Source: Candidatus Parachristensenella avicola (GTDB taxonomy: Bacteria > Bacillota > Clostridia > Christensenellales > UMGS416). Taken from it: a stretch of DNA of 64,000 bases. The translations under genes were made by a program, and so were the position numbers. This document shows positions 1 to 64,000 of the stretch, in pieces; position 1 is the first letter of the stretch, and the number at the start of each line of letters is the position of its first letter. The notes beneath the pieces were generated by a model that saw nothing but the letters and a program-made list of their open reading frames with translations, was not told the DNA's origin and did no database searches. The stretch is from contig CAJFUN010000028.1 in the NCBI GenBank assembly GCA_904420205.1, positions 4,568-68,567 on the forward strand, in the 5' to 3' direction.

Positions 1-206
1 TTTTGCCGCAAAATCGCAACCCGCACGCTGCGCCTGGACCAGGCGTAAAAATCAAAGCCCGCGCCGCTTCAGGGGCGTTCTCCATCGAGGAGCCGACCTT
101 TCCTTCTATCCCATATCTTGATACGCGCCATATCTGCCGCGACTTCTGAGCGCAATGAAACCCGTTGGGGGCCGGAGCAGGCTGCGACAAAATCAGGCAA
201 ACAAAA

Positions 207-227
207 GGAGCCGTACGGCTCCTTTTT
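207..227. terminator. bidirectional intrinsic terminator candidate
   Basis: Hairpin ggagcc(207-212)-gtac-ggctcc(217-222), with an A-run upstream and T5 (223-227) downstream. Confidence 0.55.
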
Positions 228-508
228 ACGATCTTATTCCCTACTTTAAGCCGCCTATCGGCTTTGCTGGCAATCCCCCCATACCCTTAACCGCAGGCGC
301 CCAAAACCACAAAACCGCCGGATGCAGAAGTAGTCCGGTTGCCATAGCCCGCCGCGCCGGCATGCTCCCGCTTGCCTCTGCCAAAGGCCGATGCTATACT
401 GTGCAAGGGCCGCATAGGGCTTGATTTGTCTTGCCAGGGACACAGCCCATGGAATCCAGCGCGTGCGATGCACCTCGATCCAAACCGCTTGAACACGCGC
501 CAGCACGG

Positions 509-1285
509 CTAACGCATCGTCCGAATGTATTCAGCGACACCTTCGCCCTCGCTAAAGAGCGCTTCGCTCGCCTGGGCAATCTCCATGAGCACCCGATCCA
601 TGGGATCTAAAATCACGGCGTCCAGTCCCCGCTCCATCATGCAAGGTAGAAGGGCCCGATGCAGCGCGCGGCGGCGGGGCATTTGGTAGGAAACGTTACT
701 CAGCCCACAGATCGATAAGAATCCCTCGGCCCGGATGCGCTCCAGCATCGTCAGCATCCGCGTGATATCTTCCGGATAAAAGGCCAAGGGCAGCACCACC
801 GGGTCCACCCATACCCGCTCCCGGGGCAATCCGTGCACCTCCAACCTTCGGGCTAGCTCCTCCAGCCTTTGTCCCAAATCCTGTTCGTCGGCCAGGGGGC
901 GGCCTTTCACCAGGGCCAGCACCACCAGGCGCGCCTTCAGCTGGATTGCCAGTTCGGTCACCGGCTCCAGGCTAGCCGGGTCCATCGTAGCCGAATTTAG
1001 GATTAAGCTTCTGGAGGCGCAGGTTTCAGCCAAAGCCTCCATCACGCGAAGCTTAGCGCTGTCAATACACAAAGGGATTGTCACCTCAGCGGGCACGGCC
1101 CGGATCATTCCCGCCAGAAGCTCGGATTCCTGCTTGCCGAAGGCTCCTGCATTCAAATCCAGCGCTTGCGCGCCCGCCTGCTGCTGCCGCAATGCTAAGC
1201 GGCTAATGCAGTCCCAATTCCTCGACTCCAGAGCGGCTTTCACCTGCGCATTAGAACTATTAAGTTTTTCACCGATAACGAACAT
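509..1285 (-). CDS. pterin-binding domain protein (methyltetrahydrofolate:corrinoid / DHPS-like methyltransferase fold)
   Basis: 258-aa ORF. The N-terminus MFVIGEKLNSSN.. and motifs such as LDLNAG and ICGLSNVSYQMP look like MeTr/MtrH-type pterin-binding barrels. A GGGAGA RBS lies upstream of ATG 1285. Confidence 0.7.
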   Translation of the reverse strand: MFVIGEKLNSSNAQVKAALESRNWDCISRLALRQQQAGAQALDLNAGAFGKQESELLAGMIRAVPAEVTIPLCIDSAKLRVMEALAETCASRSLILNSATMDPASLEPVTELAIQLKARLVVLALVKGRPLADEQDLGQRLEELARRLEVHGLPRERVWVDPVVLPLAFYPEDITRMLTMLERIRAEGFLSICGLSNVSYQMPRRRALHRALLPCMMERGLDAVILDPMDRVLMEIAQASEALFSEGEGVAEYIRTMR

Positions 1286-1310
1286 ATCTTTTCTCCCAGG
1301 AGGTTATTTG

Positions 1311-2699
1311 ATGGAATATCGTTATGCAAAGCGCTACCCTGTGCCCGGGCTGCTGAACTGCCGGGATCTGGGCGGCTACCCGCTACCGGGCGGGCAAACC
1401 CGCTGGGGCCTATTTTGGCGCAGCGCTTGCCCCTACGGGCTGTCAGAAGAGGCTGTCGCCGCGCTGGAGCGGATGGGGCTCGCCCTTGTGATCGATCTGC
1501 GCAGCGGTTTTGAGCGCCGCCAGCAGCCAAGCGCCCTGGCCGGGCGCACAGCTTTTGCCCTGCTGGAACTGCCTCTGCTGGATCAAATTGGCGCTTCGAT
1601 GACGCACACCAGCGATATGGGTGAATTCTATGCCGCCCTGCTGCATCATGGGCAGGCATGTTTCCGAACGCTTTTCACCCGCATCGCTGAAGTTGAAGGG
1701 CCGGTGCTCTTTCACTGCACTGCCGGCAAAGACCGCACCGGCGTCGTCGCAGCGCTGCTGCTGGCGCTGGCCGGTGTGGAGCGGCCGGACATCATTGCCG
1801 ACTATGAGGTCAGCCATACGCTCATCGCCCCGCTGATCGAATCGCTTCATGGCGCGGTGCCGGGGCTGGATATGAACCGGCTTGAATCCCGACCGGCGTA
1901 CATGGCCCGCTTCCTGGATGAGCTGGAAGGATTGGGCGGCGCATACCGCTACCTCACGGACCGGTGCGGCCTGCCGGAGGCAACGGTTCAACGGCTGAAG
2001 CGGCGGCTTACCGCCCCGCCGCCCGACAGCTGGTACGGCTACCGGCGCATCCCCCTTCCAGGCGTGGAAAACTTTCGGGATCTGGGAGGGTATCCCATGG
2101 CCGGCGGTGGAATCACCCATTGGGGCCGCCTATACCGCAGCGCTTTCCCACGCCTGGGGATGGAGGAACGCCAACGGCAGGCCCTCCTGCAGGCCGGCGT
2201 CACCACCGTGCTGGATCTACGCAGCGCCGTCGAGGACGCGGCCCATCCCCATCCGCTTGCAGGGGACAGACGCTTTCGGATCGTGCGCAACTCCCCTGAC
2301 GATTTCCTCTCAATCGATCCCGATCAGCCCTTCCCCCAAATTTATCAGGACTACTTGCGCCAGGGCGCCGACCATTACCGCGCTGTAATGGAGGCCGTCG
2401 ACCGGGCCGACGGCGCTGTGCTGATTCACTGCTTTTCCGGTAAAGACCGCACCGGCATGGTATCGGCACTGCTCATGGATCTTGCCGGCGTAGCTGCTGC
2501 GGATATTATAGCCGATTATCAAGTCAGCCTCACCTATTTGACCGGAGCGGAAGCCCATCGTATTCCCTCTCATGCGGAAAACATGGCGGCTTTTCTTGCG
2601 CTGCTCGGCCAGTACGGCGGCGCGGCCCGCTTCCTTAGCCAGCGCTGCGGCCTTCCTGAAAGCCTGCTGGAGCGCATTCGGCTTCGCTTATGCCGATAG
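1311..2699 (+). CDS. two-domain (internally duplicated) protein-tyrosine phosphatase-like protein
   Basis: Start moved from the track ORF (1134) to ATG 1311, which has AGGAGG (1298-1303) 7 nt upstream. Two ~230-aa halves each carry N-x-RDLGGYP and a CX5R P-loop (HCTAGKDRTG; HCFSGKDRTG). Confidence 0.8.
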   Translation: MEYRYAKRYPVPGLLNCRDLGGYPLPGGQTRWGLFWRSACPYGLSEEAVAALERMGLALVIDLRSGFERRQQPSALAGRTAFALLELPLLDQIGASMTHTSDMGEFYAALLHHGQACFRTLFTRIAEVEGPVLFHCTAGKDRTGVVAALLLALAGVERPDIIADYEVSHTLIAPLIESLHGAVPGLDMNRLESRPAYMARFLDELEGLGGAYRYLTDRCGLPEATVQRLKRRLTAPPPDSWYGYRRIPLPGVENFRDLGGYPMAGGGITHWGRLYRSAFPRLGMEERQRQALLQAGVTTVLDLRSAVEDAAHPHPLAGDRRFRIVRNSPDDFLSIDPDQPFPQIYQDYLRQGADHYRAVMEAVDRADGAVLIHCFSGKDRTGMVSALLMDLAGVAAADIIADYQVSLTYLTGAEAHRIPSHAENMAAFLALLGQYGGAARFLSQRCGLPESLLERIRLRLCR

Positions 2700-3122
2700 C
2701 CGCTCTACCAACGCTTCCAGCGCCAGGATGTAGCCGGTTTCGCCCAAACCGCAGATCTGCCCCAGGCACACGGCGGTAATCAGGCTGGTATGCCGGAATT
2801 CCTCCCGGGCATGGATGTTGCTGATATGCACCTCTACCACCGGCAGGGCAATGGCCGAGATGGCATCCCGCAGCGCATAGCTGGTATGGCTATAGGCGCC
2901 GGGGTTAAAAATCACACCGTCCACCGTGGAGCGGCAGGCATGAAGCTTGTCGATCAGCGCCCCCTCCCAATTGGACTGATAAAACTCCACCTCCACGCCC
3001 AGCTCTTCAGCTCGCTGAGCAATCCGGCGATGGATGTCCTCCAGCGTTCTAGCGCCGTAGACGCCGGGCTCCCGTAATCCGGTCAAGTTCAGATTCGGGC
3101 CTTGAAGCACGCAAATTTTCAT
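2688..3122 (-). CDS. aroQ: 3-dehydroquinate dehydratase, type II
   Basis: 144 aa. MKICVLQGPNLNLTGLREPGVYG and HISNIHAREEFRH are canonical type II DHQase motifs. Confidence 0.9.
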   Translation of the reverse strand: MKICVLQGPNLNLTGLREPGVYGARTLEDIHRRIAQRAEELGVEVEFYQSNWEGALIDKLHACRSTVDGVIFNPGAYSHTSYALRDAISAIALPVVEVHISNIHAREEFRHTSLITAVCLGQICGLGETGYILALEALVERLSA

Positions 3123-3300
3123 GATCGGTCACTCCTTTCGCTTTTGCCATCATACAATGATCTCTGCCCGCACGCAAGAGCTCCCCAGAGGGGATGTCTG
3201 GGAAAAGACCCGTCAAAATCCCTTGCGAAATCCTTTTCGTCTGCTATAATAGAGGTATTTAGGGAATAAATAGGGCGCCAGCCCGGAAAGAGGACACAAG

Positions 3301-4134
3301 ATGAAAAAGTTTCCCGTCGCATATCAGGTCTATTCCGCCCGCGATGAGGCGCAGGCCGACCTTAAGGGCGTGCTCTCCCAGCTGAAGGCCATGGGCTATG
3401 CTGGCGTTGAGTTTGCCGGATTTTACGGCCACTCGGCCCAGGAAGTCAAGGCTATGCTGGACGAAACCGGCTTGACCGCCATTTCGAGCCACGTTCCCTT
3501 CCAGTCCATGGTTGAGGACATGTTCGGCGTGATCTCCTACCATAAAACCATCGGTTGCCGGTACATCGCCATCCCCTATCTGGACGAAGCGACCCGCCCC
3601 GGAAGCGACGGTTTCGCGGATGTAATTCAGAAAATTTATACCTTCGGCCAGCTATGCCGCACGGCGGGGATCCAGCTGCTGTACCATAACCACGACTTCG
3701 AGTTTGTCAAGCTCAGCGGGCAATACGGGCTGGATTTCCTTTATTCCGCCGTACCTTCCTGCCTTCTGGCTACGGAGCTGGATACCTGCTGGGTCAAGTA
3801 TGCCGGGGAAGATCCGGCCCGATACATCGAAAAGTACGCAGGCCGCTGCCCGGTGGTGCATCTGAAGGACTATGTGGGCGTCAAAAGCGACCGCCAGCCC
3901 TATGCATTGATTCAGGCCGACGGCCAGGACGACGCCACTGCCCAGAACGACGCGCCCTTTGAATTCCGTCCCGTGGGCCATGGCTGCCAGGACTTTCCCT
4001 CCATTCTCCAGGCTGCCGAAGCCTCCGGCGCCCAGTGGGTGGTGGTGGAGCAGGATCTTTCCCTGACCCGTCCGCCGCTGGAGGCCGCTAAGATGAGCAT
4101 CGATTATCTTAAGTCCATCGGCGCTGCGCTGTAA
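3301..4134 (+). CDS. sugar phosphate isomerase/epimerase (xylose-isomerase-like TIM barrel) family protein
   Basis: 277-aa ORF whose length and pattern (GYAGVEFAG.., ELDTCW.., VVEQD) are typical of this family. Confidence 0.65.
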   Translation: MKKFPVAYQVYSARDEAQADLKGVLSQLKAMGYAGVEFAGFYGHSAQEVKAMLDETGLTAISSHVPFQSMVEDMFGVISYHKTIGCRYIAIPYLDEATRPGSDGFADVIQKIYTFGQLCRTAGIQLLYHNHDFEFVKLSGQYGLDFLYSAVPSCLLATELDTCWVKYAGEDPARYIEKYAGRCPVVHLKDYVGVKSDRQPYALIQADGQDDATAQNDAPFEFRPVGHGCQDFPSILQAAEASGAQWVVVEQDLSLTRPPLEAAKMSIDYLKSIGAAL

Positions 4135-4150
4135 CCGCCGAAACGGCGTA

Positions 4151-4186
4151 AATAAGGACGCCCTTCCATGGGAGGGCGTCCTTATT
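4151..4186. terminator. bidirectional intrinsic terminator between convergent genes
   Basis: Perfect 14-bp stem aataaggacgccct (4151-4164) / agggcgtccttatt (4173-4186) with an 8-nt loop, sitting between the stop at 4134 (+) and the stop at 4318 (-). Confidence 0.75.
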
Positions 4187-4317
4187 GTTTACCTGCTATC
4201 CTGTTGATTGGGCTTTCCGCTATCCTCCACAGCCCCTTCAGAGGGTCTCTACAAATCGCTGCAAATTTCGCAGCATTTGTACTCCCCATCTTTTATGCCA
4301 GTATATCACTGCACATT

Positions 4318-5481
4318 TTAGTCATCCTGGTCATCGTCGTCCTGGTCATCGTCCCGGTCGTCGTCGTCCCGATCGTCGTCATCCTGGTCGTCGTCATCCT
4401 GGTCGTCGTCGTCCCGGTCGTCGTCGTCCCGATCGTCGTCGTCCCGATCGTCGTCGTCCCGATCGTCGTCGTCCCGATCGTCGTCGTCCCGGTCGTCGTC
4501 CCGGTCATCGTCGGCCAGGTCGTCGGCCAGGTCGTCGTCGTCACGGTCGTCGTCCTGGCCGTCGGCCCGGTCATCGTCGGCCCGATCGTCGTCGTCCTGG
4601 TCGTCGTCCTGGTCGTCGTCCCGGTCGTCGCCGGCCCGATCGTCGTCGTCCCGGTCATCGTCACGGTCGTCGTCGTCACGGTCGTCGTCCTGACCGTCGT
4701 CCCGGTCGTCGTCACGGTCGTCGTCCTGGCCGTCGGCCCGGTCATCGTCATCCTGGTCGTCATCCTGACCGTGGAGGGCATTCCAGTCATCGTTACCTTC
4801 AAAATCTGCTTCCAGGACCTTACCTGTACGGGCGTCTACTTCATATTCATACTCGATACCATTAGCAGAAAATTCGAATTCATAGACGCCGTCATCCAGT
4901 TCATATTCGTGATCCCTGAAAGAAGCGGATACCACGCCGAGTTGAGAAAGTACTAATTCTTTTGCTTTTTCCAGATTGATATAGCCATTATCATCCAAAT
5001 CTGTTTTCTGAATGGTCATAGCGGCCGACCCAATGCCGTGGGCTTTTACTGCTTCCCGGGCTTCATCTGCGATGCTTTCCAGGAAATCATCATCTGGATA
5101 CGCAGAGCCTTCCTCCAGTTTGAGTATGATGTTTTTTGCATGTCCATCCACTGTTTCTGCAAAAAAACCGGCTTCATAGATTTTTTGCACAAGTTCATTG
5201 ACAACGCTTTTGCATTCTTTGCCTTTGTATTCCGCAACTTCTGCTGCAACTGTTTTACCGTCGTCGTTCATACCTTCGATTTCAAGCACAAATCCATTCT
5301 CGTCGTATTCAATCTTTATTTCAGGATTTATGCTTAGCAGCACCGTTCCTGCTACTTTACTTTCAGCTACAGGCGATGACATCTCCATGGTTTGCGACGC
5401 ACCGCATCCCGTAAGAAGCGTCAGTGCTAAGGCGGTCGTGACAGTCAGTGCAAGCGTCTTCCTCAAGTTCATCTTTTTCAT
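4318..5481 (-). CDS. lipoprotein with an RsgI-like Asn-Pro domain, a PepSY domain and a ~150-aa poly-Asp C-terminal tail
   Basis: ATG 5481 (MKKMNLRK..) has an AAAGGAGAA RBS. Lipobox LLTGC. The segment LLSINPEIKIEYDENGFVLEIEGMNDDGK aligns with the ectodomain of the upstream anti-sigma factor. PepSY-like EYELDDGVYEFEFSANGIEYEYEVDARTGKVL. The tail consists of DDDDR/DDDDQ units. Confidence 0.8.
   Translation of the reverse strand: MKKMNLRKTLALTVTTALALTLLTGCGASQTMEMSSPVAESKVAGTVLLSINPEIKIEYDENGFVLEIEGMNDDGKTVAAEVAEYKGKECKSVVNELVQKIYEAGFFAETVDGHAKNIILKLEEGSAYPDDDFLESIADEAREAVKAHGIGSAAMTIQKTDLDDNGYINLEKAKELVLSQLGVVSASFRDHEYELDDGVYEFEFSANGIEYEYEVDARTGKVLEADFEGNDDWNALHGQDDDQDDDDRADGQDDDRDDDRDDGQDDDRDDDDRDDDRDDDDRAGDDRDDDQDDDQDDDDRADDDRADGQDDDRDDDDLADDLADDDRDDDRDDDDRDDDDRDDDDRDDDDRDDDDRDDDDQDDDDQDDDDRDDDDRDDDQDDDDQDD
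4321..4773 (-). repeat. coding tandem repeat with 15-bp period (GAC GAC GAC GAT CGG = DDDDR) and degenerate variants
   Basis: Four perfect units cccgatcgtcgtcgt at 4428-4487 on the + strand, flanked by many near-copies. Encodes about 151 aa of D/R/Q/A/G only. Confidence 0.9.
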
Positions 5482-5603
5482 GGCGTCTTCTCCTTTTGGC
5501 AAATTGGTCTGGCTTTTTTGTCTTATACATATAGATTACGGGGCATCGCCAGCGGAATCGGGGTCGCGAATAAGATTTTCATTGAATTTCTTAATTGCGT
5601 TAT

Positions 5604-6689
5604 CTACTTATCATCCAAATCGTCCCCGGCGTCGTCATCGTCGTCCCCGGCATCGTCGTCATCGCCGTCCCCGGCGTCGTCGTCATCGTCGTCCCCGGCA
5701 TCGTCGTCGTCTCCGGCATCGTCGTCATCGCCGTCCCCGGCGTCGTCATCGTCGTCTCCGGCATCGTCATTGTCGTCTCCGGCATCGTCATTGTCGTCCC
5801 CGGCATCCCCGGCATCCCCAGCATCGTCGTCATCGCCGTCCCCGGCGTCGTCAGCGTCGTCCCCGGCATCGTCGTCATCGCCGTCCCCGGCGTCGTCAGC
5901 GTCGTCCCCGGCATCGTCGTCCCCGGCGTCGTCATCGTCGTCCCCGGCATCGCCGTCCTCGGCGTCGTCATCGTCGTCCCAGTTGTCCTCAGTTCCATGG
6001 TCCCTCTGCCCCGGGTTTTCATTGCCCTCAATATCACTTCGCCCAGGGGTTTGCGCCGGTATAAAATCATCGGGGTTAATCACAATTGTCCATGAAATAT
6101 CAGATGGCTCCTCAGAACTTTCACTCGGTATGACCACAACATTGACACGGTTATCAAAATGTTCTTTTAATTCCGACACTAAAGTTTTCTCAATATCCGC
6201 TTTCCACTTTTCATGCTTAGAGTCCACGGCCAGCATAATTTGGCCGCCCTCACTAAGAAATCCCATGTCCATAGCCCGGTCGCTTAGGTCATCGGATACT
6301 ATTTCAACGGTTTTACCATAGAAGCGATAGTCCTCAATAAGCATTTTACCGTCCTCATTCATGCCTTCTAAGCCGACAATCCGGTTGAAATGGTTCACGC
6401 ACATTTGAACATCGGGGTTAATCCGTATCCGCACCGTTCCTGCTGGTGACCGCCAAAATCCCCAGCATCCAAGGATCATCACGCATAAGCATGCCGCTAT
6501 CGCCGTCCATTGTGTAAAATGCCTTTTATTATCGCGCCGCCTAGCAAGCGCATCCTGAAGAATCACCCGGTCCACTACTTCCCCAACATCATAGCCCAGA
6601 TTCGGGATTTTCAAAAAGCGTCCCTCTTTATCCAAAACGACAGCATAGCTGAAACCGCATTCCACCACAAGATATTCCATCCGCCTCAC
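5604..6689 (-). CDS. rsgI: anti-sigma-I factor RsgI-like, with a ~125-aa poly-Asp (DDDDAG) C-terminal tail
   Basis: The N-terminus (..YAVVLDKEGRFLKIPNLGYDVGEVV) resembles the RsgI N-domain. It has a single TM (WTAIAACLCVMILGCWGFW) followed by VRIRINP (Asn91-Pro92 = 6414-6419). The GTG start overlaps the sigI stop (GTGA); an alternative ATG lies at 6680. Confidence 0.7.
   Translation of the reverse strand: MRRMEYLVVECGFSYAVVLDKEGRFLKIPNLGYDVGEVVDRVILQDALARRRDNKRHFTQWTAIAACLCVMILGCWGFWRSPAGTVRIRINPDVQMCVNHFNRIVGLEGMNEDGKMLIEDYRFYGKTVEIVSDDLSDRAMDMGFLSEGGQIMLAVDSKHEKWKADIEKTLVSELKEHFDNRVNVVVIPSESSEEPSDISWTIVINPDDFIPAQTPGRSDIEGNENPGQRDHGTEDNWDDDDDAEDGDAGDDDDDAGDDDAGDDADDAGDGDDDDAGDDADDAGDGDDDDAGDAGDAGDDNDDAGDDNDDAGDDDDDAGDGDDDDAGDDDDAGDDDDDDAGDGDDDDAGDDDDDAGDDLDDK
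5607..5981 (-). repeat. coding low-complexity repeat (D/A/G); includes a perfect 45-bp tandem duplication at 5821-5910
   Basis: 5821-5865 and 5866-5910 are identical (gcatcgtcgtcatcgccgtccccggcgtcgtcagcgtcgtccccg). Confidence 0.9.
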
Positions 6690-7414
6690 GCCCCTTTCCC
6701 CGATGTGATCTGGCTAAGGTGCCCTCGAATTATTTCATACCCATTGGTATATGCAAGCAGGAGCGCCACAAGATATTTTCGATGCCGCTCCAATGTTTTC
6801 TTCTCCACGCCAGCGCCTTCTGCCAGCGCCGATAGCGGTAATTTCCCGCTCGCAACAAATTGGTCTAAAAGAATCCGCTCCTTGCGGGCATAAGCCAATA
6901 CCTGATGGCACGCTTTCATTGTTCGCGCCTGTTTGGGGCAATTATCCGCGACATCCGTCAGCCTAAGGCCATATTGCGAAAGCTGTCGGGAAAATTCCAA
7001 AATCTCCTCTTTTGCAGCATTCCGCGCATGGCGGTGGGCAATTTCATCGTGTCCCGCATCGATTTTTTCCAGAAGCGTCCGGCTTTTTCCCTCATCACCC
7101 ATGCGCTGATCCAAAGAGATCATGCCAGTATGCCGCTTTTCCTTGCGGCGATAATCAATAAGCCTATTGCGGATAACCACCGCAGCGAACTTTAAGAACG
7201 AGCCCTTCTTCTGCACATAGGCCATCGCCGCTTCATGGAACGCAAACATCGCGACATTCAATTCATCATCCTGCCCCGCAATTGGCATCCTTTTTAAGAA
7301 CCTCGCCGTTTCTGATTGAATGTATGGGAAGTATTCCCGCACAAGCGCATCTGCTGCCTGCGCATCCATTTTAGACCCATATACCCGATTCACAATTTCG
7401 TGCTCCGTTTTCAT
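6686..7414 (-). CDS. sigI: RNA polymerase sigma-I factor
   Basis: 242 aa. The region-2 segment NVAMFAFHEAAMAYVQKKGSFLKFAAVVIRNRLIDYRRKE closely parallels B. subtilis SigI as I recall it. The stop overlaps the rsgI-like start. RBS AGGAG upstream of ATG 7414. Confidence 0.8.
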   Translation of the reverse strand: MKTEHEIVNRVYGSKMDAQAADALVREYFPYIQSETARFLKRMPIAGQDDELNVAMFAFHEAAMAYVQKKGSFLKFAAVVIRNRLIDYRRKEKRHTGMISLDQRMGDEGKSRTLLEKIDAGHDEIAHRHARNAAKEEILEFSRQLSQYGLRLTDVADNCPKQARTMKACHQVLAYARKERILLDQFVASGKLPLSALAEGAGVEKKTLERHRKYLVALLLAYTNGYEIIRGHLSQITSGKGA

Positions 7415-7579
7415 TAACGCACTCCTGTCTACATATAGGATACGATGGCCCCATGCTTTTTACAGGGTTTTGACATCCATAAATTCAAATAAACCCATTA
7501 TGGACTGTATACAGGATTGGTAAATTTATTGTCATTGCAGGGTAAAATTCATGTAAACCTATTGCAGCAGATACACCGC

Positions 7580-7608
7580 AAAAAAAACGGGCCAAAGCCC
7601 GTTTTTTT
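7580..7608 (-). terminator. intrinsic terminator (bidirectional shape) after the membrane-protein gene
   Basis: A8-cgggc-caaa-gcccg-T7 at 7580-7608, 17 nt downstream of the stop at 7625. Confidence 0.8.
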
Positions 7609-7624
7609 AATAAATAATCATTGA

Positions 7625-8320
7625 CTAAGCCTGGCTTCGAGGCCAGCGCAGCGGGAAGTAGCCGATGACCGCAATAAGCAGCGCGCCCAAGGCATCCACG
7701 ATTAGGTCTTTCATGGTATCCAGCAGGGCTGCCCGGCCTACCAAGGGCGTACCGTCCTCCACGGCAAAGTGCTGCATGTTCATCGAAAGCAGGCCGTCCA
7801 TCAGGTATTCGTAAATCTCCCATACCGCTCCGCAGGCCAGCGCAAAGCAAAAGGCGAAAAAGGCCACAAAGCCCGGGCTTAAATTCATCTTGACGTTGGG
7901 CGCGTCATTCAGCAGGTTCACAAGCACAAATCCCAGCGCGCCCAACATGGCCCCGCTAAAGCCGTGCAAAATGGTGTCCCAATGGGGCACTGCGTAGTAA
8001 AAATTCCGCACCTCACCCAAATACACTGCGCAATAAAGAAAAGCGAAGTAGAGCACATACATATAGTTGGGAATCTCCAGGCGAAAGCGCCGTTCCAGCA
8101 CAGAGGGCAGAAACATCACGATGATGGCCATCAGGCACTGTACCAGCATCAACGTATAGTCGCTTTTGATCTTGGCGTGCGGATCCCCGGCAGGCGCTAC
8201 GGCAGGCGAGCGGATCATGCAGGTCACTGCATAGCCAATGGAAAACAGCAGCGAAAAAAAGAGGATAACGCCGATGATCTTCTTCCATGGCACAGCGGGC
8301 CGCTTTCCGTTTCGTTTCAT
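7625..8320 (-). CDS. polytopic membrane protein, function unknown
   Basis: 231-aa ORF with about 6 hydrophobic segments. I do not recognise the family with confidence. Confidence 0.7.
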   Translation of the reverse strand: MKRNGKRPAVPWKKIIGVILFFSLLFSIGYAVTCMIRSPAVAPAGDPHAKIKSDYTLMLVQCLMAIIVMFLPSVLERRFRLEIPNYMYVLYFAFLYCAVYLGEVRNFYYAVPHWDTILHGFSGAMLGALGFVLVNLLNDAPNVKMNLSPGFVAFFAFCFALACGAVWEIYEYLMDGLLSMNMQHFAVEDGTPLVGRAALLDTMKDLIVDALGALLIAVIGYFPLRWPRSQA

Positions 8321-8453
8321 TTTCTTCTCCCATATTTTTGATTATCTTATCATGCCCGGCCAGGCGGAGCTAGATTTAGCCGCGGCATCCCGCCGGCCAG
8401 GCGCTGAAAGATACATCCTTTGCCCTGAAAATGTAAACTTTTTTTGATGATTC

Positions 8454-8483
8454 TTGACAGCGCAGCCAAAATGTTTGTACACT
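8454..8483 (+). promoter_or_regulatory. sigma-70-type promoter candidate for the MarR-ABC operon
   Basis: TTGACA (8454-8459), 18-nt spacer, TACACT (8478-8483). Confidence 0.45.
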
Positions 8484-8488
8484 AACAA

Positions 8489-8504
8489 TTAGTTTAAAAA
8501 CTAA
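8489..8504 (+). promoter_or_regulatory. inverted repeat, candidate MarR operator
   Basis: ttagttt-aa-aaactaa (7-bp arms) between the -10 box and the RBS of the MarR gene. Confidence 0.45.
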
Positions 8505-8528
8505 TAAATTGGAAAGGATGAGACGCAC

Positions 8529-8987
8529 ATGCCCGCAAACGCCAAACGCTGCTCCCGCAAACCCACTTGTGTGATGCTGATTAACGAAATCTCTAAGCTT
8601 TTCCATGACCGCATGCGCCAGAAAAGCGAACGCTCCAATTTCAAACCGACCTATCAATCCATCCTGCGAGTCGTGGCTCACGAACCCGGCCTTAGCCAGC
8701 TGGAAATTGCCAGCCGCGTACACCTGGCCCCGCCCACCGTCAGCCTGGCCCTTCAAAAGATGGAAGCGGAAGGGCTCATCCGCCGCGAACCCGATGCCCG
8801 CGATCTCCGCCAGGTTCTTGTCTTTCTCACCGATACGGGCCGCGAAATGGACGACGTTATGCGCCATACGGCGGAAAGCACAGATAAGCTCATCACCAAG
8901 GGGCTGACCCGGGAAGAGCTGGATACGATATACCCGATCCTCCTAAAGATGCGCGATAACATCATAGAGGGCGGGCCAATTAAATGA
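8529..8987 (+). CDS. MarR family transcriptional regulator
   Basis: 152 aa with a winged-HTH pattern (LSQLEIASRVHLAPPTVSLALQKMEAEGLIRREPDARDLRQVLVFLT). The stop overlaps the next start (ATGA). Confidence 0.85.
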   Translation: MPANAKRCSRKPTCVMLINEISKLFHDRMRQKSERSNFKPTYQSILRVVAHEPGLSQLEIASRVHLAPPTVSLALQKMEAEGLIRREPDARDLRQVLVFLTDTGREMDDVMRHTAESTDKLITKGLTREELDTIYPILLKMRDNIIEGGPIK

Positions 8988-10714
8988 AACGAATTTTAAG
9001 CTACCTTAAGCCCTATTGGCTTCTCGCGCTCCTGACGCCCGTTACGATGGTGGTAGAAGTGCTGGTGGACCTCATGCAGCCTACGCTGATGAGCCGCATC
9101 GTCGACGCCGGTGTTCTGGCAGGCGATATGCAGGTGATTATCTCGACAGGGCTGACCATGCTCGGTCTGGTGGTCGTGGGCGGGTTGGGCGGCGTTGGCT
9201 CCGCCGCCTTTGGCAGCATGGCCTCCCAGCGTTTCGGCAACGATCTGCGCCAAGCAGTATTCAGCCGCGTGATGGCGCTCTCTTTCCAGCAGACGGATAC
9301 CTTTACCACCGGCAGCCTGGTGACCCGGCTGACCAACGACTGCCAAATGGTGCAGGAGATGGTCAACCAGGTGCTGCGTATGTTCGTTCGCTCCTTTATG
9401 CTCTTTGCCGGCGGCATTATCATGGCCCTGTCGTTGAATGTGAGCTTCGGGCTGGTGCTGCTGGTAGGCCTGCCGCTTCAGCTCATTATTCTTTTTATCT
9501 TCCTGAAGAAGGCCAGCCCTCTGTTTGGCAAGGTTCAGTCCCGCTTGGACCGTGTCAACTCCGTAGTTCAGGAAAACGTTACCGGGGCCCGCGTGGTCAA
9601 GGCCTATGTGCGGGAAGATTACGAGATTGACCGCTTCACACAGGCCAATGAAGCCCTGGTGGCCACCAATCTTAAAGTGCAAAAGCTGATGAGCCTAATG
9701 ATGCCCATCATGATGATAATCATGAACTTTTCCGTAGTCGCCATTATCATCATCGGCGGCTTTCAGGTAGAGGCCCAGGCCATGCAGGTAGGCCAGGTCA
9801 TGGCCGCCGTCACCTATGTATCCCAAATTCTGATGAGCATGATGATGGTGGCCATGATGTTCCAAATGGTATCCCGGGCCATGGCCTCCGCTCAGCGCAT
9901 CGTGGAGGTGCTGGAGACCGATCCGGCCGTGGTATCCGGCGGCCGGGCCCTCCCTGGGGGCGGCCGCGGCAGCGTCACCTTTGAACACGTCAGCTTCCAC
10001 TATCCCGCTTCCTCCCACCGTCCAGTGCTGGTGGACATTGATCTGGCCATTCGCCCCGGGGAAAACTTCGCCATATTGGGATCCACCGGCTCTGGCAAGA
10101 CTTCCTTGGTGAACCTTATCCCCCGTTTCTACGACGCAAGCGAAGGCACAATCCGGATCGACGGCGAAGACGTACGCGACCTAACGCTTTCCAGCCTGCG
10201 CGCCCGCGTCGGAATGGTGCTGCAAAAAAGCGAGCTTTTCTCCGGTACCATCGCCGATAACATCCGCTGGGGCAACAGCGAAGCTACTGACGACGAAGTA
10301 AGGCAAGCCGCGCGTATTGCGCAAGCGCACGATTTTATCATGGGCTTTTCCGAAGGATACGATACCGTCATCGGGGAAAAGGGTTCCTCCCTCTCCGGCG
10401 GGCAGAAGCAGCGGCTGGCCATTGCCCGGGCTATACTTAAGCGCCCGGAAATCCTTATTTTTGACGACTCCACCTCGGCCTTGGATCTTGGCACAGAGGC
10501 GCGGCTGCAGCAGGCGCTGCGCCAAGCGCTCAAAGGCACGACCGTCATCACCATCGCTCAGCGTGTAGCCTCTGTCTCCAACGCTGACCGGATTGCCGTG
10601 CTGGACCATGGCCGCTTGGCCGCCTGCGGTTCTCACGAGGAACTGATGGCCTCCAGCGACATTTACCAGGATATCTACAGCTCCCAGATGCGAAAGGAGG
10701 CCGTCAATGAGTAA
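8984..10714 (+). CDS. ABC exporter, fused permease/ATPase subunit (type I, heterodimer partner 1)
   Basis: 576 aa. Six-TM N-half, Walker A GSTGSGKTS, signature LSGGQKQR, Walker B ILIFDDSTS. Confidence 0.9.
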   Translation: MKRILSYLKPYWLLALLTPVTMVVEVLVDLMQPTLMSRIVDAGVLAGDMQVIISTGLTMLGLVVVGGLGGVGSAAFGSMASQRFGNDLRQAVFSRVMALSFQQTDTFTTGSLVTRLTNDCQMVQEMVNQVLRMFVRSFMLFAGGIIMALSLNVSFGLVLLVGLPLQLIILFIFLKKASPLFGKVQSRLDRVNSVVQENVTGARVVKAYVREDYEIDRFTQANEALVATNLKVQKLMSLMMPIMMIIMNFSVVAIIIIGGFQVEAQAMQVGQVMAAVTYVSQILMSMMMVAMMFQMVSRAMASAQRIVEVLETDPAVVSGGRALPGGGRGSVTFEHVSFHYPASSHRPVLVDIDLAIRPGENFAILGSTGSGKTSLVNLIPRFYDASEGTIRIDGEDVRDLTLSSLRARVGMVLQKSELFSGTIADNIRWGNSEATDDEVRQAARIAQAHDFIMGFSEGYDTVIGEKGSSLSGGQKQRLAIARAILKRPEILIFDDSTSALDLGTEARLQQALRQALKGTTVITIAQRVASVSNADRIAVLDHGRLAACGSHEELMASSDIYQDIYSSQMRKEAVNE

Positions 10715-12554
10715 TGCAAGGCCTGCCCCACCCAGGGGCCCCGGCGGACCAGGCGGCCATGGGGGGCCTCGCGGAATGGCTATGGTCCGCGAAAAGCCGA
10801 AGGACGTTAAGGGTACGGTTAAGCGCTTGGTGCGCTACATCGGCTCCAGCCGCTATCTCTTCTTCAGCCTGCTGGCCATCATGGTTTTCGTCACGTTGCT
10901 CTCTTTGGCAGCGCCGGCGCTGCAGGGCTATGCTATTGACGCAATTACGTTAAAAGAAGGTCAGCTGCACGTGGATTTCCCCCGGATGGCGTCCATCCTC
11001 ACGCTGCTTTCAGCCGTTTATATCGCCTCCTCTTTGCTAACCTATCTACAGGGGCTCTTTTCGGCTAAGCTCTCTCAGCAGACGGTGCGCGTCATGCGCG
11101 GCGATCTTTTTGAAAAGATCGTCCACTTGCCCATCCGTTATCTGGATACCCATCCGCACGGCGACATCATGAGCCGCATGACAAATGACGTGGAGAACAT
11201 CTCCAATACGATCTCCCAATCCATCGGTTCGCTTTTCTCCGGCGTGCTTACGCTGATCGGGTCTGTGGCGATCATGCTGTACTACAGCCCCATGCTCACG
11301 CTGATCAGCTTTGTCACCGTAATACTCAGCGCCTTGGCCACCCTGGTAATGAGCAAATTTATGCGCAAGTATTTCGCCGCCCAGCAGGCGCTGCTGGGGC
11401 AGCTCAACGGCCAAGTCGAGGAAATGGTCACCGGCTACAAAACCGTGGTCGCCTTCAGCCGAGAGGATACGGCTAAACGCGAATTCAATGAAACCAGCAA
11501 TCGCCTGCAGGATACCGCCATTCGCGCCCAGATCTTCGGCGGCGCCATGGGCCCGCTGATGAACGTCATCGGCAACTTTGGATTTTTGCTTATCGCAGGT
11601 TTTGGTGGCTGGTTCGCCTTGACCGGCGCTATCACCATCGGCACCATTCAGGCCTTCATCCTCTATGCCCGCCAGTTCACCCGGCCCATCAATGAAATCG
11701 CCAACCTATATGGACAGATTCAGACGGCGCTGGCTGGAGCGGAGCGCGTATTCTCCATTCTGGATCATGCCAGTGAGCGTCAGGAAGCTGCGGGCACTTT
11801 AGACGTAGCGCAAGTGAAGGGGGATCTGGATTTCCGCCATATTTACTTTGGCTACGTGCCCGGCGAACCGGTGCTGAAAGATTTTAATCTAACCGTCAAA
11901 AGCGGTCAGAAAGTGGCTATCGTCGGGGCAACGGGCTCCGGCAAAACCACCTTGGTCAACTTGCTAACCCGGCTATATGATATCGACAGCGGGGAAATTC
12001 TGCTGGACGGGCAAAACATCCAGGACATTCCCCTAAGCGAACTGCGCCGTAGCATTGCGATCGTACTGCAAGATACGGTGCTCTTCTCCGACACCATATC
12101 TGCCAACATCCGTTACGGCAGGCTGGATGCCCGCCAAGATGAGGTAGAGGCCGCTGCCGCTACCGCTAATGCCGACCACTTTATCGCCCAGTTGCCCCGA
12201 GAGTATCAAACGCAGCTGAGCGAATCCGGTGGCAACCTGTCCCAGGGGCAGCGGCAGCTCCTTTCCATCGCCCGGGCAGTGCTGGCCGACCCGAAAATTC
12301 TCATCCTGGACGAGGCTACTTCCAGCGTGGATACCCGCACCGAGATGCATATCCAGCAGGCCATGGTTGCGCTGATGGCGGGCCGTACCAGTCTCATCAT
12401 CGCCCACCGGCTATCCACCATCCGGGACGCGGATAATATCGTTGTTATTGAAAACGGCCGCGTAGCTGAAATGGGCAACCACGACCAGCTGCTCTCGGCC
12501 AAAGGCTGCTATTGGCGGCTCTATCAGAACCAATTCGCCGGCATCGCCACCTGA
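10707..12554 (+). CDS. ABC exporter, fused permease/ATPase subunit (heterodimer partner 2)
   Basis: 615 aa. Walker A GATGSGKTT, signature LSQGQRQL, Walker B ILILDEATS. Overlaps the upstream gene by 8 nt. Confidence 0.9.
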   Translation: MSNARPAPPRGPGGPGGHGGPRGMAMVREKPKDVKGTVKRLVRYIGSSRYLFFSLLAIMVFVTLLSLAAPALQGYAIDAITLKEGQLHVDFPRMASILTLLSAVYIASSLLTYLQGLFSAKLSQQTVRVMRGDLFEKIVHLPIRYLDTHPHGDIMSRMTNDVENISNTISQSIGSLFSGVLTLIGSVAIMLYYSPMLTLISFVTVILSALATLVMSKFMRKYFAAQQALLGQLNGQVEEMVTGYKTVVAFSREDTAKREFNETSNRLQDTAIRAQIFGGAMGPLMNVIGNFGFLLIAGFGGWFALTGAITIGTIQAFILYARQFTRPINEIANLYGQIQTALAGAERVFSILDHASERQEAAGTLDVAQVKGDLDFRHIYFGYVPGEPVLKDFNLTVKSGQKVAIVGATGSGKTTLVNLLTRLYDIDSGEILLDGQNIQDIPLSELRRSIAIVLQDTVLFSDTISANIRYGRLDARQDEVEAAAATANADHFIAQLPREYQTQLSESGGNLSQGQRQLLSIARAVLADPKILILDEATSSVDTRTEMHIQQAMVALMAGRTSLIIAHRLSTIRDADNIVVIENGRVAEMGNHDQLLSAKGCYWRLYQNQFAGIAT

Positions 12555-12676
12555 CGGGCCATATTCTTTCAAATCTTTACAGATTTGTCGAATCCTTGCA
12601 ATAGATTTGTTACAGCACTGAAAAACATGGCTGCTATACTGGGTGAGAATAATTCTTGGACGAGGAGGGCTTTGCC

Positions 12677-12811
12677 ATGCTGCAACGCCAGATCCGCCGC
12701 TCCTTGGTGCGTCCTGCTCCGCCGGCCAAAAAGATAGCTGAATGGGCAGCCGGTGCTGTAATGCTGCTGCTATTGCTGCTCGCCCCTGCGCTGATCGGAT
12801 TGCTGCACTAA
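12677..12811 (+). CDS. small (44-aa) single-TM protein candidate
   Basis: Not in the ORF track (too short). My translation is MLQRQIRRSLVRPAPPAKKIAEWAAGAVMLLLLLLAPALIGLLH. GAGGAGG RBS about 8 nt upstream. Followed directly by a terminator. Confidence 0.4.
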   Translation: MLQRQIRRSLVRPAPPAKKIAEWAAGAVMLLLLLLAPALIGLLH

Positions 12812-12817
12812 AGGTCC

Positions 12818-12852
12818 GCCCCCTTTCGTAAGCGGAAGGGGGCTTTTTTCTT
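12818..12852 (+). terminator. intrinsic terminator
   Basis: Stem gccccctt (12818-12825) / aagggggc (12836-12843) followed by T6. Confidence 0.75.
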
Positions 12853-12919
12853 ATTAAGCAGGATTTCGACCGCCGACCGCGAATCATAGTGTGAATCATG
12901 TAGTCAGGGAGGATTACCC

Positions 12920-13975
12920 ATGAATACCCATGAACGTTTTGCCCGCATGTACGCCCATCAGGAGGCGGACCGGGTCCCGATGATGGATAGCCCTTGGGAT
13001 ACGACCATTGAGCGCTGGCGGCGGGAAGGCATGCCCACCGACGACTATATTGCCTACTTTGATCTAGACCGCATCGGCCGAATTGACATCGACTATTCGC
13101 CTCGCTATCCGGTGGAGGTGCTGGAGGAGACGCCGGAATACGTTATCCACACCACCGGCTGGGGCGCTACGCTGAAGACCTGGCGGCACATGACCTCCAC
13201 GCCGGAATTTCTTGACTTTAAAATCAAGGATGAAGCCAGCTGGGAGGAAGCCAAGGCCCGGATGAAGCCTGATCCTGCCCGGATCAACTGGGATTACCTG
13301 AAAAAGAACGTACCCGTCTGGCAGCGCGAAGGGCGCTGGATTATCGGGAATTTCTGGTTTGGCTTTGACGTGACCCACTCCTGGGCCGTAGGCACAACCC
13401 GCCTGCTCTATGCCATGGCGGACAACCCTGAATGGGTAGAAGATATGTTCAACACCTATCTGGATATAAATCTTGCCATGATGCAAATGGTGCTGGATGC
13501 CGGGTATCCGGTGGACGAAATCTATTGGCCGGACGATATGGGCTACAAAAATACCCAGTTCTTCTCGCTCAACATGTACCGTAACCTGCTTAAGCCGGTG
13601 CAAAAACGCGCGGTGGACTGGATCCATGAACGCGGCATGAAGGCCCACCTGCACTCCTGCGGCCTGGTGGATAAGTTCGTGCCTGAATTTGTGGAAATCG
13701 GGATTGACGCCCTCAATCCCCTTGAAGTCAAGGCTGGCATGGATCCCGTCGCTTTGAAGGCCGCGTGGGGCGACCGTCTTGTTTTCCACGGCGGGATCAA
13801 CGCCGTGCTGTGGGATCAGCCTGGGCAGATCGAGGCCGAAATGGAGCGGGTCATCCCCATCATGAAGGAAAACGGGGGTTATATCTTCGCCTCTGACCAT
13901 TCCATTCCCGATTCAGTCAGCCTGGAAGATTTCACCCATATCATCGAAACCTACAAACGGGTCGCCCAATATTAA
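12920..13975 (+). CDS. uroporphyrinogen decarboxylase (URO-D/MtaA-like) family protein
   Basis: 351 aa. The N-terminus MNTHERFARMYAHQEADRVPMMD and the overall length are typical of clostridial URO-D-like proteins. Confidence 0.65.
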   Translation: MNTHERFARMYAHQEADRVPMMDSPWDTTIERWRREGMPTDDYIAYFDLDRIGRIDIDYSPRYPVEVLEETPEYVIHTTGWGATLKTWRHMTSTPEFLDFKIKDEASWEEAKARMKPDPARINWDYLKKNVPVWQREGRWIIGNFWFGFDVTHSWAVGTTRLLYAMADNPEWVEDMFNTYLDINLAMMQMVLDAGYPVDEIYWPDDMGYKNTQFFSLNMYRNLLKPVQKRAVDWIHERGMKAHLHSCGLVDKFVPEFVEIGIDALNPLEVKAGMDPVALKAAWGDRLVFHGGINAVLWDQPGQIEAEMERVIPIMKENGGYIFASDHSIPDSVSLEDFTHIIETYKRVAQY

Positions 13976-14012
13976 GGGCGGATAAAGCTGCTTGATCGAC
14001 GCTCACATTGAA

Positions 14013-14050
14013 GGGCCCTGCCGAGGCATCATGATGCCTTGGCAGGGCCC
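14013..14050. terminator. hairpin terminator between convergent genes
   Basis: 18-bp stem with one mismatch: gggccctgccgaggcatc / gatgccttggcagggccc. Confidence 0.6.
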
Positions 14051-14136
14051 TGTTATTCCGAGGCGCGATCCGTTTTACCCAGTATCTCGGGATCAACATT
14101 CGCAGGCTGTCCGCCGGTTTTTTTCCCGCATCCAGG

Positions 14137-14898
14137 CTATATTTCCACCGTCATACCGTCGACGGCCGCAATATAGGGCAGCTTGAGCGAAGCTTCCAGC
14201 TCCGCCTTAGGGGGGTGGAGCGTACGGGCTAGGTGCGTCAGGTATACACGTCCGTCTGCTTTCAGCTGGCCCGTTGCCTGAAAGGTCTGCGTCATCATTC
14301 GTACCATGGGCAGCGAATTATGCTCAAACACCCGATAATCTCCGTCATGGCCGTCGCCAATCGTCGCGTCGATCACCAGCGCGTCAAAAGGCTCCCGCGC
14401 CCGCAGGGCCGCAACCGCAGCATAGGGCATCCATGCTCCATCCGTGGCATAGACCAACGTCCTTCCCCCGCAGCTGATGCGGTAATGCACCGGCCGCTCC
14501 TTCGGGAACCGGGGAATATGATTAGCCGGAAGCGGTAGGACCTCATACCCTGCTGCCTGAAAGGGTTCCAGCGGCTTCAGCGGACAGGCCCGGATATGGT
14601 CGCCGCTCACTTCGCCGGCCCACCCAGCCTCCACATGCACAATAAGCGGGGATTCGCCGCGCGCTTTGCGCCTCGCCGCCAGTTCTTTGAGCGTATCCAG
14701 GCAGAAATGGTCCCGGTGCCCATGGGTCAGGCATACATCCTGCACCAAAGCGTCCGGCGCAAGCAGCTCCAAGGCCGTGGCCGGTGCGTCCAGCATCAAT
14801 ATGCCGTCCAGCAGCGCCGATGAAAAGCGGCGAATCATACCGGATTCATCGGGCTGTTCCCAGTCGGCCGCGCCTGTGCCTAAAAACGTAAGTTTCAT
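14137..14898 (-). CDS. MBL-fold metallo-hydrolase
   Basis: HGHRDH motif. Start set to ATG 14898 (MKLTFLGTG), which has an AAGGAG RBS; the track ORF extends to 14943. Confidence 0.8.
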   Translation of the reverse strand: MKLTFLGTGAADWEQPDESGMIRRFSSALLDGILMLDAPATALELLAPDALVQDVCLTHGHRDHFCLDTLKELAARRKARGESPLIVHVEAGWAGEVSGDHIRACPLKPLEPFQAAGYEVLPLPANHIPRFPKERPVHYRISCGGRTLVYATDGAWMPYAAVAALRAREPFDALVIDATIGDGHDGDYRVFEHNSLPMVRMMTQTFQATGQLKADGRVYLTHLARTLHPPKAELEASLKLPYIAAVDGMTVEI

Positions 14899-14958
14899 GT
14901 CCGGCTCCTTCATAAAATGCCGGGCGCGATATGCGCCCGGCATTTTGCGTATCGGTCA

Positions 14959-16440
14959 TTAGGCAAAGGGGTTCTCGGTTTTATATAGCATGTGCTTAGG
15001 CTGATTAAAGGCCACGTCCTCCACGCCCAGAAGCCGCATGGCCGCAAAGAGCACCTTGCCCGCCTCACCAAAGGCTACCGCACCGTGATGGGGGTACCCT
15101 TTTTCGATGAGCACGTGGCGGTAAAAACGCCCCATTTCCGGAATGGCAAAAATGCCGATGCCACCGAAAGACCGGGTGGCCACGGGAAGAATTTCGCCCT
15201 GAGCCACATAGCTATGCATAGAAGTATCGGCGGCGCTCTGCAGCCGGAAGAAGGTAATCCGGCCGCTCTTGAGGTCGCCCTCCAGCGTTCCCCGGCTGAT
15301 ATCCGGTTCGCCATCGGGCTCCAAAGAGCGCTTCATAATCAGCTGATATCCCATATGGGGGTTCTTCAGGTAGCAGGCGGGCGTATTGCCACAGTGGAAG
15401 CCCATGAAGGTATCCTTCTGCGTGTAGGCATATTTGCCTTGAATCTCGCTTTGGAAGATGTCGGCCGGCACCGTGTTGTTAATGTCCAGCAGCGTGGGGG
15501 CCGCTCCGGTGGCGCAGCAGGCAATATACTCGCTGACCGCACCCCAGATATCCACCTCGCAGGCAATCGGCATGCCTCGGGCAGCAAAGCGGCTGTTGAC
15601 ATAGCAGGGGACAAATCCGAACTGCGTCTGGAAGGCCGGCCAACATTTGTTGGCCATCACCACATACTGGGCGGCACCTTTATGGCCCTCAACCCAGTCC
15701 AGCAGCGTCAGCTCATACTGGGCCAGCCGCGGGAGCACGGCGGCATAGGGATTCTCCCCGCCCAGCTCCGCCTGCATATCGGCCATGACCGATTCAATTC
15801 TCGGATCGCCGGCATGCTTTTGATAGGCCTCAAAGAGATCGAGCTCCGAGTTTTCCTCAATGGACACGCCCAGGTCATAAAGCCCTTTAATCGGCGCATT
15901 GCAGGCAATAAAATCCTGCGGCCGGGGGCCGAAGGAGATGACTTTCAGCCCCTTAAGGCCCAACAGTACCCGGGCAATGGCCTCGAAATCGTGAATCATA
16001 TCGGCTACTTCGGACGCTGTGCCCACCGGATATTCGGGAATATAGGCCTTGACGCCCCGGAGTTTCAAGCTATAGCTGGCGTTAAGCATGCCGCAGTAGG
16101 CGTCGCCCCGGCCGTCCACCAGGTCTTCCCCGCTCTCCTCGGCGGCAGCCGCGAACATCACCGGGCCGCCAAAGCGCTCGGCCAGCAGGGTTTCCGGCCC
16201 CTCCGGCCCAAAATTGCCCAGGTATACCACCAGCGCGTTCACACCAGCGGCTCTGAGCTCTTCCAGCGCCTGCACGGCGTCCGTCTCATTCTCAATGATG
16301 GTGGGGATCTTTTCAATGCCGCCATAGCGGGCATTGTAGGCCGCAGTCAGGCTGTCTCGGCGGCGCTGGGACAGCGTGAGGGGAAAGCAGTCGCGGCTAA
16401 CTGCGACCACGCCAAGTTTGACACAGGGCAGATTATTCAT
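14959..16440 (-). CDS. L-fucose/L-arabinose isomerase family protein
   Basis: The N-terminal KLGVVAVSRDCFP.. and central GNFGPEG..AYCGMLNASYSLKLRG pattern fit the FucI-like family. The start is uncertain (16440 preferred on RBS spacing; track start 16512). Confidence 0.6.
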   Translation of the reverse strand: MNNLPCVKLGVVAVSRDCFPLTLSQRRRDSLTAAYNARYGGIEKIPTIIENETDAVQALEELRAAGVNALVVYLGNFGPEGPETLLAERFGGPVMFAAAAEESGEDLVDGRGDAYCGMLNASYSLKLRGVKAYIPEYPVGTASEVADMIHDFEAIARVLLGLKGLKVISFGPRPQDFIACNAPIKGLYDLGVSIEENSELDLFEAYQKHAGDPRIESVMADMQAELGGENPYAAVLPRLAQYELTLLDWVEGHKGAAQYVVMANKCWPAFQTQFGFVPCYVNSRFAARGMPIACEVDIWGAVSEYIACCATGAAPTLLDINNTVPADIFQSEIQGKYAYTQKDTFMGFHCGNTPACYLKNPHMGYQLIMKRSLEPDGEPDISRGTLEGDLKSGRITFFRLQSAADTSMHSYVAQGEILPVATRSFGGIGIFAIPEMGRFYRHVLIEKGYPHHGAVAFGEAGKVLFAAMRLLGVEDVAFNQPKHMLYKTENPFA

Positions 16441-16545
16441 GTGACTCATCCTTTCCATATCATAATGCTGCAATTTCATTTTCGACATGCTTTGCCGTTT
16501 CCCTGCTAACACCAGCGAATTCTTCCAGCAAAAAAGCGGCGATAC

Positions 16546-17646
16546 CTATAGCGGGAAGCTAATGGGCTGCGGCAGCGTGATCCGCTCAAAGCTGGCTAAG
16601 CAGTAATTATCGGTCATGCCTGCAATATAGTCCGTTACCCGCTGGGGGCCGGAAGTATCCAGGCGGGCGTAGCATGCATCCAAATCGTCTAAATATTGAA
16701 AAAAAGCCCGCTCCACTTCGCTTCTCGTCTGAGCTTCGCCTTGGGTATAGCGGCTGTAACTCTCGCAAAGATACGCGTGCAGCTCCCGGACGATGCGCAT
16801 ACAATAGCGTTCGTACTCCATAAGCCTGGGGTGACGGTAAATGCGGTCGTAGTTAAATTGCTGCAGCCGGGTCAGCAGCTCATATTTTTCCGTAGAATAG
16901 CCCATCTCTCCCTGCAGCGCCGACTGCTCGATGAGATCGATGACCAATGCGTTGATAATCTCGCCGTTGGTGGTGCCCAGCACCCGGGCAATCGGATCGG
17001 GTACATCGCTCCGGGTAATAAAGCCTGCGGCCAATGCATCCTCAATATCCCGTCCAAGGTAGGCGATTTTATCGGCAAAACGCACTGCGCAGCCCTCCCA
17101 TGTCGCGGGGCGGCGCGCTCTATCGCGCTTCTCCTGGGGCGGGCGCAGCGTGTTGTCCGGAGAAAGCCGCTGGTCGATTCGCTCGCCGTTATGGCATACA
17201 ATTGCATCCCGCACTGCCCAGGTGAGATTCAGCCCTTGTCCGTTGCGGGCTAAAAAATCCACCACCCGCAGCGAATGCAGCTCATGCTCGAAACCCGTCT
17301 CTGGCATGCAGGCCGCCAGCGCCCGCTCTCCCGAGTGCCCAAAGGGCGCATGGCCCAGGTCATGGCCCAGGCCCGCGGCATAAGCGAGCTCCGTATCCAG
17401 CTGCCATCCATGGTGATTCAGCCCCCGGCAGATGGTCGCCGCAATGGTCGCCACATGGAGCACATGCTCGATACGCGTGCAGATGTGGTCGTTCTCCGGC
17501 GCGAAAAAAACCTGCGTCTTATGCTTTAGCCTCCGGAAGGGCGTAGAATGGATGATCGCCGTTTGGTCGCGAAAATAGTCGCCCCGTACATCACTGGCCC
17601 GGGGGCGCATGCGTTGTCTTGCCAGCTGGCCCGGTAGTCCGTTCAC
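16546..17646 (-). CDS. dGTP triphosphohydrolase-like HD-domain protein
   Basis: FRRLKHKTQVF.., HVLHVA.., GLGHDLGHAPFGH. Start GTG 17646 has GGAGG 8 nt upstream; the promoter lies inside the longer track ORF. Confidence 0.8.
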   Translation of the reverse strand: MNGLPGQLARQRMRPRASDVRGDYFRDQTAIIHSTPFRRLKHKTQVFFAPENDHICTRIEHVLHVATIAATICRGLNHHGWQLDTELAYAAGLGHDLGHAPFGHSGERALAACMPETGFEHELHSLRVVDFLARNGQGLNLTWAVRDAIVCHNGERIDQRLSPDNTLRPPQEKRDRARRPATWEGCAVRFADKIAYLGRDIEDALAAGFITRSDVPDPIARVLGTTNGEIINALVIDLIEQSALQGEMGYSTEKYELLTRLQQFNYDRIYRHPRLMEYERYCMRIVRELHAYLCESYSRYTQGEAQTRSEVERAFFQYLDDLDACYARLDTSGPQRVTDYIAGMTDNYCLASFERITLPQPISFPL

Positions 17647-17670
17647 CCCGCTCGCCTCCTTCCTTTTTCT

Positions 17671-17700
17671 ATTATAATCGCTTTCGGTTTTGCCTGTAAA
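17671..17700 (-). promoter_or_regulatory. sigma-70-type promoter candidate for the HD-domain gene
   Basis: On the minus strand: TTTACA (17695-17700), 18-nt spacer, TATAAT (17671-17676). Confidence 0.5.
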
Positions 17701-17815
17701 TAGCGAGAACGCGCCGACGGCACGGCAACAGGGGGCGCTCGGGCAGGGAGTGGAAAAGGAGGAAGCAAATCGCATGGAATCCGGTCATTTTATTCGCCCT
17801 CCCATCTTCCGTTTA

Positions 17816-17824
17816 TGGTATAAT
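17816..17824 (+). promoter_or_regulatory. extended -10 promoter element (TGgTATAAT)
   Basis: TG at 17816-17817 and TATAAT at 17819-17824. It overlaps the track ATG at 17823, which argues for the downstream GTG start. Confidence 0.45.
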
Positions 17825-17864
17825 GGGGGCGATTTCGTCCGCAGGACATAGGGAGGGAACCACC

Positions 17865-19334
17865 GTGGAGTATGCTGTTTCTCCTGAATCGCAGGGAATT
17901 TCCAGCTCACAGATCGCCGCTTACTTAGCGCTGCTTCAATCACGCCATCTTGCCATGCACGATATCTTGATCTCCCGCGGGGACCACGTGCTTTTCGAGG
18001 CCTACTATCCCCCTTTCCGCGCCGGCGAGGCTCACCGTCTCTATTCGGTTTCCAAGAGCTTTGTGGCGCTGGCCGTCGGCTTCGCCCTGGAGGATGGGCT
18101 GCTTTCCCTTGACGATCCGATGTCCAAATATTTTGAGCGGGAGTTGGAAGGGCAGCCTGACGGCAATCTGCGGCGGCAGACCATCCGCCATATGATGATG
18201 ATGAGCACCGCTAAGCCGGGGGAGGATTGGTTTTCCGCCCGCACCGACGATCGGGTACGTTTTTATTTTCAGAACCGCCGTCCGGAAACCCGTACGCCCG
18301 GCCTGCAGTTTGAATACGATTCCAGCGGCACCTTTGTCCTCGGCGCCCTGGTGGAGCGGCTTACCGGCAGAAGCCTTTTGGATTATCTGCGGGAAAAGCT
18401 TTTTGACCGGATCGGCGTATCCCATCGGGTAAGGGCGCTGTCCTGCCCCGGCGGGCATACCTGGAGCGACTCCGCTTTCCTCATGCCGCCGGATGATCTT
18501 TGGCGCGTCGCGCGTTTTGTGCTCAATGGCGGTTGCTGGGATGGGAAGCAGCTGCTTTCTCCCGAATATATCCGTGAGGCAACCTCCAAGCTTATTTCCA
18601 CCGGCGATGGTTACGGCATTGAACGGCAGGGCTACGGCTACTATATCTGGAAGGCCTACGGGAAAGGCTTTTTCTTCAACGGCATGGGTTGTCAGTTCGC
18701 GCTTTGCGTGCCAGAGAAGGACCTTATTTTGATCTGCAATGCCGATAACCAAGGCAATGAGGCGGCCAAGGATATCATCCTAGACGGATTTTATCAGATG
18801 ATTGTTGCCCATGCGGGCGAACCGCTGCCCGAGAACCCCGCAGCCGCCGAACGTCTGGCCTGCGATGTGCGAGCACTGAAGCTTTTTGCCGCATATGGCG
18901 CTCCTCGGTCGCCGATGGAAGAAAAGATCCGCGATGCGGCCTACCTGCTTCAACCGAATCCCATGGGCATCTCCCGCTTATCGCTGACTTTTACCTGCGA
19001 CGGGGGTATTCTCTCCTATACCAACGCGCAAGGCGAAAAGCATCTCCCCTTCGGGCGGTGTGAGAATGTATACGGTGATTTCCCGCAGCAGGGGTATGCC
19101 GACCAGATCGGTTCCGTCCCCGGCAGCCGGCTGTACCGCTGCGCCGCCTCCGCCGCCTGGAAGGAACCTGACACGCTGTGGCTCAAAGTGCAGATCATTG
19201 ACGACTATCTGGGCAATCTTGATGCGATTTTTACCTTCCCAGAGGACGGGCGAGAGCTTTCCCTCACCATGCGCAAAACTGCCGAGGATTTCCTGGATGA
19301 ATATAAGGGCGACGCTGCAGGCCGCCGTCAATAG
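17865..19334 (+). CDS. serine hydrolase, beta-lactamase (class C / PBP4-like) family
   Basis: SxxK motif SVSKSF near the N-terminus. GTG 17865 is preceded by GGGAGGG. Confidence 0.7.
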   Translation: MEYAVSPESQGISSSQIAAYLALLQSRHLAMHDILISRGDHVLFEAYYPPFRAGEAHRLYSVSKSFVALAVGFALEDGLLSLDDPMSKYFERELEGQPDGNLRRQTIRHMMMMSTAKPGEDWFSARTDDRVRFYFQNRRPETRTPGLQFEYDSSGTFVLGALVERLTGRSLLDYLREKLFDRIGVSHRVRALSCPGGHTWSDSAFLMPPDDLWRVARFVLNGGCWDGKQLLSPEYIREATSKLISTGDGYGIERQGYGYYIWKAYGKGFFFNGMGCQFALCVPEKDLILICNADNQGNEAAKDIILDGFYQMIVAHAGEPLPENPAAAERLACDVRALKLFAAYGAPRSPMEEKIRDAAYLLQPNPMGISRLSLTFTCDGGILSYTNAQGEKHLPFGRCENVYGDFPQQGYADQIGSVPGSRLYRCAASAAWKEPDTLWLKVQIIDDYLGNLDAIFTFPEDGRELSLTMRKTAEDFLDEYKGDAAGRRQ

Positions 19335-19363
19335 GGCTCTTGGTTAAATGCAATAGAGAAATG

Positions 19364-19402
19364 GAAGGGCGCGCTGGATAGCAGCGCGCCCTTCTGTTTT
19401 TT
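19364..19402 (+). terminator. intrinsic terminator
   Basis: Stem gaagggcgcgctg / cagcgcgcccttc followed by tgtttttt. Confidence 0.8.
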
Positions 19403-19424
19403 CCGCTTGTTCATTCCGGGAATT

Positions 19425-20267
19425 TCAGCCCTTGGCCACCGCTTCCCTTTTTTCTAAATAAGTCCGGCACATCTGCACCCAGTCGGTCTGGATAATATCA
19501 TATCCCGCGGCAGCCAGCCAGCCCCAGCCCTCGTCCGGATTTCCCATAAGGGAGCGGTCATCGCTGTGTCCCGCAGCCAGCACAGCCCGGAAATCATATA
19601 CAATGGCATTAACCCAGATAAGCAGGCCCCGTTCATGCATCCAATCCCGGTAGTCCGCCTGGGCGGTTGGGCTTTCTTCGGTCGCAAAAATTACTTCCGC
19701 TCCGATATATCGTATATCGCGCTTCAGCAGCGTATCGCAGCAGGTATCCTGCTCTGATACAATGGGCATATAGGGCAGATCCGGCGCATACGCTTCAACC
19801 TGGTCGAACCAGAAAGGATCGGCAGCTGTTTTGACGATCACCTGATCCTGCATATCCAGGTTTCGCACCGTTGCCGTGATTTCCGGCATGCAGGTCCAGA
19901 ATTTGTCGATATTCACATAGCAGCGCCCTTTCAAGAAGGATAACGCCTCCTCCAGGCGGCTAACGCGGTGCTCGGTAGGCGTCCCGTCTTGGTTGATAAA
20001 GCGCAGCTGCTCCACCTCATGAGCGGTCATATCCTGAATGAGCCGATCGCTGCCAAGATGCGGACGCTCCATGCCCGGATGAAAGACAAATAGCACGCCA
20101 TCCGCGCTTCGGGCCACATCCAGTTCCACGATATCCGCCCCCTGCCGCAGGGCAATCTCATAGGCTGCCTGGGTATTACAGGGAATATTGCCCCCAGCCA
20201 CCCCCCGGTGAGCGGCCAGCAGCGGCCGCTTATGCGCCGCTTGGCCTATGGTATCAATCCCAATCAT
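19425..20267 (-). CDS. glycerophosphodiester phosphodiesterase family protein
   Basis: AAHRG..N and ELDV motifs. Start set to the internal ATG 20267 (MIGIDTIG); the track ORF starts at 20387. Confidence 0.75.
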   Translation of the reverse strand: MIGIDTIGQAAHKRPLLAAHRGVAGGNIPCNTQAAYEIALRQGADIVELDVARSADGVLFVFHPGMERPHLGSDRLIQDMTAHEVEQLRFINQDGTPTEHRVSRLEEALSFLKGRCYVNIDKFWTCMPEITATVRNLDMQDQVIVKTAADPFWFDQVEAYAPDLPYMPIVSEQDTCCDTLLKRDIRYIGAEVIFATEESPTAQADYRDWMHERGLLIWVNAIVYDFRAVLAAGHSDDRSLMGNPDEGWGWLAAAGYDIIQTDWVQMCRTYLEKREAVAKG

Positions 20268-20720
20268 CTCCGTATCCTCGCTTTCCGCTTTCGCTACAGC
20301 CACGCAGCTGCTCGGAGCATCTTCCCCTGCACCATATGCAGGCAAAACCGCCCTGTGGAGATCGCCTCCTCGAAGAACATCATCCATTGCTCCCCATCAT
20401 CTATCACCCAGCGGGTTATGCATAGATGCAGCTCCCGGATTCAATACAGCTTTCATCCCAAAGGCGAGCCAATCTCCGGCCCGCCTTTTTCAGCCGGCCA
20501 GATAAAACCGCTCTTGCTGCTGGGAAAAACGCAGGGGGCCCCGTCCATTTGTCCCGCAGCCCTCCGTCCTTCTTTATCCTACACAATCCGCCCGGTTATT
20601 GCACAAAATTTCCGGATCGCCTTACCTTGCTGTGGCCGGCTTCTTCGCCTACCGCGCCTCTTGCATAAATGCTGAATGGATAAATGGCCGGCTTGTCCCC
20701 CGCCCGTTTTGCCTAGTTTC

Positions 20721-22274
20721 CTATCGAATCACAATATCCCGGGCAAAATCCATAACCTTCACCCGTGCCGCCGCAAGGGTTGTCACCGGCTTGCCGTTCA
20801 GCCGCAGGTTTTCAATGAGGATATCCCGGGTATCGTGTTCGTCATCAAAGCCCTGAAAGGTCGAGGGCGGCATTTTAGGCGCAGAAACCTCGATATTGCG
20901 AAAAATAATGTGCCGGTTCCGGCCCCGGCGGCTCAGTCCCCCGGAATATTCCGGATGCTGGTATACGATGGCGCACATCAGCTCGGGCATATAGTCGTCC
21001 TCCGGGTTTTCCGGATAGGTCTCTCCGTCGCGCGTCTGCAAATAAGGTCTGCGGCTTGCGCCGTCATATTCCACCCGAATATCCTCAAATATGACATCGT
21101 GCACATGGGCATAATCCACATTCTGCACATCCATCACAATATGGCAGGCCCGGATAATATCGCAATTACGAAAAACAATGTGGTCGATCTCTTCCACCCG
21201 GGTTTCTGCGCCGATCTCCAGGCAACGGCCCCAATCGCACCAGATCACGCAATTCTCCGCCAGATAATCGCGGCAATCCTGACTGTATACCGGCTTTTCA
21301 TCCTTCCCTTCAGGGGTTATGACGCCAAAGTTCCCCTTGATACACAGCGCGTCGTCATAGGTGCGGATAAAGCAATTCTCAATATGGATACGCTGGCAAT
21401 TATGCAGGTCGATGCCGTCGGAATTATAGCGCCAGCATCCGATAATCTTCACCCGGTCGATATGTACGTCTACGCAGCCTAGCAAAGCAATGTTGTAAAC
21501 CAATGAATCCCGGATGGTAATTCCTTCAATGGTTAGGCCTCTACAGTCCCGGATATCAATGGTATTGGCCCGCCGGGCGTTGCCCACGTCAAAGCTGCCC
21601 ACCTTGCCCATGCAGATGTCGTCGCCATCTTCTACTACGCCGGAGGAAGATTCACCCTCTGCCGGGACGGGCTCCACCTGAAAAAGGATTTCTTCCTTAT
21701 TACGGGAATTATCCAGGATTCCGCGGCCTATGATACGCACATTGTCCGCATCTTTAGCCTCAACGGTGGCATAGAGCACCGCGCCCTCATCCAGATACAG
21801 CGTCTGGTTGCTGGTTAGCGTGATCACCCCGCATTCGTGAACGCCGGGCCCAAAATAAATAACATCCGGATCCTCTGGGCGGACCGCATCTTGCTCCGGA
21901 GGGTCCGCCAGGATATGCAGCGCATGATGCGGCCCGTCCAACTCCAGCGTATATCCGCCCGGCTCGGTCAGCGTAAAGCTCAGCCTACGGCCCTGCCGCG
22001 CGAGCTTTACGCCTTTGGAGAGGGGACGGATCACAGCTTCTTCAAAATCCTTCTCCACATCCACGGTAAAGTGGGCGCTGCCTTCCATGGAAAACGAAAC
22101 AAAGCCCGCTAATTCCGACTGAGCGATCTCTCGCTGATGACCCGGCCATCGCCGGTTGATAGGGGCGGCGGATACCCGCATCTGTCGGAGCAGTGCAGGC
22201 TTTCCGTCAATCAACACGCTATAGCCTGTAGCCAAGGATTCGCCCTGTGGAATCGGATAGATATGGGATGCCAT
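20721..22274 (-). CDS. glycoside hydrolase family 28-like (right-handed beta-helix) protein
   Basis: NSDGIDLHNC and YDDALCIKG correspond to the GH28 NTDGID / DDCIAIK motifs. Start ATG 22274 is preferred because the upstream pseudogene ends at 22292. Confidence 0.7.
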   Translation of the reverse strand: MASHIYPIPQGESLATGYSVLIDGKPALLRQMRVSAAPINRRWPGHQREIAQSELAGFVSFSMEGSAHFTVDVEKDFEEAVIRPLSKGVKLARQGRRLSFTLTEPGGYTLELDGPHHALHILADPPEQDAVRPEDPDVIYFGPGVHECGVITLTSNQTLYLDEGAVLYATVEAKDADNVRIIGRGILDNSRNKEEILFQVEPVPAEGESSSGVVEDGDDICMGKVGSFDVGNARRANTIDIRDCRGLTIEGITIRDSLVYNIALLGCVDVHIDRVKIIGCWRYNSDGIDLHNCQRIHIENCFIRTYDDALCIKGNFGVITPEGKDEKPVYSQDCRDYLAENCVIWCDWGRCLEIGAETRVEEIDHIVFRNCDIIRACHIVMDVQNVDYAHVHDVIFEDIRVEYDGASRRPYLQTRDGETYPENPEDDYMPELMCAIVYQHPEYSGGLSRRGRNRHIIFRNIEVSAPKMPPSTFQGFDDEHDTRDILIENLRLNGKPVTTLAAARVKVMDFARDIVIR

Positions 22275-22291
22275 CGAAACACACCTTTCTT

Positions 22292-23124
22292 TCATTGCTT
22301 TACCGGCTGACACTTAGGGCGGTAATAGATATTCCCGCCAAGATACGCCTCCCGGATGATCCCGCCACCGCAATGGGGCAGGGGAATTGATACGTTTTAC
22401 TGGACAGCATGACCGGGTACCGCCGCGGGCGCCCGAAAAGATCTTTTCCGTGCTGCGCCCGCCTTCGTCCGTCATAGCCCGGAGCGTGTCCTTCCCGCTG
22501 TGATACAGCCCTCCGAATGCTTCATCAGTAAGCAAGTTTAGCTTGGTTTTTGGATTAACCCCTACCATAAAGAGGATATCCTGCAAAACCCCATTTCCCA
22601 GGCCGGAATGCGCTGTTCTGAAGCGGGGAATGCTTTTACCGTGATAGCCGGTTTCACTATGCTGCGGCACAGGCTATCGAAATACGCTTCATCGAAGGGC
22701 TCCGCCAGCGGAGACGCCTTCGTCCTGGCTCCCCGATACTATGCGTTATCCGTCATGCCCTCTTCCGGGAAAACCCATATCCTTCCATACATCTGGATGG
22801 TGCATAGGAGGCTGCGTCCATCATCCAGCTCCATATATAGCTGATGCTTGGCCGGATGCTTTTCCCCGGGGCCATAAAGGCGAAGGTTGGCGCCATCGCT
22901 TACCACCAGGCGCGTCTGCTCTATATGAAGCTGAACGAATCCCCCGAAGGATGAGGCACCGTCGATCATCCGTCCCTCCAGAAGCGGTGTGTATTGGGCC
23001 GGATCACCGCAATAAGAGGCAAACGGTGGAGCGACGCTGCCGCGGCCAGCCGCACAATACGCCGGCCAACTAGATTCATTCGCATCTCCTGAGCCAAATT
23101 TCCCGCTTTCGGTATTTCGATCAT
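22292..23124 (-). pseudogene. Fpg/Nei (endonuclease VIII-like) DNA glycosylase pseudogene
   Basis: Pieces lie in three frames. MIEIPKAGNLAQEMRMNLVGRRIV is my translation from ATG 23124. The middle part ends in an in-frame TAG (22739-22741). The H2TH motif GLGNGVLQDILFMVGVNP is in another frame, and the Zn-finger remnant CGGGIIREAYLGGNIYYRPKCQ in yet another. The 833-nt span is not a multiple of 3. Confidence 0.75.
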
Positions 23125-23380
23125 GGCCTATCCTTCTGCGGCGTTCTCTCAAAGGCACACCGTTTTTCCCGCGGTGCTCAAGGCTGCGGCAATTGCCCCA
23201 ACCCCCAAATTGCTGATGCTGCGCTCGCCCATTCGCTGTCAAGATCAAATCCGTTTGACGCTCCTGGTCAGCCATCCATGCCGGCCTCTGATAGGATTCA
23301 TTTCGACGCAAGCAGCACTTTTCCTTCCAGGAAAAAACCGCCGTATGCATTCCGGCGGCTTGTACAAATTTTTCGTCCCA

Positions 23381-24031
23381 TTACCGGGGGCGAAGCCAAA
23401 GCTGGCCAATCCCCCACCCAAAGGTGCCGATCGCCAGGCAGCGCGGAACCAACACATCCAGCACATAACCCGCCGGCGCCATCCCTGTCAGCGAATAGAT
23501 AAAATTCAGCTGAGGCAGATCCCGATAAAGCATCAACTGCAGGCATACAAAGGCCGCCACCAGCACAAGGCCCATGCTCACTTTCCGCGTAGCGCACAGC
23601 GCCAGGAACCCAACGCCCATGACCGCATAGCCCTGCAACAGGGTCAGGAGAAAGAGATTGCCCCAAGGGATCCGCATGATCGCCGCGATGGCGGCGCATA
23701 TCAGCGCCGTCGCGGCCCCGTACAGTCCGAAGAAGCGCGCCTGACGTATGAGGCCCCAGTATAGCGGCGTGCGGGCATAAGTAAAGCCCAGTTCCCCACC
23801 CTCCGTATCCAATAAAGTCTGCATTAGCATCAGCGTGCCATAGGCGCCCAAGGAAGGAACCAACGCCTCCAGCGCCGGCAGCGTGATGGTGTTGGGCAGA
23901 TCCTGCCGGTCTAGATTGACCTGCACAAAATAGGCCGTTACCACAAAAAGGATCCCGATGATTCCTACGGCGGCCAGATGCCCGCTGATCTCCCGGAGGT
24001 CATGGCGGAATTCCCGCATCACACGCTTCAT
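23381..24031 (-). CDS. 6-TM membrane protein, probable ABC-2-type permease partner
   Basis: 216 aa, hydrophobic throughout. Its start overlaps the stop of the ABC ATPase gene. Confidence 0.65.
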   Translation of the reverse strand: MKRVMREFRHDLREISGHLAAVGIIGILFVVTAYFVQVNLDRQDLPNTITLPALEALVPSLGAYGTLMLMQTLLDTEGGELGFTYARTPLYWGLIRQARFFGLYGAATALICAAIAAIMRIPWGNLFLLTLLQGYAVMGVGFLALCATRKVSMGLVLVAAFVCLQLMLYRDLPQLNFIYSLTGMAPAGYVLDVLVPRCLAIGTFGWGIGQLWLRPR

Positions 24032-24888
24032 AGCGCCCGATCCCTCCCCAACAGATAGGTGTAGCTATCCTCCAAGGTGGGGATGGCCGCGCCGTCGGCT
24101 TGCTCGTCCAAATAGCGCACCCGGTATCCCTGGCCGGTGGGCGCAAAGGAGATGACCGTATGATCCTTTTCCAGTCTCCGGAATGCCGCCTCCTCCATGA
24201 CCTGCTCCTTAACATGGCCGCCGGCCTCCGCCTGGATGGCCAGCGTGGAACCGCTCGTCACGATCCGTCCGTGGTTCATAATGGTCACCTGGTCGCAGAG
24301 GCTTTCCACATCGTCCACAATATGACTGGAAATGAGGATGATCCGCTGCCCATCGGCATAATCCCGGATCAGCTTACGAAGATGGATGCGTTCCGCCGGA
24401 TCCAGCCCCACTGAGGGTTCATCCAGGATCAAAAGCGGCGGTTCACCCAGCACCGCCTGGGCGATCCCCAGCCGCCGCAGCATACCGCCGGACAGCTGGC
24501 CCACCCGCCGGTTGGCGTATTCGGTCAGGTTGGCCCGTTCCAGCGCCAGTTCCACCTGATGCTTTTCCTGTCCGGCCGGCACATCCTTCAAAAGTGCCAC
24601 GTCCCGCAGCGCTTCGGCTACCTTGAGGTATTTATACATGCTGAACTGCTGGGGCAGGTAACCAACCTTTCCCTTAATGCCGCGGGGACGGCTCCAGTTC
24701 AGCTCGCCCCATACGATTTCGCCCTTGTTGGCGTCCAGGATCGTGGCTAGGATGCGCATCATCGTCGTTTTACCCGCCCCATTGGGCCCCAAAAGCCCCA
24801 CAATGCCTGGAGCAAAGGTAGCACTCACTTCGTTCAGCGCATCCACCCGGCCAAACTGCTTGCATAAGCCCTTGATGACGATATCCAT
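24028..24888 (-). CDS. ABC transporter ATP-binding protein (ABC-2/DrrA-like)
   Basis: Walker A GPNGAGKTT, signature LSGGMLRR, Walker B LLILDEPSVGLD. ATG 24888 (MDIVIKGL) has an AAGGAGG RBS. Confidence 0.9.
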   Translation of the reverse strand: MDIVIKGLCKQFGRVDALNEVSATFAPGIVGLLGPNGAGKTTMMRILATILDANKGEIVWGELNWSRPRGIKGKVGYLPQQFSMYKYLKVAEALRDVALLKDVPAGQEKHQVELALERANLTEYANRRVGQLSGGMLRRLGIAQAVLGEPPLLILDEPSVGLDPAERIHLRKLIRDYADGQRIILISSHIVDDVESLCDQVTIMNHGRIVTSGSTLAIQAEAGGHVKEQVMEEAAFRRLEKDHTVISFAPTGQGYRVRYLDEQADGAAIPTLEDSYTYLLGRDRAL

Positions 24889-24889
24889 G

Positions 24890-27100
24890 CTACGCCTCCT
24901 TATTCTCATAAAGCATCTGGATCACTTCGCTGATTGGGATCACTTCCCGCTTCAGCAGCCGCTGATACCAGGCGCGGAAGGTGTCCTCAAAGCTTTCCCC
25001 CGCGCGCATGCGCTCCAGGATGGTACGAACCTGTTGCTTTTCCGTCTTGGTCAGGTGATGTCTATCCTCTTCCGGGGTTGGAACACCCATGTAGGTATCA
25101 TAGACAGTGTCTAAATCGTAATTGATAAAATCACTGACTTTCAGATCAAAGGTTTCATCATCCCACGTTTCAGCTGTTAAACCATATTGATAAAACATTC
25201 CAAACAGGTAATGACCAGTATGGGAACTATCCACCGGATAGCCAGTGCAGGGGTTCACCAGATAGCCGGCCACAAGGTCGGCATTTACCTTAGAAACAAA
25301 ATCCTCCGGTCTTTCGGAACTCCACCACAACCACCAAGAGGAAATAGCATACACATTCTCTTGGCGGACCTCCCAGCGTCCGCCCCGGCTGTATAGTTCC
25401 TGAAATCCAACATCCGAGGGATAGGGAATCTGGACAACAACGATTTCCTTGGGGGCTTCCGGCATGCGCAATACACCCATTTTTTCGCTATGTTCCGCCA
25501 GGATCGGATAGGCCTCCGCTGCGGTGGCCCCGTAATCCTGAGCCACATCGAACACGCTGGCCGGCGCGTAAACTGTAACCTCCCGCGCTTCGTCCTCATA
25601 GCGCACCATGCCGCTGTAAAGGGATACGCCATCGCGGGAAAGACCGCTGTAGATGCCGCCGTCCGCTGTCAGATTCGTATACAGATGGCCCGGGCCTCGA
25701 TAGCGCAGGGTATAGGCAACCTCATCCTCCCGCTGCCAATCCTCTATGAAGAAATCTTCGGAAAGGTAATAATCATAAATATTACGGTATCTGGTATAGG
25801 TCTTTATCCCCGGCCATGGGATCCAGGGGAAGGAGCCGTTGAGCTGCACGGTGGTCTCATTGGCCGGATAGATGGGCAGGCTATAGCCATGGTAAGCGAA
25901 TTCCACGGTAATGGCGTCTCCAGCCGCCTTCTCCGCTGGAAAATTAACCATCAGGCCGTCGTGGCTGCGCTCAAAGGCGGCTGGCTGTCCGTCCACCATC
26001 ACCTCATCCACCTGAAAGTCGGAATACAAGGTGAAAGACTGGCCGGCTGCCGCTTCCGTCATCTCGCCCTGGATGGTGACCCGGCAGCGGATGCCCTGGG
26101 TGGAGCTGGTAAAGTCAATGTCCGTCTTTTGGAGCTTAATCCGCTTTTCCAGCGGGAAAGCGTCGGTCAGGCTCACCGGTTCTCCTGGACGATATAATAT
26201 ATATTTTCCTTGTGCATATTTCATTGCAAGGTCTTGTGCTCCAAAGCGTTCATAGAACACATGATATCGGGCGCACATGCCACCGGCAAAGACGACCGTC
26301 AATACGGCGGCGGCGGCGGAAACCGCCAGGCCCTTTCCCCTCTCCCGTCGGAGGCCGGCCCGGCTCAGGCTTCCGCCCACATAGGCGAGTCCCGCCATTA
26401 CCAGCAAGCCTAACCGCGCCAGCCACCGGGGCAGCTCCAGCGCCGGCCCTGTCAGGAAATTGCCCGGATACCGGAAGCTCTCAATGCCCATGTTGAAAAA
26501 GCCCTTCCAAAATCCGCTGTTGGGTACGCCCGCCGTCTCCAGCATGCTGTATATATCGCTGCCGATGCTGGCCGTCAGGATCCAGATGGCCATGGCCGGA
26601 AGATAGACGATCTTCCCTTGGATCCATTGGCTCAGCAGCAGGCCGGTCAGGCCTAGGAGTCAGCAGGGCAGGCAGTACTGCAGCAGGATATCCCCGGTTA
26701 GCTGTCGCAGCCAAAGCCCTGGTGCGCCCTGGATGACCGGTCCCGCCAAGCAGCCCGCCATCATCACAGCGCTTACCAGTATAGCCATCGCACCCATCGC
26801 CAGCACCTGGCCCAAGGCCCATAGCAACGGGCCCTGCCGTAATGTCGGGATGACGGCCCGAAAGCCCATGCTATCCTGTTCCCGTTTGGTCTCAATGCCC
26901 ATCATCAAAAAGGTCAGCGTCAGCACCATCTGGCCATAGGCCGCCATGTGCAAGGCCATATATTTGGTACCGGGCTCTTTATAGACGAAATAGTAGCACC
27001 CCAGGCTGCCCGCCAGCCCGATTGCCAATAACAGCATCCATTTGATGCTTCGGAAAAAGGATTTGAGCACGAGGCCGGAGATGCACCAAAGCTTTTTCAT
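24890..27100 (-). pseudogene. ABC-associated polytopic membrane protein with a ~470-aa extracytoplasmic domain; the frame is broken by one in-frame TGA
   Basis: Track ORFs 26660-27100 and 24890-26593 are in the same frame. The 22 codons between them read LLGLTGLLLSQWIQGKIVYLPA without a stop. The only interruption is the TGA at 26660-26662. It may still be expressed as 146-aa and 567-aa halves. Confidence 0.6.
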
Positions 27101-27134
27101 GCATTTTACTCCTTATCCTTTACATAGCTTGTTT

Positions 27135-27166
27135 GAAAAAATGGGGTGATGTACCGACATCACCCC
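27135..27166 (-). terminator. intrinsic terminator inside the operon, after the two small secreted-protein genes
   Basis: On the minus strand: ggggtgatgt-cggt-acatcacccc followed by T6 (complement of 27135-27140). Confidence 0.8.
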
Positions 27167-27187
27167 ACTCAACTACCAGTATGTCAG

Positions 27188-27565
27188 TTATTGAGCCATT
27201 GACCCGTTACCGTTATGGTTCGCCCAATAGCAGTGGAGCCATACGCGGAACTGACCCGTCAGCGAAGAGTTCGCCCACGTCCATCTAGCGCTATCGCCTG
27301 GATATAAATCTCGGTCGCTCTTGAGCACCTCGAAAGTCGTTCCCTTAGTCAATAAGTTAGACGACATGATATTGCTAGGATCAGAGCTGGAATAGCTTGT
27401 GCCGCGGCAGGTTACGTTCTTGGCTGCCAATGTTTGATATGGGCCATACGACTGCACAGTGCCCTTGCTTATCGTTGTAGCCGATGTACCGGCCATTACC
27501 GGTGCCGTTCCGAGAGCGACAAGCAATGCGGCTGTTGCAACGGCTGTAATATGTACCTTTTTCAT
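27188..27565 (-). CDS. small secreted protein, paralogue 1 (bacteriocin-like candidate)
   Basis: 125 aa. Sec signal peptide (..APVMA/GTSA). Mature part of about 100 aa with 2 Cys. AGGAG RBS. Confidence 0.75.
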   Translation of the reverse strand: MKKVHITAVATAALLVALGTAPVMAGTSATTISKGTVQSYGPYQTLAAKNVTCRGTSYSSSDPSNIMSSNLLTKGTTFEVLKSDRDLYPGDSARWTWANSSLTGQFRVWLHCYWANHNGNGSMAQ

Positions 27566-27577
27566 TTTAATTTACTC

Positions 27578-27967
27578 CTATTGACTTGCAGAGCCGCGTC
27601 CGTTATGGTCTTTATTACCACAGTTTAACCAGATCCGGAATTGGCCAGTTTCACTATTTGGGTATGTCCAACTTTCATAATCACCAGCATAAAAATATCG
27701 ATCATCTTTAAGCACTTCAAAAACAGCACCCTTTGTCAGCAAGTTAACGCTCATTTTTGTACCAGATGCTGACGATGTATAGCTCTCCCCAATGCATCGA
27801 ACAGACCTAGCACTCAATGTCTGATATGAGCCATAACGATCCAATTGTCCCTTGCTGATAGTAGCCGAGGAAGTTCCCGCCAAAGCGGTCGTCGCCATGA
27901 GTGCCAACAGCAGCGCGGCCGTAGCAACCGCAGTTATACGCAGCTTTCTTCTCATTTGTTGAACCAT
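27578..27967 (-). CDS. small secreted protein, paralogue 2 (bacteriocin-like candidate)
   Basis: 129 aa. Signal peptide (..TTALA/GTSS). About half of the aligned positions match paralogue 1 by eye. GC is visibly lower than in the neighbouring genes. Confidence 0.75.
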   Translation of the reverse strand: MVQQMRRKLRITAVATAALLLALMATTALAGTSSATISKGQLDRYGSYQTLSARSVRCIGESYTSSASGTKMSVNLLTKGAVFEVLKDDRYFYAGDYESWTYPNSETGQFRIWLNCGNKDHNGRGSASQ

Positions 27968-28150
27968 CTTTCCTCTTGTTCAATAGCTATTGACATTTAT
28001 ATTGTATAGTATTCTTTCTATTTATCCATATACTTTTTTCACGATATATTCTTATTTTTTACTATTTAAATATATATCTCGATATATATTTTATTTTGTC
28101 GAGCAATCTTATATTTGGTCGAAATTCAAAGGTTATTCGACATCACAGCG
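27968..28150 (-). promoter_or_regulatory. very AT-rich upstream control region with phased GTCGA/TCGAC motifs
   Basis: About 180 bp, roughly 20% GC by eye. cgatatat occurs at 28042 and 28080. GTCGA at 28098 and 28118 and TCGAC at 28138 are spaced 20 bp apart. Confidence 0.5.
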
Positions 28151-28256
28151 TGATTGCCGATAACAACCAAAGCATTCAACGCGCTAAATAAAAAAATGTC
28201 TTTCCTTTACACGGAAAGACATCCTTTTTCGTTCATTTCCCAAGCCGACGCCCTCA

Positions 28257-29540
28257 TTAACTGGCGCTATCTGTCTTACAACATGCTGCCAGCACCAGCC
28301 CATGGAAAGCAATCAACCCCTCATAGGGCAGCTGCACGGCTAACGCCATGCCGAAAGAGAATCCGCCGGGATGCAGCGCTAGACCATAGCTGGCCAGCAA
28401 GATCACAAGCTCCGCCAGGGTCAAGCCCAAGGGAAGCAGAAGCAGCCGCCTATAGGGCAAGGGTTTCACATGCAGCAAAGCGCAAGCCGTCCATATGGCA
28501 CAGGCCAGCCCCATCGTCTGGCCCAACAGGCTGACACCCACCCAACCCAAGCAGGGCAGCACCTGATACTCTGCGGCATAGATGGCCTCCTGCAGCGGGA
28601 ACAAGCAGGCGGAATGGGCCAGCGCAGCCGTCGCCGCCACCAGGGCAGCCGGCCAGCACCGCCAAAAATCCCGCTGCGAAAGCGGGCGCCCTAAACACCG
28701 TGCGGCACAAAGCGCAACGAATAGCCATAGGGCCGCCGCCTGCGCGACGTCGCCCAAAACATCCAGTGGCAGCATAACCCAATCGCGAACCGAGCCGTAA
28801 TCCGCCACCGCCTCCAGCATCCGCAGCGCAAAGCCATATTGGGTGAAAAACCACACAGCCGGCGCCCACAGCAGCGAAAGAAGGCCCGACCAGCGGGTGG
28901 GCGTTTCCCCCTGGGAAAGCGGCGCCAGGCTGACGGCCAGATCCGCCAGCAGCAGGGCCGGGCCTGCCAGCGACAGCGTATCCAACACGAGCGCCGTCAG
29001 GCATGCATCGGATATGGCCAGCGCATCAGCCGCCACCCGCAGCCCCCAAAGGATCAATGCCCAAGCCACCGCGCCAAGGATCGTCGCTGCCCAGCGCCTG
29101 CCCGGGATTCGTCCGCCCCGAAGCTTATACCACAGCATCCCGGCCAGCAGGGCCGGTAGCCATCCAGCCAAGGATAGCGCCGTCCAAATCAGCTGTCCAT
29201 GGGGATAGATCGCCTCTAGCCAAGGCTCTCCGGCCCACAGCTCTGCCACCAGCGGCATCAGGCTACCCAGCCCAGCGATGCATTGGGTCGTAATCAGCCA
29301 AATCACCGCCAGCGGCGTCAGCCGCCAAAGGCTGCGCCGCCCGCCCAGCAGCGCCGGGTCCAGGGCCTTTGTCCACAGTGCGGCCGCCAGATAGCAGCGA
29401 GCCAGCGCCCAGATAAACGCCAGGAGGCCATCCACCACCATCGCGCCCTCATAGCTGCCGCCCCATTGGGGCCCTGTCAGGCAAAGGGCGCCGAAGAAGC
29501 CGGCGGCCAGCGGCATCCGTTTCTTCAGCCACCCCCTCAT
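28257..29540 (-). CDS. polytopic (~12 TM) membrane protein, unknown family
   Basis: ATG 29540 (MRGWLKKRMPLAAG) overlaps the GH42 stop (ATGA). Hydrophobic periodicity runs throughout. The region is very GC-rich, so alternative-frame ORFs abound. Confidence 0.6.
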   Translation of the reverse strand: MRGWLKKRMPLAAGFFGALCLTGPQWGGSYEGAMVVDGLLAFIWALARCYLAAALWTKALDPALLGGRRSLWRLTPLAVIWLITTQCIAGLGSLMPLVAELWAGEPWLEAIYPHGQLIWTALSLAGWLPALLAGMLWYKLRGGRIPGRRWAATILGAVAWALILWGLRVAADALAISDACLTALVLDTLSLAGPALLLADLAVSLAPLSQGETPTRWSGLLSLLWAPAVWFFTQYGFALRMLEAVADYGSVRDWVMLPLDVLGDVAQAAALWLFVALCAARCLGRPLSQRDFWRCWPAALVAATAALAHSACLFPLQEAIYAAEYQVLPCLGWVGVSLLGQTMGLACAIWTACALLHVKPLPYRRLLLLPLGLTLAELVILLASYGLALHPGGFSFGMALAVQLPYEGLIAFHGLVLAACCKTDSAS

Positions 29541-31570
29541 GGACGCGACTCCAAGATCATCACACCCCGCCCAGGCAGTTCTACTTCGCCTGCCAGGTGC
29601 TGCCCGGATATCAGATCCCATCCTCCTTCGCCCACATCCACCGAGGCCGGTCGGCTAAAATGGTTCAGGTAGAACCGGTAGGTCGTTCCTTCGGCCTCCC
29701 TTGTCGTGGCTTCGCATCCCAGCGGCAGCTGCCGCGCCGCTCGGGGAATGGCCAGTGCTTCCGCCAAATCTTGGTAAAAGTCGTCCAGGAAATCCTGCCC
29801 GGTGCGCGCAGCAATGAAATAGGCTTTGCCGCGTCCGTATTGGTTCACCGTCACCGCCGGTTCCCCGGCATAGAAATCCTCCTCATAAACGCCCAACACC
29901 TGGGCTCCCTCGGCATGGATCCGCTCAGCCATTTCTCGCACCGCATAGCGCTTACCCCTGTAGGCAACGGCATTCCCTTGCCCAGGATAATAGGCGTCCA
30001 TTTCCTCTGCCCATATCCCCATAACCTCCCGCAGCGGTCCGGGGAAGCCATTCTGGAAGCATAAGTCGTGCTCCTCGACCCATCCGGTCATGTAGGTCGC
30101 AGCCAGCGCGCCGCCCTTTTGGACGTATTCCGCCAGGCGCGCGCCGAAATCGCCTCGAATCATGTACAGCATAGGCGCAACTACCAGGCTGTATCCTTCC
30201 AAGGGGCAGGTGGAATCGATGATGTCCACATTGATCCCCTGATGGAAAAAGGCACGGTAATGCTCCACTACGGTGCGTTCGTAGTTTTTCTCCTTCATCA
30301 CACCCTGCATCTCATCCAGCGCCCAGCGGTTTTCCCAGTCATACACCAAGGCCACCCGGCTGGGCACGCCGGTCCCTGTAACATGATCGAGCTTTTCCAA
30401 CAGCCGCCCGGTTTCCGCCACCTCTTGAAACACCCGGGTTTTGTCGGTGGCAAAATGATCCACCACCGCGCCGTGGAACTTTTCATAGCCGCCTCGGCCT
30501 TTACGGAACTGGAAATACTGCACGGAATCGGATCCGTGGGCCACGGCCTGTAGGCTGGTCAAGCGGTGTACGCCTGGACGGCGCAGTTTAGCCACCGGCT
30601 GCCAATTGGTGGCCGATGGGGAAGACTCCATCATGAGGAAAGGCCGCCCGCCGCCCAATCCCCGATGCAAATCATGGCGGAAGGCCGTATCGGCGGCCAC
30701 CCAGTCATCGCCCTCGTCGTCGCGCCACAGGGGATAGTTATCCCAGGAAACCACGTCCAGCTCGCGGGCCAGTTCAAAATAATTGATCCCCGGATAGGTG
30801 CTCATCAGGTTATGGGTGATCGGGATATCCGGCGTATACCGGCGCAGCGGCTCCGCCTCCAGCCGCACATAGTCGCAGTATTGCTGGGTGGTAAAGCGCA
30901 TCCAGTCCAGTTTCAAAGCGTGCAGCACGCCGTCACCCCGGCTGGAGGGGGATTCCACCTGATCAAAATCCGTATATCCATGGCTCCAGAAACCGGACCA
31001 ATAGGCCTCGTTCAGCGCCTGAAGCGTGCCATATTTTGCCTTGATATAGTCCCGGAACGCCGCCTGACATAAAGGGCAGTGGCATTCCCCACTATATTCA
31101 TTGGAAATATGCCACATTTTCAGGGCGGGGTGCCCGGCATAGCGCTGGGCCAGCCGCCCGTTTATCTCCTGAACCTTAGCGCGGTAGACCGGAGAGGTCA
31201 AGCAGTGGTTCTCCCGGCCGCCATAAAGCTCCCGTACCCGGTCCTCCGATACCCGCAGAATTTCCGGATACTTCTGCGCCATCCAGCGAGGTTTCGCCCC
31301 CGATGGGGTTGCCAGGATAGCTGCCATATGGTTTTCCGCCAGCATATCCATCACCTCATCCAGCCATTCAAAAGTATAGACGCCCTCCTCCGGTTCCAGC
31401 GCCGTCCAGCTGAAGATGCCGACCGTCATGGAATTCATATGGGCCTCTCTGGCCAGGCGCATATCCTCTTTCCAGATTCTATCCTTGTCTTTCATCCATT
31501 GGTCGGGATTATAATCGCCTCCATGGATCATGTGGGAAATGCCCGGCAGGGCCGGTGAGAAACGCTTCAT
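29537..31570 (-). CDS. beta-galactosidase, glycoside hydrolase family 42
   Basis: 677 aa. HGGDYNPDQW near the N-terminus and overall GH42 length. AGGAGG RBS. Confidence 0.9.
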   Translation of the reverse strand: MKRFSPALPGISHMIHGGDYNPDQWMKDKDRIWKEDMRLAREAHMNSMTVGIFSWTALEPEEGVYTFEWLDEVMDMLAENHMAAILATPSGAKPRWMAQKYPEILRVSEDRVRELYGGRENHCLTSPVYRAKVQEINGRLAQRYAGHPALKMWHISNEYSGECHCPLCQAAFRDYIKAKYGTLQALNEAYWSGFWSHGYTDFDQVESPSSRGDGVLHALKLDWMRFTTQQYCDYVRLEAEPLRRYTPDIPITHNLMSTYPGINYFELARELDVVSWDNYPLWRDDEGDDWVAADTAFRHDLHRGLGGGRPFLMMESSPSATNWQPVAKLRRPGVHRLTSLQAVAHGSDSVQYFQFRKGRGGYEKFHGAVVDHFATDKTRVFQEVAETGRLLEKLDHVTGTGVPSRVALVYDWENRWALDEMQGVMKEKNYERTVVEHYRAFFHQGINVDIIDSTCPLEGYSLVVAPMLYMIRGDFGARLAEYVQKGGALAATYMTGWVEEHDLCFQNGFPGPLREVMGIWAEEMDAYYPGQGNAVAYRGKRYAVREMAERIHAEGAQVLGVYEEDFYAGEPAVTVNQYGRGKAYFIAARTGQDFLDDFYQDLAEALAIPRAARQLPLGCEATTREAEGTTYRFYLNHFSRPASVDVGEGGWDLISGQHLAGEVELPGRGVMILESRP

Positions 31571-32175
31571 GGAAAATACCTCCTGTCTGTCCTTCGTTCT
31601 TGGCGACCGCCCGGCGCATGGCGGCTTTGCTCATCGGCGGTTTTCCTTTCCCCGTGGCGGGCGCCTTTGCAGTGCCCGCCGAATCCAAACGGCCATTTGC
31701 TGCGGCCTGGATGATTCCCTCTTTTTTAACCGCCATAAGCATCCATTTTCTCCATACCCCTATGGGCTGACGCACGGCGAATCACTAGCTTTGCTGTAGG
31801 CGGCAGCCACTCTACCACGACCCCTTCGGGCGGCAATTTTCCTCCAAGCGCCGGCTATGCACGGGAGCCCTCGCTTCACATTTTTCCCTCAGCATATGCC
31901 TCTTTTGCCTTTTAGATTCCGTCCAGCCGCGCCGTTCAGGTAACCAGCGTCCGTATATTGCCCGTATGCCGTCTGGCAGGGCGCTTTCGCCATATCCATC
32001 ATACCATGACCGCGGCGGGAGATGAAGCGCGCCGGCCCAACCTTTACATTTATTTGGCTTTTGGATTTCAGTGTGGGAATGAGACGTCCAAACGCGGCGA
32101 TAGCGCCCTTGGCCTTGACAAACGGGGGATACCTGCCCCTATGATTGCGCTGGAAAGAAAAAAGGAGGCGGTATC

Positions 32176-33036
32176 ATGAAAACGGCGCTGGTGCTGGAAG
32201 GCGGCGGGCTGCGCGGCGTCTATACTGAAGGCGTGCTGGACGCGCTGATGCATGGCGGATGGCAGGCCGACTATGTGGTCGGCGTGTCCGCCGGAGCCAA
32301 TAATGGCATCTATTATGTGGCCGGGCAACCCGGGGACGCCCTGGACTCGGTGATTCATTATGTTGGGGACAAGCGTTACCTGTCCCTGGAAAATTTTATC
32401 CGCACCCATTCGGTCTTTGGTATGGATTTCATCTTTCACGAAATCCCGGAGCGGCTGGTTCCGCTTGATTTCGACCGGGTGCAAGCCTCGTCTTGCCAAT
32501 TTGAAGCTGGCGTAACCGACGTTTTCACCGGACGCGCCGTATACTTTGACAAGACGCATCTTGCCGACCGCGACACCACGATCCTCCGGGCTTCCTGCTC
32601 CATGCCCGGATTTGCGCCCATGGTGCCCTATCAGGGCGGCCTATACCTGGACGGTGGCGCCGCCGATCCCATCCCGTTGGAACGGGCGCTGGCCGTGGGT
32701 TGCGACCGGGCTATCGTCATCCGCACCCGCCCGCGAACCTATCTTAAGGGGCCCGAACGGGGCCGCCAGCTCTATACGCGGCTCTTTCGGCAGTATCCCG
32801 CCCTTATCGCGTGCCTAAACCGCCGCCACCTTGTTTATAATGCCAGCATTCGCCTATGCGACGACCTGGAGGCCCAGGGGCGTGCGCTTATCATCGCGCC
32901 GGACGCCCATCTGGATATGGGCCGCTTTGAAAAGAACCGGGATAAGCTTTTAGCCGCATATCGTCAGGGCCTGAGCGACGGGGAACGGGCCTTGCCCCAA
33001 ATCCGCGCCCTCTGCGCAGCGGATCAGGCGATATAA
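32176..33036 (+). CDS. patatin-like phospholipase
   Basis: GGGLRG oxyanion motif, GVSAG nucleophile elbow, DGG(A) aspartate motif. Confidence 0.9.
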   Translation: MKTALVLEGGGLRGVYTEGVLDALMHGGWQADYVVGVSAGANNGIYYVAGQPGDALDSVIHYVGDKRYLSLENFIRTHSVFGMDFIFHEIPERLVPLDFDRVQASSCQFEAGVTDVFTGRAVYFDKTHLADRDTTILRASCSMPGFAPMVPYQGGLYLDGGAADPIPLERALAVGCDRAIVIRTRPRTYLKGPERGRQLYTRLFRQYPALIACLNRRHLVYNASIRLCDDLEAQGRALIIAPDAHLDMGRFEKNRDKLLAAYRQGLSDGERALPQIRALCAADQAI

Positions 33037-33051
33037 TCTCTATACAAAAGT

Positions 33052-33090
33052 CCCCATGCCGTTGGTGTTCCTTACGGCATGGGGGTTTTA
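33052..33090 (+). terminator. intrinsic terminator
   Basis: Stem ccccatgccg (33052-33061) / cggcatgggg (33075-33084) followed by gtttta. Confidence 0.65.
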
Positions 33091-33207
33091 TATTGGAATC
33101 GCGTAGCCTCAACCGTCTCGATCAGGCGCCGTCAAAGGCGCGACTGCACCGGCAAAAGCGGGCCTGCCCCTTTTGCCGCGCAGCCGGCAGCATGCATGCC
33201 GGTTAGG

Positions 33208-35172
33208 CTATTCAGCCTGTTCCTGCTGCCAAAGCTCCTCAAAGTAGGCTGTCAGCTGCTGGGCAAGGGATTCGACCATTCCCTCCTCAAAGGGGCTGGA
33301 TAAACCGCAGGCCTCCAGCGTGGCCTGGAAGGGCTCATAGGTGCTGTACTGCTGCACCCGCAGGTATTGGTCAATGGCCGCCTGTGGATCGCGTTCTGAT
33401 AGCTCCCATATTTCCAGCGCCGCGGCTAGGCTTGTTGCATAGCTGATATAGTACAGCGGCGCCTGAAAGGTATGGTGAATCGCCACCCACGTCTTGGCCC
33501 AGAAGCTGTTTGGAATATAATAGCCATCATAAAGATGATATTCATCCAAGAGCTCCTCATAGATCGCATTCAGCTTTTCCAGGGTTAGGTTCTCTTCGGC
33601 ATAAAGGCGCTGCTGGAATTCATCCTCCATGCATCCGCTGATGACCGTGCTGATCATCGTCTGCAGATTGGAGGCCTTTACGCCCTCGGCCACTTCCTCG
33701 CCATAGAGTTCATCATAGTATAGCTGCAGCAAAAGCTCCAGCCCCTGGGAATGAATCTCCGCCAAGTCCAAGTCCGTCGCTTTGTTCCAGGCGCTCTCAG
33801 GGAAGCAATAGCTGTTGTAGAAATGCCCAAACTCATGAAAAACGGTCGTGACGTTGTTGTATCCGTCAATGGATTTATAATTGATGAAGGGCACGCCGTA
33901 ATAGGCGATATCGGTCGTATAGCCGCCGTCCATCTTGGAGGCGCCGTTGGTGAAGTCATATAGGTCATATTGGAGCATAAAATCAGCCGCCTGCGCCATA
34001 TCCTCTGAAATTTGGGGCAGGATCTGCTTTAGCGCATCAATGCTCTGCTGGGGGGTAGTGGCGGCCAGCGATCCTTGGTAGATAATCTCCGGGGGATTGA
34101 GGCCTAGCTTGGCATGCAGCGGCACCAGATGTTCTTTCACGGCTGACGCCATATTGGCCGCATCCTCGGGCGTATAGTCACGGTTATAGCTCGCATAACT
34201 GTATTCCACAAAATTGTCGTATCCCAGCTTCTGAGCCATCTCATTGCGCAATTCCACCAGCTGGAGGAATATTTCCCCGGCCTCCTTGTTGAGCGTATCA
34301 TAGTAGGTTTCCAGATAGCCATAATACGCCAGGCCCAGATCTGTGCGCTGCGTAAGTTCATTCAGAGTAAGCGCCTCATCCTCCACCTGAACCGTATGGT
34401 TAACCAGCACCTGCTGGTATTCATCGGTCAAGGCGCTGATTTGTTTCATCAGCGGTTGGACCGATTCATTGGTCAGGGCCGCTTCCCGCAGCGTATCGTC
34501 GACGTATTCCTGCCCCCAGCGCGCTGCAGCTTCTTCGCCTAGGCCGGATTCTAGGATCGTGGTGGTAATTGTGCCCAGCTTTTCATAGTATTCGTTCAGT
34601 TTTCCTTCCAGCTCAATCTTATCCTGGCTGGCTGCCTCGTCGTTGACGTCCAAATCGCTGGCGATGCTGACCAAAGTGAACTGCGTCAACGCCATGCCAT
34701 AGTCTACCAGCACTTCATCATAAAGCGTAAAGAGCGCATCTGCATCCGAGGCGCTCCCCGCCAGCTGGGCTAACTGCTCAAACCGTTGATCCATGGCTTC
34801 AAAGTCGGGCATGGTATAGGCCATATCGCGATAATTCACCAGCGCGTGCCCGGCTTCATCCCGCTCGACCTGGCCGCCCGAAGCCCATAAAGCTTGCGTG
34901 ATCCAGCTAGGCTCCCGCTCAGAAGGCGCCAGCGCATCGCTGGGCACGGCGGTTGTAGGCGCCGTTGAAGTCGCGGTTGCGGAGGTATCGGCTGGGGAAG
35001 AAGCGGGCGTTGTGGCGGTGGTCGCAGCCGCAGTCGCCGCTGCAGGCGTATCGGCCGGCGAAGCGGTTGGTTCGCTTAAATATCCTGGCGGCGGCGCGCA
35101 GCTTGTCAGCGCCAGGATAAGCGCCAGCAGCACCGCGGGCCACAACCTTTTTCCCAACTTATGCATGCTCAT
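33208..35172 (-). CDS. M3-family oligoendopeptidase (PepF-like) lipoprotein
   Basis: Lipobox LALTSC, a T/A/P-rich linker, and the zinc motif HEFGH (TVFHEFGHFYN). Start overlaps the upstream stop (ATGA). Confidence 0.85.
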   Translation of the reverse strand: MSMHKLGKRLWPAVLLALILALTSCAPPPGYLSEPTASPADTPAAATAAATTATTPASSPADTSATATSTAPTTAVPSDALAPSEREPSWITQALWASGGQVERDEAGHALVNYRDMAYTMPDFEAMDQRFEQLAQLAGSASDADALFTLYDEVLVDYGMALTQFTLVSIASDLDVNDEAASQDKIELEGKLNEYYEKLGTITTTILESGLGEEAAARWGQEYVDDTLREAALTNESVQPLMKQISALTDEYQQVLVNHTVQVEDEALTLNELTQRTDLGLAYYGYLETYYDTLNKEAGEIFLQLVELRNEMAQKLGYDNFVEYSYASYNRDYTPEDAANMASAVKEHLVPLHAKLGLNPPEIIYQGSLAATTPQQSIDALKQILPQISEDMAQAADFMLQYDLYDFTNGASKMDGGYTTDIAYYGVPFINYKSIDGYNNVTTVFHEFGHFYNSYCFPESAWNKATDLDLAEIHSQGLELLLQLYYDELYGEEVAEGVKASNLQTMISTVISGCMEDEFQQRLYAEENLTLEKLNAIYEELLDEYHLYDGYYIPNSFWAKTWVAIHHTFQAPLYYISYATSLAAALEIWELSERDPQAAIDQYLRVQQYSTYEPFQATLEACGLSSPFEEGMVESLAQQLTAYFEELWQQEQAE

Positions 35173-37052
35173 AATTCCTTTCCTTCCCGGTCTACGGCCC
35201 GCCAGCTTTCGCCTTCCAGTTCCGTACCGTCGGGCAATGTCCGTCTTTTCGAGTCAAAGTTAGCGGTTACCTGCGTCCCGTCCTCAAAGGTGCTCCGCTG
35301 GAGGCATCCGTCCTCAGAGAGGAAGACAAAATCCGTCATGGCCAACGGGCCAATGCGCCGATGCAGCCGGGCCACCGGCAGCGCTGCCCGCAGGGCCTCC
35401 TGCACCGCCTCATCCTCTACGCGCATCGTAAAAAGGCAGGTTTCGCTGCCCCGGCCGGTCCAGGCATACTGTGCGCCGCAGGGCATCACGTCGGGCGGAG
35501 TGCCCATGAGCGCATCCATGGCAGCCATCAGCCGGGGGCGGCCGCCCCCATACTGGTAATACCCCGCCGGTTCTCCCTCCCGGAAGAAGTGGCTGTTATT
35601 GTAGTTATGCACTTCCCACCAGGTGTGCATAATGCTGTCATGATAGACTAGGGCAGTCAGGGGTACCGGCCAGAAGGGCCACTGCTTGTATTGGGGCAAA
35701 GCCTTCACCGAACCCATATCGTATTCCAACGAGAACAGGTCGTTGAATCCTTCGCTGCTCACAGCGCCCTTACCCCGGGAGCCCATAACCAGCAGCCGGC
35801 GCAGCAGTTCCAGGTCCTCTTCCCGATCCATGGGCCTGCCAGGGTGGGCGCTGTGATCTGTAGCATAGCATTCGCCCAGCATGGCGCAGGCTACCACATC
35901 GAAATGATCCCAGTCCATATCCGCCCAGGGGCCCTCCACCGCCTGCTTCTCCAACTCAAGCATGCGTCCTGCGCAGTTTAGGTACCACTTGAAATCGTCG
36001 ATGCGCCACTGCATGCGGCGCTGGCCATCCCGTCCCGCGTAATATCCCTCCCGCGTCTCCGGCCGTCCATCGTCCATGCTTTCGTTTACCCAGCTCCACG
36101 GCGCCATCCGGTATCCCAGATCGCGGATGGCCGATTTCTCCTGCTCGGTGAGCGCGATAGGCTTTCGCCCGCCCATCAAAAATTGGTCATACGACATATT
36201 AAAGCCCACAGGGTAGACCAAGGCCCGGTCAAAACCCATCGCTTTTACCTGCGCCAGCTGGCCCGCATAATCCACGTCATCCTGGCAATAGCCGATAAAG
36301 CACATCAGCGAACCAAACAGCTCATCCAGCGCCGGCCGCGTTTTTCGTTTTTCCTGCCAACTGATAAAGAGGCCCCTTTGCATGACAAAGGCACGGTAAG
36401 CGAAGGCCGCCCCAGTTATCGTGGGCTCTATGGGAATCAAGCGGACGGTGCGCGCCTGACGGAAGCCGCCGAGGCTCGCCAGCGCCATGGGGCAGACAAA
36501 GGGAGCTTCCAGATCGCCTGCCTGCTTGCCATAGCGCCACCCCGCATCGGCCAGCCCTTCGTCTGGTACGATCAGCAGTCCGCCCTGCTTGCCCAGCACC
36601 GCCGCCATTGCCAGCGAAAATCCATCATGATGGCGGCTTGTTACCCGCTTATCGCAGGGCGCGCCTCCGCCCTGCCAGAGCATGCCCTGCATAATGGGCA
36701 AAAGGAGCTTCTCTCCGGCGGGTTGCCCATGGAAAGCGCCCGGCAGGCTTATGCATGCCGGGCCCTCGCCCTCCATGGGCACCAGCGTTACCGTTACAGC
36801 CCCCTTTGAAAGCCGGTATTCCATCTTTACGTGTTTTTCGCCAGCCCGAAAGCTTTGATATAGGCAGTCTCCCTGCCGTCCTGCGCTTTCAAAAGCCAGC
36901 CGCCGCAAAGGGCCAGCGCCTTCGACGGCATCCGCTTCACCCCATACGGCGCTGGCCGGATCCAGCGTCCACCGCTGGCCCCGGGAGCCGTCCTCCAGCC
37001 AAAGCTGCGGACCCTCTACGCACAGCGTAATCCCGCCTTCCGATAATGTCAT
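35169..37052 (-). CDS. hypothetical protein, possibly a glycoside-hydrolase-like enzyme
   Basis: 627-aa ORF with no signal peptide, sitting in a carbohydrate-gene context. Family not recognised. Confidence 0.55.
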   Translation of the reverse strand: MTLSEGGITLCVEGPQLWLEDGSRGQRWTLDPASAVWGEADAVEGAGPLRRLAFESAGRQGDCLYQSFRAGEKHVKMEYRLSKGAVTVTLVPMEGEGPACISLPGAFHGQPAGEKLLLPIMQGMLWQGGGAPCDKRVTSRHHDGFSLAMAAVLGKQGGLLIVPDEGLADAGWRYGKQAGDLEAPFVCPMALASLGGFRQARTVRLIPIEPTITGAAFAYRAFVMQRGLFISWQEKRKTRPALDELFGSLMCFIGYCQDDVDYAGQLAQVKAMGFDRALVYPVGFNMSYDQFLMGGRKPIALTEQEKSAIRDLGYRMAPWSWVNESMDDGRPETREGYYAGRDGQRRMQWRIDDFKWYLNCAGRMLELEKQAVEGPWADMDWDHFDVVACAMLGECYATDHSAHPGRPMDREEDLELLRRLLVMGSRGKGAVSSEGFNDLFSLEYDMGSVKALPQYKQWPFWPVPLTALVYHDSIMHTWWEVHNYNNSHFFREGEPAGYYQYGGGRPRLMAAMDALMGTPPDVMPCGAQYAWTGRGSETCLFTMRVEDEAVQEALRAALPVARLHRRIGPLAMTDFVFLSEDGCLQRSTFEDGTQVTANFDSKRRTLPDGTELEGESWRAVDREGKEL

Positions 37053-37064
37053 CCTGTCTCCTCC

Positions 37065-38099
37065 TTACGCTAGGCAAATGCGCGCCTTGACCAACCGCCG
37101 CGCCCTTAGGTCGGAAAAAGCCTGAGGCAACGCTTCCAGGGGATAGGCCGCATCTCCCATAAAGGGTTCGCTGCGCAGCCTGCCCGCCCGCATCAGGTCG
37201 ATCACCGCCTGGTGCGTTTCAGCCTCCTGATAGCCCCCTTGATAAAAACGGAAGCTTCCCGGCGCAGCCAATGGCTTCATCCGGTACTGCCCCATGGCTT
37301 CGATCCCGTAAACTGCCACCGTACCGCCCGAAGCCAAAAGGCCAAGATAGGGATCCATCGCTCCGTCGGCGCCTACCGCGTCCAGGATAAAGTCAAAGGG
37401 GCCCGGCATCGCCTCCCGCAGCCTGTCGGCCGCATTTGTATCCCGATAGTCCACCACGGTTGATGCGCCTAAGGTTCGCGCCAATTCAAGACGTGCGGAG
37501 CTGCCGGCCGCGGCTACCCAGTCGGCCCCCAGGTTTGCCGCGTGGCGAACAAAGGACAAGCCGTTGCCCCCTGAACCCACCACCAGCACCCGGCTGCCGG
37601 GCCCTACGCCCATGCGCCGGATAAACGAGAGGGTTTCCCGCCAGGTTGTCAGCATGGCGCATTCCTCCAGCGGCACATCGTGGGGAATGATCTGGTTTAC
37701 CAGGGCGGAGCGGTATAGGCTCGGGTCAACCCCATCCCTGGCCATAGCCCAATGGTCCACGGCGATCCCCCATTGGCTGTAGCCGCCCCAGGCAATATTT
37801 ATCCCCTCGGCCAGGCCCGCCGGCGCACCGACACGGCTGACGTGATCGCCCACCCGATAGGTGGTTACCCCAGGGCCCAGCTCCACCACCTCACCCACGC
37901 TCTCATGCCCTAAGATGCAGGGATAAGGGATCGCAAAGGGCATCCTTCCCTCTATGATGTGCTGATCTGTGGCGGTGCAGGTACCTGCCCACTTGAGGCG
38001 GCATAGCGCCTCATATCGTCCCGGCGTGGGGATGGGGAGCTCCCGCAGGGCCAAACATCCCGGTCTTTCCACCACGTAGCACTGCATGGTTCCGCTCAT
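37065..38099 (-). CDS. zinc-type medium-chain alcohol/polyol dehydrogenase
   Basis: GHESVGEV zinc motif and a GSGGNG nucleotide-binding loop. ATG 38099 overlaps the upstream stop (ATGA). Confidence 0.8.
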   Translation of the reverse strand: MSGTMQCYVVERPGCLALRELPIPTPGRYEALCRLKWAGTCTATDQHIIEGRMPFAIPYPCILGHESVGEVVELGPGVTTYRVGDHVSRVGAPAGLAEGINIAWGGYSQWGIAVDHWAMARDGVDPSLYRSALVNQIIPHDVPLEECAMLTTWRETLSFIRRMGVGPGSRVLVVGSGGNGLSFVRHAANLGADWVAAAGSSARLELARTLGASTVVDYRDTNAADRLREAMPGPFDFILDAVGADGAMDPYLGLLASGGTVAVYGIEAMGQYRMKPLAAPGSFRFYQGGYQEAETHQAVIDLMRAGRLRSEPFMGDAAYPLEALPQAFSDLRARRLVKARICLA

Positions 38100-38725
38100 T
38101 GGCCACCCGCCTCTTTCTCCGCAGGCCTTCCTCCTTTGGCCCGAAGGATCAGCTCGCCGGAACCGTCGGCATGCTGCACCCAGGACAATGGCATCCAACC
38201 CACGTCCTGGTCATCCAAACTGCGGCAGATACGGGCGACCGCCCGATCCTCAGGCAAAGCTGCGACCCGAAGCGCCGGGTGCAGCGCCAGCAGCCGCCCG
38301 ATCATGCCCCGACGGTATTCCAACGCGGTGGCACTGCTATCGCGGCCCACCAGCAGCAGGGCTACCCGGCAGCGATCCATGGCCGTCTCCCCTGGCGCCA
38401 GGCCGGCAAAATCCACCTCTGCCCAGTCAAAGCTTCCCCGGCTGCCCCGCCAGGGGATATGATAGCCGTACCCTTGGTCCGAGAACCAGAACCACCCCGC
38501 CCGGAAAAGGGAAACCGTTCCGTCCACTGCGCCAAGAATCGCCAGTACGGCCGCGAGATTCCCGGCCAGCCGGCCATGTACTACGCTGCCCAAGGCGGCC
38601 CGTTCGCACAGCACAATGGCCGCGGCTGCAGCCGCCGCAGCTGCCCATATCAGTATCATCCGCCGAAAAACAAGCCAGCCGCCGCGGGCCAGCACCCACT
38701 GCCTTTTTTCTGGCATTTTGCCCAT
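38096..38725 (-). CDS. hypothetical membrane-anchored protein
   Basis: 209 aa. Two N-terminal hydrophobic segments, including an Ala9 run. Confidence 0.5.
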   Translation of the reverse strand: MGKMPEKRQWVLARGGWLVFRRMILIWAAAAAAAAAIVLCERAALGSVVHGRLAGNLAAVLAILGAVDGTVSLFRAGWFWFSDQGYGYHIPWRGSRGSFDWAEVDFAGLAPGETAMDRCRVALLLVGRDSSATALEYRRGMIGRLLALHPALRVAALPEDRAVARICRSLDDQDVGWMPLSWVQHADGSGELILRAKGGRPAEKEAGGQ

Positions 38726-38856
38726 TTTCGCCTCCTATCCCGCCGGCCTTGCCCGATGGTTCGGGCTTCGCGTCATGTCTTTAGGGTTTTCCTCATTATA
38801 CCGGGTTTTCCCAGCGCGCGCAATTCCCGCCCTGTGATCTACCCGGCAGGCGGAAT

Positions 38857-38888
38857 AAAAAATGCCGGTTCCTCGTGGGAACCGGCAT
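38857..38888 (-). terminator. intrinsic terminator after the DUF1002 gene
   Basis: Hairpin atgccggttcc / ggaaccggcat with the T-run on the minus strand (complement of 38857-38861). Confidence 0.8.
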
Positions 38889-38902
38889 AACGCATCCTGT
38901 GA

Positions 38903-39790
38903 TTATCGGATGTTTACCAGCGCGGCAGAGCTAAAAAGGCTCTTAAACCAACTGCTCAGGTTGGTGAAGAAATTCTTAATGCTTTCCACAAAGCCCGTGG
39001 CCTTTTCGGAGGTCTGGGCCAGGTCTTTCAGGCTATCGTTGATCTTCTGCACTTGGCTGGCCAGCTGGGCCGGGTCAATATCCAGATTAGCGATGGAAAC
39101 GATCAGGTTGGTGACCGTCTCAATCTGGTCATCCGTCAGGGTGATGTTCAGATCGCCCGCTACCTGGATAACCACCGGGCGAACCGTATCCGGGTTGTCA
39201 TAGCCCAGCTCCAGGATCTTCTGTTTAATCATCGCGATCAGTTCCGCTGCCTGCTCCTGTCCGATGATATCGCCCAGCTCGCCAGTTGTGACAAGCTCCT
39301 CGGTGGCCGTTTCCTTGGCAATGTCGCTCAGCTCTCCGCTGGTCGCCTCATAGGCCTTAAAGATGCCGGCCAGCGCGGCGGTGCCGGAAACCTTCACCGG
39401 GCAGGCCACATTGACCTCGGCGTCTTTAACGCCAGCGGTAGCCAGCGCGGAAGCATACATCGTTTCGCTTACCCAGGTGATATTCTGCGTGCTTACTTTA
39501 ATGCCATCGCCTTCGGCCAAAGGCCGGACGCTGGCGCACGACAGCGAACGGGTGCCAATCTTATCGGAGGGGACAAGGTCGCCTAGCAGCGCTTTTTCCT
39601 CGTCGATGGTGATGGTGAACAGCTGGACTTCGTCCTCCTTTACCCCCAGCATATCGAAAACTTCTTCACGCTGGCTCTGGGTCAGATCGTTCCCCAGCGT
39701 AACTTTCCACTCTCCGTCCGCCCGGGCGGCAGGCGTCATCATCAGGGCCATCATCAGCCCCAATACCAGGCATAACGCTTTCTTTTTCAT
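38903..39790 (-). CDS. DUF1002 (YpuA-like) secreted protein
   Basis: Signal peptide, then GNDLTQSQREEVFDMLGV..; the pattern matches DUF1002 as I recall it. Confidence 0.7.
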   Translation of the reverse strand: MKKKALCLVLGLMMALMMTPAARADGEWKVTLGNDLTQSQREEVFDMLGVKEDEVQLFTITIDEEKALLGDLVPSDKIGTRSLSCASVRPLAEGDGIKVSTQNITWVSETMYASALATAGVKDAEVNVACPVKVSGTAALAGIFKAYEATSGELSDIAKETATEELVTTGELGDIIGQEQAAELIAMIKQKILELGYDNPDTVRPVVIQVAGDLNITLTDDQIETVTNLIVSIANLDIDPAQLASQVQKINDSLKDLAQTSEKATGFVESIKNFFTNLSSWFKSLFSSAALVNIR

Positions 39791-39936
39791 GTTTTTTCCT
39801 CCTCGTTCGGGGTGTGTTTACTTTATCGCATTCTTTTGCCCCTGTCAACCATACAGCTGCGCAATCGCCTCTATATCGCCCGGGCAATGGGTAGCTGTAT
39901 AATGGATGCAATACAGCACAAAAGGGGGGCCGCTGC

Positions 39937-42114
39937 ATGTCCATACCCATCGCCGATTTTGCTTTTCTCAACGATACGCCTGCCGGGACGCATGGGTTCG
40001 TCCAGGCCCGCGAAGGGCGCCTTATCTTTGACGACGGGACACCCGCGCGTTTTTTTGGCGTCAACCTGTCCTTTGACGCCGCTTTCCCCGACGCGGGCAC
40101 CGCCCGGCGGATCGCCGACGATCTCTACCATAGCGGCTGTAACATGGTGCGGTTCCACCATGTAGACTCCGCACGCGGCCGTTCGCTGATCGATTATAAT
40201 GCAGGGGATACCCAGCACCTGAGCCAGGAAAATTTCCGCCGTCTGGATTATCTGGCCAGCTTGCTGAAGGAACGGGGCATCTATCTTCATCTGGACATGT
40301 ACACTCTGCGGCGCTTTTTGCCCCAAGACGGCTTTTCGCCCGACGAGGCGCAGCGCCTGACAGCGCCGGTGAAGTCCCTTTTGTATTATGACGAAAAATT
40401 ACTGGCCTTGCACGTCAGTTTTGCGGAAAAATATTTGTCCCACGTCAACGCCTACACCCAAGTGGCCTATAAAGACGAGCCGCAGGTAGCCGTCGTCCAG
40501 TTTCTCAATGAAAACGCGATTTTCTGGGATACCGGGGACCCACGCCCCGACAGCATCCTCGCCCTGCTGGGCGGCCGGTTTAACGCCTATCTGGCCGACC
40601 GCTATGGCAGCCGTGCGGCCCTGGCGGAGGCCTGGACCCATCACGGGCAATGCGAACTTCAGGCAGATGAGGACCCCTTCGAGGGCACCGTGGCCCAGCC
40701 CCCGGTAGGCGTGTGGGGCGAACGCAAATACGATCCCGCAGGCGAGGGGCTTGCATCCCCAGCCCGCCACCGGGATTTTACCCAATTCCTAGCGCAAACC
40801 CAGCGACGGGTCTTTGCTGGATTCTATGCCCGCCTCCGGCGGATGGGCGTGAAGTGCGCCATCAACTGCTCGAACCTGCCCAACGGCGCGGCAGAGCTTT
40901 ATTGCGCCCAACTGGGCGACGTAACCGAACACAACGCCTATTGGAACCATCCCGAGGGCGGCTTTCGCCCGCCGGCGCGCTTTCACCGCCACGCCATCTA
41001 TGATCTCGACCCCCGCGCGCCGAAGCCCACCTTCACCATGAATCACCCCGCTTGCGCCTGCGCCTGGGCCAAGACGGCGGAAAAGCCCATGATCGTCACC
41101 GAGTTCAACGCGCTGTATCCTACCCCCTACCGGGGCGACGCGCTGCTGCAAATGGCCGCCTATGGCTGCCTGCAGGGCTGGGACGGCATTTTGCTATTTT
41201 GCTACAGCGAAACCAGCGGGCCCGACTATACCCGCCCCGATGGAATGAACGGCTTTTTCTCCAGCGTCCACGATCCAGCCCTGTGGGGCATGTTCCCTCT
41301 GGCCGCGGCCATCTTCCGCCTTGGCTTAGTATCGCCGGGCCGCACCCGGATCGAGGTGGGCGTCTGCCCTGAGGACTGGACGCGCTGTCCCGGCGACTAT
41401 GCCGCCCTAACCACCGCTTTGGCTCCGGTTTGCCGGGTCGCCGTGCGCTTTTTCGATCATGCGATCCGCTCCAGTGCCGACGCGGTGGTCGCTTGCGGCT
41501 TCTTCCCGAGCGGTGATTATACCGGCCTGCCTCGGGCGATTCTGGGTGCGCCCGGCGGGCAGGCTTGGCTTGGCCGGCATCCGAACGCCTATCGCTGTGC
41601 TGGCCGCCCCGGCTGGGCTGATGTGCAGGCCGCCATGGTGGATTGGGGGCTCTGGGGGCGTGATACAGGCTGGGCCGGCGGCGCTGTCCGCTCCGATACA
41701 GGCGAGATTACCCTGGATATTGACCGGCATTTTTTCCGGCTGGAAGCCGGACGTGTCGCCGCATATGCGGGCCGCCGCGGGGCGGGACGCCACGCTTTCC
41801 CCTTTGAAATGGCCTTGGACGAGGGCAGTTGGTGCGCGCTGGCCATGGATGGCCTGCCGCTCGGCCAGTCAACCTGCATCCTGCTTGCCGGTATCGGCCG
41901 CTGCGAAAATACCGGCATGGTCTGGGATGGGGATACGCTTTGCGATGCCGGCCACGGGCCCATCCGCCAAGAGCTGCTGGAAGGCACGCTGACGCTGCCC
42001 TACCCTTTCACCGTTACCGACGGCTCTGGGCGCGTCTTGAAGGCCCAGCCTAGCCTGCAAGGAGGATACGCATTAACCTTAGCCGGCAGCCAAGCTTATC
42101 TGATCCGCCGATAG
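39937..42114 (+). CDS. glycoside hydrolase-like TIM-barrel protein (GH5/GH2-type clan A, unassigned)
   Basis: 725 aa. N-terminal FFGVNLSF..GCNMVRFHHVDS resembles clan GH-A enzymes. Confidence 0.5.
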   Translation: MSIPIADFAFLNDTPAGTHGFVQAREGRLIFDDGTPARFFGVNLSFDAAFPDAGTARRIADDLYHSGCNMVRFHHVDSARGRSLIDYNAGDTQHLSQENFRRLDYLASLLKERGIYLHLDMYTLRRFLPQDGFSPDEAQRLTAPVKSLLYYDEKLLALHVSFAEKYLSHVNAYTQVAYKDEPQVAVVQFLNENAIFWDTGDPRPDSILALLGGRFNAYLADRYGSRAALAEAWTHHGQCELQADEDPFEGTVAQPPVGVWGERKYDPAGEGLASPARHRDFTQFLAQTQRRVFAGFYARLRRMGVKCAINCSNLPNGAAELYCAQLGDVTEHNAYWNHPEGGFRPPARFHRHAIYDLDPRAPKPTFTMNHPACACAWAKTAEKPMIVTEFNALYPTPYRGDALLQMAAYGCLQGWDGILLFCYSETSGPDYTRPDGMNGFFSSVHDPALWGMFPLAAAIFRLGLVSPGRTRIEVGVCPEDWTRCPGDYAALTTALAPVCRVAVRFFDHAIRSSADAVVACGFFPSGDYTGLPRAILGAPGGQAWLGRHPNAYRCAGRPGWADVQAAMVDWGLWGRDTGWAGGAVRSDTGEITLDIDRHFFRLEAGRVAAYAGRRGAGRHAFPFEMALDEGSWCALAMDGLPLGQSTCILLAGIGRCENTGMVWDGDTLCDAGHGPIRQELLEGTLTLPYPFTVTDGSGRVLKAQPSLQGGYALTLAGSQAYLIRR

Positions 42115-42120
42115 CGGCAA

Positions 42121-42161
42121 GCGCCGCGCCGGTATGCACACCGGCGCGGCGCTTTTCTTTT
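42121..42161. terminator. terminator between convergent genes
   Basis: 13-bp stem gcgccgcgccggt / accggcgcggcgc followed by ttttctttt. Confidence 0.8.
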
Positions 42162-42184
42162 GGGGTATTAACCGGGTATGCGCA

Positions 42185-43810
42185 TCATACCCAAAGGCCA
42201 TGGGCCTCCCAGAACTCCGCTACCGCTGTCGGATCCTTGGGCCCGTGGGGATGATGTCCCACGCCCGGCTTCATCAAAAGCGCAAAGGGCGCCCCGCTTT
42301 CCCGGTAGCGCGCCGCAAGCAGGGCCCCGTTTTCCTCATAAGGCACCAGTGTATCGCAGTCCCCCGCTACGAGGATCAGGGGGATCTTCGCGTCGATCAG
42401 CTGCCGGTGGGCCGCATCCTGGATCCGGTAAAAGGGGCTAGGATCATCCGCCGTCAGGCCGTAGGCATCCAGGCATTGAGCCCATTCGCCCGCCGTTCCA
42501 TGGCGCCCGGGCCAGCTTAGAATATCTACCACCGGCGCATCCAAGTACAGTCCCGCCGTGTGCTGAGGATAGCGCCCGGCATAGTGAACCGCGTAAAGCC
42601 CGCCCCGGCTCAAGCCGATCAGCCCCATCCGCGGATGCAAGCCCAGCCGCCGCACCATATACTGGCGAAAGCGTTCCATTTCTTCCACCGCCTCCGGCGA
42701 GCCATATTGATCGCTTAGACGAATATAGGCCAGCTGGTAGCCACGCTGAAGCAGCGCCTCGTCGGCGTCGGCAAAAGCCCCGAAGAACTCGCAGCGCAGG
42801 GCCCAGCGCCCGTCCTCCGCCGGGCAGCGGGGGAAAACCGTCAGTGCTTCATACCCGTCAAAATAGAACCGGCGCAGGGGATAGCCGCGGAAGCTGCCTT
42901 CCGCATCCATAAAATCCGGTTCCGCCGCTAGGACGTTGTCAATTCTGGCCCGAAGCTGCATCCGCTTTTCTTCCAGGCGCACCGGCGGCAGCGGCTGCGC
43001 CTTTTGGGGTAGGCCATGGCCAATCGTTTCCTTCAGCTGCCGGTGCTCCATCATCTCTAAGCGCATCATCTTGCGCCAATAGGAGCGTCCCGCCTCCGTC
43101 TCGATAAGGCGGTCGCCGAAATCGGTTAGGCTGCGGTTAAACATGGCCTTCATCAGGGCGCGTGCCATGACCCAATGGCCGTGATCATCGGGATGGATGC
43201 CGTCTCCTGTCACGGCGGCAGGATCAGCTGCCCGCAGCGTCCTCCTATCCTCCTCCATGGGTTTGCGCAGATCCACCACCAGCTCGGCCTTCCCCGGCAT
43301 AGCCGCCAGAATCCACTCGCTATAGGCTGCCAGCACCTCGTCATAGCCTTCATAGGCCCGGTCATAGCCATAATCTGTCTCGCCCAGCGGATAAAGCGCG
43401 CCGCGATAGCTGGCCCGGTCAAAGGGGATGGGCGTGGCCACGGCCGCCTTGCATCCAGCCCGGTGCACCCGGCGTACCGCCTCCTCCACCCCGCCGCGAA
43501 AGGCGGCAAAGCGCCTCTCCTCCAGCGGATAATAAATTCCGTCGTTCATGCCATAAAAGAGCAGCACCCAGTCGGGCTGCGTCATCGCTATAGCCCGATC
43601 CAGGCGGTCCAGCCCGCAGGGCCGGGGGAAGGGGTGTCCCGGCTCGCTCAGGCCCGATAGGGTTTCGCTGCTTACGCCCGCATTCATCAGGCGGACGCGC
43701 CGCTCAAGCCCAGAAAATTTCAGATAGGCGTTGATCATGGCGATATATCGCCCATCGTCGGATATGCTGTCGCCCATCACCAGCACCCGTCCCTGTACCG
43801 CGTCTTGCAT
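42185..43810 (-). CDS. bifunctional esterase: N-terminal SGNH/GDSL hydrolase + C-terminal alpha/beta hydrolase
   Basis: VLVMGDSISDDG (GDS block) at the N-terminus; GLSRGG nucleophile elbow in the C-half. Confidence 0.7.
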   Translation of the reverse strand: MQDAVQGRVLVMGDSISDDGRYIAMINAYLKFSGLERRVRLMNAGVSSETLSGLSEPGHPFPRPCGLDRLDRAIAMTQPDWVLLFYGMNDGIYYPLEERRFAAFRGGVEEAVRRVHRAGCKAAVATPIPFDRASYRGALYPLGETDYGYDRAYEGYDEVLAAYSEWILAAMPGKAELVVDLRKPMEEDRRTLRAADPAAVTGDGIHPDDHGHWVMARALMKAMFNRSLTDFGDRLIETEAGRSYWRKMMRLEMMEHRQLKETIGHGLPQKAQPLPPVRLEEKRMQLRARIDNVLAAEPDFMDAEGSFRGYPLRRFYFDGYEALTVFPRCPAEDGRWALRCEFFGAFADADEALLQRGYQLAYIRLSDQYGSPEAVEEMERFRQYMVRRLGLHPRMGLIGLSRGGLYAVHYAGRYPQHTAGLYLDAPVVDILSWPGRHGTAGEWAQCLDAYGLTADDPSPFYRIQDAAHRQLIDAKIPLILVAGDCDTLVPYEENGALLAARYRESGAPFALLMKPGVGHHPHGPKDPTAVAEFWEAHGLWV

Positions 43811-43829
43811 GTCTGCTCCTTTCGCTTCG

Positions 43830-44834
43830 TCAACGCCCGCTCAGCGCGTCCATGACCCGTTGGCGCACCGCCATCTCCGGGGTGGCGCCGCGGGCCGCCT
43901 CCAGCGCCCATAGCACCGCCCCCGCTACAGGCGCTGCCGACAGCGGAATAAAGGTATAAGTCCGGCCGGTCAGCTCCTTCAGCCTGCGTTCAAACTGCTC
44001 CCGCATCAGGAGGCATCGAGCCTTGAGATGCACCGAACCTACCAGCACCACCTCCAGCGGCTCGTCCTCCGGCCAGGTCAGCCGCTTGACCACGCCGGCC
44101 ACCGTATGGGCCATGACGTCCCCGGTATGCAGCAATAGGGCCTGCGCCACCGTATCCCCCTCCTGCGCCACGTCGAACAGCAGCCGGGATAGGGCGTCCA
44201 CTTGGGGTTTCCCCGAAGGTTTCAGCAGGCAGTTCAGCCAAAGGGGCGCCAGCTCCTCCTCGCTTTTGAGCCCCATCATGGCAAAGAGCCGGGGGGTAAG
44301 CTCCGTAGCCGGGCCCAGGCGGTATACCTCATCGTATACCTTGCGGAAAACCATCTGACCCAGATGGGTACCGCCGGCCTCATCGCCGGAGAAAAATCCC
44401 AATCCGCCCACCTGCAGCTGGCGTCCCTCTATATCGCTGCCGGCGGCGATGGTACCCGTCCCATTGATGGAGCACAAGCCGTATCCTCGGCTGGTGCCGG
44501 CTTTAATGCCTAAAAAGGCGTCGTTATTGAGCACGAAACGCTTCAGCCCCAAATAGGAAGCGATATTGATCAAGATCTCCCGCTGCTGGGGCATATCGCA
44601 GCCGGACATCCCCAGCGCGGCAAAGGTTACGTCCTCAAAGCCCAGCCCATTGCGCTTCAAAAGTGCGCCCAGGCTCGTCTCCAGCTCCCGCTGAACGCCG
44701 TCAAAGCCATCCTCCAGGTATTCATGGTTTCCAGGCCCGCCGGTCATAAAGTCGATGGGCGCGCCGGTCCCGTCGTGTAGCGCGTAGTGGGTCTTGGTAC
44801 CGCCCGCATCCACTCCTAGAAAAATCTCGGTCAT
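43830..44834 (-). CDS. BadF/BadG/BcrA/BcrD-type ATPase (N-acetylglucosamine kinase-like)
   Basis: LGVDAGGTKTH phosphate-1 motif; 334 aa. Confidence 0.75.
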   Translation of the reverse strand: MTEIFLGVDAGGTKTHYALHDGTGAPIDFMTGGPGNHEYLEDGFDGVQRELETSLGALLKRNGLGFEDVTFAALGMSGCDMPQQREILINIASYLGLKRFVLNNDAFLGIKAGTSRGYGLCSINGTGTIAAGSDIEGRQLQVGGLGFFSGDEAGGTHLGQMVFRKVYDEVYRLGPATELTPRLFAMMGLKSEEELAPLWLNCLLKPSGKPQVDALSRLLFDVAQEGDTVAQALLLHTGDVMAHTVAGVVKRLTWPEDEPLEVVLVGSVHLKARCLLMREQFERRLKELTGRTYTFIPLSAAPVAGAVLWALEAARGATPEMAVRQRVMDALSGR

Positions 44835-44972
44835 GGCTCTCCCTCCTTTTTTTCATTATAGCTGCTGGACGCCCGCAAGAAAAGAGGCCCGGCCAATTGC
44901 CCTGCGCGGCCGTTCGCGGTATGATAAAGAAAAAACGTACGGCCGGCCGGTCCGGCCTGGAAAGGATGCCCC

Positions 44973-45542
44973 ATGAAAAAGAAGCCTGCCGAGCCCATGC
45001 GGCTCTTTATTGCCTTGGCCCTCAGCCAGCCCATGATTGATGAGGCTATGGCCGTCTCCGAGACCTGGTTTCCCTATTGTCCCCGGGCCCGCTTCACGCG
45101 TCCTGAGAACCTGCACATCACCCTGCGCTTTCTGGGCATGTGCGATCCCGGTAAGGTGGAGCGTATCACCTCTGCCATGGCCTGGACCGCCGCCATTGCC
45201 GAGCCGCTGTCGCTCCGCCTGGGGCGTCCCGGCTTTTTCCGCAAGGGGAATGAGTCCATCCTCTGGCTGGGGCTGACTGGGGACCTCGATCGGCTTGGCC
45301 AGCTACGCAGCGACCTGGATATCGCACTGGAGAATATTGGATTCCCCAAAGAAAGCGCCCCTTACCGCCCCCATATTACGATTGCCCGGGGTGTCAAGGA
45401 AGCGGATCCATCCGCCATGTGCGCAGCGGTGGCGCCCAGGCCCTTGGGCGTGAAAGCAACCGAGTTAATCTTGATGCATTCCACACGGGTAGACGATGAG
45501 CTGACTTATGTGCCGATCGCCCGCGCGCCTATCGGCGGATAA
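44973..45542 (+). CDS. thpR: RNA 2',3'-cyclic phosphodiesterase (2H phosphoesterase, LigT/ThpR)
   Basis: Two H-x-T-x motifs (HITLRF, HITIAR); 189 aa. Confidence 0.85.
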   Translation: MKKKPAEPMRLFIALALSQPMIDEAMAVSETWFPYCPRARFTRPENLHITLRFLGMCDPGKVERITSAMAWTAAIAEPLSLRLGRPGFFRKGNESILWLGLTGDLDRLGQLRSDLDIALENIGFPKESAPYRPHITIARGVKEADPSAMCAAVAPRPLGVKATELILMHSTRVDDELTYVPIARAPIGG

Positions 45543-45586
45543 CGCACATTTTTCAAGGTATACGCTGAATCACGACAGAAGGAAAA

Positions 45587-45620
45587 GGCATTGGCCGCAG
45601 CCAATGCCCTTTTCTTTTAT
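45587..45620. terminator. terminator between convergent genes
   Basis: Stem ggcattggc / gccaatgcc with a cgca loop, followed by cttttctttt. Confidence 0.75.
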
Positions 45621-45627
45621 CACCGCG

Positions 45628-46746
45628 CTATTTTCCAAAATGCCCGGCTACCGCTTTTAGGTGTTCGATAATCGGCAAGTGCTGCGGACAGGCGCGCTCG
45701 CATTGGCCGCAGCCGACGCAATCGCTGGCCTTGCCGAAAAGGTGGGTCAGGCGGTCGTAGTATTCCCCCTGGGGCGTCCACCCTTTGTCCTTGGCCTCCT
45801 GCATGTCCGCATTATAGAGCGAAAAGTATTTGGGGATCGCGATATGTTTGGGGCATCCGTCGACGCAGTAGGCGCAGCCGGTGCAGGGGACGGCGATGTT
45901 GGCGTTAATGATGTCCACTGCCTTTCGCACCAATGCCAGCTCTTCGCGATCAAGGGGCTTGAAATCTGCCATATAGGACGTGTTGTCCAGCAGCTGCTGC
46001 ATGTTGCTCATTCCCGAAAGCACCATGGCCACCTGATCCAGGCTGGCGGCAAAGCGCACGGCCCAGGAGGCTGCCGACCGGTTAGGCGCATAATTTTTGA
46101 AAAGCTTCTCCGCCGCTTCCGGCACCTGGGCCAGCGTACCGCCCTTGACGGGTTCCATCACAACTACGGGCTTATGATGCTTGACGGCAACCTCATAGCA
46201 TTTTCGGGACTGTACGCCCTCGCTGTCCCAGTCCAGATAATTGATCTGCAGCTGCACAAAATCCATTTCCGGGTGCTCGCTCAGCACCTGATCCAGCAGC
46301 TGCGCATGATCGTGGAAGGAGAAGCCAATCTTCTTCACAAGGCCCTGGCGTTTTTTCTCCATCAGCCAATCAAAGCAGTCCAGCCGGTTATAGATTTCAT
46401 AATGGTCCACCCCGACGTCGTGCAGCAGATAATAATCAAAATAGTCGACGCCGGTCTTCCTCAGCTGTTCGTTAAAGATACGGTCCCGGTCCTCTTTCCC
46501 TTTCAGGAAGCCTGCATGCAGCTTGGTGGCCAAGGTAAACCGTTCCCGGGGATACCGCTCGACCAACGCTTCCCTAGCCGCATTTTCGCTTTGAAAGCCG
46601 CAGTACATCCAGGCGGTGTCAAAATACGTGAAGCCTGCCTCAAGGAATGCGTCCACCATCTGCTTGACTTGCTCCATGTCGATCTTGGAGGGATCGTTCG
46701 CATCCGTGGAGGGGAGCCGCATCAGGCCAAATCCCAGTTTTTTCAT
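45628..46746 (-). CDS. aldo/keto reductase with a C-terminal 2x[4Fe-4S] ferredoxin-like domain
   Basis: MKKLGFGLMRLP N-terminus. C-terminal CTGCAYCVDGCP and CVGCGQCERACP clusters. Confidence 0.85.
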   Translation of the reverse strand: MKKLGFGLMRLPSTDANDPSKIDMEQVKQMVDAFLEAGFTYFDTAWMYCGFQSENAAREALVERYPRERFTLATKLHAGFLKGKEDRDRIFNEQLRKTGVDYFDYYLLHDVGVDHYEIYNRLDCFDWLMEKKRQGLVKKIGFSFHDHAQLLDQVLSEHPEMDFVQLQINYLDWDSEGVQSRKCYEVAVKHHKPVVVMEPVKGGTLAQVPEAAEKLFKNYAPNRSAASWAVRFAASLDQVAMVLSGMSNMQQLLDNTSYMADFKPLDREELALVRKAVDIINANIAVPCTGCAYCVDGCPKHIAIPKYFSLYNADMQEAKDKGWTPQGEYYDRLTHLFGKASDCVGCGQCERACPQHLPIIEHLKAVAGHFGK

Positions 46747-46785
46747 CTTTATACCTCCAGAATTTTCTCTCTTTCGATATTATTC

Positions 46786-46816
46786 AGTATATACTCTGGA
46801 GTTCACTCTAAGTCAA
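46786..46816 (-). promoter_or_regulatory. promoter with a 19-bp spacer (MerR-type architecture) upstream of the aldo/keto reductase
   Basis: On the minus strand: TTGACT (46811-46816), 19 nt (tagagtgaactccagagta, with a central GAGT-ga-ACTC dyad), TATACT (46786-46791). Lies 40 nt upstream of ATG 46746. Confidence 0.5.
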
Positions 46817-47295
46817 GTTCCTCCTCTATAGCGCCTAAAGGCGAAATCATTTACGATAAGAAGAAAGCCTCATAGAAAAAACGCTTGCGGGATCGGGGAG
46901 CCCTGCAAGCAAGGAAAAAGGGGATCGGCGCTAAGGCTGACGGATGAGCCGGGCGCCGCGGTGCGGGCGAATGCCAGCAGGCCCCTGATGCAAATCCCAT
47001 GTGCGAGGGAAAACTGCGCTTTCGGATCTCCCCCATGCTTTCCGCCGTTCAATTCGCCTTCATCATAGCGGCCGCGCAAGGGACGCAAAACGCAAGACAT
47101 TGGGCGTTTATCCTCCCAGTCGGCCTATGCAAGAGGCGGCGTTTCTCTTTTATCCCCTCTTTCTGCCTTACCCAACGCATGCAACCATTTCCATAGCCTT
47201 GCGTCAATATTCTCTATAGCCGGGGGAAAGGTTTGGCGCTAGGATAGGAAGCGTGAGGGATTTCCCTATCTTCAGCGATCAAAAAGGAGGCCAAT

Positions 47296-48141
47296 ATGGA
47301 AGCAACCAAATGCGCAGTCGTCACCGGCGGCTCCAGCGGCATCGGCCAGGGCGTTGCCTTGGTCTTAGCCGAGCATGGCTATGACGTTGCCATCACTTAT
47401 GGAAAAAACCCCGAGGGCGCGGAGAAAACCCGCTGCCAGATCGAGGCGCTCGGCCGGCGCTGCTTTGTTTACCAGGCCACCATGACTGAACCTGATGTGC
47501 CCGCTCGCGTGGTGAATCAGGCCCATAAGGATCTGGGCCGTATCGACACCATCGTCTGCAACGCCGGGCAGACCCGCCACTACTCGGTGCTGGACGTCAC
47601 GGTGGAGGACATGGATTATCTCTATCAACTCAACTATCGCTCCTATGTGCTTTGCGCCGGCGCCGCGGCCCGGCATATGGTGGCCGATCAGATTAAGGGC
47701 TCCATCTTCTTCATTACCTCCTCCCGCGGGACCCGGGCCTATCCGGAGGATTTCCTGTACGGCGGCCTAAAAAGCGCGCTGCAGCGCAGCTGCGAATCCA
47801 TGGCCCTGGATCTATCGCCCTACGGCATCCGGGTGAACTGCGTGGCTCCCGGCCTGACCCGGGTACGCGATTTCCCCGAGGGCGTTACCGACTTCTCCTG
47901 GGTGAACTGGATCCCCATGAAGCGCTCCGGAACCCCCAGGGAAAACGGCGAGCTCATCGCCTTCCTCGCTTCGGAGAACGCCACCTATATCACCGGCGTC
48001 ACGGTGCGGGTGGACGGCGGGCTGATCCTGCCCGGGCCGCCTGAGGGCTGGACTGAGGATGTCAAGTGGCATAATCCTGCCTGGATCGAAAGCCATTATG
48101 AGGGCGCCATGAAGCGCCTGAAGGAGGAAACCGATGAGTGA
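47296..48141 (+). CDS. SDR-family oxidoreductase
   Basis: TGGSSGIG cofactor motif and YGGLK (YxxxK). AAAGGAGG RBS. Confidence 0.85.
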   Translation: MEATKCAVVTGGSSGIGQGVALVLAEHGYDVAITYGKNPEGAEKTRCQIEALGRRCFVYQATMTEPDVPARVVNQAHKDLGRIDTIVCNAGQTRHYSVLDVTVEDMDYLYQLNYRSYVLCAGAAARHMVADQIKGSIFFITSSRGTRAYPEDFLYGGLKSALQRSCESMALDLSPYGIRVNCVAPGLTRVRDFPEGVTDFSWVNWIPMKRSGTPRENGELIAFLASENATYITGVTVRVDGGLILPGPPEGWTEDVKWHNPAWIESHYEGAMKRLKEETDE

Positions 48142-49345
48142 GATCCGCATTACCGACGTACGCGCCATTGAAACCGCGCCGCAGCCGGGCTGCAATCTGA
48201 TCGTCGTGCGCATCGATACCAACCAGCCGGGCCTTTACGGGCTGGGCTGCGCCACCTTCACCCAGCGGCATAAGGCTGTGGTTACGGCCGTGGAAACCTA
48301 CATGAAGCAGCTGCTGGTGGGCCGGGACGCCACCAACGTGCAGGACGCCTGGCAGGTGATGATGAATTCCTCCTACTGGCGCAACGGTCCTGTGCTCAAC
48401 AACGCCATCTCCGGATGCGACATGGCCCTGTGGGATATCCTGGGCAAGAGCTTAGGCGTGCCGGTGTGGAAACTATGGGGCGGCAAAATCCGCCAGGGCG
48501 TGCCGGTATACCGTCATACCGACGGCACGACCTACGACGAGCTAGACCAGCGCATCCAAGCCTACCTCGATGAAGGCGTGCAGTATATCCGCATTCAGTT
48601 CGGCGGCTATGGCGGCAAGGACCGTCACCTAGCCTCCCCCGCAGGCGCGCCCGACGGGCAGTATTTCGACGCGCTGGCCTATAAGCGCTCGGTGCCCAAG
48701 CTTTTTAAGCATGTGCGCGAAACCTTTGGCGACGATGTGGAGCTGCTGCACGATGTGCACGAGCGGCTCACGCCGGTGGATGCGGTGCATCTGGCCAAGG
48801 AGCTGGAGCCATACCGCCCCTTCTTCCTGGAGGACGCGCTGCCTCCGGAGCAGGGTCACTGGTTCAAGGCGCTGCGAGAGGCCGCGGCGGTGCCGCTGGC
48901 CATGGGCGAGCTTTTCAACAACCCCATGGAGTGGATTCCCCTGGTGGAAAACCGCTGGATTGACTATATCCGCTGCCATGTCAGCCAGATCGGCGGCGTT
49001 ACCGCCGCCCGGAAGCTGGCCGCCTTCTGCGAGCCCTTCGGCGTGCGCACCGCCTGGCACGGTCCCGGCGACGTATCGCCCATTGGCCATATGGCCAACG
49101 TCCACCTGGATCTGACCACGGTAAACTTCGGCATCCAGGAATGGTGCGGCATGGAGACCGATCCCCGGGTGCAGGAGGTCTTTACCGGGATGGCCGAAGT
49201 CAAGGGCGGCTTTGCCTATGCCAACGATAAGCCCGGCTGGGGCGTGGACATCGACGAGGAGGCAGCCAAGAAATATCCTACCTGCGCCGATCAGCCCCGT
49301 TGGCTGCTCTCCCGCCTGCCTGATGGAACAAGCGTCAAGGCTTGA
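48134..49345 (+). CDS. enolase-superfamily dehydratase (D-mannonate dehydratase ManD/RspA-like)
   Basis: 403 aa. The N-terminal ITDVRAIETAPQPGCNLIVVRIDTNQPGLYGLGCATF pattern is typical of the ManD subgroup. Overlaps the SDR gene by 8 nt. Confidence 0.8.
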   Translation: MSEIRITDVRAIETAPQPGCNLIVVRIDTNQPGLYGLGCATFTQRHKAVVTAVETYMKQLLVGRDATNVQDAWQVMMNSSYWRNGPVLNNAISGCDMALWDILGKSLGVPVWKLWGGKIRQGVPVYRHTDGTTYDELDQRIQAYLDEGVQYIRIQFGGYGGKDRHLASPAGAPDGQYFDALAYKRSVPKLFKHVRETFGDDVELLHDVHERLTPVDAVHLAKELEPYRPFFLEDALPPEQGHWFKALREAAAVPLAMGELFNNPMEWIPLVENRWIDYIRCHVSQIGGVTAARKLAAFCEPFGVRTAWHGPGDVSPIGHMANVHLDLTTVNFGIQEWCGMETDPRVQEVFTGMAEVKGGFAYANDKPGWGVDIDEEAAKKYPTCADQPRWLLSRLPDGTSVKA

Positions 49346-49422
49346 TCTGCAGGAAGCGGCTATAAAAAGGCGTATTCATTGAAACGTCTCCAAGTTTAAT
49401 CCAAAACAATGATTAGCTTACT

Positions 49423-49466
49423 GGGGAATGAGTCCGGCCAAGGCCGGAATCATTCCCCTCGTTTTA
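49423..49466 (+). terminator. intrinsic terminator after the dehydratase gene
   Basis: 17-bp stem with one mismatch (ggggaatgagtccggcc / ggccggaatcattcccc) followed by tcgtttta. Confidence 0.7.
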
Positions 49467-49494
49467 TTGCACATACACATAGAAGAAATATACA

Positions 49495-49523
49495 TTGACA
49501 ATAAAACGAATATTTGATAATGT
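49495..49523 (+). promoter_or_regulatory. sigma-70 promoter of leader copy A
   Basis: TTGACA (49495-49500), 17-nt spacer, TG-a-TAATGT (-10 at 49518-49523). Confidence 0.65.
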
Positions 49524-49622
49524 GAAATTGGATAAAATAACCAAAATTATGACAAATCCTCCGAACTGCTCTGCCCCAAAAGGAGATAAAAGATGAGAAG
49601 GAAGGGAGAAAAAGAAAGCAAC

Positions 49623-49673
49623 CCGGCCAGCCAGGCGGGCGCGAAGCGCTCTGTTTGGTGTGGCCGGTTTTTT
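49623..49673 (+). terminator. leader (attenuator) terminator, copy A
   Basis: Outer stem ccggcca (49623-49629) / tggccgg (49661-49667), inner gcgc-gaa-gcgc hairpin, then T6 (49668-49673). Located between the promoter and the AGGAGG SD of the 49712 gene. Confidence 0.7.
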
Positions 49674-49711
49674 AATAAAGGGGAGCCAAAGGGGACAAAA
49701 AGGAGGAGCGT

Positions 49712-50656
49712 ATGAAAAAGCGGACAAAAGCAGAAGGACAAATCCATGAGAAGGGAACGGAAGGACAAACGAGCCAAGAAAAGAAGGGGCGGCTGGCGAG
49801 GGCGGCTGCAAGAGGGGCTAGTCGGCTGCGGCGGGCGGCAGGCTGGCTGGGGGGAAGAAAGCGATGGGAGAAATGGACCTTGGGATGCGGATGTGCGCTG
49901 GCAGCAATTGCCGCCACGGCGCTGATCCTGCATCTGAACGGATTTGTTTTCGACCACAAATGCCAGCTTCCCAGGGCCGGATCGGTTTACAAAGTCGTTT
50001 ATTCGGATCCGGATCCGAAAAGGGGTGATGTCATTTACCGCGCATTATGCCGGAGTGAACCTACGCCCCCGGATTGTGACTATCCCTGGATATTGGAGGA
50101 CTACGAAGGTGAATTTACACCTGCTCAAGGGATGGGGTACAACATTACCGCACTCTGCGAGGTGGAATACCTGCACATTGTAAACTGTGTACAGGAAAGC
50201 ACCGGGGAGGACTACCGAGCGTCGCAATACAAGCAGCTGTTTACCCTTATGGAATGCCGGGTCATCCGGGTGCTGGCCGAGCGAGAGGACATGATGGAGA
50301 CGCCGCTCCGGGAAGGGGACGTCATAACCGTGTTCCAAAGAGGGAACTCAAAGGTGCAGTATTTTAACACTGCGCCTTATAAGGAGGGGGCACGCGCGGT
50401 GCTTGGCATCCTACCCACCACCTATTGGACCGATCGAAGCCCGGATCAGCTGCGTGTATACAATAGCCAATACAGGGCTATGCATTCCGTCCCGGTTGTC
50501 ATTGGAGAGGACGGGAAAAAAACGATTGAGGGCTTTACGGGATTCCAACTAAGGGATTCGTTCCAGCCGCTGGATCCCAATCGCCCTGCGCTGGACCAGC
50601 TGGGGGAATTTGTGCAGAGGAATATGGACGAGTTTGAATTCGTTACACCTTACTAA
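49712..50656 (+). CDS. hypothetical membrane-anchored protein (basic N-tail, one TM, ~230-aa ectodomain)
   Basis: 314 aa. AAAGGAGG RBS. TM WTLGCGCALAAIAATALILHL. No family recognised. Confidence 0.7.
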   Translation: MKKRTKAEGQIHEKGTEGQTSQEKKGRLARAAARGASRLRRAAGWLGGRKRWEKWTLGCGCALAAIAATALILHLNGFVFDHKCQLPRAGSVYKVVYSDPDPKRGDVIYRALCRSEPTPPDCDYPWILEDYEGEFTPAQGMGYNITALCEVEYLHIVNCVQESTGEDYRASQYKQLFTLMECRVIRVLAEREDMMETPLREGDVITVFQRGNSKVQYFNTAPYKEGARAVLGILPTTYWTDRSPDQLRVYNSQYRAMHSVPVVIGEDGKKTIEGFTGFQLRDSFQPLDPNRPALDQLGEFVQRNMDEFEFVTPY

Positions 50657-50676
50657 AGGGATTGGGGGGGAAGACC

Positions 50677-50796
50677 ATGAAGAAATTGCGGGCGTGTTTC
50701 GCCTCCATCTGTGCTCTGTTGTTTTTCGTCAGTCTGTGCCTTCCTGCCCGTGCCGAGCAGCGGATTACCGGCTGCGGTTTTTTAATGAAAACGTAA
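50677..50796 (+). CDS. 39-aa ORF: signal peptide + 13-aa C-terminal peptide (candidate secreted peptide)
   Basis: Not in the track. My translation is MKKLRACFASICALLFFVSLCLPARAEQRITGCGFLMKT. A G-rich RBS (ggggggg) lies 6 nt upstream. Its 3' end overlaps a weak hairpin + T6. Confidence 0.35.
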   Translation: MKKLRACFASICALLFFVSLCLPARAEQRITGCGFLMKT

Positions 50797-50806
50797 AGAA
50801 TATATA

Positions 50807-50835
50807 TTGAAAGTAAAACAAACATCTGATAATAT
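50807..50835 (+). promoter_or_regulatory. sigma-70 promoter of leader copy B
   Basis: TTGAAA (50807-50812), 17-nt spacer, TG-a-TAATAT (-10 at 50830-50835). Confidence 0.6.
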
Positions 50836-50935
50836 GAAATTGGATATAATAACTAAAATCATAACGCAATCCTCCGAACGGCTCTGTCTCAAGAGGAGAT
50901 AAAAGATGAGAAGGAAGCGAGAAAAAGGAAGCAAC

Positions 50936-50986
50936 CCGGCCATCCAGGCGGGCGCGAAGCGCTCTGTTTGGTGTGGCCGGTTTTTT
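50936..50986 (+). terminator. leader (attenuator) terminator, copy B
   Basis: Same hairpin as copy A (one substitution in the internal part) followed by T6 (50981-50986). Confidence 0.7.
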
Positions 50987-51169
50987 AATAAAAGGGGAGC
51001 CAAGAGGAACAAAAAGGAGGAGAACATGAAAAAGAGGACAGAGCAAGAACCCGTGACGTGACAAGGAAGCAAGCAGCCCCGGCGCGTGGGTATTATGGTG
51101 AAGAGGCGTAACCTCAAAGGAGGAGCCGGTTCTCAAACAATTTACCCAGATATGATAAAGGAGGCACAT

Positions 51170-51643
51170 ATGAACGATTCTGATTGGGCGCTTATACCTG
51201 ACTTCTACAAATTCCCGTTCATAGTACGAAATCTTTATATGATCGAGCTGCTTCTAACTTTGCCAGCCCTAGCTATTGAAATAATACATTACAAGAATAC
51301 AACCATTTTTACGTTTTGTATATTATACATTATAATTAGCCTGATTTGTTATATTTTGACGCGCATGAAGCTTAAGTATACAGATGAAGGACTTATGAAA
51401 TATATAAGAGTATATGATTGTTATTCATTTATAATTGCAGTAATAGGTATCGCGGCATTAATATTAAGATGGAATATGTATATAACTTACGAAGAATTTG
51501 AAATTCTCTTTTTAGTGTGGTTTATTCCAATTCAAATATTTAGAATTTGCTTCTCACGATTTTATCAGAACAAGTATCTCCCCAAATTTGCGTCAGAGCT
51601 TGACGAGAAGTCGGCCACCGCTAAAAAGGAGAAAGAAAAATGA
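51170..51643 (+). CDS. AT-rich 4-TM membrane protein, unknown family
   Basis: ATG 51170 (MNDSDWAL..) has an AAAGGAGG RBS. 157 aa, about 30% GC by eye. Its stop overlaps the next start (ATGA at 51640-51643). Confidence 0.7.
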   Translation: MNDSDWALIPDFYKFPFIVRNLYMIELLLTLPALAIEIIHYKNTTIFTFCILYIIISLICYILTRMKLKYTDEGLMKYIRVYDCYSFIIAVIGIAALILRWNMYITYEEFEILFLVWFIPIQIFRICFSRFYQNKYLPKFASELDEKSATAKKEKEK

Positions 51644-54438
51644 AAAAGCGTTATATATTGAAGGGACTATCCTTGGGATTAGTGTTCTGTTTGCTTATCT
51701 TCCTGTGCCCGAATCCCTCCTACGCAGAAAACGCCGAATGGAAAGAATACACCTACGAGACAACCCGGGACGGCCGGCCTGCCATTGAAGTGCACCGCAT
51801 AAAGAAGGGACAGGCGCACGTTCTGTTGTATGTGGACGGCATCCTCGTGGAAGAGGCCCATGCAAACGCCTATACAAAGCAGGTATCCCATACTGTGCAT
51901 GACGGGCGCAACCTACAGGATGCCCCTGTTATCCGTAAAAATGCGTCTGCCGGTTTCACTGTTACTACCCGCCATGCCGCATCCAAAGCTCCGCTGAAAA
52001 AAACAGAAACACTCATGCCAATTCCTAATCCGGAAGAAGAAGCCGCAAAAGCGCCCCAAACTATCGATACTTCCCCTTCGACTCCAGCTGCCTCAACTGA
52101 AACTACCGGAAGCACAAGCGCTCAAACGGATGAAGCGGCTACCCAGTCCAGTACTCCTACCGGTTTAGCTGTGCCGCTTGCCACGGACAGTATAGCGGAT
52201 GGTCAGCCACCTTCCGGCGGCATACCGTCCAACTCGCTTCACGCCTTTGACAGCGTTGGGGATCAGGATGAAATCAGCCCTTCAACTGCTCCGAATCACA
52301 CGGGGGATTGCCCGCCAGAGGACGAAAACTGTACAGAATCCCATACGGCGGATATACCTGTCCAGGACACGCCCGATTCCGAGGATTCATCTGAAGCTAT
52401 TGGCCTGCCAGAACTATCCTCTCCTCAGAATGCTGGCGCTGTTTCCTATCCGCCGCTGATCGAAACAGGGAGCGAACCGCTTACCAGCAACGCAGGTCTT
52501 ACCGCCGCCGGAGACGGTTGGTATTCGTTAGGCTGGGCCGGCGGATACATAGAAGCGCCCTATATCTATGGGAATCTGCAGCGCCAGTACTCGACATCTT
52601 CAGAGAGGGTCCATGTATTCAATTTTGAAATGAATGAGACGCGAATAACGGTTATATCCATTATTGAGGCTGTGCTAACAACTGCAGGATTATTTGATAT
52701 GATTTTATCCGGCGCTATAAATCCTAGAGATGTTGTTAGCTATATACTGGCTGCAATTACATTTGTAGGTGATATTATTCATGAGACTCAAACAGTAGAA
52801 GTCGACGCGCTCCACTATACATACAATTACCGTACCATGGTCAACGGGAACAGCCATTATACGAGCCAGCGGCAAACAGAATATGTGTATACATACAACA
52901 AAACTACCGGAGTAAGAGAACTGAAATACCTAGGATATACCATTGCGGGCGCTTTACATAACAGCGACATGGTGGAATTAGGAATTGACCACTACTTAGC
53001 CACCGAGCACACGACGCATGTTGATTGCCCCATTTGCCCAATATGCGGAATTCAGCGCATGGGTTATTCTCATCTTTTCAGCGGTACATATGAAACCACG
53101 CCGGCACAACATATCCAGACATGCATACGTTGTGGGATAAAAGAACCGGCTGATCACATATTTAGCCCCGCGCAAAAAAATGATGCCCAAACACATAAAC
53201 GAACCTGTGCCGTATGCGGCTATATTGAAATGACCAATCATGCCTTTGGCGCGTATAGTACACCTCTTGGCGCTGACATTCACCAAAGAACATGCTCTGG
53301 ATGCGGTTATATTGATTCTGGCGCCCATGCTTGGGTATGCAGCAGCGTCAGCGCAAGCCAACATGCCATGACATGCAGCGTATGCCAAGCCACAAGTACA
53401 GTGAATCATACATGGGGATCGTATGCTATGGTTAGCAATTCACAGCATAGACGAACCTGCACGGCGAATGGTTGCACCCAAATTGAGACGTCGTCCCACA
53501 CCATCACCTCGACCCGACCGCTGACGGAAGCGGGCCAGGAAGGGTATCATGAGAACTACTGCGCCACCTGCGGCGGCCGCTGGAACGAGGCCCACACCTA
53601 TGGCAGCTATACCGATAGCTCCGCCAGCGTCCACGTGCGCACCTGCGTCAAGTGCGGCAAGGAAAACTATCAGGCCCATTCCTGGAGCAGCTATAGCTCC
53701 ACCGGCTCCACCCAGCACCAGCGCACCTGCACCGTCTCCACCTGCGGACGCACCCAAACCAGCAACCATACCTGGGGCAGCTACAACTACCTAAGCGCTA
53801 CGTATCACAAGAGGAGCTGCACCGCCTCGGGCTGTACTGCCTCGCAGAACGCCGGCCACAGCATTACCCGCGTCACCTCGCTGGATGGGACAAACCACCA
53901 GAACTACTGCTCCACCTGCAACGGATACTGGAACGTGGCCCATACTCTGACGGTGCTTACGCCCTATGGCAACGCCACCAAGCATCTGGCAGGCTGCACA
54001 AAGTGCAATTATTCGATTGCCCAAAACCATACCTTCGGGGCATGGGTCAATTACAGCAGCACCCTGCACCGGCACCAATGCACCGGCTGCAAGGAATACC
54101 ATACGGCCAGCCACGGCAGCTATGGCTCCTGGACCAACTACTCTTCCAGCCAGCACCGCAGAAAGTGCGGCTCCTGCACCTATTACCAATACGGCAGCCA
54201 TGGCAGCTACGGTTCCTGGGCCAATTATTCCTCCAGCCAGCACCGCAGAAAGTGCGGCTCCTGCACCTATTACCAATACGGCAGCCACATCTATGGCTCC
54301 AACAGCTACTATTCCTCCACCCAACACCGCAAGAAGTGCGCCAGCTGCCCCCGATACGTCTATGCGAATCACAGCTACCAGTATTCCGGCGGCTACCTGC
54401 GCTGCACAGGCTGCGGCCATGAGAAGCCCTATGCGTAA
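51640..54438 (+). CDS. large secreted protein with a C-terminal array of ~17 His/Cys (zinc-knuckle-like) repeats
   Basis: 932 aa. Signal peptide (..CPNPSYA/EN), an S/T/P/E/D-rich linker, a central region with two hydrophobic helices, then the repeat array (aa 458-932). Confidence 0.85.
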   Translation: MKKRYILKGLSLGLVFCLLIFLCPNPSYAENAEWKEYTYETTRDGRPAIEVHRIKKGQAHVLLYVDGILVEEAHANAYTKQVSHTVHDGRNLQDAPVIRKNASAGFTVTTRHAASKAPLKKTETLMPIPNPEEEAAKAPQTIDTSPSTPAASTETTGSTSAQTDEAATQSSTPTGLAVPLATDSIADGQPPSGGIPSNSLHAFDSVGDQDEISPSTAPNHTGDCPPEDENCTESHTADIPVQDTPDSEDSSEAIGLPELSSPQNAGAVSYPPLIETGSEPLTSNAGLTAAGDGWYSLGWAGGYIEAPYIYGNLQRQYSTSSERVHVFNFEMNETRITVISIIEAVLTTAGLFDMILSGAINPRDVVSYILAAITFVGDIIHETQTVEVDALHYTYNYRTMVNGNSHYTSQRQTEYVYTYNKTTGVRELKYLGYTIAGALHNSDMVELGIDHYLATEHTTHVDCPICPICGIQRMGYSHLFSGTYETTPAQHIQTCIRCGIKEPADHIFSPAQKNDAQTHKRTCAVCGYIEMTNHAFGAYSTPLGADIHQRTCSGCGYIDSGAHAWVCSSVSASQHAMTCSVCQATSTVNHTWGSYAMVSNSQHRRTCTANGCTQIETSSHTITSTRPLTEAGQEGYHENYCATCGGRWNEAHTYGSYTDSSASVHVRTCVKCGKENYQAHSWSSYSSTGSTQHQRTCTVSTCGRTQTSNHTWGSYNYLSATYHKRSCTASGCTASQNAGHSITRVTSLDGTNHQNYCSTCNGYWNVAHTLTVLTPYGNATKHLAGCTKCNYSIAQNHTFGAWVNYSSTLHRHQCTGCKEYHTASHGSYGSWTNYSSSQHRRKCGSCTYYQYGSHGSYGSWANYSSSQHRRKCGSCTYYQYGSHIYGSNSYYSSTQHRKKCASCPRYVYANHSYQYSGGYLRCTGCGHEKPYA
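53011..54435 (+). repeat. tandem ~26-30-aa coding repeats with consensus H-[TS]-[WF]-G-S-[YW]-x3-S-x2-Q-H-x-R-x-C-x2,3-C-x6,7
   Basis: 17 CxxC/CxxxC pairs, each preceded by H-x3 and followed by H after about 7 residues, e.g. QHRRKCGSCTYYQYGSH and THKRTCAVCGYIEMTNH. Includes an 87-bp tandem duplication at 54109-54282. Confidence 0.9.
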
Positions 54439-54465
54439 GCCTTAAACCGCTCCCCCTATCACAAA

Positions 54466-54501
54466 AACCGTCTTCATCCGCAAGCGGATGAAGACGGTTT
54501 T
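54466..54501. terminator. bidirectional terminator between convergent genes
   Basis: Perfect 16-bp stem aaccgtcttcatccgc / gcggatgaagacggtt, with an A-run upstream and T-run downstream. Confidence 0.9.
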
Positions 54502-54508
54502 CTCTAAA

Positions 54509-55486
54509 TCATGGATCTAACAGTTCGTCCAGCTCAAACCATCGGTCGGTGATCCAGCCTATCTCATCCCGGAACCGGGCGACCTTGGGAGACACCGATC
54601 CGAACAGCTTGGGCTGCATCCACCAGGGGAATTCCAGGCACCAGACAAGGCGCAGCGCATCGGCCGGTGACGGCGCCGGGCGCACCCGCCCATAGCCTTC
54701 CAGAAAGGCGCAGACTTTTTCCATCGCCAGCGCTCCATCCACCAAAGCGAAGGACAGCAGCGCCCGGCCCACGTCATGGCACAGGTATCCATACTGGTTG
54801 CGGTCAAAATCGAGAAGCGACAACACGCCCTTTTCGTTAAAAAGCATATTGTCCGGCGTAAAGTCCTCATGGGACAGCCCCATGGGCAGCCGGTCAAAAA
54901 AGGCCGGCTCCAGCGATTTCAGGATGTTCTTTGAAGCGGCCATGGCCCGGGACAGAGCCGCTGGGCCGCTCTCTGCCCCTTGATTGGATTCATAGAAGGC
55001 CCAAAGCCCATCCAGTATCCGGCGGCCGCCAAGCGGCGGGTAGCCCCGCGCCCCTTGGACGGGCATCGCCTCAAGGGCCTGCTGCATCCGCCCGCAGATC
55101 ACGCCCAGGCTATATAGCTGGCCGGTTGTAACCGTCTCCCAGCTTTCCTGGCGTCCTGGAGAAAAATCCATGACCATATAGCAGGTAGCGTCATCCAGCC
55201 TGCGCAGGATCGAATCCCCGGCCTTCCAGATATGGGGGCAGGGGATGCCCGCCTCCTCCAGCAAAAGCTGCCGCCCAAGGGACGCTTCGACCTCGTCAAG
55301 CTGCTGCGGCCCAAAGCGCTCGACGCTATACTGCTTGACCAGCACCGGGCCCCTGGGGCCCTGGAGCTTCCATTTCCTGTTCAGCCAGCCACCTTCCACC
55401 GGTACGGCGCCTGCCGCATCGAGCCCATAGCTTGTCCAAAGATCGCTGGCTATGGATCCGGCTATGGCTGTTTCTGCGCCCGTCAT
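54509..55486 (-). CDS. phosphotransferase-family kinase (APH / homoserine-kinase-II-like)
   Basis: Catalytic loop SHEDFTPDNMLF (HxDxxxxN) and LLDFD. Confidence 0.7.
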   Translation of the reverse strand: MTGAETAIAGSIASDLWTSYGLDAAGAVPVEGGWLNRKWKLQGPRGPVLVKQYSVERFGPQQLDEVEASLGRQLLLEEAGIPCPHIWKAGDSILRRLDDATCYMVMDFSPGRQESWETVTTGQLYSLGVICGRMQQALEAMPVQGARGYPPLGGRRILDGLWAFYESNQGAESGPAALSRAMAASKNILKSLEPAFFDRLPMGLSHEDFTPDNMLFNEKGVLSLLDFDRNQYGYLCHDVGRALLSFALVDGALAMEKVCAFLEGYGRVRPAPSPADALRLVWCLEFPWWMQPKLFGSVSPKVARFRDEIGWITDRWFELDELLDP

Positions 55487-56508
55487 CCCAGATAGGCCTT
55501 CAGCAGTTCAAAGGTATTGCGCACGCCGTCGATATGGGCGCGCTCGTAGCCGTGGGACGCATAGACGCCGGGGCCAATCTGCCCATGGCGCGCTTCCACC
55601 CCAGCGGCCATGGCCATATCGGCATCCGAGCTATAGCTATAGAATACATCCACCGCATAATCCACACCCTTCGCCTGCGCAGCCGATACCAGGCCCTGCA
55701 CTACGTCATAGTGATAGGGCCCCCGCAAATCCTTGGCGCAGATCGATACCTGCCGTTCGGTGCAGGCCAAGCCTTGCCCCACGCAGCCCATATCCACGGA
55801 GAGGATCTCTTCCACATCTGCCGGGATACCGGAGCAAGCGCCATGCCCCACCTCTTCAAATACGGTTACATACTGATACAGCGCGCGGCTGGGCCTGATC
55901 TGCTCGGTTTTAAGATATTTGGCATATGCCAGCAGAATGGCGACGCATAGCTTATCATCCAGGAACCGGCTTTTGATATATCCCGATTCGCCGATACGGG
56001 TACGCGGATCCAGGCACACAAAGCAGCCGTTATCGATCCCCAGGGCATTGACCGCATCCTTGGATGCGGCATCGCAATCCAATACGACTTCGACCGTCGT
56101 AAAGGTGCGGGCCGTATCCTGATAGGTTAAATTCACATGGGTGGAGGCATTGATTAGCTGGATCGTTCCCTCTACCACACGGCCGTTCCGGGCATAAACC
56201 CGGCAGTTCTCCGTCTCCACATTATTGGCGTTCAACCCGCCCAGGGGCACAACGCGCAGGCGTCCATCCGCCTTAACCTCCGCCACCATGGCGCCCAGCG
56301 TGTCGCCATGGGCCAGCATCATGGTTCCGGGGCCCTCGCCGCCCAAATAAACGGTGACACCGCCTTTTTTCGTTTTAACCGGGTCGTAGCCCAGGCGGCG
56401 GTACTCCTCCATCACATAGTCGGTCATGGCCCCAGTCATCCCCGTGGGGCTGTCGATGGCCAGCAGTTTTTGGAGCTGCTCCAGAATGTAGTTAAGATAT
56501 TCCGTCAT
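55483..56508 (-). CDS. M42-family aminopeptidase (FrvX/cellulase-M-like)
   Basis: N-terminal LAIDSPTG.. and AHGDTLG motifs. ATG 56508 has AGGAGG 5 nt upstream (track start 56523). The stop overlaps the kinase start (ATGA). Confidence 0.75.
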   Translation of the reverse strand: MTEYLNYILEQLQKLLAIDSPTGMTGAMTDYVMEEYRRLGYDPVKTKKGGVTVYLGGEGPGTMMLAHGDTLGAMVAEVKADGRLRVVPLGGLNANNVETENCRVYARNGRVVEGTIQLINASTHVNLTYQDTARTFTTVEVVLDCDAASKDAVNALGIDNGCFVCLDPRTRIGESGYIKSRFLDDKLCVAILLAYAKYLKTEQIRPSRALYQYVTVFEEVGHGACSGIPADVEEILSVDMGCVGQGLACTERQVSICAKDLRGPYHYDVVQGLVSAAQAKGVDYAVDVFYSYSSDADMAMAAGVEARHGQIGPGVYASHGYERAHIDGVRNTFELLKAYLG

Positions 56509-56693
56509 AGGTGCCTCCTGCATTTTTTACCAGTGTATCATAAAACATGCCGCCCGGGCAGCACACAAAACCGAAAAAATGGAAAACCTGCAAAAATGCC
56601 TGCAGGGCTTTGCCGCAACCGGTCATAACCCTCCATAGATTTCCAGCCGCAGCAGTCCTATAATGGTATCATCCCCAAAGAAGGAGGCTGCCC

Positions 56694-58022
56694 ATGTTTG
56701 AGAACCAACCCTGGATGCGCGACAGCGACGGACTTGGCTATGAGCTGGCCCAGTGTGCTGAGGAGGGCCGCGATATATCCGGCCTGAAGGAAAAAATCGA
56801 CGCGATCCTGGCTATGCCGGCTGGATCGGAGAAGGAAAAGGCCGCCGGCGATCTGCTGGATGCTACGCTGGCGCTGCCGATCGTGGAGGGATATCCTTAC
56901 TGCGAGCCCACGGAACGGGACGGCATCCAAGCCGAGGCTCCCGGCATCGCCGACATTCCCTTTTCAGGCGACCTGTACGACCGCGTGTACGGCGGCTGGC
57001 TGGGCCGCTGCTGCGGCTGCTTGCTGGGCAAGCCCTACGAGGGATGGCGGCGCGGCAAGATCTATGCCCTGCTAAAGGCAACGGAGAACTTCCCGCCTAC
57101 AGGATATACGTCCTCCCAGGGCAAGGAGGACGTATTCGCCTCCCTGGAGGCCGATCCCAAGGCATGCTGGATCAACAACGTAGCCTATATGCCCGAGGAT
57201 GACGATACCAACTATACGCTGATCGCCCTGAAGCTGATGGAGCGCTGCGGCCGCAGCTTCACCAGCGTAGATATGGCCGATACCTGGCTGCGGGATCTAC
57301 CCTATTTTCATCTGTGCACGGCCGAGCGGGTGGGCTACCGCAACCTGGTAAACCTGCATGAGCCGCCGGAGTCGGGCAGCTACCGCAACTCATACCGGGA
57401 GTGGATCGGCGCCCAGATCCGTGGGGATCTGTTCGGCTATATCAATCCCGGCCGCATGGCAGAGGCCGCCGATATGGCCTGGCGGGACGCGGTGATGACC
57501 CATGTCAAAAACGGCGTCTATGGGGAAATGATGATAGCCGCCATGATTGCCGCTGCCTATACCACCACGGATATCCGCTCGATCATCCGCGCTGGCCTGG
57601 CGGTCATCCCCCGCCGCTGCCGCCTGGCGGCCGCCGTGGAGGAAGCCTTGGGCTGGGCAGACCAGGGGCTTACTGACATGCAGGCCTTGGACCGCATCCA
57701 CGAAAAGTGGGATGAGGCCAACGGCCATGACTGGTGTCATACCATTTCCAACGCCGTCATCTGCGTCGTTGCGCTGGTTTACGGCGGAGGCGACTTCACC
57801 CGCACGCTGTCCATCTCCCTGATGGGGGCGCTGGATACCGACTGTAACGCCGCTACGGTAGGCTCGATTCTAGGCGTCATGCTGGGCGCCAAAGCGCTGC
57901 CCGCTTCCTGGACCGCTCCCCTGCAGGATACGCTGCTCTCCGGCGTCGACGGCTTCGGCCGGGTAAAGATCTCTGATATGGCCCGGCGCACGCTGGCTTT
58001 CTGCCCATCCGTTTCTCGTTGA
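56694..58022 (+). CDS. ADP-ribosylglycohydrolase family protein
   Basis: 442 aa. EDDDTNYT and C-terminal GALDTDCNAATVGS metal-site motifs. GAAGGAGG RBS. Confidence 0.75.
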   Translation: MFENQPWMRDSDGLGYELAQCAEEGRDISGLKEKIDAILAMPAGSEKEKAAGDLLDATLALPIVEGYPYCEPTERDGIQAEAPGIADIPFSGDLYDRVYGGWLGRCCGCLLGKPYEGWRRGKIYALLKATENFPPTGYTSSQGKEDVFASLEADPKACWINNVAYMPEDDDTNYTLIALKLMERCGRSFTSVDMADTWLRDLPYFHLCTAERVGYRNLVNLHEPPESGSYRNSYREWIGAQIRGDLFGYINPGRMAEAADMAWRDAVMTHVKNGVYGEMMIAAMIAAAYTTTDIRSIIRAGLAVIPRRCRLAAAVEEALGWADQGLTDMQALDRIHEKWDEANGHDWCHTISNAVICVVALVYGGGDFTRTLSISLMGALDTDCNAATVGSILGVMLGAKALPASWTAPLQDTLLSGVDGFGRVKISDMARRTLAFCPSVSR

Positions 58023-58035
58023 CATTTATATAAAA

Positions 58036-58076
58036 AACCGGCACGAACCCATACTTGCGGTTCGCGCCGGTTTTTT
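58036..58076 (+). terminator. intrinsic terminator
   Basis: 14-bp stem with one mismatch (aaccggcacgaacc / ggttcgcgccggtt) followed by T6. Confidence 0.8.
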
Positions 58077-58249
58077 CTTATGCACAATTGGTGCACCTCC
58101 ATGTTTTATTTTTTCCCCGCCGCGTCTTAGCCCCGATTTTTTCTTGTCACTACCACAATAAGCAATTTCCGTATATACATTGATCCGCTATGGAATTATA
58201 TACTAAAAGTGTCGAGAAATCCGCAAATCGTCGATAGGGAGGGATTGAT

Positions 58250-60082
58250 ATGCGAAAAATTCTAATCGCGTATTGGCTGAGCTGTATCCTTTTCTTCTGC
58301 AGCGCCTGCCAGCAGAATCCTGGCACGCCGCTGGCCGCTTCATCCCCATCCGAACCTGTCCTGGAGCAGGTTGCGCCCAGCTGGCAGACGCATACCGATC
58401 CCGTTACGCTGACGCTGGCCAGCGACCATCATTTTTCCGGAACGGATTCCGGCTATCCGCAATGGGGGGAAGATCCCGTATCCCGACGGATCATCGACCT
58501 GACCGGCGTAAAAATCGAGCTTCAAATTGGAGCCGACGACTGGGCGGCGCTGGCTGCAGGCAGTCACGATGCCGCCGAAGATACCGATGAGCAAACGCAA
58601 CAAACACAAAGCAGCTATATGGATTTGTTGCAGGCTGCCGGGAGCGTCCCCGACCTTATCTATATCAGCGGCAAGGCGGACATCCAGCGGCTTTCCGACA
58701 GCGCCTACAGCCAGCCCCTGGACGTACTGGCCGCTGAGCATTGCCCCGAATTCTGGGACAGCCTGGATCCTCTGGAAATTCTCAACAACCAGCAGGAGGA
58801 TGGGCATGTCTACGCCTTACCCAAGGGCTATTACACCCAGCAGGTATATGACGACCCGCAGATCCCCATCAAGGTTCCTCGCACCCTGAGCCTGCGCCAG
58901 GATATTCTGGATAAGCTGGGCGCATCCCTTCCCACCTCCATCGAGGCCTTGGAAGCCCTGCTTTATCAGGTAAAGGATCAGGGACAGCCGCTGGGTATCC
59001 AGCATCCGCTGCGCCAGCTCAATGCCACTGCCTCGCCCCTGGCCGAATGGATGGGCGTAAAGCGCTACGTCTATTGGGATCCGGAAGCCCGCTCCATCAA
59101 GACGCCCCTGCGCCAAGAGGCGTGGCTACCTTACTTTTTGCGCATGAACCAATGGTACCGCGACGGCATACTTTACCTCCCGGAGCAGGAGCTTCCCTGG
59201 CGAAGAGGCGTAGGGGATCGTTTTGACGTAATTGGCTTCTTCTCCGACACCACCTTCGGCAGCTTTGCCACGGCCGCGGATTCTTTAGCGCCCCCTTATG
59301 AAGCGCTTTATCTCATGCGGCCCAAGGCTTCCGACGACGACTTTGCCCATGTCCTGCTCAGCACGCCGCTCACCTATGAAGGGGAAATCCGCCTGCAGGC
59401 CGCCGATACTGCCATCGGCTATCCCGACGGGCATTCCGATCAGAGCGCGCTGTTTATCTCCACCTCCTGCGTCCGGGCCGACCGCGCCATCTGCTTTATG
59501 CAATACCTAAAGAGCCAGGAGGGCGCCCAGCTCACCCACTGGGGTATCCGGGATGAACACTACGCGCTGGACGAAGACGGCAATATTACCTATCTAGAAG
59601 CATACCGGTATCCTTCTGAAGTCATTAACGATATCGGCTTGTTAACCAGTATGAATCGAAAGGGCCTGGATTACTGGACGCTGATGGACAACAGCCTGGT
59701 GACCGGCAGGCTCAATGCTTCCCCCACCGCCTACTGCACCAACCTTGACCTGCTAAAGATGCGCCGGATGGAAATCGAGGCCGGTGTCAACTATAAAACC
59801 TACGCTGCCCAGAACAAGGTGCCCGCCCTCTATTTTGCCGAACCCCATGAAGGGGACGCCGGTTACGACGAATACCTCGCTCTGCTGGATACCTGGCATC
59901 ATGCCGCCTGGGAGATGGTCACCGCACCCTCATCCCAGCAGGTGGAGTCGCTCTGGGCCCAGCTTATGCAGAACCTCTCCACCGCCGGCCTCGACGCCAT
60001 GGAGTCCGCTATGACCGCCCGCTTTGCCGATGCACTGGAGCGCTACCACGCCGCCGGCTATTTTACCGATATCCAGCCCTAA
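58250..60082 (+). CDS. large ABC-type solute-binding lipoprotein (LplA/YtcQ-like), paralogue 1
   Basis: 610 aa. Signal peptide + Cys (FFCSAC). PVTLTLAS..YPQWGEDPVSRRIIDLTGVKIEL resembles large family-1 SBPs as I recall them. Confidence 0.55.
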   Translation: MRKILIAYWLSCILFFCSACQQNPGTPLAASSPSEPVLEQVAPSWQTHTDPVTLTLASDHHFSGTDSGYPQWGEDPVSRRIIDLTGVKIELQIGADDWAALAAGSHDAAEDTDEQTQQTQSSYMDLLQAAGSVPDLIYISGKADIQRLSDSAYSQPLDVLAAEHCPEFWDSLDPLEILNNQQEDGHVYALPKGYYTQQVYDDPQIPIKVPRTLSLRQDILDKLGASLPTSIEALEALLYQVKDQGQPLGIQHPLRQLNATASPLAEWMGVKRYVYWDPEARSIKTPLRQEAWLPYFLRMNQWYRDGILYLPEQELPWRRGVGDRFDVIGFFSDTTFGSFATAADSLAPPYEALYLMRPKASDDDFAHVLLSTPLTYEGEIRLQAADTAIGYPDGHSDQSALFISTSCVRADRAICFMQYLKSQEGAQLTHWGIRDEHYALDEDGNITYLEAYRYPSEVINDIGLLTSMNRKGLDYWTLMDNSLVTGRLNASPTAYCTNLDLLKMRRMEIEAGVNYKTYAAQNKVPALYFAEPHEGDAGYDEYLALLDTWHHAAWEMVTAPSSQQVESLWAQLMQNLSTAGLDAMESAMTARFADALERYHAAGYFTDIQP

Positions 60083-60117
60083 CCGCTATCCTTTATATAT
60101 TTATTAATTACGATTGT

Positions 60118-60165
60118 AAACAACGGCCTATCATGGGATTATATATGCCAAATAGGCCGTTGTTT
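60118..60165 (+). terminator. hairpin terminator between the two paralogues
   Basis: 14-bp stem aaacaacggcctat / ataggccgttgttt with a 20-nt loop, followed by gttta. Confidence 0.6.
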
Positions 60166-60244
60166 GTTTATGTATATTTTTCTCGATTTTTATCTATAAA
60201 TCTTGTATACTGAACATATCCTAAATGGAAGGAAGTGTCTGGTT

Positions 60245-62017
60245 ATGTGTATGAAGCGCTTGTATACCGCCATTTGGAGTGTCGCCCTGATTTTAATGAT
60301 GACCAGCTGTACCCCTGCTACGCCCGCCATGACTGAAAGCGGGACAGCGCTCCCCACAGGTGCGGAGCCCGATCGGTTGTCCAGCGCCGAACCCGTCACC
60401 CTCACGCTTTCTAGCACCCTGCAGCATACCAACGCTGACAGCGCCTATCCGGCCTGGGCCGAAGATGCCATCTCCCGGCGCATCGCGGATATGACCGGTG
60501 TTCAGCTTGTACTCGAGCTGGGAAACGAAACCGAAAGCACCCACTTTGACGCAGGCGGCATGCTGCAGGTCATGCTCTCCTCCGGCGACCTGTCCGATCT
60601 TATCTTTGTGCGGCAGCAAAAGGATATTGACCGGCTTTCCGACAGCGCCTACAGCCAGCCCTTGGACGTGCTGGCCGCTGAGCATTGCCCCGAATTCTGG
60701 GACAGCTTAGATCCCCTAGAAATTCTCAACAACCAGCAGGAGGATGGGCATGTCTACGCCTTGCCCAAGGGCTATTACACCCAGCAGGTATACGATGACC
60801 CGCAGATCCCCATCGAGGTTCCCCGCACCCTCTATCTCCGGCGTGACCTGCTGCAGCGGCTAGGCCGGGAAATGCCCGCCTCCGTGGAAGAGCTGGAATC
60901 GCTGCTCTATCAGGTGAAGGATCAAGCACAATCGCTGGGTATCCAGTATCCGCTGCGCCAGATCAATGCCGTCTCTTCCCCCCTGGCCGAATGGATGGGC
61001 GTAAAGCGCTACGTCTATTGGGATGCAGAGGCCCGCTCTGTCAAGACGCCCCTGCGCCAAGACGCGTGGCTCCCCTACTTTCTACGTATGAACCAATGGT
61101 ACCGCGATGGGGTGCTGGCCTTGCCCGATGTAGAAGCGCCTTGGCGTTCCGGCTCCGATGAAAGCCTAGGGCCTGTGATTGACTATTTCGAGGAAACCAC
61201 AGCCTATAGCTTTGCCACAGCCGCTGATGAGATCTTGCCAGCCGCGTCTTCCATGTACGTGCTGGACGAGGATCCTACCACACCCTTTGCCCATGCCTAT
61301 GTGACAGCCCCTTTGACCTATGAGGGTGAGGTGCGGCTCCAGGCAGCCGATACCGCTATTGGAGGGCAAGTCGATCAGGGCGCGCTCTTCATCTCCACCT
61401 CCTGCGTCCGGGCCGATCGCGCCATCTGCTTTATGCAATACCTAAAGAGCCAGGAGGGCGCCCAGCTCACCCACTGGGGTGTCCAGGACGAGCACTACAC
61501 CCTGGACGAAGACGGGTTTGTCACCTTTACGGCTGATTACGCTTATCCCCAGCAGATGGTGGATGATATGGGATTTATGAGTTCCGTCAAAAAAGCTGGC
61601 GTAGATTACTGGACGCTGATGGACAACAGCCTGGTGACCGGCAGGCTCAATGCTTCCCCCACCGCCTACTGCACCAACCCCGACCTGCTGGAAATCCGGA
61701 AAATGAAGATTGAGGCCGGCGTCAACTATAAAGCCTACGCTGCCCAGAACAAGGTGCCCGCCCTCTATTTTGCCGAGCCCCATGAAGGGGACGCCGGTTA
61801 CGACGAATACCTCGCTCTGCTGGATACCTGGCATCATGCCGCCTGGGAGATGGTCACCGCTCCCTCATCCCAGCAGGTGGAGTCGCTCTGGGCCCAGCTT
61901 ATGCAGGACCTCTCCACCGCCGGCCTCGACGCCATGGAATCCGCTATGACCGCCCGCTTTGCCGACGCGCTGGAGCGCTACCACGCCGCCGGCTATTTTA
62001 CCGATATCCAGCCCTAA
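60245..62017 (+). CDS. large ABC-type solute-binding lipoprotein, paralogue 2
   Basis: Lipobox LMMTSC. The start is uncertain (60245 or 60251; track 60203). Long stretches are about 95% identical at the DNA level to paralogue 1. Confidence 0.55.
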   Translation: MCMKRLYTAIWSVALILMMTSCTPATPAMTESGTALPTGAEPDRLSSAEPVTLTLSSTLQHTNADSAYPAWAEDAISRRIADMTGVQLVLELGNETESTHFDAGGMLQVMLSSGDLSDLIFVRQQKDIDRLSDSAYSQPLDVLAAEHCPEFWDSLDPLEILNNQQEDGHVYALPKGYYTQQVYDDPQIPIEVPRTLYLRRDLLQRLGREMPASVEELESLLYQVKDQAQSLGIQYPLRQINAVSSPLAEWMGVKRYVYWDAEARSVKTPLRQDAWLPYFLRMNQWYRDGVLALPDVEAPWRSGSDESLGPVIDYFEETTAYSFATAADEILPAASSMYVLDEDPTTPFAHAYVTAPLTYEGEVRLQAADTAIGGQVDQGALFISTSCVRADRAICFMQYLKSQEGAQLTHWGVQDEHYTLDEDGFVTFTADYAYPQQMVDDMGFMSSVKKAGVDYWTLMDNSLVTGRLNASPTAYCTNPDLLEIRKMKIEAGVNYKAYAAQNKVPALYFAEPHEGDAGYDEYLALLDTWHHAAWEMVTAPSSQQVESLWAQLMQDLSTAGLDAMESAMTARFADALERYHAAGYFTDIQP

Positions 62018-62088
62018 AAGGGAACCGCTTGCTTGGAGGGGCCGTCCAATCCATGTCGGGTTTTGCCCGCAAAAGGAGAGGATTTGAG

Positions 62089-62787
62089 ATGAAAAAAGCA
62101 TCGGTAGCATTGGCTCTGCTGCTGGGCCTCATCCTGACGGCTTCCGGTTGCACGCCAGCAGTGCAGAGCCAAAAAGGCGACGACTTCGCGGTAAAATCCA
62201 GCCTTACGCTTAGCCAAAAGATGGGAAAGCTAGCGGATTCATCGGAATACGTTAAGCTCTTTACTTCCAGCGATACGATCGTATCCGAAGCCGACGAGCT
62301 GTCCGCTATGGATCTGTCCAACCCCAGCCGTGCTCAGATCATCACCCTGCCGGAGCAGTCCCTTAGCCAGCTGATGGATCAGCTGGCCCAGGCAGCTTCG
62401 CTCCCTCAGGACGAAACGGTCAGGGGGCTGCTGGCCCGCAGGCTTGCGGCATCGGCGCCTAATGTGATCAATGGCCAGGCTGGCGCCACGTGGTTGGCCA
62501 CAACCAGCGTGCTGACCGTCAGCGAGACCTTTTCACGCATTGACATGACCGACATCACCTATGTAATTCTTTACTATGAGGGCGCGCCCGCCGCAACGCT
62601 CACCGTCTTAATGCCCGACGGCGATTTTATCCAGGCCTCCACTACCTACGTTAAGACCGAAACGCTGGAAAGCGCCCAGCTGATCGCGCAGCTGGTTTCC
62701 GCCTTTCCAGAGGCCTCCGGCCTGGATACCAGCGCCATACAGACCCGCGAGCTTACCCAAGATGACCTGGATACGCTGCTGGCTTAG
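62089..62787 (+). CDS. hypothetical lipoprotein
   Basis: ATG 62089 (MKKASVALALLLGLILTASGC) has a GGAGAGGA RBS. 232 aa. Confidence 0.65.
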   Translation: MKKASVALALLLGLILTASGCTPAVQSQKGDDFAVKSSLTLSQKMGKLADSSEYVKLFTSSDTIVSEADELSAMDLSNPSRAQIITLPEQSLSQLMDQLAQAASLPQDETVRGLLARRLAASAPNVINGQAGATWLATTSVLTVSETFSRIDMTDITYVILYYEGAPAATLTVLMPDGDFIQASTTYVKTETLESAQLIAQLVSAFPEASGLDTSAIQTRELTQDDLDTLLA

Positions 62788-62809
62788 CCACCGCCGAGAA
62801 AGCATAGCA

Positions 62810-62849
62810 GGGCCGTCCTACCGATAACGGTAGGACGGCCCTTATTTTA
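62810..62849. terminator. bidirectional terminator between convergent genes
   Basis: Perfect 14-bp stem gggccgtcctaccg / cggtaggacggccc with an ataa loop, followed by ttatttta. Confidence 0.85.
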
Positions 62850-62878
62850 TGCACTTATCTTACGGAAGCAGCTGCGTC

Positions 62879-64000
62879 TTACGCATCCTCCGCTTCCTTC
62901 TGGGGACCGGCAAATTGGCTGTTGTACAATTCATAATAGAATCCGCCCTTAGCCAGCAGCTCGTCATGCGTGCCTTGCTCGATGATATCCCCCTGATTCA
63001 TGACGAAAATCATATCGCTGTCGCGAATCGTCGACAGGCGATGGGCAATCACAAAACTGGTGCGGCCCCGGGTCAGGTTTTCCATGGCTTTTTGGATCAA
63101 AATCTCCGTACGCGTATCTACGCTGGAGGTGGCCTCATCCAGAATCAGGATCGCCGGATCCGACAAAATCGCTCGGGCAATGGTCAAAAGCTGCTTCTGG
63201 CCCTGGGAAATATTGCTGGATTCCTCGTTGAGCACGGTTTGATATCCGTCCGCCAGCGTGGTAATAAAGTGGTGCACATGGGCAGCCTTAGCGGCGGCGT
63301 ATACCTCTTCATCGGTAGCATCCAGCCGCCCGTAGCGCAGGTTCTCCATAATGGTGCCGCCAAAGAGCCAAGTGTCCTGCAGCACCATACCAAAAAGGTT
63401 GCGCAGCTGGTCTCGTTCCATATCCCGAATATCGACACCATCAATCCGGATCGCGCCGCCGGTTACATCGTAGAAGCGCATCAGCAGATTGATAAGCGTT
63501 GTCTTCCCTGCGCCGGTAGGGCCCACGATCGCCACCTTCTGCCCGGCTTTGATATGAACGTCCAGATCGCGGATCAGCGTTTTCTCTGGCACATAGCCGA
63601 ATTGGACGTGATCGAATTCTACGTTCCCCTCCACATGATCCAGGTTGTGGGGATGATCGGTATCCGGCGTCTCTTCCGGCTCATCCAGGAAGGTAAAGAT
63701 CCGGTCGCAGGCGGCCGCAGCCGACTGCATGACGGTAGCGAGGTTCGCTGCCTGGGCGATGGGCTGGTTGAATTGGCGCATATACTGGATAAAGGACTGA
63801 ATCTTGCCTACGGCAAAGCCGGAACTGATGGCCATCAGCGAGCCGGTTACGGCGACGCCCACATACCCCAGGTTGCCGAAGAAATTGACCAGCGGCATCA
63901 GCAGGCCCGAAACGAACTGGCTTTTCCAGCCAAATTCATACAGCTTATCGTTGATTTCATTAAAGGCTCCGGTTGCCTCCTTTTCATGGTTAAAGGCCTT
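62879..64000 (-). CDS. ABC exporter, fused permease/ATPase (3' part; the gene continues past the window edge)
   Basis: Walker A GPTGAGKTT, signature ISQGQKQL, Walker B ILILDEATS. The frame stays open from 63898 to 64000 (..AFNHEKEATGAFNEINDKLYEFGWKSQFVSGLL). Confidence 0.9.
   Translation of the reverse strand, partial: KAFNHEKEATGAFNEINDKLYEFGWKSQFVSGLLMPLVNFFGNLGYVGVAVTGSLMAISSGFAVGKIQSFIQYMRQFNQPIAQAANLATVMQSAAAACDRIFTFLDEPEETPDTDHPHNLDHVEGNVEFDHVQFGYVPEKTLIRDLDVHIKAGQKVAIVGPTGAGKTTLINLLMRFYDVTGGAIRIDGVDIRDMERDQLRNLFGMVLQDTWLFGGTIMENLRYGRLDATDEEVYAAAKAAHVHHFITTLADGYQTVLNEESSNISQGQKQLLTIARAILSDPAILILDEATSSVDTRTEILIQKAMENLTRGRTSFVIAHRLSTIRDSDMIFVMNQGDIIEQGTHDELLAKGGFYYELYNSQFAGPQKEAEDA

Follow-up and report, generated by a model that had tools for sequence, protein, structure and literature searches.

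In the window, by which we mean the whole 64 kb stretch of DNA that was analyzed, three open reading frames on the minus strand make up what appears to be a stress-signaling cassette, consisting of a membrane sensor and a surface lipoprotein apparently under its control. The sensor, the anti-sigma factor RsgI, is encoded behind its sigma factor SigI, and both it and the lipoprotein contain a common domain, predicted to cleave itself, and a long poly-aspartate tail. The features are as follows.

7581 to 7608 (-): terminator hairpin with U-run of the upstream gene (7625-8320); fold -16.3 kcal/mol, z -3.75 against shuffles
7437 to 7468 (-): SigI-type promoter of sigI-rsgI, ACCCTGTAAAAAGCATGGGGCCATCGTATCCT; motif conservation and published consensus
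6686 to 7414 (-): sigI, alternative sigma factor of the sigma-I type, 242 aa; NCBIfam SigI models, Pfam Sigma70_r2
5604 to 6680 (-): rsgI, anti-sigma-I factor, 358 aa from ATG 6680; Pfam RsgI_M, AF2 model
6561 to 6680 (-): cytoplasmic sigma-I-binding N-domain of RsgI, residues 1-40; AF2 and Foldseek
6453 to 6509 (-): single transmembrane helix of RsgI, residues 58-76, WTAIAACLCVMILGCWGFW; Kyte-Doolittle maximum 1.80
6111 to 6446 (-): juxtamembrane SEAL (RsgI_M) domain of RsgI; Pfam PF23750
6414 to 6419 (-): Asn-Pro of RsgI, predicted autocleavage site in the beta1-beta2 hairpin; conservation, alignment to cleaved chains
5607 to 5981 (-): poly-Asp tail of RsgI, 125 aa with 77 Asp, DDDDAG-type units, net charge -77; composition, repeats
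5533 to 5564 (-): second SigI-type promoter, for the lipoprotein gene, ACCCCGATTCCGCTGGCGATGCCCCGTAATCT; motif conservation
4318 to 5481 (-): SEAL-PepSY-polyAsp lipoprotein gene, 387 aa; Pfam RsgI_M and PepSY
5404 to 5481 (-): signal peptide and lipobox LLTG-C, with Cys26 at 5404-5406; direct sequence reading
5002 to 5349 (-): SEAL domain of the lipoprotein; RsgI_M E 1.5e-15 (Pfam)
4801 to 4980 (-): PepSY domain of the lipoprotein; Pfam PF03413, E 2.5e-9
4321 to 4785 (-): poly-Asp tail of the lipoprotein, 155 aa with 106 Asp, DDDDR/DDDDQ units; composition, repeats
4151 to 4186 (-): terminator-like hairpin 3' of the lipoprotein gene; 66-nt segment -26.9 kcal/mol, z -5.5

The upstream hairpin shields the cassette from upstream transcription and the downstream one is probably common to the lipoprotein gene and the convergent gene at 3301-4134; a fold energy check of the spacer between rsgI and the lipoprotein gene found no terminator-like structure. 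The lower GC content that had been noticed in the non-repeat parts of the operon is a real dip, with 0.443 in the folded part of the lipoprotein, 0.474 in that of rsgI and 0.503 in sigI compared to 0.571 for the whole window.

The three proteins

We regard the identity of the cassette parts as close to certain. SigI matches the NCBIfam models NF006178 (E 6e-47, positions 2-235 of 236) and TIGR02895 (E 5e-46) along their whole length, although its scores lie under their equivalog cut-offs, and it also matches Pfam Sigma70_r2. The first-pass annotation had called a SigI-RsgI pair in which the rsgI start overlaps the sigI stop; the pair stands, with significant matches to SigI, Sigma70_r2, RsgI_M and PepSY models, but the overlap probably does not. 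An overlapping start at GTG 6689 (361 aa) is less likely, and homology instead favors ATG 6680 (MEYLVVEC), 5 nt past the sigI stop. The RsgI_N model is the exception among the expected matches, reaching only 19-20 bits in the window's RsgI against a Pfam cut-off of 25, and is found in 21 of 23 family members. In the AF2 model of RsgI (pLDDT 88.6) the N-domain has three strands within residues 3-26, and Foldseek pairs it with the N-domain of C. thermocellum RsgI1 (6ivs) at a probability of 1.0. As had been proposed, there is one hydrophobic helix, which AF2 places at residues 52-77.

The SEAL domain of RsgI is recognized by Pfam with an E value of 2e-20. Using the RsgI family profile against the PDB we obtained 8t9n (E 2e-10) and 8hep (E 3e-9), as well as 8her, 8u9o and 8heq, and the AF2 domain superposes on 8t9n with a TM score of 0.84 and an rmsd of 1.9. 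The Asn-Pro expected behind the membrane helix is encoded exactly there, by AAC CCC at 6419-6414, and is numbered Asn88-Pro89 from the ATG or Asn91-Pro92 from the GTG start. This pair is kept in 52 of 53 RsgI homologues, and Pro89 falls in the alignment on the Pro with which the cleaved chains 8hep_B and 8her_B from C. thermocellum begin.

For the lipoprotein, the raw reading frame from TTG 5502 was replaced by a start at ATG 5481, which is preceded by the ribosome-binding site AAAGGAG. Cys26 of the lipobox is invariant in the 17 aligned homologues. The E values listed above for its SEAL and PepSY domains agree with the earlier description of a downstream lipoprotein with an Asn-Pro domain followed by PepSY. 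Its Asn52-Pro53 is encoded at 5323-5328, within an NPE kept in 119 of 120 homologues, and in the AF2 model (pLDDT 78, best PDB fold match 8t9n) strands beta1 (45-50) and beta2 (54-59) lie on either side of it. The similarity to the RsgI ectodomain that the annotation had read by eye is significant in a comparison of single sequences (BLASTP E 7e-9, 32% identity over 68 aa) and more so between family profiles (hhalign probability 98.6, E 8e-16, 134 columns), as expected of paralogous families. Autocleavage of both RsgI and the lipoprotein is predicted with good confidence.

Tails, promoters and distribution

Both exported proteins end in tails longer than 120 aa, in frame with their folded domains, as had been claimed. 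The window's tails are 62-68% Asp, that of the lipoprotein also holding 20 Arg (net charge -86), and rsgI and the lipoprotein gene are the only Asp-rich reading frames in the window. Both tails are encoded by imperfect tandem repeats that stay in frame, their periods (15/27 and 21/36) all being divisible by three. Among strain variants the RsgI tail ranges from 78 to 127 aa next to an almost identical folded part, and that of the lipoprotein from 83 to 157 aa. An Asp-rich tract of at least 20 aa is found in 63/70 RsgI proteins, 68/70 lipoproteins and both partners in 62/70 loci, as well as in 101 of the best 150 RsgI cluster representatives. Repeat units vary by lineage, so that it is the composition of the tails rather than their sequence that is conserved, with Asp fractions of 0.5-0.7 and at most 0.05 Glu in close relatives. 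The length of the RsgI tail shows no correlation with that of its lipoprotein partner in the loci compared (rho 0.20, p 0.10), which leaves a shared "ruler" function unsupported.

The cassette is a widespread, conserved three-gene unit: the survey of related genomes suggested by the first-pass annotation recovered the trio in unchanged order on one strand in 70 of 80 loci, with the twin tails in the 62 noted above. Thirty-eight of the 80 come from Coriobacteriia, outside the Firmicutes, and by their record titles the hosts are all gut or rumen anaerobes. No further gene is conserved beside the trio in these neighborhoods, and in five loci the lipoprotein gene occurs without an adjacent sigI-rsgI.

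The motif CCCC-N19/20-CG[TC]A lies 5' of sigI in 68/70 related loci (1.6 expected from shuffles) and 5' of the lipoprotein gene in 75/79 (1.3 expected). The spacing is fixed at 19 nt, and all 115 matches of the strict motif in 879 kb of loci lie on the operon strand and stand before sigI or the lipoprotein gene. Of 120 instances in metagenomes, 80 are found ahead of a gene of the lipoprotein family and 13 ahead of sigI. At several loci the promoter is present in tandem copies. The window's lipoprotein promoter is without the A/T tract of most relatives (GATTCC compared to GGTTTT). The motif fits the SigI consensus forms given in PMC4711584, ACCCCC--AA N15 CGAA----T and CCCYYAAA N13-14 CGWA. 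This comparative evidence makes it highly likely that two near-identical SigI promoters wire the cassette, and the lipoprotein gene looks like a dedicated output of the SigI switch.

Relation to described systems

Asn-Pro autocleavage of SEAL domains, whose halves stay associated, is established (PMC10328401, PMC10556640), a disordered region is needed for RsgI signaling (PMC9732909), and anionic teichoic acids have been proposed to keep such regions out of wall pores (PMC12132405). The first-pass annotation had taken the acidic twin proteins to be undescribed. This holds for the polyanionic tails, the three-gene cassette and its promoter wiring, of which we found no description in the literature, but the lipoprotein class is not wholly new, since section 14 of Brogan et al. 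2023 (PMC10556640) mentions SEAL-PepSY fusions with no anti-sigma domain and sometimes no transmembrane segment. Like these, the lipoprotein passes from SEAL directly to PepSY and lacks both of those parts. The fusions are stated there to have no disordered region, unlike the 68/70 tailed lipoproteins here, and the available text does not mention sigI-rsgI linkage, a lipid anchor or a dedicated SigI promoter for them.

The B. subtilis SigI/RsgI pathway (Brunet 2022, PMC9732909; Brogan 2023, PMC10556640) is alike in its sigI-rsgI pair, in an RsgI with an N-terminal anti-sigma domain, one transmembrane helix, a SEAL domain with Asn-Pro autocleavage and a C-terminal low-complexity tail in place of a folded sensor domain, and in its autoregulated ACCCC...CGWA-type promoter. 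It differs in its tail, mixed charged and polar compared to 60-70% Asp here, and in its host, the present cassettes belonging to gut Clostridia and Coriobacteriia. Here the conserved target is the SEAL-PepSY lipoprotein, which has a separate SigI promoter, whereas the B. subtilis regulon consists of wall genes such as lytE, mreBH and bcrC. The polysaccharide sensors SigI1-9/RsgI1-9 of C. thermocellum (Chen 2023, PMC10328401) share Asn-Pro cleavage in the periplasmic domain, a model of RseP-type proteolysis and the CGWA -10 element. Unlike that multi-paralogue set, the window has one cassette, its RsgI is without a C-terminal carbohydrate-binding module and its output is not a cellulosome component.

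Autocleaved, non-covalent and force-releasable envelope tethers that involve no transmembrane signaling are also found in MAIN/GAIN-domain proteins (Brogan and Rudner, bioRxiv 10.64898/2026.05.12.724683). Their fold, however, is GAIN-like rather than SEAL, their cargo consists of enzymes, adhesins and toxins rather than a polyanionic tail, and no such protein is known to serve as output for a paralogous sensor. Mucins with a SEA domain, MUC1 for instance, likewise combine an autocleaved juxtamembrane domain with a very long, polyanionic, disordered and sheddable ectodomain, and MUC1 is described as a releasable decoy; their fold topology is convergent with SEAL and not homologous, and MUC1 is eukaryotic and owes its negative charge to glycans instead of Asp.

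A proposed switch and its alternatives

Our preferred reading, with a probability of roughly 0.6, is a self-contained SigI/RsgI switch operated by regulated intramembrane proteolysis, whose sole conserved output at the locus is a paralogue of the sensor ectodomain with a lipid anchor. The N-domain of RsgI would keep SigI at the membrane, and its SEAL domain would cut itself between Asn88 and Pro89, the halves being held together by a shared beta-sheet. A site-2 protease would cut the stub left once the ectodomain is stripped off, freeing SigI. These steps follow from family membership and from what has been published for B. subtilis and for C. thermocellum. SigI very likely then reads both ACCCC-N19-CGTA promoters, that of sigI-rsgI (autoregulation) and that of the lipoprotein gene. 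The product would be exported, lipidated at Cys26 and self-cleaved at Asn52-Pro53.

The stimulus and the purpose of the output are where we infer more freely, and the functions that the first-pass annotation had suggested (cation binding, an entropic probe, a decoy) are likewise conjectural. The 125-residue RsgI tail would be a disordered polyelectrolyte of about 45 nm when extended, which could thread the cell wall, and a pulling force on it would strip off the ectodomain; we put the tail's role as a force sensor at even odds. The non-covalently held SEAL-PepSY-polyAsp ectodomain of the lipoprotein may come off under a similar force. As the likeliest role of the lipoprotein we tentatively suggest a polyanionic coat or decoy on the cell surface, induced on demand and releasable, which would absorb the stimulus and so provide negative feedback.

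Rather unlikely, yet the best of the alternatives, is a divalent-cation sensor and buffer. The tails would bind Ca2+ or Mg2+, and bound cation in excess, or its loss, would alter tail extension or bridging to anionic wall polymers and so trigger RsgI, with the induced lipoprotein serving as a surface cation reservoir. The strong preference for Asp over Glu and the conservation of composition without sequence would suit it, and poly-Asp and proteins rich in Asp, among them calsequestrin and those of biomineralization, are classic Ca2+ binders, but the tails have no recognizable Ca2+-binding motifs or folded binding domains and genes for cation transport or homeostasis are not conserved next to it in related loci.

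It is less probable again that the cassette senses cationic antimicrobial peptides or other gut polycations, which would bind the RsgI tail and, through SigI, induce a sheddable polyanionic lipoprotein that soaks them up. The gut and rumen hosts, the more strongly anionic tail of the output protein, the predicted release of that protein and the tandem promoter copies, which would raise output, are in keeping with this, as are the ABC exporters close by in 40/80 loci and in the window. However, such exporters are very common and their arrangement varies among lineages, the argument is purely circumstantial, and we know of no precedent for a SEAL-based peptide sensor.

We give slightly less credence still to a lipoprotein that regulates an extracellular protease or wall hydrolase through PepSY, by which SigI would control envelope remodeling, with the tails as flexible spacers only. 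PepSY is conserved, some relatives having two to three PepSY domains instead of a tail; its PDB matches are an M4 peptidase propeptide (9vy3, family profile E 3e-8) and YpeB (5boi), and Brogan et al. (PMC10556640) mention that PepSY is suspected of acting as an inhibitor. Yet no gene for a protease or hydrolase recurs in the neighborhood of related loci, and spacers would explain neither the tail of the PepSY-less RsgI nor the terminal position of the tails. Finally, the idea that the tails are errors of assembly or annotation at GAC/GAT repeats, or functionless products of neutral slippage, is largely refuted, for while the repeats do create long spurious reading frames in other frames, lengths differ among near-identical strains and some database entries have frameshifted tails, every period is a multiple of three, in-frame tails with differing units recur on both proteins across two phyla, and both are present in HiFi long-read and circular assemblies of the homologous loci L017, L036 and L062.

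Some observations weigh against the proposed switch: the low RsgI_N score, the A/T tract missing from the window's lipoprotein promoter, the uncorrelated tail lengths and the five lipoprotein genes with no sigI-rsgI beside them. In addition, scrambled and foreign disordered regions all work in B. subtilis RsgI, so that a need for disorder would not by itself account for so strict a preference for Asp, which points to a charge-specific function beyond what the proposed switch specifies.

Architecture of the cassette

The three genes of the cassette are co-oriented on the minus strand and are flanked by hairpin terminators:

7581-7608 and 4151-4186: flanking hairpin terminators, confirmed by folding
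6686-7414, minus strand: sigI, matched by SigI profiles
5604-6680, minus strand: rsgI, with a gap of 5 nt to the sigI stop; N-domain, TM helix, SEAL/RsgI_M domain and Asp-rich tail
4318-5481, minus strand: lipoprotein gene; lipobox signal peptide with Cys26, second SEAL domain, PepSY domain and Asp-rich tail

A generic scan for sigma-70 and terminator consensus sequences gave no signal above the shuffle level. The first-pass annotation, which had described a SigI-type sigma factor, an RsgI-like anti-sigma factor with a single TM helix and a lipoprotein, was borne out in all particulars of its observation, and its structural interpretation is supported. The proximity of rsgI to sigI stands, with one adjustment to the start codon: an overlap with the sigI stop had been proposed, and homology favors the ATG at 6680 (MEYLVVEC), the overlapping GTG being the less likely start.

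In the NCBIfam profile search SigI matches NF006178 (E 6e-47, residues 2-235 covered) and TIGR02895 (E 5e-46, 157 bits, with the equivalog cut-off at 185), and Sigma70_r2 is matched at 26.2 bits with a cut-off of 24. The match is full-length and includes both the sigma-2 domain and the SigI-specific C-terminal domain. Because the NCBIfam scores fall under the equivalog cut-offs despite the end-to-end alignment, the window protein is, as judged from sequence, a member of a divergent SigI subfamily.

The rsgI gene lies directly downstream of sigI and is predicted to share its operon, a gene order kept in 70 of 80 loci from related genomes. The RsgI_N match of the window protein scores below the cut-off (19-20 bits versus 25); nevertheless a cytoplasmic SigI-binding N-domain is present, because 21 of 23 family members match RsgI_N (best E 8e-7) and the N-domain of the AF2 model matches 6ivs, the N-domain of C. 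thermocellum RsgI1, with a probability of 1.0 and 32% identity. The single TM helix (residues 58-76) is followed by the SEAL domain (RsgI_M, PF23750), the juxtamembrane domain with the Asn-Pro autocleavage motif, which is matched at E 2e-20 and whose model superposes on 8t9n from B. subtilis RsgI with a TM score of 0.84 and an rmsd of 1.9 Å.

The lipoprotein carries a lipobox, MKKMNLRKTLALTVTTALALTLLTG-C, with the predicted lipidation site at Cys26, a residue invariant in all 17 aligned lipoprotein homologues. Its SEAL domain is matched at E 1.5e-15 by Pfam, the best PDB hit to the fold being 8t9n, and the PepSY domain that had been proposed is recognized by PF03413 (E 2.5e-9) and PDB 9vy3 (E 3e-8). 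The suggestion that the N-terminal domain of the lipoprotein aligns with the RsgI ectodomain holds in BLASTP (E 7e-9), and a comparison of family profiles, which had been named as a check, is significant (probability 98.6, E 8e-16); by these alignments the two ectodomains are homologous. The shared Asn-Pro, also noticed at first pass, falls at Asn88-Pro89 in RsgI and Asn52-Pro53 in the lipoprotein and is retained in 52/53 and 119/120 homologues, respectively. In the AF2 models of both window proteins it lies between beta1 and beta2, and in profile alignments it coincides with the residue at which the deposited cleaved chains of C. thermocellum RsgI1, RsgI2, RsgI6 and RsgI9 begin. Two papers describe RsgI as autocleaved at Asn/Pro, in a hairpin between strands 1 and 2, with the halves remaining associated (PMC10556640, PMC10328401). 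By analogy, both SEAL domains in the window would cleave themselves and their products would stay together.

Relatives of the lipoprotein vary in their C-terminal parts. Some lack a terminal Asp tail and contain two or three PepSY domains, and in others an Asp-rich stretch serves as a linker between PepSY domains (protein entries P0008, P0015, P0017, P0043, P0077, P0097 and P0068; locus L060). The Asp tail and additional PepSY domains may be alternative solutions.

SigI-type promoters and spread of the cassette

A promoter-like element precedes sigI at 7468-7437 (ACCCTGTAAAAA-N12-CGTA), and a second copy of the SigI-type motif precedes the lipoprotein gene at 5564-5533. The motif takes the form GACCCCG, an A- or T-tract and then CG(T/C)A..CT, with the CCCC-to-CG spacing fixed at 19 nt, in agreement with the SigI consensus of a C-rich -35 plus A/T tract and a CGWA -10 (PMC4711584, PMC10575876). 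Of 70 loci, 68 have it ahead of sigI, and of 79 loci, 75 have it ahead of the lipoprotein gene; shuffled sequence gives 1-2. The element upstream of sigI is thus a predicted autoregulated SigI-type promoter and a candidate SigI target. Scanning the 64-kb window revealed no intergenic copy beyond the two of the cassette; a third match (10384-10354) was dismissed, as it falls within the coding region of an ABC transporter and on the wrong strand.

The motif is similarly restricted in relatives. The 879 kb of related loci contain 115 copies of its strict form, all of them on the operon strand and preceding sigI or the lipoprotein gene. When metagenome contigs were scanned independently with the most frequent motif form, at least 120 instances were returned; among the matches listed, 80 stand before a family lipoprotein, 13 before sigI and 6 at a contig end, and the 21 before something else or nothing are in line with chance. 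This comparative promoter evidence points to the lipoprotein as a dedicated local output of SigI, perhaps its sole local one. Folding of the rsgI-lipoprotein spacer revealed no terminator-like structure, so that read-through from the sigI promoter into the lipoprotein gene is likely as well.

Two variations on this pattern were seen. In a few genomes two to four tandem motif copies precede the lipoprotein gene (L048:5432-5937; L059:5853-5954; L072:2552-2653; L080 upstream of 6001), and such tandem SigI-type promoters would boost lipoprotein output. Of the 21 metagenome matches before something else or nothing, two (contigs L145 and L152) precede a dockerin plus Cthe_2159 carbohydrate-binding protein and a beta-helix lipoprotein; cellulolytic species may have these genes as real SigI targets, with no relation to the cassette.

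A scan with one genome per species found 209 lipoprotein relatives, the closest 67% identical, and 80 loci were examined. Seventy share the order sigI, rsgI, lipoprotein gene, with all three genes on one strand; of the remaining ten, five are cut at a contig end and five have the lipoprotein gene alone. ORF clustering over the 80 loci found nothing conserved beyond the three cassette genes. The loci with a lone lipoprotein gene (L002, L003, L004, L041 and L075) have no sigI-rsgI in the ~6 kb upstream of the gene; a SigI-type promoter is nonetheless kept at L003 and L041, which implies that their lipoprotein genes would be controlled in trans.

To our knowledge, published accounts place SigI and SEAL largely within Firmicutes. 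Among the 80 loci, 38 (within L010-L079) belong to Coriobacteriia (Actinomycetota), namely Olsenella, Thermophilibacter and Collinsella, and contain the full cassette with both promoters; examples are Olsenella uli (L019), Thermophilibacter provencensis (L025) and Collinsella tanakaei (L054). Because the proteins are ~60% identical to their nearest clostridial copies, which is within the range seen among Clostridia, the comparison suggests that the whole cassette was transferred between phyla. A tblastn search with the lipoprotein against a plasmid collection and a phage collection gave no match, and thus these collections hold no evidence of a known mobile carrier.

The lower GC noted at first pass for the non-repeat parts of the operon was confirmed, at 0.44-0.50 compared to 0.57 for the window. 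A GC dip as a general trait of the cassette is ruled out, since at other loci cassette GC tracks the host (median differences -0.005 and -0.017). As the dip is particular to the window and the genomes of the nearest relatives have 0.42-0.47 GC, base composition suggests that the cassette was acquired recently in this lineage.

In the window a MarR regulator and ABC exporter gene pair (8529-12554, plus strand) adjoins the cassette divergently. ABC exporters occur within 6 kb of the cassette in 40 loci, with position and orientation varying and mostly within single lineages, and at L041 an ABC pair occupies the usual place of sigI-rsgI. This neighborhood could be chance or a functional link, and we set it apart from the cassette as a weak lead. 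An ORF with two tandem tyrosine-phosphatase (Y_phosphatase3) domains at 1311-2699 (plus strand) is unrelated to the cassette.

Poly-aspartate tails

Both proteins were said to end in poly-Asp tails of more than 120 residues, and indeed the RsgI tail has 125 residues, 77 of them Asp, and that of the lipoprotein 155, with 106 Asp and 20 Arg. With 62-68% Asp and no hydrophobic core, these tails would suit, in composition, an extracytoplasmic disordered sensor region of the B. subtilis RsgI type, and they are far more extreme than published examples of such regions. Homologues in a collection of 5.8 billion proteins nearly all have Asp-rich C-terminal tails, of 40-170 residues, whose repeat units vary by lineage (DDDDR, DDWDDGQ, DDRYDD and DDADD among examples). 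Across 70 two-gene loci, 63 RsgI proteins and 68 lipoproteins contain an Asp-rich tract of at least 20 residues, and at 62 loci both proteins do; the two tail lengths are uncorrelated over these loci (rho 0.20, p 0.10). The RsgI subfamily comprises 586 representatives (50% clustering) at E ≤ 1e-30, and among the best 150 of these an Asp-rich tract is found in 101 and a mixed Asp/Glu tract in 12 more. In these comparisons composition, Asp over Glu, is conserved and sequence is not. Near-identical strains, with 0-3 changes in the folded part, differ chiefly in tail length (78-127 residues in RsgI, 83-157 in the lipoprotein).

Assembly artefact is excluded as a general explanation, because homologous cassettes in HiFi long-read assemblies (L017, L036 and L062) carry both tails and because the repeat periods are all multiples of three. 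The tails are real and selected. In the remaining frames the GAC/GAT repeats also give rise to long spurious ORFs with a high content of Val, Arg, Thr, Ser or Pro; these are an annotation hazard:

4168-4956, 4185-4865, 5198-6064, 5518-6321 and 5595-6095, plus strand: spurious repeat ORFs
4293-4802 and 5600-6070, minus strand: spurious repeat ORFs

Database entries with frameshifted tails are P0039, P0075, P0117, P0192, P0196 and P0203.

A possible receptor and decoy circuit

The individual parts of the cassette are ordinary. SigI/RsgI, SEAL autoproteolysis and sensing by a disordered tail are established (PMC10556640, PMC10328401, PMC9732909). Brogan et al. 2023 report that SEAL is often fused to PepSY and that such fusions may be without an anti-sigma domain or TM segment (PMC10556640). 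There these fusions are also said to be without a disordered region, whereas the window lipoprotein has its 155-residue Asp-rich tail. A literature search over the full text of articles found no paper tying PepSY or SEAL proteins to Asp-rich tails, and no description of a sigI-rsgI-lipoprotein cassette or of its second promoter. For the MAIN domains, whose fold is unrelated, force-releasable autocleaved surface tethers have been proposed (bioRxiv 10.64898/2026.05.12.724683). The combination of these parts, the polyanionic tails, the dedicated paralogous output and the spread beyond Firmicutes look new. We know of no sigma/anti-sigma system with such a feedback design, the sensor inducing its own ectodomain in the form of a lipid-anchored copy.

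By analogy with the known systems, RsgI would sequester SigI and would be constitutively autocleaved with its halves held together. A pulling force on the tail would then strip the ectodomain, and SigI would be freed by regulated intramembrane proteolysis through a site-2 protease (RasP/RseP) and cytoplasmic proteases, so as to amplify its own expression and induce the lipoprotein. The lipoprotein retains the extracellular features of the sensor, the cleavage site and the tail; the signaling half is absent. After self-cleavage its ectodomain would be bound to a 27-residue lipopeptide solely via the beta-sheet and, because the sheet alone would hold it, could be released. The induction of a releasable copy of the receptor ectodomain would most simply provide negative feedback or a protective polyanionic layer.

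In B. subtilis any disordered tail seems to work for RsgI (PMC9732909). This finding leaves the strict Asp bias unexplained, and the bias speaks for a stimulus that depends on charge. That stimulus could be anionic wall polymers, acting by repulsion or by cation bridging (cf. PMC12132405), divalent cations, or a polycation, for instance an antimicrobial peptide. Sensing of polysaccharides, as in C. thermocellum, is ruled out by the absence of a carbohydrate-binding module from both proteins.

We put forward, with a probability of roughly one in five, that the cassette is a receptor plus inducible decoy receptor circuit through which the envelope's electrostatic state is read. One charge-dependent stimulus would act on both poly-Asp tails, be it divalent cations, polycations of host or microbial origin, or how densely anionic wall polymers are packed, and the SigI-made, lipid-tethered copy of the sensor ectodomain would titrate that stimulus and be shed. 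Alternatively, the lipoprotein might re-cap the cleaved RsgI stub by beta-strand complementation, an idea raised by the resemblance between the beta1 strands of the two proteins (RsgI, GTVRIRIN-P; lipoprotein, GTVLLSIN-P). Either titration and shedding or re-capping would switch the pathway off.

How extracellular disordered tails report the state of the wall in Gram-positive bacteria is a question for the field, and the result in B. subtilis that any disordered sequence seems to work makes the physical sensing mechanism hard to pin down. The cassette is a naturally occurring variant whose tails, on the sensor and on its only conserved local target, are under tight constraint to be poly-aspartate, and offers a clean natural experiment on what such sensor tails detect. 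The module is common in gut Clostridia, and because cultivable Olsenella and Collinsella strains carry it too, it is accessible to ecological as well as experimental work. If the electrostatic circuit is true, signal specificity would be set by the composition of a disordered tail, beyond mere disorder.

Follow-up and report, generated by a model that had tools for sequence, protein, structure and literature searches.

The locus lies on the minus strand of the window (the whole 64-kb stretch of DNA that was analysed) and comprises, in this order, an AT-rich control region, two small genes (A and B), a hairpin, a large membrane-protein gene, an ABC ATPase gene and a gene for a small polytopic membrane protein. 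It is a rare, unannotated module of gut Clostridia built from four gene types, and three of its four proteins belong, as judged by sequence, to families without a Pfam, NCBIfam or PDB relative; a literature search found no paper describing the module. The control region (27968..28190, minus strand) contains a sigma-70-like −35/−10 pair, TGGATA-16-TACAAT (28028..28001, minus strand), a perfect 11-bp inverted repeat (28068-28078/28081-28091) and two imperfect 21-nt direct repeats, and its sequence is kept in the related locus L013. The upstream limit of the unit is a hairpin with a T-run (inverted repeat I2, 28190..28228, minus strand), which terminates the upstream gene of a 454-aa membrane protein. 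An Rfam search of positions 22000-30000 found no leader or riboswitch, and identity with a defence system was discarded, as the matches to the PADLOC models reflected generic ATPase similarity only.

The GC content rises along the unit, from 0.278 (control region) through 0.459 (A) and 0.513 (B) to 0.556 in the large gene, against 0.571 for the window. The lower values of the first paralogue and the control region had been remarked on in the first-pass annotation, where they were called consistent with an accessory cassette. The low GC of A goes back to a divergent A allele and an AT-rich promoter, both within a presence/absence cassette of 1.2 kb.

Small secreted proteins and the intercistronic hairpin

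Gene A (27578..27967, minus strand) encodes a small secreted jelly-roll protein, made as a 129-aa precursor, and gene B (27188..27565, minus strand) encodes its paralogue, with a precursor of 125 aa. The two tandem paralogues are 58% identical (E 1e-40), as expected from the first-pass annotation; every motif listed there for the pair is present in both, and each protein carries an N-terminal hydrophobic, signal-like segment, in agreement with the Sec signal peptides that had been proposed. The AF2 model of B has a mean pLDDT of 88.5, with means of 94-98 over 10-residue blocks from residue 31 on, and contains nine β-strands; on this model, the small proteins are jelly-rolls of ≈ 100 aa. Both lack a sorting signal, an anchor or a polymerisation motif. 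The net charge of the mature proteins was estimated roughly at −4 to +6, a range obtained with a crude guess of the cleavage site that overshoots in places, such that a cationic character is not consistent.

The Foldseek matches of the small protein in the PDB are generic (PirA, YPM, Ena, CBM and GOLD domains, TM 0.45-0.67). The PirA toxin subunit, the YPM superantigen and the Ena spore-fibre subunits share its size and its β-sandwich or jelly-roll topology, with best TM-scores of 0.5-0.67, but only 4-14% identity, and carbohydrate-binding or GOLD domains are matched at least as well. To our knowledge, none of the three is encoded together with an ABC transporter of the type found in this module. 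A relative among viral structures was considered and dropped, as Foldseek gave generic jelly-rolls only. No known bacteriocin was matched, just as the first reading of the sequence had anticipated. Sequence-profile searches of the PDB with the small, large and small-membrane-protein families yielded chance-level matches only; a match of B to Rv1352/Rv1906c (E 0.02) was obtained with one of 20 family members and was treated as chance. P0047 (1061 aa), which gave ten matched stretches in an exhaustive search, was rejected as spurious: its repeats, which have a cystatin-like QLVNG motif, match only 36 profile positions each.

Selection on the small genes is purifying (dN/dS 0.05-0.09), which marks them as functional; that it is not diversifying counts against a toxin/immunity reading. 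The A allele of the window is divergent: its dS relative to L013 is 0.97, while the flanking genes have values of about 0.22-0.26.

Between B and the large gene lies a GC-rich hairpin with a stem of 12-14 bp and a direct U6 tail (27136..27170, minus strand). The folding energy is −26 kcal/mol (z = −3.6), and none of 200 shuffled sequences folds as well. An intrinsic terminator had been placed at 27135-27166, in good agreement with this element; a pattern scanner did not list it. A strong hairpin separates the small and the large genes in all nine loci checked (the window and eight others), several of them without a U-tract. Judged from its sequence, the element, set between small and transporter genes, probably acts as a partial terminator or stabilises a 3' end, and it implies a large stoichiometric excess of the small protein over the transporter.

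The transporter and its in-frame TGA

The large subunit is encoded by a frame of 737 codons (24890..27100, minus strand), delineated from the open reading frame, its homologues and a structure model (mean pLDDT 85). In the model, a 7-TM, ABC-2-like membrane domain precedes a C-terminal domain of ≈ 450 aa. The latter has the fold of M1 aminopeptidases, composed of an N-terminal β domain, a thermolysin-like domain and a helical domain (Foldseek E 1e-10 to 1e-9, probability 1.0, ≈ 490 aligned columns); there were 184 PDB matches at E ≤ 0.001, the best 50 of which are all M1 enzymes. This is the fold of the M1 zinc aminopeptidases LTA4 hydrolase, ERAP1 and aminopeptidase N, but here the domain has no conserved HExxH, is joined in one chain to the 7-TM ABC-2-like domain and, by prediction, faces outward. 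Among 32 homologues of the large protein there is no invariant or near-invariant histidine, the most conserved one (84%) lying outside any HExxH; neither a conserved HExxH-x18-E zinc site nor a GxMEN motif was found in the family, and Pfam Peptidase_M1 was not matched by it. As far as conservation in the family can tell, the ectodomain is a catalytically dead M1 aminopeptidase with no conserved zinc site. Literature searches for fusions of a permease with an M1 aminopeptidase and for jelly-roll bacteriocins found nothing relevant.

The first-pass annotation had described a 737-codon polytopic membrane protein with a large predicted extracytoplasmic domain, but it overlooked an in-frame TGA at codon 147 (26660..26662, minus strand), which is followed by C and lies inside the predicted TM4. 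Under table 11, the frame splits into open reading frames of 146 and 567 aa. The codon replaces a conserved tryptophan, which is found at this position in 11 of 11 intact close relatives. An assembly error is ruled out by five independent metagenome contigs, which come from different samples and match the window at 100% identity across the site. Reassignment of the code is ruled out as well: TGA terminates 15 of the 50 long open reading frames in the window and is therefore an ordinary stop here. A UGA with C after it makes a weak stop context, and some Firmicutes read UGA at a low level as Trp, the ancestral residue at this codon. UGA in place of Trp 147 thus leaves the window's strain with a pump that is broken or that arises, in small amounts only, by read-through.

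The ABC ATPase (24028..24909, minus strand) has an alternative start at 24888, just past the stop of the large gene, and its own stop overlaps the start of the last gene (ATGA). It passes the cut-off of PF00005 (2.6e-27, 96.5 bits, cut-off 25), while its scores against drrA (3.5e-51, 174 bits) and GldA (4.4e-52, 177 bits) stay under the curated cut-offs; it is thus related to both families and an equivalog of neither. These matches sustain the earlier assignment to the ABC-2/DrrA type. The model of lantibiotic-protection ATPases, TIGR03740, is also matched below its cut-off (1.8e-44). The last gene (23381..24031, minus strand) encodes the expected small polytopic membrane protein, of 216 aa, which matches no known family and is presumed to be the second permease subunit. 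Homology of this protein to the TM domain of the large protein is undetectable (hhalign probability 0.15%).

Distribution of the module and its neighbourhood

Small gene, hairpin, large protein, ATPase and small membrane protein follow one another in this order in ≈ 12 lineages of Clostridia, in which each small-protein gene with enough downstream sequence precedes a large gene. Each of the 14 loci obtained with the large protein has either the full module order or the transporter alone, with no other conserved neighbours. Small and large proteins co-diverge, as their pairwise identities co-vary (Mantel p = 2e-4). Transporter-only loci without a small gene are L014, L016, L017 (two tandem copies) and L019; in L020 the small gene is reduced to a 53-aa remnant. 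In L028, a signal peptidase I gene lies within the operon.

Comparison with close relatives delimits the cassette to 27084..28287, which runs from the control region through A, B and the hairpin into the first codons of the large gene. Among relatives with large proteins 91-96% identical, the window and L013 have the cassette; L012, a short contig that ends before the large gene, has it too. In L014, L034-36 and L037-40 it is absent from one fixed site, with the transporter always kept, and the close relatives without small genes carry 430-650 bp of unrelated DNA there. The retention of the transporter without the cassette and the frequent transporter-only loci point to a role of the transporter that is independent of a small protein encoded in cis. 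Just downstream of the module, the window's strain has lost ≈ 470 bp of a neighbouring gene, and an Fpg/H2TH-like gene is frameshifted.

Agr/LytTR systems adjoin the module in three lineages, L024, L026 and L027. The feature set considered (adjacent AgrB/AgrD, histidine kinase and LytTR regulator, with promoter direct repeats ≈ 21 bp apart) is complete in L024, where an agrD-like open reading frame is accompanied by a perfect 11-nt direct repeat at 21-bp spacing upstream of the small gene, and partial in the other two. A tBLASTN search of the 64-kb window found no Agr or LytTR homologue, and the direct repeats of its control region are 38 and 44 nt apart, not ≈ 21 bp. The linkage speaks for a bacteriocin reading, but we count it against that reading that it was seen in these three lineages only and that the window has no Agr genes.

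Proposed function and relation to known systems

A comparison with lactococcin 972 suggests itself. Its cluster consists of a pre-bacteriocin, a 7-TM immunity protein and an ABC transporter (PMC11161930); the small protein is likewise Sec-exported and unmodified and is encoded with a multi-TM protein and an ATPase (lclA, 7-TM lclB, ABC), the latter two being thought to protect the producer (PMC11161930, PMC8538875). The order Sec-dependent precursor, large membrane protein and ABC ATPase is present in the window, and the layout named in the first-pass annotation holds as an analogy of gene order, strengthened by the conserved module, by the loci with a transporter alone, by the varying presence of the small-gene cassette and by the Agr/LytTR systems beside it in three lineages. 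Membership of the family fails by sequence and by fold: in the Pfam and NCBIfam comparison with the lactococcin 972 family and its associated 7-TM immunity family, neither A, B nor 20 members of the small family matched PF09683/TIGR01653 at E ≤ 1, nor did the large protein or its 32 homologues match DUF1430/TIGR01654 at E ≤ 1. The Foldseek PDB comparison of the AF2 model of B returned jelly-rolls, and lactococcin 972 was not among the best 50 matches. Mature lactococcin 972 is a small β-sandwich of about 66 aa, as against the ≈ 100-aa jelly-roll here; moreover, the permease of the window combines an ABC-2-like fold with an M1-like ectodomain, and a fourth gene adds a second membrane subunit. 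With gene-order resemblance (PMC11161930) as the one point in its favour, true membership is highly improbable.

Two further systems are instructive. LanFEG-type lantibiotic immunity transporters likewise combine one ATPase with two different permease subunits; they are encoded beside the toxin gene and also occur alone. Their substrate is a modified peptide, whereas here it would be a folded 10-kDa protein; furthermore, one permease bears the ectodomain of ≈ 450 aa, and a LanI-like lipoprotein is absent. Staphylococci place secreted toxic products under LytTR-type quorum sensing, and the producer depends on an ABC transporter to protect itself. The likeness of the module to Agr, the phenol-soluble modulins and Pmt lies in the Agr/LytTR genes beside it in three lineages, but the small proteins differ from the modulins by their Sec signal peptides and β fold, no Agr genes occur in the window, and the transporter, unlike Pmt, probably does not export the small proteins.

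Along these lines, we tentatively propose that the small proteins are a secreted bacteriocin of a new kind and that the ABC transporter provides dedicated immunity to it, perhaps in impaired form in the window's strain, a reading to which we accord slightly less than an even chance. In its favour are the conserved module with its strict linkage and its hairpins, the co-divergence of small and large proteins, the loci with a transporter alone, the cassette polymorphism, and an M1-type ectodomain in which no histidine is invariant. Against it stand the want of a match to any known bacteriocin, the generic nature of the jelly-roll matches, the net charge without consistent cationic character and the hairpins that have no U-tract. 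A promoter in the AT-rich region would drive both small genes, and its counterpart in other lineages seems to be controlled by Agr/LytTR quorum sensing. After Sec export and removal of their signal peptides, the products would form jelly-rolls of ≈ 10 kDa released outside the cell, while the hairpin after B would pass part of the transcription into the three transporter genes, leaving the small proteins in excess. The transporter would consist of the DrrA-like ATPase and two different membrane subunits, the large one displaying its dead M1-like domain outside. The small proteins, we infer, would harm related bacteria, and the transporter would protect its owner, the predicted outward-facing peptidase domain capturing the protein and ATP hydrolysis removing it from the cell surface. 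A more specific version is unlikely on balance: a hitherto unrecognised class of ≈ 10-kDa jelly-roll bacteriocins in gut Clostridia, switched on by quorum sensing in some lineages, with producers and bystanders made immune by a new ABC-2 transporter whose dead M1 ectodomain is the toxin-capture receptor, the immunity subunit of the window's strain being obtained only by UGA-to-Trp read-through.

Intact small genes next to a nonsense codon in the presumed immunity subunit are awkward for an essential role in self-protection, and the same pattern counts in favour of an alternative in which the small protein is a non-toxic extracellular partner of the transporter. It would either be acted on through the dead-peptidase ectodomain at the cost of ATP, and so perhaps activated, released or assembled, or deliver a captured ligand to the ectodomain, in signalling, a surface structure or nutrient handling. 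FtsEX drives extracellular partners in a comparable way. Such a partnership, although rather unlikely, would accommodate the strict linkage and co-divergence of small and large proteins, the purifying selection, the resemblance of the ectodomain to a non-catalytic peptide-binding scaffold, the Ena fibre subunits and carbohydrate- or lipid-binding modules among the jelly-roll matches, and the signal peptidase I gene in the L028 operon. It is at odds with the frequent loci in which the transporter stands alone or was kept without the cassette, with the missing sorting signal, anchor and polymerisation motif, and with the excess of small protein that the hairpin implies.

On the other hand, the module of the window's strain may be a decaying remnant with an inactivated transporter and no current function, whatever its ancestral role. 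The TGA within the predicted TM4, at a position held by Trp in all intact close relatives, and the damage to the two genes just downstream speak for such decay. Yet the large gene has accumulated 23 nonsynonymous and 53 synonymous changes on the window branch, compared with 27:74 and 8:22 in intact relatives, a similar ratio that gives no sign of relaxed constraint. The intact state of A, B and the genes of the ATPase and the small membrane protein, the clone unchanged across several samples, and the weak UGA-C stop with its low-level reading as Trp in some Firmicutes likewise argue against decay, which is conceivable but on the whole doubtful.

Should the small proteins of the preferred bacteriocin reading prove antagonistic, they would represent a new family of protein toxins in Clostridia (Christensenellales, Oscillospiraceae, Lachnospiraceae) together with a new mechanism of immunity; as non-toxic partners, they would make the module a new ABC-driven extracellular machine. 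The large subunit would exemplify a pseudo-enzyme, an M1 aminopeptidase that lacks its zinc site and forms the extracellular domain of an ABC transporter. The polymorphism of the cassette at a fixed site among near-identical strains amounts to a natural experiment on strain competition in the gut, and several of the Clostridia that bear the module have been seen in human gut metagenomes.

Proteins encoded by the module

Genes A (27967..27578, 129 aa) and B (27565..27188, 125 aa), both on the minus strand, encode paralogous small secreted proteins with 58% identity (E 1e-40), and every common motif listed for them in the first-pass annotation is present. Neither these two proteins nor the large protein and the 216-aa protein of the transporter gave anything beyond chance-level matches in Pfam and NCBIfam at E ≤ 1, and a sequence search of the PDB returned no relative of the small-protein family, the large protein or the 216-aa protein. 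Members of the small-protein family are very rare: among 5.8 billion proteins, a word-indexed search yielded 4 clusters and its profile-based repetition 11, and HMMER, run exhaustively against 1.84 billion representatives, gave 12 matches at E ≤ 0.001, one of which, a repeat protein, was rejected as spurious. The full-length true members comprise 125-139 aa, with the exception of one of 208 aa that carries a long N-terminal extension, and all of them possess an N-terminal signal-like segment. Purifying selection acts on A as well as on B (dN/dS 0.05-0.09). AlphaFold2 models B with confidence as an all-beta protein of nine strands (mean pLDDT 88.5; in blocks of 10 residues, the means are 94-98 from residue 31 on). 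Foldseek returned only generic jelly-roll/beta-sandwich proteins for this model (TM 0.45-0.67), among them PirA, the YPM superantigen, Ena fibre subunits, and carbohydrate-binding and GOLD domains; a viral-structure search with the small protein was equally unspecific, and the predicted jelly-roll fold is uninformative as to function.

The genes for the large membrane protein (27100..24890), the ABC ATPase (24909..24028) and the 216-aa polytopic membrane protein (24031..23381, its start overlapping the ATPase stop) are tightly packed on the minus strand. The ATPase is of the standard ABC kind, nearest to the DrrA and GldA models, with scores under their curated cut-offs. The structure of the large protein was modelled on an intact homologue, P0005 (mean pLDDT 85). 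In the model, an amphipathic helix at the N-terminus is followed by seven membrane helices, the fifth and sixth of which have short helices between them, and by a C-terminal domain of ~450 residues. The membrane part can be interpreted as ABC-2-like, and Foldseek matched the C-terminal domain to M1 zinc aminopeptidases such as LTA4 hydrolase, ERAP1 and aminopeptidase N (E ~1e-10, ~490 columns). Because the 32 large-protein homologues lack HExxH and any invariant or nearly invariant histidine, and the Peptidase_M1 model is matched by no family member, this domain is very probably not a zinc peptidase. According to the positive-inside rule, the strongly positive N-terminus and helix 6-7 loop (RRERGK) would place it outside the cell. 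The transporter architecture is new; what is unusual about the module is its dead M1 domain, predicted to be extracellular.

Conservation and neighbourhood

The large protein was recovered at 14 loci, of which a species-level genome collection supplied 13 and a metagenome contig the remaining one; they represent Christensenellales/Christensenellaceae, Oscillospiraceae, Lachnospiraceae, Saccharofermentans and Parasporobacterium. The large gene is followed by the ATPase gene in all 14, the 216-aa homologue is found in 13 (it was not detected in L023), and nothing besides the module genes is conserved around these loci. In 8 of the 14 a small-protein gene lies directly upstream, in two copies in L013, as in the window; three further small-protein clusters, looked up independently, each have the large gene following them. 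In pairwise comparisons of 12 loci, the identities of the small proteins vary together with those of the large proteins (Mantel p = 2e-4); the unit is thus old and co-inherited. Four loci are transporter-only, one with two tandem transporter copies (L017, 2588-6332 and 9327-13050, no small-protein gene), and a fifth, L020, retains just a 53-aa remnant with the small-family C-terminal motif. This ORF (7321-7482) lies immediately upstream of the large gene, ends in …GNHNGTVEAWQ and is probably a degraded small-protein gene.

Between gene B and the large gene, the first-pass annotation had placed an intrinsic terminator, which corresponds to a minus-strand hairpin of 12-14 bp followed by U6 (~27170-27136), with a free energy of -26 kcal/mol (z = -3.6; none of 200 shuffles folds as well). 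A strong hairpin separates small and large genes at 9/9 loci checked; the sequences differ and the U-tract is variable.

In three lineages (L024, L026 and L027) an Agr-type quorum-sensing set adjoins the module. L024 carries AgrB, a LytTR regulator and a histidine kinase downstream of the transporter (13723-16336), and an agrD-like ORF of 46 aa (…NVSCPLITFQPELP…) directly upstream of the small-protein gene (region 9265-9525), so that the module lies inside an Agr operon; a perfect 11-nt direct repeat, AAATTTCGCCA, with 21-bp spacing precedes this ORF and the small gene. L026 possesses the regulator together with a kinase homologue. In L027, AgrB, a kinase and two regulators, LytTR and XRE, are encoded just upstream. 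The 64-kb window is devoid of Agr/LytTR genes. XRE-type helix-turn-helix regulators occur just upstream of the small-protein gene in L023 (428-1072), L033 (873-1514) and L027 (5352-5711), those in L023 and L030/L033 being flanked by two unannotated genes of ~135 and ~168 aa. Upstream of the small-protein gene, L027 (5800-5900) and L028 (95-195), whose large proteins are 75% identical, share a conserved block of ~100 nt with the palindrome TGTGTGAGACACA, which may be a common operator or leader. At L028 only, a signal peptidase I (Peptidase_S26) gene (4565-5017) comes right after the small membrane-protein gene. The gene immediately upstream of the small-protein gene in L025 (8820-9341) encodes a TnsA-like endonuclease N-terminal domain (E 8e-17), which hints at a mobile-element neighbourhood.

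Variable cassette and in-frame stop

Among close relatives, whose large proteins are 91-96% identical, the segment 27084-28287 is a presence/absence cassette that holds the control region, both small genes, the hairpin and the initial codons of the large gene. The window's clone and L013 carry it, as does L012, a short related contig that spans A and reaches into B. In L014, L034-36 and L037-40 its place is taken by 430-650 bp of unrelated DNA, and no cassette remnants were found there; the protein of the L037-40 group occurs on 24 contigs. The transporter is kept in all cassette-negative relatives. Gene A of the window is a divergent allele, with a dS of 0.97 against A of L013, compared with ~0.22-0.26 for B, the transporter genes and the flanks. 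A of L013 is close to that of L012. This pattern suggests allelic replacement or recombination limited to A and the control region.

The control region (27968-28190, minus strand) is AT-rich as described, with a GC content of 0.278 vs 0.571 for the whole window, and contains a sigma-70-like promoter match (28028..28001, minus strand) and a perfect 11-bp inverted repeat (28068-28078/28081-28091); Rfam holds no matching family in the module region. The upstream gene (29621..28257, minus strand), closed by a hairpin and T-run (28228-28190, minus strand), encodes a polytopic membrane protein of 454 aa with no match in Pfam, NCBIfam or PADLOC. Its GC content is unusually high (0.644), its synteny is restricted to close relatives (L013, L014, L034-40), and the variable cassette boundary takes in its last codons.

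For the large gene, a frame of 737 codons had been reported; the frame exists, but it is interrupted by a TGA at codon 147 (26662..26660, minus strand) that had been overlooked, and under the standard bacterial code it therefore corresponds to two ORFs of 146 and 567 aa. A 94%-identical full-length homologue has Trp here, as do most of the family and 11/11 intact members of 735-736 aa from the same 90% cluster (91-96% identical). The site is spanned by five metagenome contigs from different samples, each matching the window at 100% identity, so that the stop is real and belongs to a repeatedly seen clone. Reassignment of TGA was ruled out, as TGA is a normal stop that ends 15 of 50 long ORFs. 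The changes in the large gene along the window's branch, 23 nonsynonymous to 53 synonymous, resemble those of intact relatives (27:74 and 8:22), and the stop mutation is thus recent or tolerated. UGA followed by C is a weak stop context, and some Firmicutes read UGA as Trp at low level. Given that C follows codon 147 and Trp is the residue replaced, leaky production of the normal large protein is possible. An independent second interruption in the family is seen in the second transporter copy of L017, where the large gene is split into ORFs 9327-9896 and 9911-11524. Just downstream of the module (22295-23215, minus strand), the window's clone has two more lesions: ~470 bp are missing relative to L013 and L014, which takes out most of a 205-aa gene with a weak DUF6144 match in relatives, and the next gene, Fpg/H2TH-like and 278 aa long in relatives, has a frameshift near 23020.

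Candidate functions

Secreted toxins are known to be paired with ABC immunity transporters, and the module resembles a variant of this arrangement that has not been described before; as a functional analogy, this reading is partly supported. The presumed excess of small protein, the transporter-only loci, the strain-variable effector cassette beside a transporter that is always retained, and the occasional quorum-sensing control are all compatible with a secreted protein that acts as an antagonist and a transporter dedicated to protection against it. The small exported protein would be made in excess over the transporter encoded behind the hairpin, and it is proposed that the dead M1 domain captures it outside the cell. 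In a serious, though less likely, rival reading, the small protein is not toxic but serves as a partner outside the cell on which the transporter acts. The toxin reading has its weak points: the window's strain retains both small genes beside an interrupted gene for the presumed immunity subunit, Agr linkage is confined to a minority of lineages, and the mature small proteins have no consistent cationic character, their net charge of -4 to +6 being a rough estimate based on a crude cleavage-site guess. Whether the transporter is simply inactive in the window's strain is a separate question; this is conceivable without being the probable case, and the loss in the neighbouring gene and the frameshifted Fpg/H2TH-like gene of the same clone speak for it.

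Returning to the toxin reading, the likeness to lactococcin 972-type loci put forward in the first-pass annotation holds for the gene layout, since that cluster combines a pre-bacteriocin with a 7-TM protein for immunity and an ABC transporter (PMC11161930); the bacteriocin lactococcin 972 is a lipid II binder (PMC8538875). It does not extend to homology: the family models of lactococcin 972 and its associated membrane protein gave no Pfam/NCBIfam match at E ≤ 1, and lactococcin 972 is absent among the Foldseek matches listed for the AlphaFold2 model of B. LanFEG-type transporters, in which one ATPase is combined with two different permeases, come closest in subunit composition; in regulatory logic, the nearest parallel is offered by Agr-controlled toxins that are paired with a protective ABC transporter.

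Follow-up and report, generated by a model that had tools for sequence, protein, structure and literature searches.

Among the closest described counterparts of the leader reported here is that of E. coli pyrBI. As summarized in PMC5021804, citing Roland et al. 1988, its leader open reading frame (pyrL) has a Shine–Dalgarno sequence (SD) ahead of the terminator, runs through the terminator and ends near the start of the structural gene; in the same summary, no antiterminator helix takes part and a close ribosome blocks hairpin formation. The translating ribosome suppresses the pyrL terminator (PMC5021804), and a terminator located just 3′ of a translated ORF is suppressed as well (PMC4824070). 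The nearest analogue from Gram-positive hosts is the Tn916 tet(M) leader (Ptet/orf12, srn0030), which has been modelled in a related way, with a rare-codon leader ORF (uORF) overlapping the terminator structures, termination as the default and leader translation speed as the proposed trigger (as summarized in bioRxiv 10.1101/2021.03.24.436905, citing Su, He & Clewell 1992). The role of the tet(M) leader peptide is contested, as it was confirmed by neither toeprinting nor start-codon mutation (bioRxiv 10.1101/2021.03.24.436905). Transcription runs ahead of translation in many Gram-positive bacteria of low GC content (PMC13323073), and a coupling-type attenuator there would need a pause site.

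Firmicutes ribosome-stalling attenuators (vmlR, tlrB/yxjB, mef/mel and erm) also combine a uORF with an intrinsic terminator in the 5′ leader, and expression follows the ribosome on the uORF (PMC9226507, PMC6851288, PMC4335068). In these leaders, the uORF lies upstream of mutually exclusive antiterminator and terminator helices, whereas the uORF described below crosses the terminator and no competing helix was found. Conserved blocks of promoter, 5′ UTR and N-terminus head divergent genes in multigene surface-protein families such as Mycoplasma vlp/vsp, at variable loci in which recombination keeps the blocks uniform. These vlp/vsp blocks are not known to carry a terminator or uORF, and switching occurs by homopolymer tracts or site-specific inversion.

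Here we analyse a 250-bp module with a leader of roughly 185 nt that is present twice in a 64-kb window (the whole stretch of DNA under study; all positions refer to it and all features lie on its plus strand). The module resembles pyrBI and tet(M) in the architecture outlined above, and vlp/vsp in placing a conserved 5′ block on divergent cargo, with no sign of homopolymer or inversion switching. It differs from pyrBI in having no sequence relationship to it, in cargo unrelated to pyrimidine synthesis, in the lack of a recognizable U-rich NTP-sensitive pause region upstream of the hairpin, in an added long-range anti-SD helix that is predicted from folding, and in its Clostridiales host. From tet(M) it differs in sequence and cargo, and in occurring in multiple copies that head several cassettes. 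The module heads every unit of a variable locus, and our favoured reading, to which we assign a probability of about 0.4, is that it acts there as a default-off attenuator with two locks, opened by translation of the uORF.

A repeated promoter–leader module and its cargo

An initial annotation had described two same-strand segments of ~245 bp lying 1.3 kb apart, and repeat search and alignment recovered them at the same coordinates. Module copy 1 (49484–49738; nhmmer E=4.5e-81) comprises promoter, leader and the first ~9 cargo codons, and copy 2 occupies 50796–51054 (E=6e-84). The two align end to end at an offset of ~1313 nt through direct repeats (families D1–D3) at 49487–49553/50799–50865 (84%), 49555–49701/50868–51014 (90%) and 49668–49735/50982–51049 (79%). 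Direct comparison of the core (49582–49679 versus 50895–50992) reproduced the earlier count of 95 identical positions out of 98, and the proposed order of promoter, leader, built-in hairpin with U-tract and downstream SD held on direct reading and folding. Within the window, the 45-nt sequence of the hairpin is present at exactly two places, where shuffles predict 0, and an nhmmer profile of the module found no third copy there.

Copy 1 has a putative sigma-A-type promoter at 49495–49523, read directly as −35 TTGACA (49495–49500), a 17-nt spacer, TG (49515–49516) and −10 TAATGT (49518–49523); that of copy 2 (50807–50835) consists of TTGAAA (50807–50812), a 17-nt spacer and TG-n-TAATAT (50830–50835). 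The −35 and extended −10 earlier ascribed to both copies are thus there on direct reading; a promoter scan flagged copy 2 with 9/12 matches plus TG, but the −10 of copy 1 matches TATAAT at only three of six positions and went unflagged. In the alignment, the pattern TTGA..-17-TGATAAT is retained in all copies. The elements have the hexamers and 16–18-nt spacing of sigma-70/sigma-A promoters, an assignment to be read as a consensus match only because the scan finds promoter-like sites no more often than in shuffles. Transcription would start near 49530. A small 5′-proximal stem-loop (UUGG-N9-CCAA, 49528–49544) appears in minimum-free-energy and consensus folds and is weak because it has only 4 bp. 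Neither the scan nor direct reading found a promoter in the 38-nt stretch that separates the U-tract from the cargo SD.

The first unit encodes a 314-aa bitopic membrane protein (cargo 1a, 49712–50656) with one transmembrane (TM) segment at residues 57–75. A search of 5.8 billion proteins yielded no more than 5 clusters of homologues, and its AlphaFold model, built from a 10-sequence alignment, was too poor for a fold search (mean pLDDT 52). Next comes a 39-aa ORF with a predicted signal-peptide-like N-terminus, MKKLRACFASICALLFFVSLCLPARA-EQRITGCGFLMKT (cargo 1b, 50677–50796), which is kept 3′ of the 314-aa gene in L001, L003, L004 and L041; a weak hairpin (GCAGC/GCUGC) followed by U6 at 50757–50783, found by direct reading and as repeat family D5, marks the end of the unit. 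The second leader had been thought to control the coding sequence directly downstream. That ORF (51026–51061; MKKRTEQEPVT, then stop) has 11 codons and, judging from an alignment of 17 full or partial copies, is a relic, a truncated version of the MKKRTKAEGQ sequence with which the cargo begins; the same ‘class B’ 3′ end recurs in L001_c2, L007, L039_b and L039_c. Unit 2 proper opens with a gene at 51170–51643 (cargo 2a), which has its own SD at 51159–51166 and encodes a 157-aa protein of 4 predicted TM segments. It is followed by a gene for a 932-aa protein (cargo 2b, 51640–54438) that is predicted to be secreted and has a signal peptide and, at the C-terminus, repeats rich in Cys and His. 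The L041 homologue of cargo 2b is 88% identical at the 3′ end and contains a metzincin-type HEMGHVLGMTH motif. The cargo families had no Pfam, NCBIfam or PADLOC match, and the TM and signal predictions agree with the earlier description of both cargos as unknown envelope proteins.

Both modules and their cargo occupy a 5.1-kb island (49346–54510) between an enolase-superfamily MR_MLE gene and a convergent APH-family gene. The island is missing from the closest reference genome, the same-species metagenome-assembled genome UMGS416 (L012; MR_MLE 98% identical at the aa level), where the two flanking genes adjoin and have one terminator in common. GC content is 42–55% in the island versus about 58% elsewhere. 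The island is an accessory locus that encodes membrane and secreted proteins and varies among strains of an uncultured, UMGS416-like lineage of gut Clostridiales.

Locating further copies through cargo homologues, we found at least 14 modules on 9 metagenome contigs, with a maximum of three in 3.2 kb. Every copy lies directly 5′ of a unit and in the same orientation, and the units encode unrelated membrane or secreted proteins: a 314-aa family, a 438–483-aa family or, behind the relic ORF, the 157-aa TM protein. On other contigs, at least five kinds of cassette have the module at their head, which strengthens the idea, raised initially, of a small dedicated regulon. Module-bearing contigs are L001–L004, L007, L011 and L039–L042. 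The range known so far is narrow, consisting of nine short metagenome contigs from a host without culture. No module was detected in phage and plasmid collections by BLASTN or in IMG/VR viral contigs by two pattern scans; the box-to-uORF pattern was absent among 185,579 GTDB species genomes, and nhmmer found no further or diverged copies in the loci of 27 related species. A scan of JGI metagenomes with the hairpin pattern returned one true copy (L007) and four chance matches.

Comparison of the window with L011, which represents the same chromosomal site, gave 94% identity for flanking genes, 75% for neighbouring intergenic DNA, 87% for the promoter and 89.5% for the leader, but only 29% aa identity for the cargo. 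Both L001 copies have derived indels in common, the two L041 leaders show 100% identity although their cargo is only roughly 75% identical, and copies are mosaics, with the 5′ half of L007 identical to L011 and its 3′ half to copy 2 of the window. Rearranged units have breakpoints at module edges, as seen from gene fragments of 77 aa (L003) and 62 aa (L041) just upstream of the module. These sequence patterns indicate that module copies evolve in concert by gene conversion, which therefore accounts for part of the uneven conservation along the module. The unevenness reported by the initial annotation is real (0–6% divergence in the hairpin versus 5–31% in the promoter-proximal part), but the shared indels, identical leaders and mosaics deprive it of its value as a clean sign of selection; gene conversion alone could explain the high identity of the core.

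Leader ORF, terminator-like hairpin and UCCUCC box

The SD and ATG previously noted in the leader are present, but the ORF that runs from them through the hairpin to the cargo start had been overlooked. From the ORF list and leader comparison, the copy 1 uORF (49580–49715) has its SD, AAGGAG, at 49580–49585, an ATG at 49593, 40 codons and a TGA stop at 49713–49715 that overlaps the cargo ATG (ATGA). The copy 2 uORF (50906–51061; 51 codons) begins with the ATG at 50906, is in frame with the relic ATG at 51026 and ends at 51061. The arrangement AAGGAG-N7-ATG, or GAGGAG-N7-ATG in some copies, is kept throughout, with the ATG 30 nt upstream of the stem. The frame reaches into the hairpin in each of the 13 copies that could be scored, the shortest ending at codon 22 inside the 3′ arm, and mostly extends as far as the cargo start codon or into it; the distance from the upstream ATG to the cargo ATG is 120 nt in 10 copies, 119 nt in 2 (ATGA overlap) and 117 nt in 1. 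On its own, this spanning of the hairpin is weak evidence because direct reading finds all three frames open across the GC-rich hairpin.

The uORF may be translated. Its peptide is unconserved: both L001 copies are frameshifted, substitutions are mostly non-synonymous and the L039 copies (L039_b and L039_c) contain TGA. A protein-database search with an alignment of the uORF-encoded peptides gave no match despite the existence of fused gene calls, probably owing to a word-index limit. Codons 2–3 are AGA AGG, the rarest arginine codons of host genes (2.8% and 6.5% of Arg), and these vary to CGA in L039_b and GGA in L042_b. The SD and AUG of the uORF lie inside a local hairpin in most copies. 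We recognized no U-rich pause tract upstream of the terminator-like hairpin.

This hairpin spans 49623–49667 in copy 1, followed by T6 at 49668–49673 (element 49623–49673; folding ΔG −33.2 kcal/mol), and 50936–50980 in copy 2, followed by U6 at 50981–50986 (element 50936–50986; −33.0 kcal/mol). Its GC-rich 20-bp stem contains G-U pairs and one bulge, closes on a GAA loop and is directly followed by U6. All 14 copies have a hairpin of −30.6 to −37.8 kcal/mol and then U6–7, that is, the GC-rich stem-loop and U-tract of an intrinsic (Rho-independent) terminator, and transcripts would end at the U-tract. Hairpin stability is kept through substitutions better than expected at random. The three L011 changes fall in the loop, in the bulge and on a G-U pair that becomes G-C, and only 0.1% of random triple substitutions are equally stable; for the L001_c1 substitutions, the corresponding figure is 2.5–6.6%. 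L039_b and L039_c have a C·A mismatch within the stem and retain the module. Strand asymmetry through G-U pairs was clear only in the window-type sequence (−33 versus −23 kcal/mol) and not in other variants. When the nascent RNA of 7 copies was folded between the start site and the loop, no antiterminator helix appeared; the 5′ arm of the terminator entered tiny local hairpins only, without an upstream partner.

Across copies, the longest invariant block in the 5′ half of the leader is a 12-nt box, AAUCCUCCGAAC (49555–49566), which includes the anti-SD-like UCCUCC (49557–49562). The cargo SD AAGGAGGAG (49700–49708), with its 5-nt spacing to the start ATG at 49712 (49700–49714 in all), is likewise unchanged in every aligned copy. 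RNA folding gave a box:SD pairing probability of 0.76–1.0 in five of six copies, and SD pairing at the observed level was reached by 0–3% of upstream shuffles. In the consensus folds, the cargo SD is masked by the UCCUCC box together with a (C/U)AUG that lies upstream, so masking of this SD by the box is predicted. In the terminated RNA, the predicted fold has the box paired rather than free. The box of L039_b is weakened to UCCUCU, and the module is retained.

Candidate classes and alternative explanations

In line with the initial annotation, the leader matched no Rfam family, whether of riboswitches, T-box or r-protein leaders, known attenuators or sRNAs. Rfam returned 0 matches at the gathering score in the whole window, and a permissive scan of 49350–51250 gave no match overlapping the transcribed leader or hairpin. 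The permissive matches, all with E≥0.28 and 15–20 bits against cut-offs of 45–230, are minus-strand chance matches at the terminator of the upstream gene plus one inside the 314-aa gene; of those at the terminator, the NrrF and SurA matches extend through the copy 1 promoter. The covariation check that the initial annotation had suggested was negative, with double changes at 0 of 43 consensus pairs and a score equalled by shuffles, in a test whose power is low given the close similarity of the copies; no helix is proven, as divergence among them is only 0–15%. Consensus folds of the copies contained no conserved multi-helix or aptamer-like fold. Of the features of a switch-type attenuator or riboswitch platform, neither a competing helix nor a covarying sensor domain was found, whereas two features of a coupling-type attenuator are present: a leader ORF with SD and start before the terminator, and its reading into the hairpin. 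The label ‘riboswitch-like’ is unsupported because covariation, an antiterminator helix and an aptamer-like fold are all lacking. Anatomy, unclassified status and the regulon idea thus survive from the initial interpretation, and riboswitch-likeness and the argument from conservation do not. The element looks like an unclassified attenuator, probably a ribosome-dependent one and not a riboswitch.

Several simpler identities were rejected. Copies of the module have no terminal inverted repeats, always point the same way where they head a unit, and include SD, ATG and first codons, which disposes of the MITE/IS-type mobile repeat that had been named as an alternative. An integron attC-like site does not fit cassettes that have their own promoters, an absent integrase and a GTTRRRY core not visible on reading. 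A conserved small protein is inconsistent with the unconserved uORF peptide, and an insulator against upstream read-through with a terminator that sits 3′ of the module's own promoter.

A homogenized recombination handle with a constitutive promoter, in which the hairpin is a leaky terminator that lowers expression unconditionally and the identity of copies reflects gene conversion or recent shuffling, seems rather unlikely. The shared L001 indels, the identical L041 leaders, the L007 mosaic and the breakpoints marked by the L003 and L041 fragments fit it, but hairpin stability survives independent substitutions, the cargo SD has its complement in the invariant box, and a −33 kcal/mol terminator with U6 after a near-consensus promoter would be costly unless it could be bypassed. 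We consider it unlikely that a trans-acting factor (an antiterminator protein, a processive antitermination factor, an sRNA or a ligand) opens the attenuator and turns all cassettes on together as a true regulon. An internal antiterminator is absent, one module heads many units, the 12-nt box is available for recognition, and purines make up 66% of the leader, which contains 7 GGA motifs versus about 2.9 expected, a composition used by GGA-binding regulators. The low divergence of the hairpin relative to the promoter-proximal part also means that sequence, not structure alone, is conserved, but gene conversion can account for this; moreover, the ORF list and Pfam, NCBIfam and PADLOC searches revealed no regulator gene inside the island, and the leader has no Rfam family, known protein-binding leader motif, aptamer-like fold or covariation. 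That it founds a new class of leader RNA, with a protein, RNA or metabolite reading the AAUCCUCCGAAC box and hairpin and switching hypervariable secreted and surface-protein cassettes together in an antitermination regulon, is quite doubtful.

We also weighed whether the upstream ATG is the true start, in which case the cargo would carry a 40-residue basic cytoplasmic N-terminal extension and the hairpin would lie in coding sequence with no dedicated regulation. In 10 of 13 copies the upstream ATG and the cargo ATG share one frame, gene callers fuse the ORFs (P0002, 356 aa; P0005, 438 aa; P0006–P0008) and the extension is basic, as is the authentic N-terminus. However, the frame is broken in copy 1 of the window and in L001_c1, yet both keep an undamaged 314-aa cargo with 96% identity between strains; the frame is also disrupted in the second L001 copy and by the TGA in L039_b and L039_c, substitutions are almost all non-synonymous and at structure-neutral RNA positions, and a perfect SD (AAGGAGGAG, 5-nt spacing) stands invariant before the internal ATG. 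On balance, such an extension is very unlikely. Least probable, in our estimate, is that the main product is the terminated RNA of ~145 nt, an sRNA with a possible dual function that directs a CCUCC seed to SDs in trans, cargo read-through being incidental. CCUCC-type seeds aimed at SDs are typical of Firmicutes sRNAs, and here a promoter and strong terminator delimit a short transcript. But the cargo genes lack promoters and so require read-through, the module invariably extends over the SD, ATG and first codons of the cargo, and the box is paired in the predicted terminated RNA. Terminated tet(M) leaders of about 100–230 nt do accumulate, but the tet(M) leader RNA showed no trans activity (bioRxiv 10.1101/2021.03.24.436905).

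A two-lock model and its implications

We infer that the module is transcribed from its promoter and that the uORF has an antitermination effect. In the favoured two-lock model, the first lock would be the strong intrinsic terminator (20-bp stem and U6) between promoter and cargo SD. The second would act in read-through RNA, where the UCCUCC box and upstream CAUG are predicted to pair with GGAGGA of the cargo SD and its AUG. Because there is no RNA alternative to the terminator, the uORF is the most likely key: ribosomes translating it could melt the terminator stem behind RNA polymerase, as in the pyrBI or tet(M) model, and the same ribosomes could strip the anti-SD helix off the cargo start. 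Cargo expression would then report the efficiency of uORF initiation and translation. Gene conversion keeps the copies alike, and the copies may in turn act as recombination handles for cargo swapping.

If this model holds, the module would be a compact leader in which terminator and SD masking are both opened by one uORF, and a portable ‘expression head’ for interchangeable cargo in uncultured gut Clostridiales. Attenuators that operate with no antiterminator helix form a very small group, to which it would add a Clostridial member, and it would bear on transcription–translation coupling as a means of gene regulation in Firmicutes. The module is also an example of duplicated regulatory DNA in which the effects of gene conversion can look like conservation by selection. 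Finally, the shared leader would offer a handle on when strain-variable envelope and secreted proteins are expressed in the gut.

Two copies of a promoter–leader module

The two segments at 49484–49738 and 50796–51054 each carry a putative promoter, a leader with a predicted built-in terminator and the first codons of the gene behind them (the cargo). Their end-to-end match on the same strand, reported in the initial annotation, was recovered by MAFFT alignment and by a repeat finder, which placed three adjoining same-strand direct-repeat blocks approximately 1313 nt apart (49487–49553/50799–50865, 84%; 49555–49701/50868–51014, 90%; and 49668–49735/50982–51049, 79%). Similarity in the MAFFT alignment ends approximately 25 nt inside the downstream ORF. 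A recount gave exactly the 95 of 98 identical core positions claimed, and the promoter, UCCUCC box, Shine–Dalgarno (SD) sequence with ATG, hairpin with U6 and cargo SD all lie where that annotation had placed them. Two instances of the 45-nt hairpin sequence are present in the window, where shuffles predict none, and a module profile search found no third copy in the 64 kb.

The promoter elements are TTGACA/TTGAAA (copy 1/copy 2), a 17-nt spacer and TG-n-TAATGT/TAATAT. The leader then runs through the UCCUCC box (49557–49562 in copy 1), the SD and ATG (49593) of an upstream ORF (uORF) and the hairpin with U6 to AAGGAGGAG and the cargo ATG. A promoter scan flagged copy 2 but not copy 1, in which the −10 is the weaker match; as the scan returned no surplus of promoter-like sites over shuffles, the module promoter is a consensus match only. 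Across the promoter runs an imperfect inverted repeat, ACATTGACAA ... TTGATAATGT in copy 1 (49492–49523) and ATATTGAAAG ... CTGATAATAT in copy 2 (50804–50835), with T/A in place of the copy 1 C/G pair. This could be an operator, but the pattern is broken in the modules L003 and L042_b from other contigs, and the copies are phylogenetically linked. The leader (49531–49711) is 66% purine, compared with a window average of 48%, and holds 7 GGA motifs where approximately 2.9 are expected, a composition that would fit Rho avoidance in a species with runaway transcription (PMC13323073) or binding by a regulator that recognises GGA.

As the initial annotation had supposed, the element belongs to no known RNA family: an Rfam scan of the whole window gave no match at gathering score. 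A permissive scan of 49350–51250 yielded only minus-strand chance matches (E ≥ 0.28) to the terminator of the upstream gene, some running through the copy 1 promoter, and one further match inside the 314-aa gene behind copy 1; none overlapped the transcribed leader or hairpin. The label 'riboswitch-like' does not suit the element, because nascent RNA folded to the hairpin loop in seven copies contained no helix competing for the terminator 5′ arm and no conserved multi-helix domain precedes the hairpin. On the same grounds, a riboswitch, a T-box and an erm/vmlR-type switch are all disfavoured.

Accessory island, module copies and cargo

On one side of the island lies an MR_MLE gene of the enolase superfamily and on the other a convergent gene of the APH family; both are core genes. 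In UMGS416 (L012; 'uncultured Clostridiales bacterium', MR_MLE 98% amino acid identity), the reference MAG of the same species, the two genes adjoin and have one common bidirectional terminator (L012 9150–9330), so the entire 49346–54510 stretch (5.1 kb, both modules) is an insertion. Its GC content is below that of its surroundings, and its edges show neither a gene for an integrase or transposase nor an att-like repeat. More distant MR_MLE relatives (75–81%) occur in Oscillospiraceae and Clostridia MAGs, from which the module is missing.

The 314-aa cargo has only 5 homologue clusters among 5.8 billion proteins. Comparing the contigs of these homologues, of a second cargo family and of one metagenome pattern match, we found at least 14 full or partial module copies on nine contigs, each at the 5′ end of a unit, in one orientation and including the SD, ATG and first codons. 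One contig (L041), with a different neighbourhood, has two modules ahead of paralogous genes called at 483 and 465 aa; another (L039) has three within 3.2 kb. The small dedicated regulon proposed initially fits these data and is widened by them, since the copies head units with differing cargo. No copy turned up in collections of phages, plasmids and viral contigs or in 185,579 GTDB species genomes.

Contig L011 carries a single module at the same chromosomal site as the window. Identity between the two is 94% in the flanking genes, 75% in the intergenic DNA just upstream, 87% in the promoter and 89.5% in the leader; the L011 cargo, called at 438 aa from the uORF ATG, is 29% identical to the 314-aa protein and has thus been essentially replaced. 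The MR_MLE terminator hairpin (49423–49458; L011 5822–5860) shows a true compensatory change, C–G in the window and U–A in L011, within intergenic DNA otherwise 75% identical. At this divergence real helices are able to covary, unlike the homogenised leader.

Across copies, the promoter-proximal part differs by 5–31% and the purine tract plus hairpin by 0–6%, one indel-bearing copy excepted. The uneven conservation seen earlier is therefore real and general, but as evidence of selection it is not clean. Both L001 copies have a common derived form, 'GC--GACATAGG', where both window copies read 'G(G/C)GAGAAAAAG'; in L041 both modules have the same sequence (100% identity) for approximately 330 nt, with genes behind them only approximately 55–90% identical; and L007 is a mosaic of L011 (5′ half) and window copy 2 (3′ half). 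All three patterns bear the mark of gene conversion and mosaic recombination. Module edges are also where rearrangement breakpoints lie: 77-aa (L003 689–922) and 62-aa (L041 7670–7858) fragments end just upstream of a module. This probably indicates unequal recombination there, with misjoined short-read contigs breaking in the repeat also possible. Both short ORFs are N-terminal fragments of large secreted proteins, and the unit order in L003 is permuted relative to the window.

Copy 1 heads a genuine 314-aa gene. Behind copy 2, the supposed downstream CDS is only an 11-codon ORF (MKKRTEQEPVT*, 51026–51061), a shortened form of the cargo N terminus MKKRTKAEGQ; the first genuine gene of the second unit, encoding a 157-aa transmembrane protein, begins at 51170 with its own SD. 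The same relic is kept in L001_c2, L007 and L039_b/c and is therefore a settled arrangement, not recent decay. Just past it, at 51063–51079 and on to 51135, AAGGAAGCAAGCAGCCC... is similar to the first part of the hairpin region of the leader (repeat family D4, 82%), with a second AAAGGAGGAG after it. The segment 51063–51135 may be the vestige of an older leader minus its hairpin, ahead of the 157-aa gene.

Cargo products are bitopic, polytopic or secreted, and none belongs to a family in Pfam, NCBIfam or PADLOC. A 39–46-aa ORF is conserved 3′ of the 314-aa gene (window 50677–50796; L001 6966–7105; L004 928–1047; L041 approximately 5970–6090), with a signal-peptide-like N terminus and the tail ...ARA-EQRITGCGFLMKT, in which ITGC is lipobox-like and C-G-F-L-M resembles a 5-residue thiolactone-type peptide. 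Its product may serve as a secreted peptide signal or be a very small lipoprotein; nothing resembling an AgrB gene lies nearby. The 932-aa secreted protein of the second unit (51640–54438) has numerous Cys/His-rich repeats at its end (pattern H..R.C..C...), with a DUF7479 match that is weak and below threshold. Its L041 homologue (9395–12799) is 88% identical over the 3′ 940 nt, differs in the N-terminal half, where it has a metzincin-type HEMGHVLGMTH motif (Peptidase_M10, E = 5.9e-5, just under the cut-off); this points to domain swapping in a secreted protease-like protein. A more distant relative (L010 1–1453, 47% amino acid identity) has two tandem 314-aa-family paralogues with a short spacer and an ordinary SD in place of a module; the module is therefore not ancestral to this family. 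In L042 (approximately 190–215), a cargo-gene G-run (GGGGGCGGGGGGGG) is longer than in L011 (6240–6262), and the gene call is broken at this point, which could reflect sequencing or assembly error or a slippage-prone tract.

Terminator-like hairpin, uORF and predicted SD masking

The stem is retained in all 14 copies, at −30.6 to −37.8 kcal/mol and with U6–7 behind it. The three substitutions in the L011 hairpin fall in the loop, in a bulge and in a G–U pair that becomes G–C; only 0.1% of random triple substitutions (0.6% with transitions only) leave the hairpin as stable, the corresponding figure for L001_c1 being 2.5–6.6%. These substitutions are all non-synonymous in the overlapping reading frame, placing the constraint on RNA rather than peptide. 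Covariation was absent (0 of 43 consensus pairs doubly changed), which was indistinguishable from the shuffle control in copies too alike for power.

The uORF SD and ATG are invariant, with a start 30 nt ahead of the stem and a frame that reads into it in 13 of 13 scorable copies, with the caveat that the GC-rich hairpin contains no stop codon in any of the three frames. The distance to the cargo ATG is 120 nt in ten copies, which are in frame and fused by gene callers, 119 nt in two, where the TGA overlaps the cargo ATG as ATGA, and 117 nt in one. The peptide is not conserved, as shown by frameshifts, by changes that are mainly non-synonymous and, in two copies, by a TGA; if the uORF is relevant, the act of translation would matter, not its product. 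Codons 2–3, AGA AGG, are the two that host genes use least for Arg (two copies differ there), and the uORF SD and AUG of most copies lie within a local hairpin (−12.6 kcal/mol). Folding of the full-length leader predicts that the invariant UCCUCC box pairs with the cargo SD (probability 0.76–1.0 in 5 of 6 copies), a degree of SD pairing matched by only 0–3% of upstream shuffles. Consensus folds also pair the (C/U)AUG adjoining the box with the cargo AUG region.

Candidate modes of leader control

We consider it probable (approximately 0.8) that the module is a cis-acting, terminator-containing leader, and a regulatory character is plausible. By default, transcripts from its promoter would end at the U-tract, and in any read-through RNA the box would mask the cargo SD. 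A ribosome moving along the uORF behind the polymerase would open the terminator stem, continue into the start of the cargo and strip off the anti-SD strand, such that the efficiency of uORF initiation and translation would set both cargo transcription and translation. This full two-lock attenuator is proposed tentatively, at somewhat short of even odds. The pyrBI leader is an established case of the same logic (PMC5021804), as are terminators that directly follow a translated ORF (PMC4824070). The tet(M) leader of Tn916 was proposed to work in this way too, although the role of its leader peptide has been contested (bioRxiv 10.1101/2021.03.24.436905). The polymerase runs ahead of the ribosome in many Gram-positive bacteria of low GC content (PMC13323073), so uORF coupling would need a pause site, and none was found in the leader.

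Given the gene conversion signatures, the module might instead be a homogenised handle for recombination whose terminator is simply leaky, a reading to which we assign a small but appreciable chance. Opening of the leader by a trans-factor- or ligand-dependent antiterminator would suit a hairpin conserved at the level of sequence and a leader rich in purines and GGA, but is unlikely, with no regulator gene, known motif or covariation in its support. The frequent in-frame arrangement would also allow the upstream ATG to be the true start, with the hairpin inside the coding region. Against this stand intact cargo behind out-of-frame uORFs, an unconstrained uORF peptide and an invariant internal SD, which make it quite unlikely; that termination serves to produce a trans-acting small RNA is more improbable still.

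With its narrow known range, the module comes from a small number of metagenome contigs, human-gut and other, that belong to a single uncultured Clostridiales lineage. It is a real, unclassified feature, richer than first reported, that recurs at the head of cassettes in an accessory locus of hypervariable content, and it is best placed with leader control based on terminators, its nearest counterparts in logic being coupling-type attenuators.
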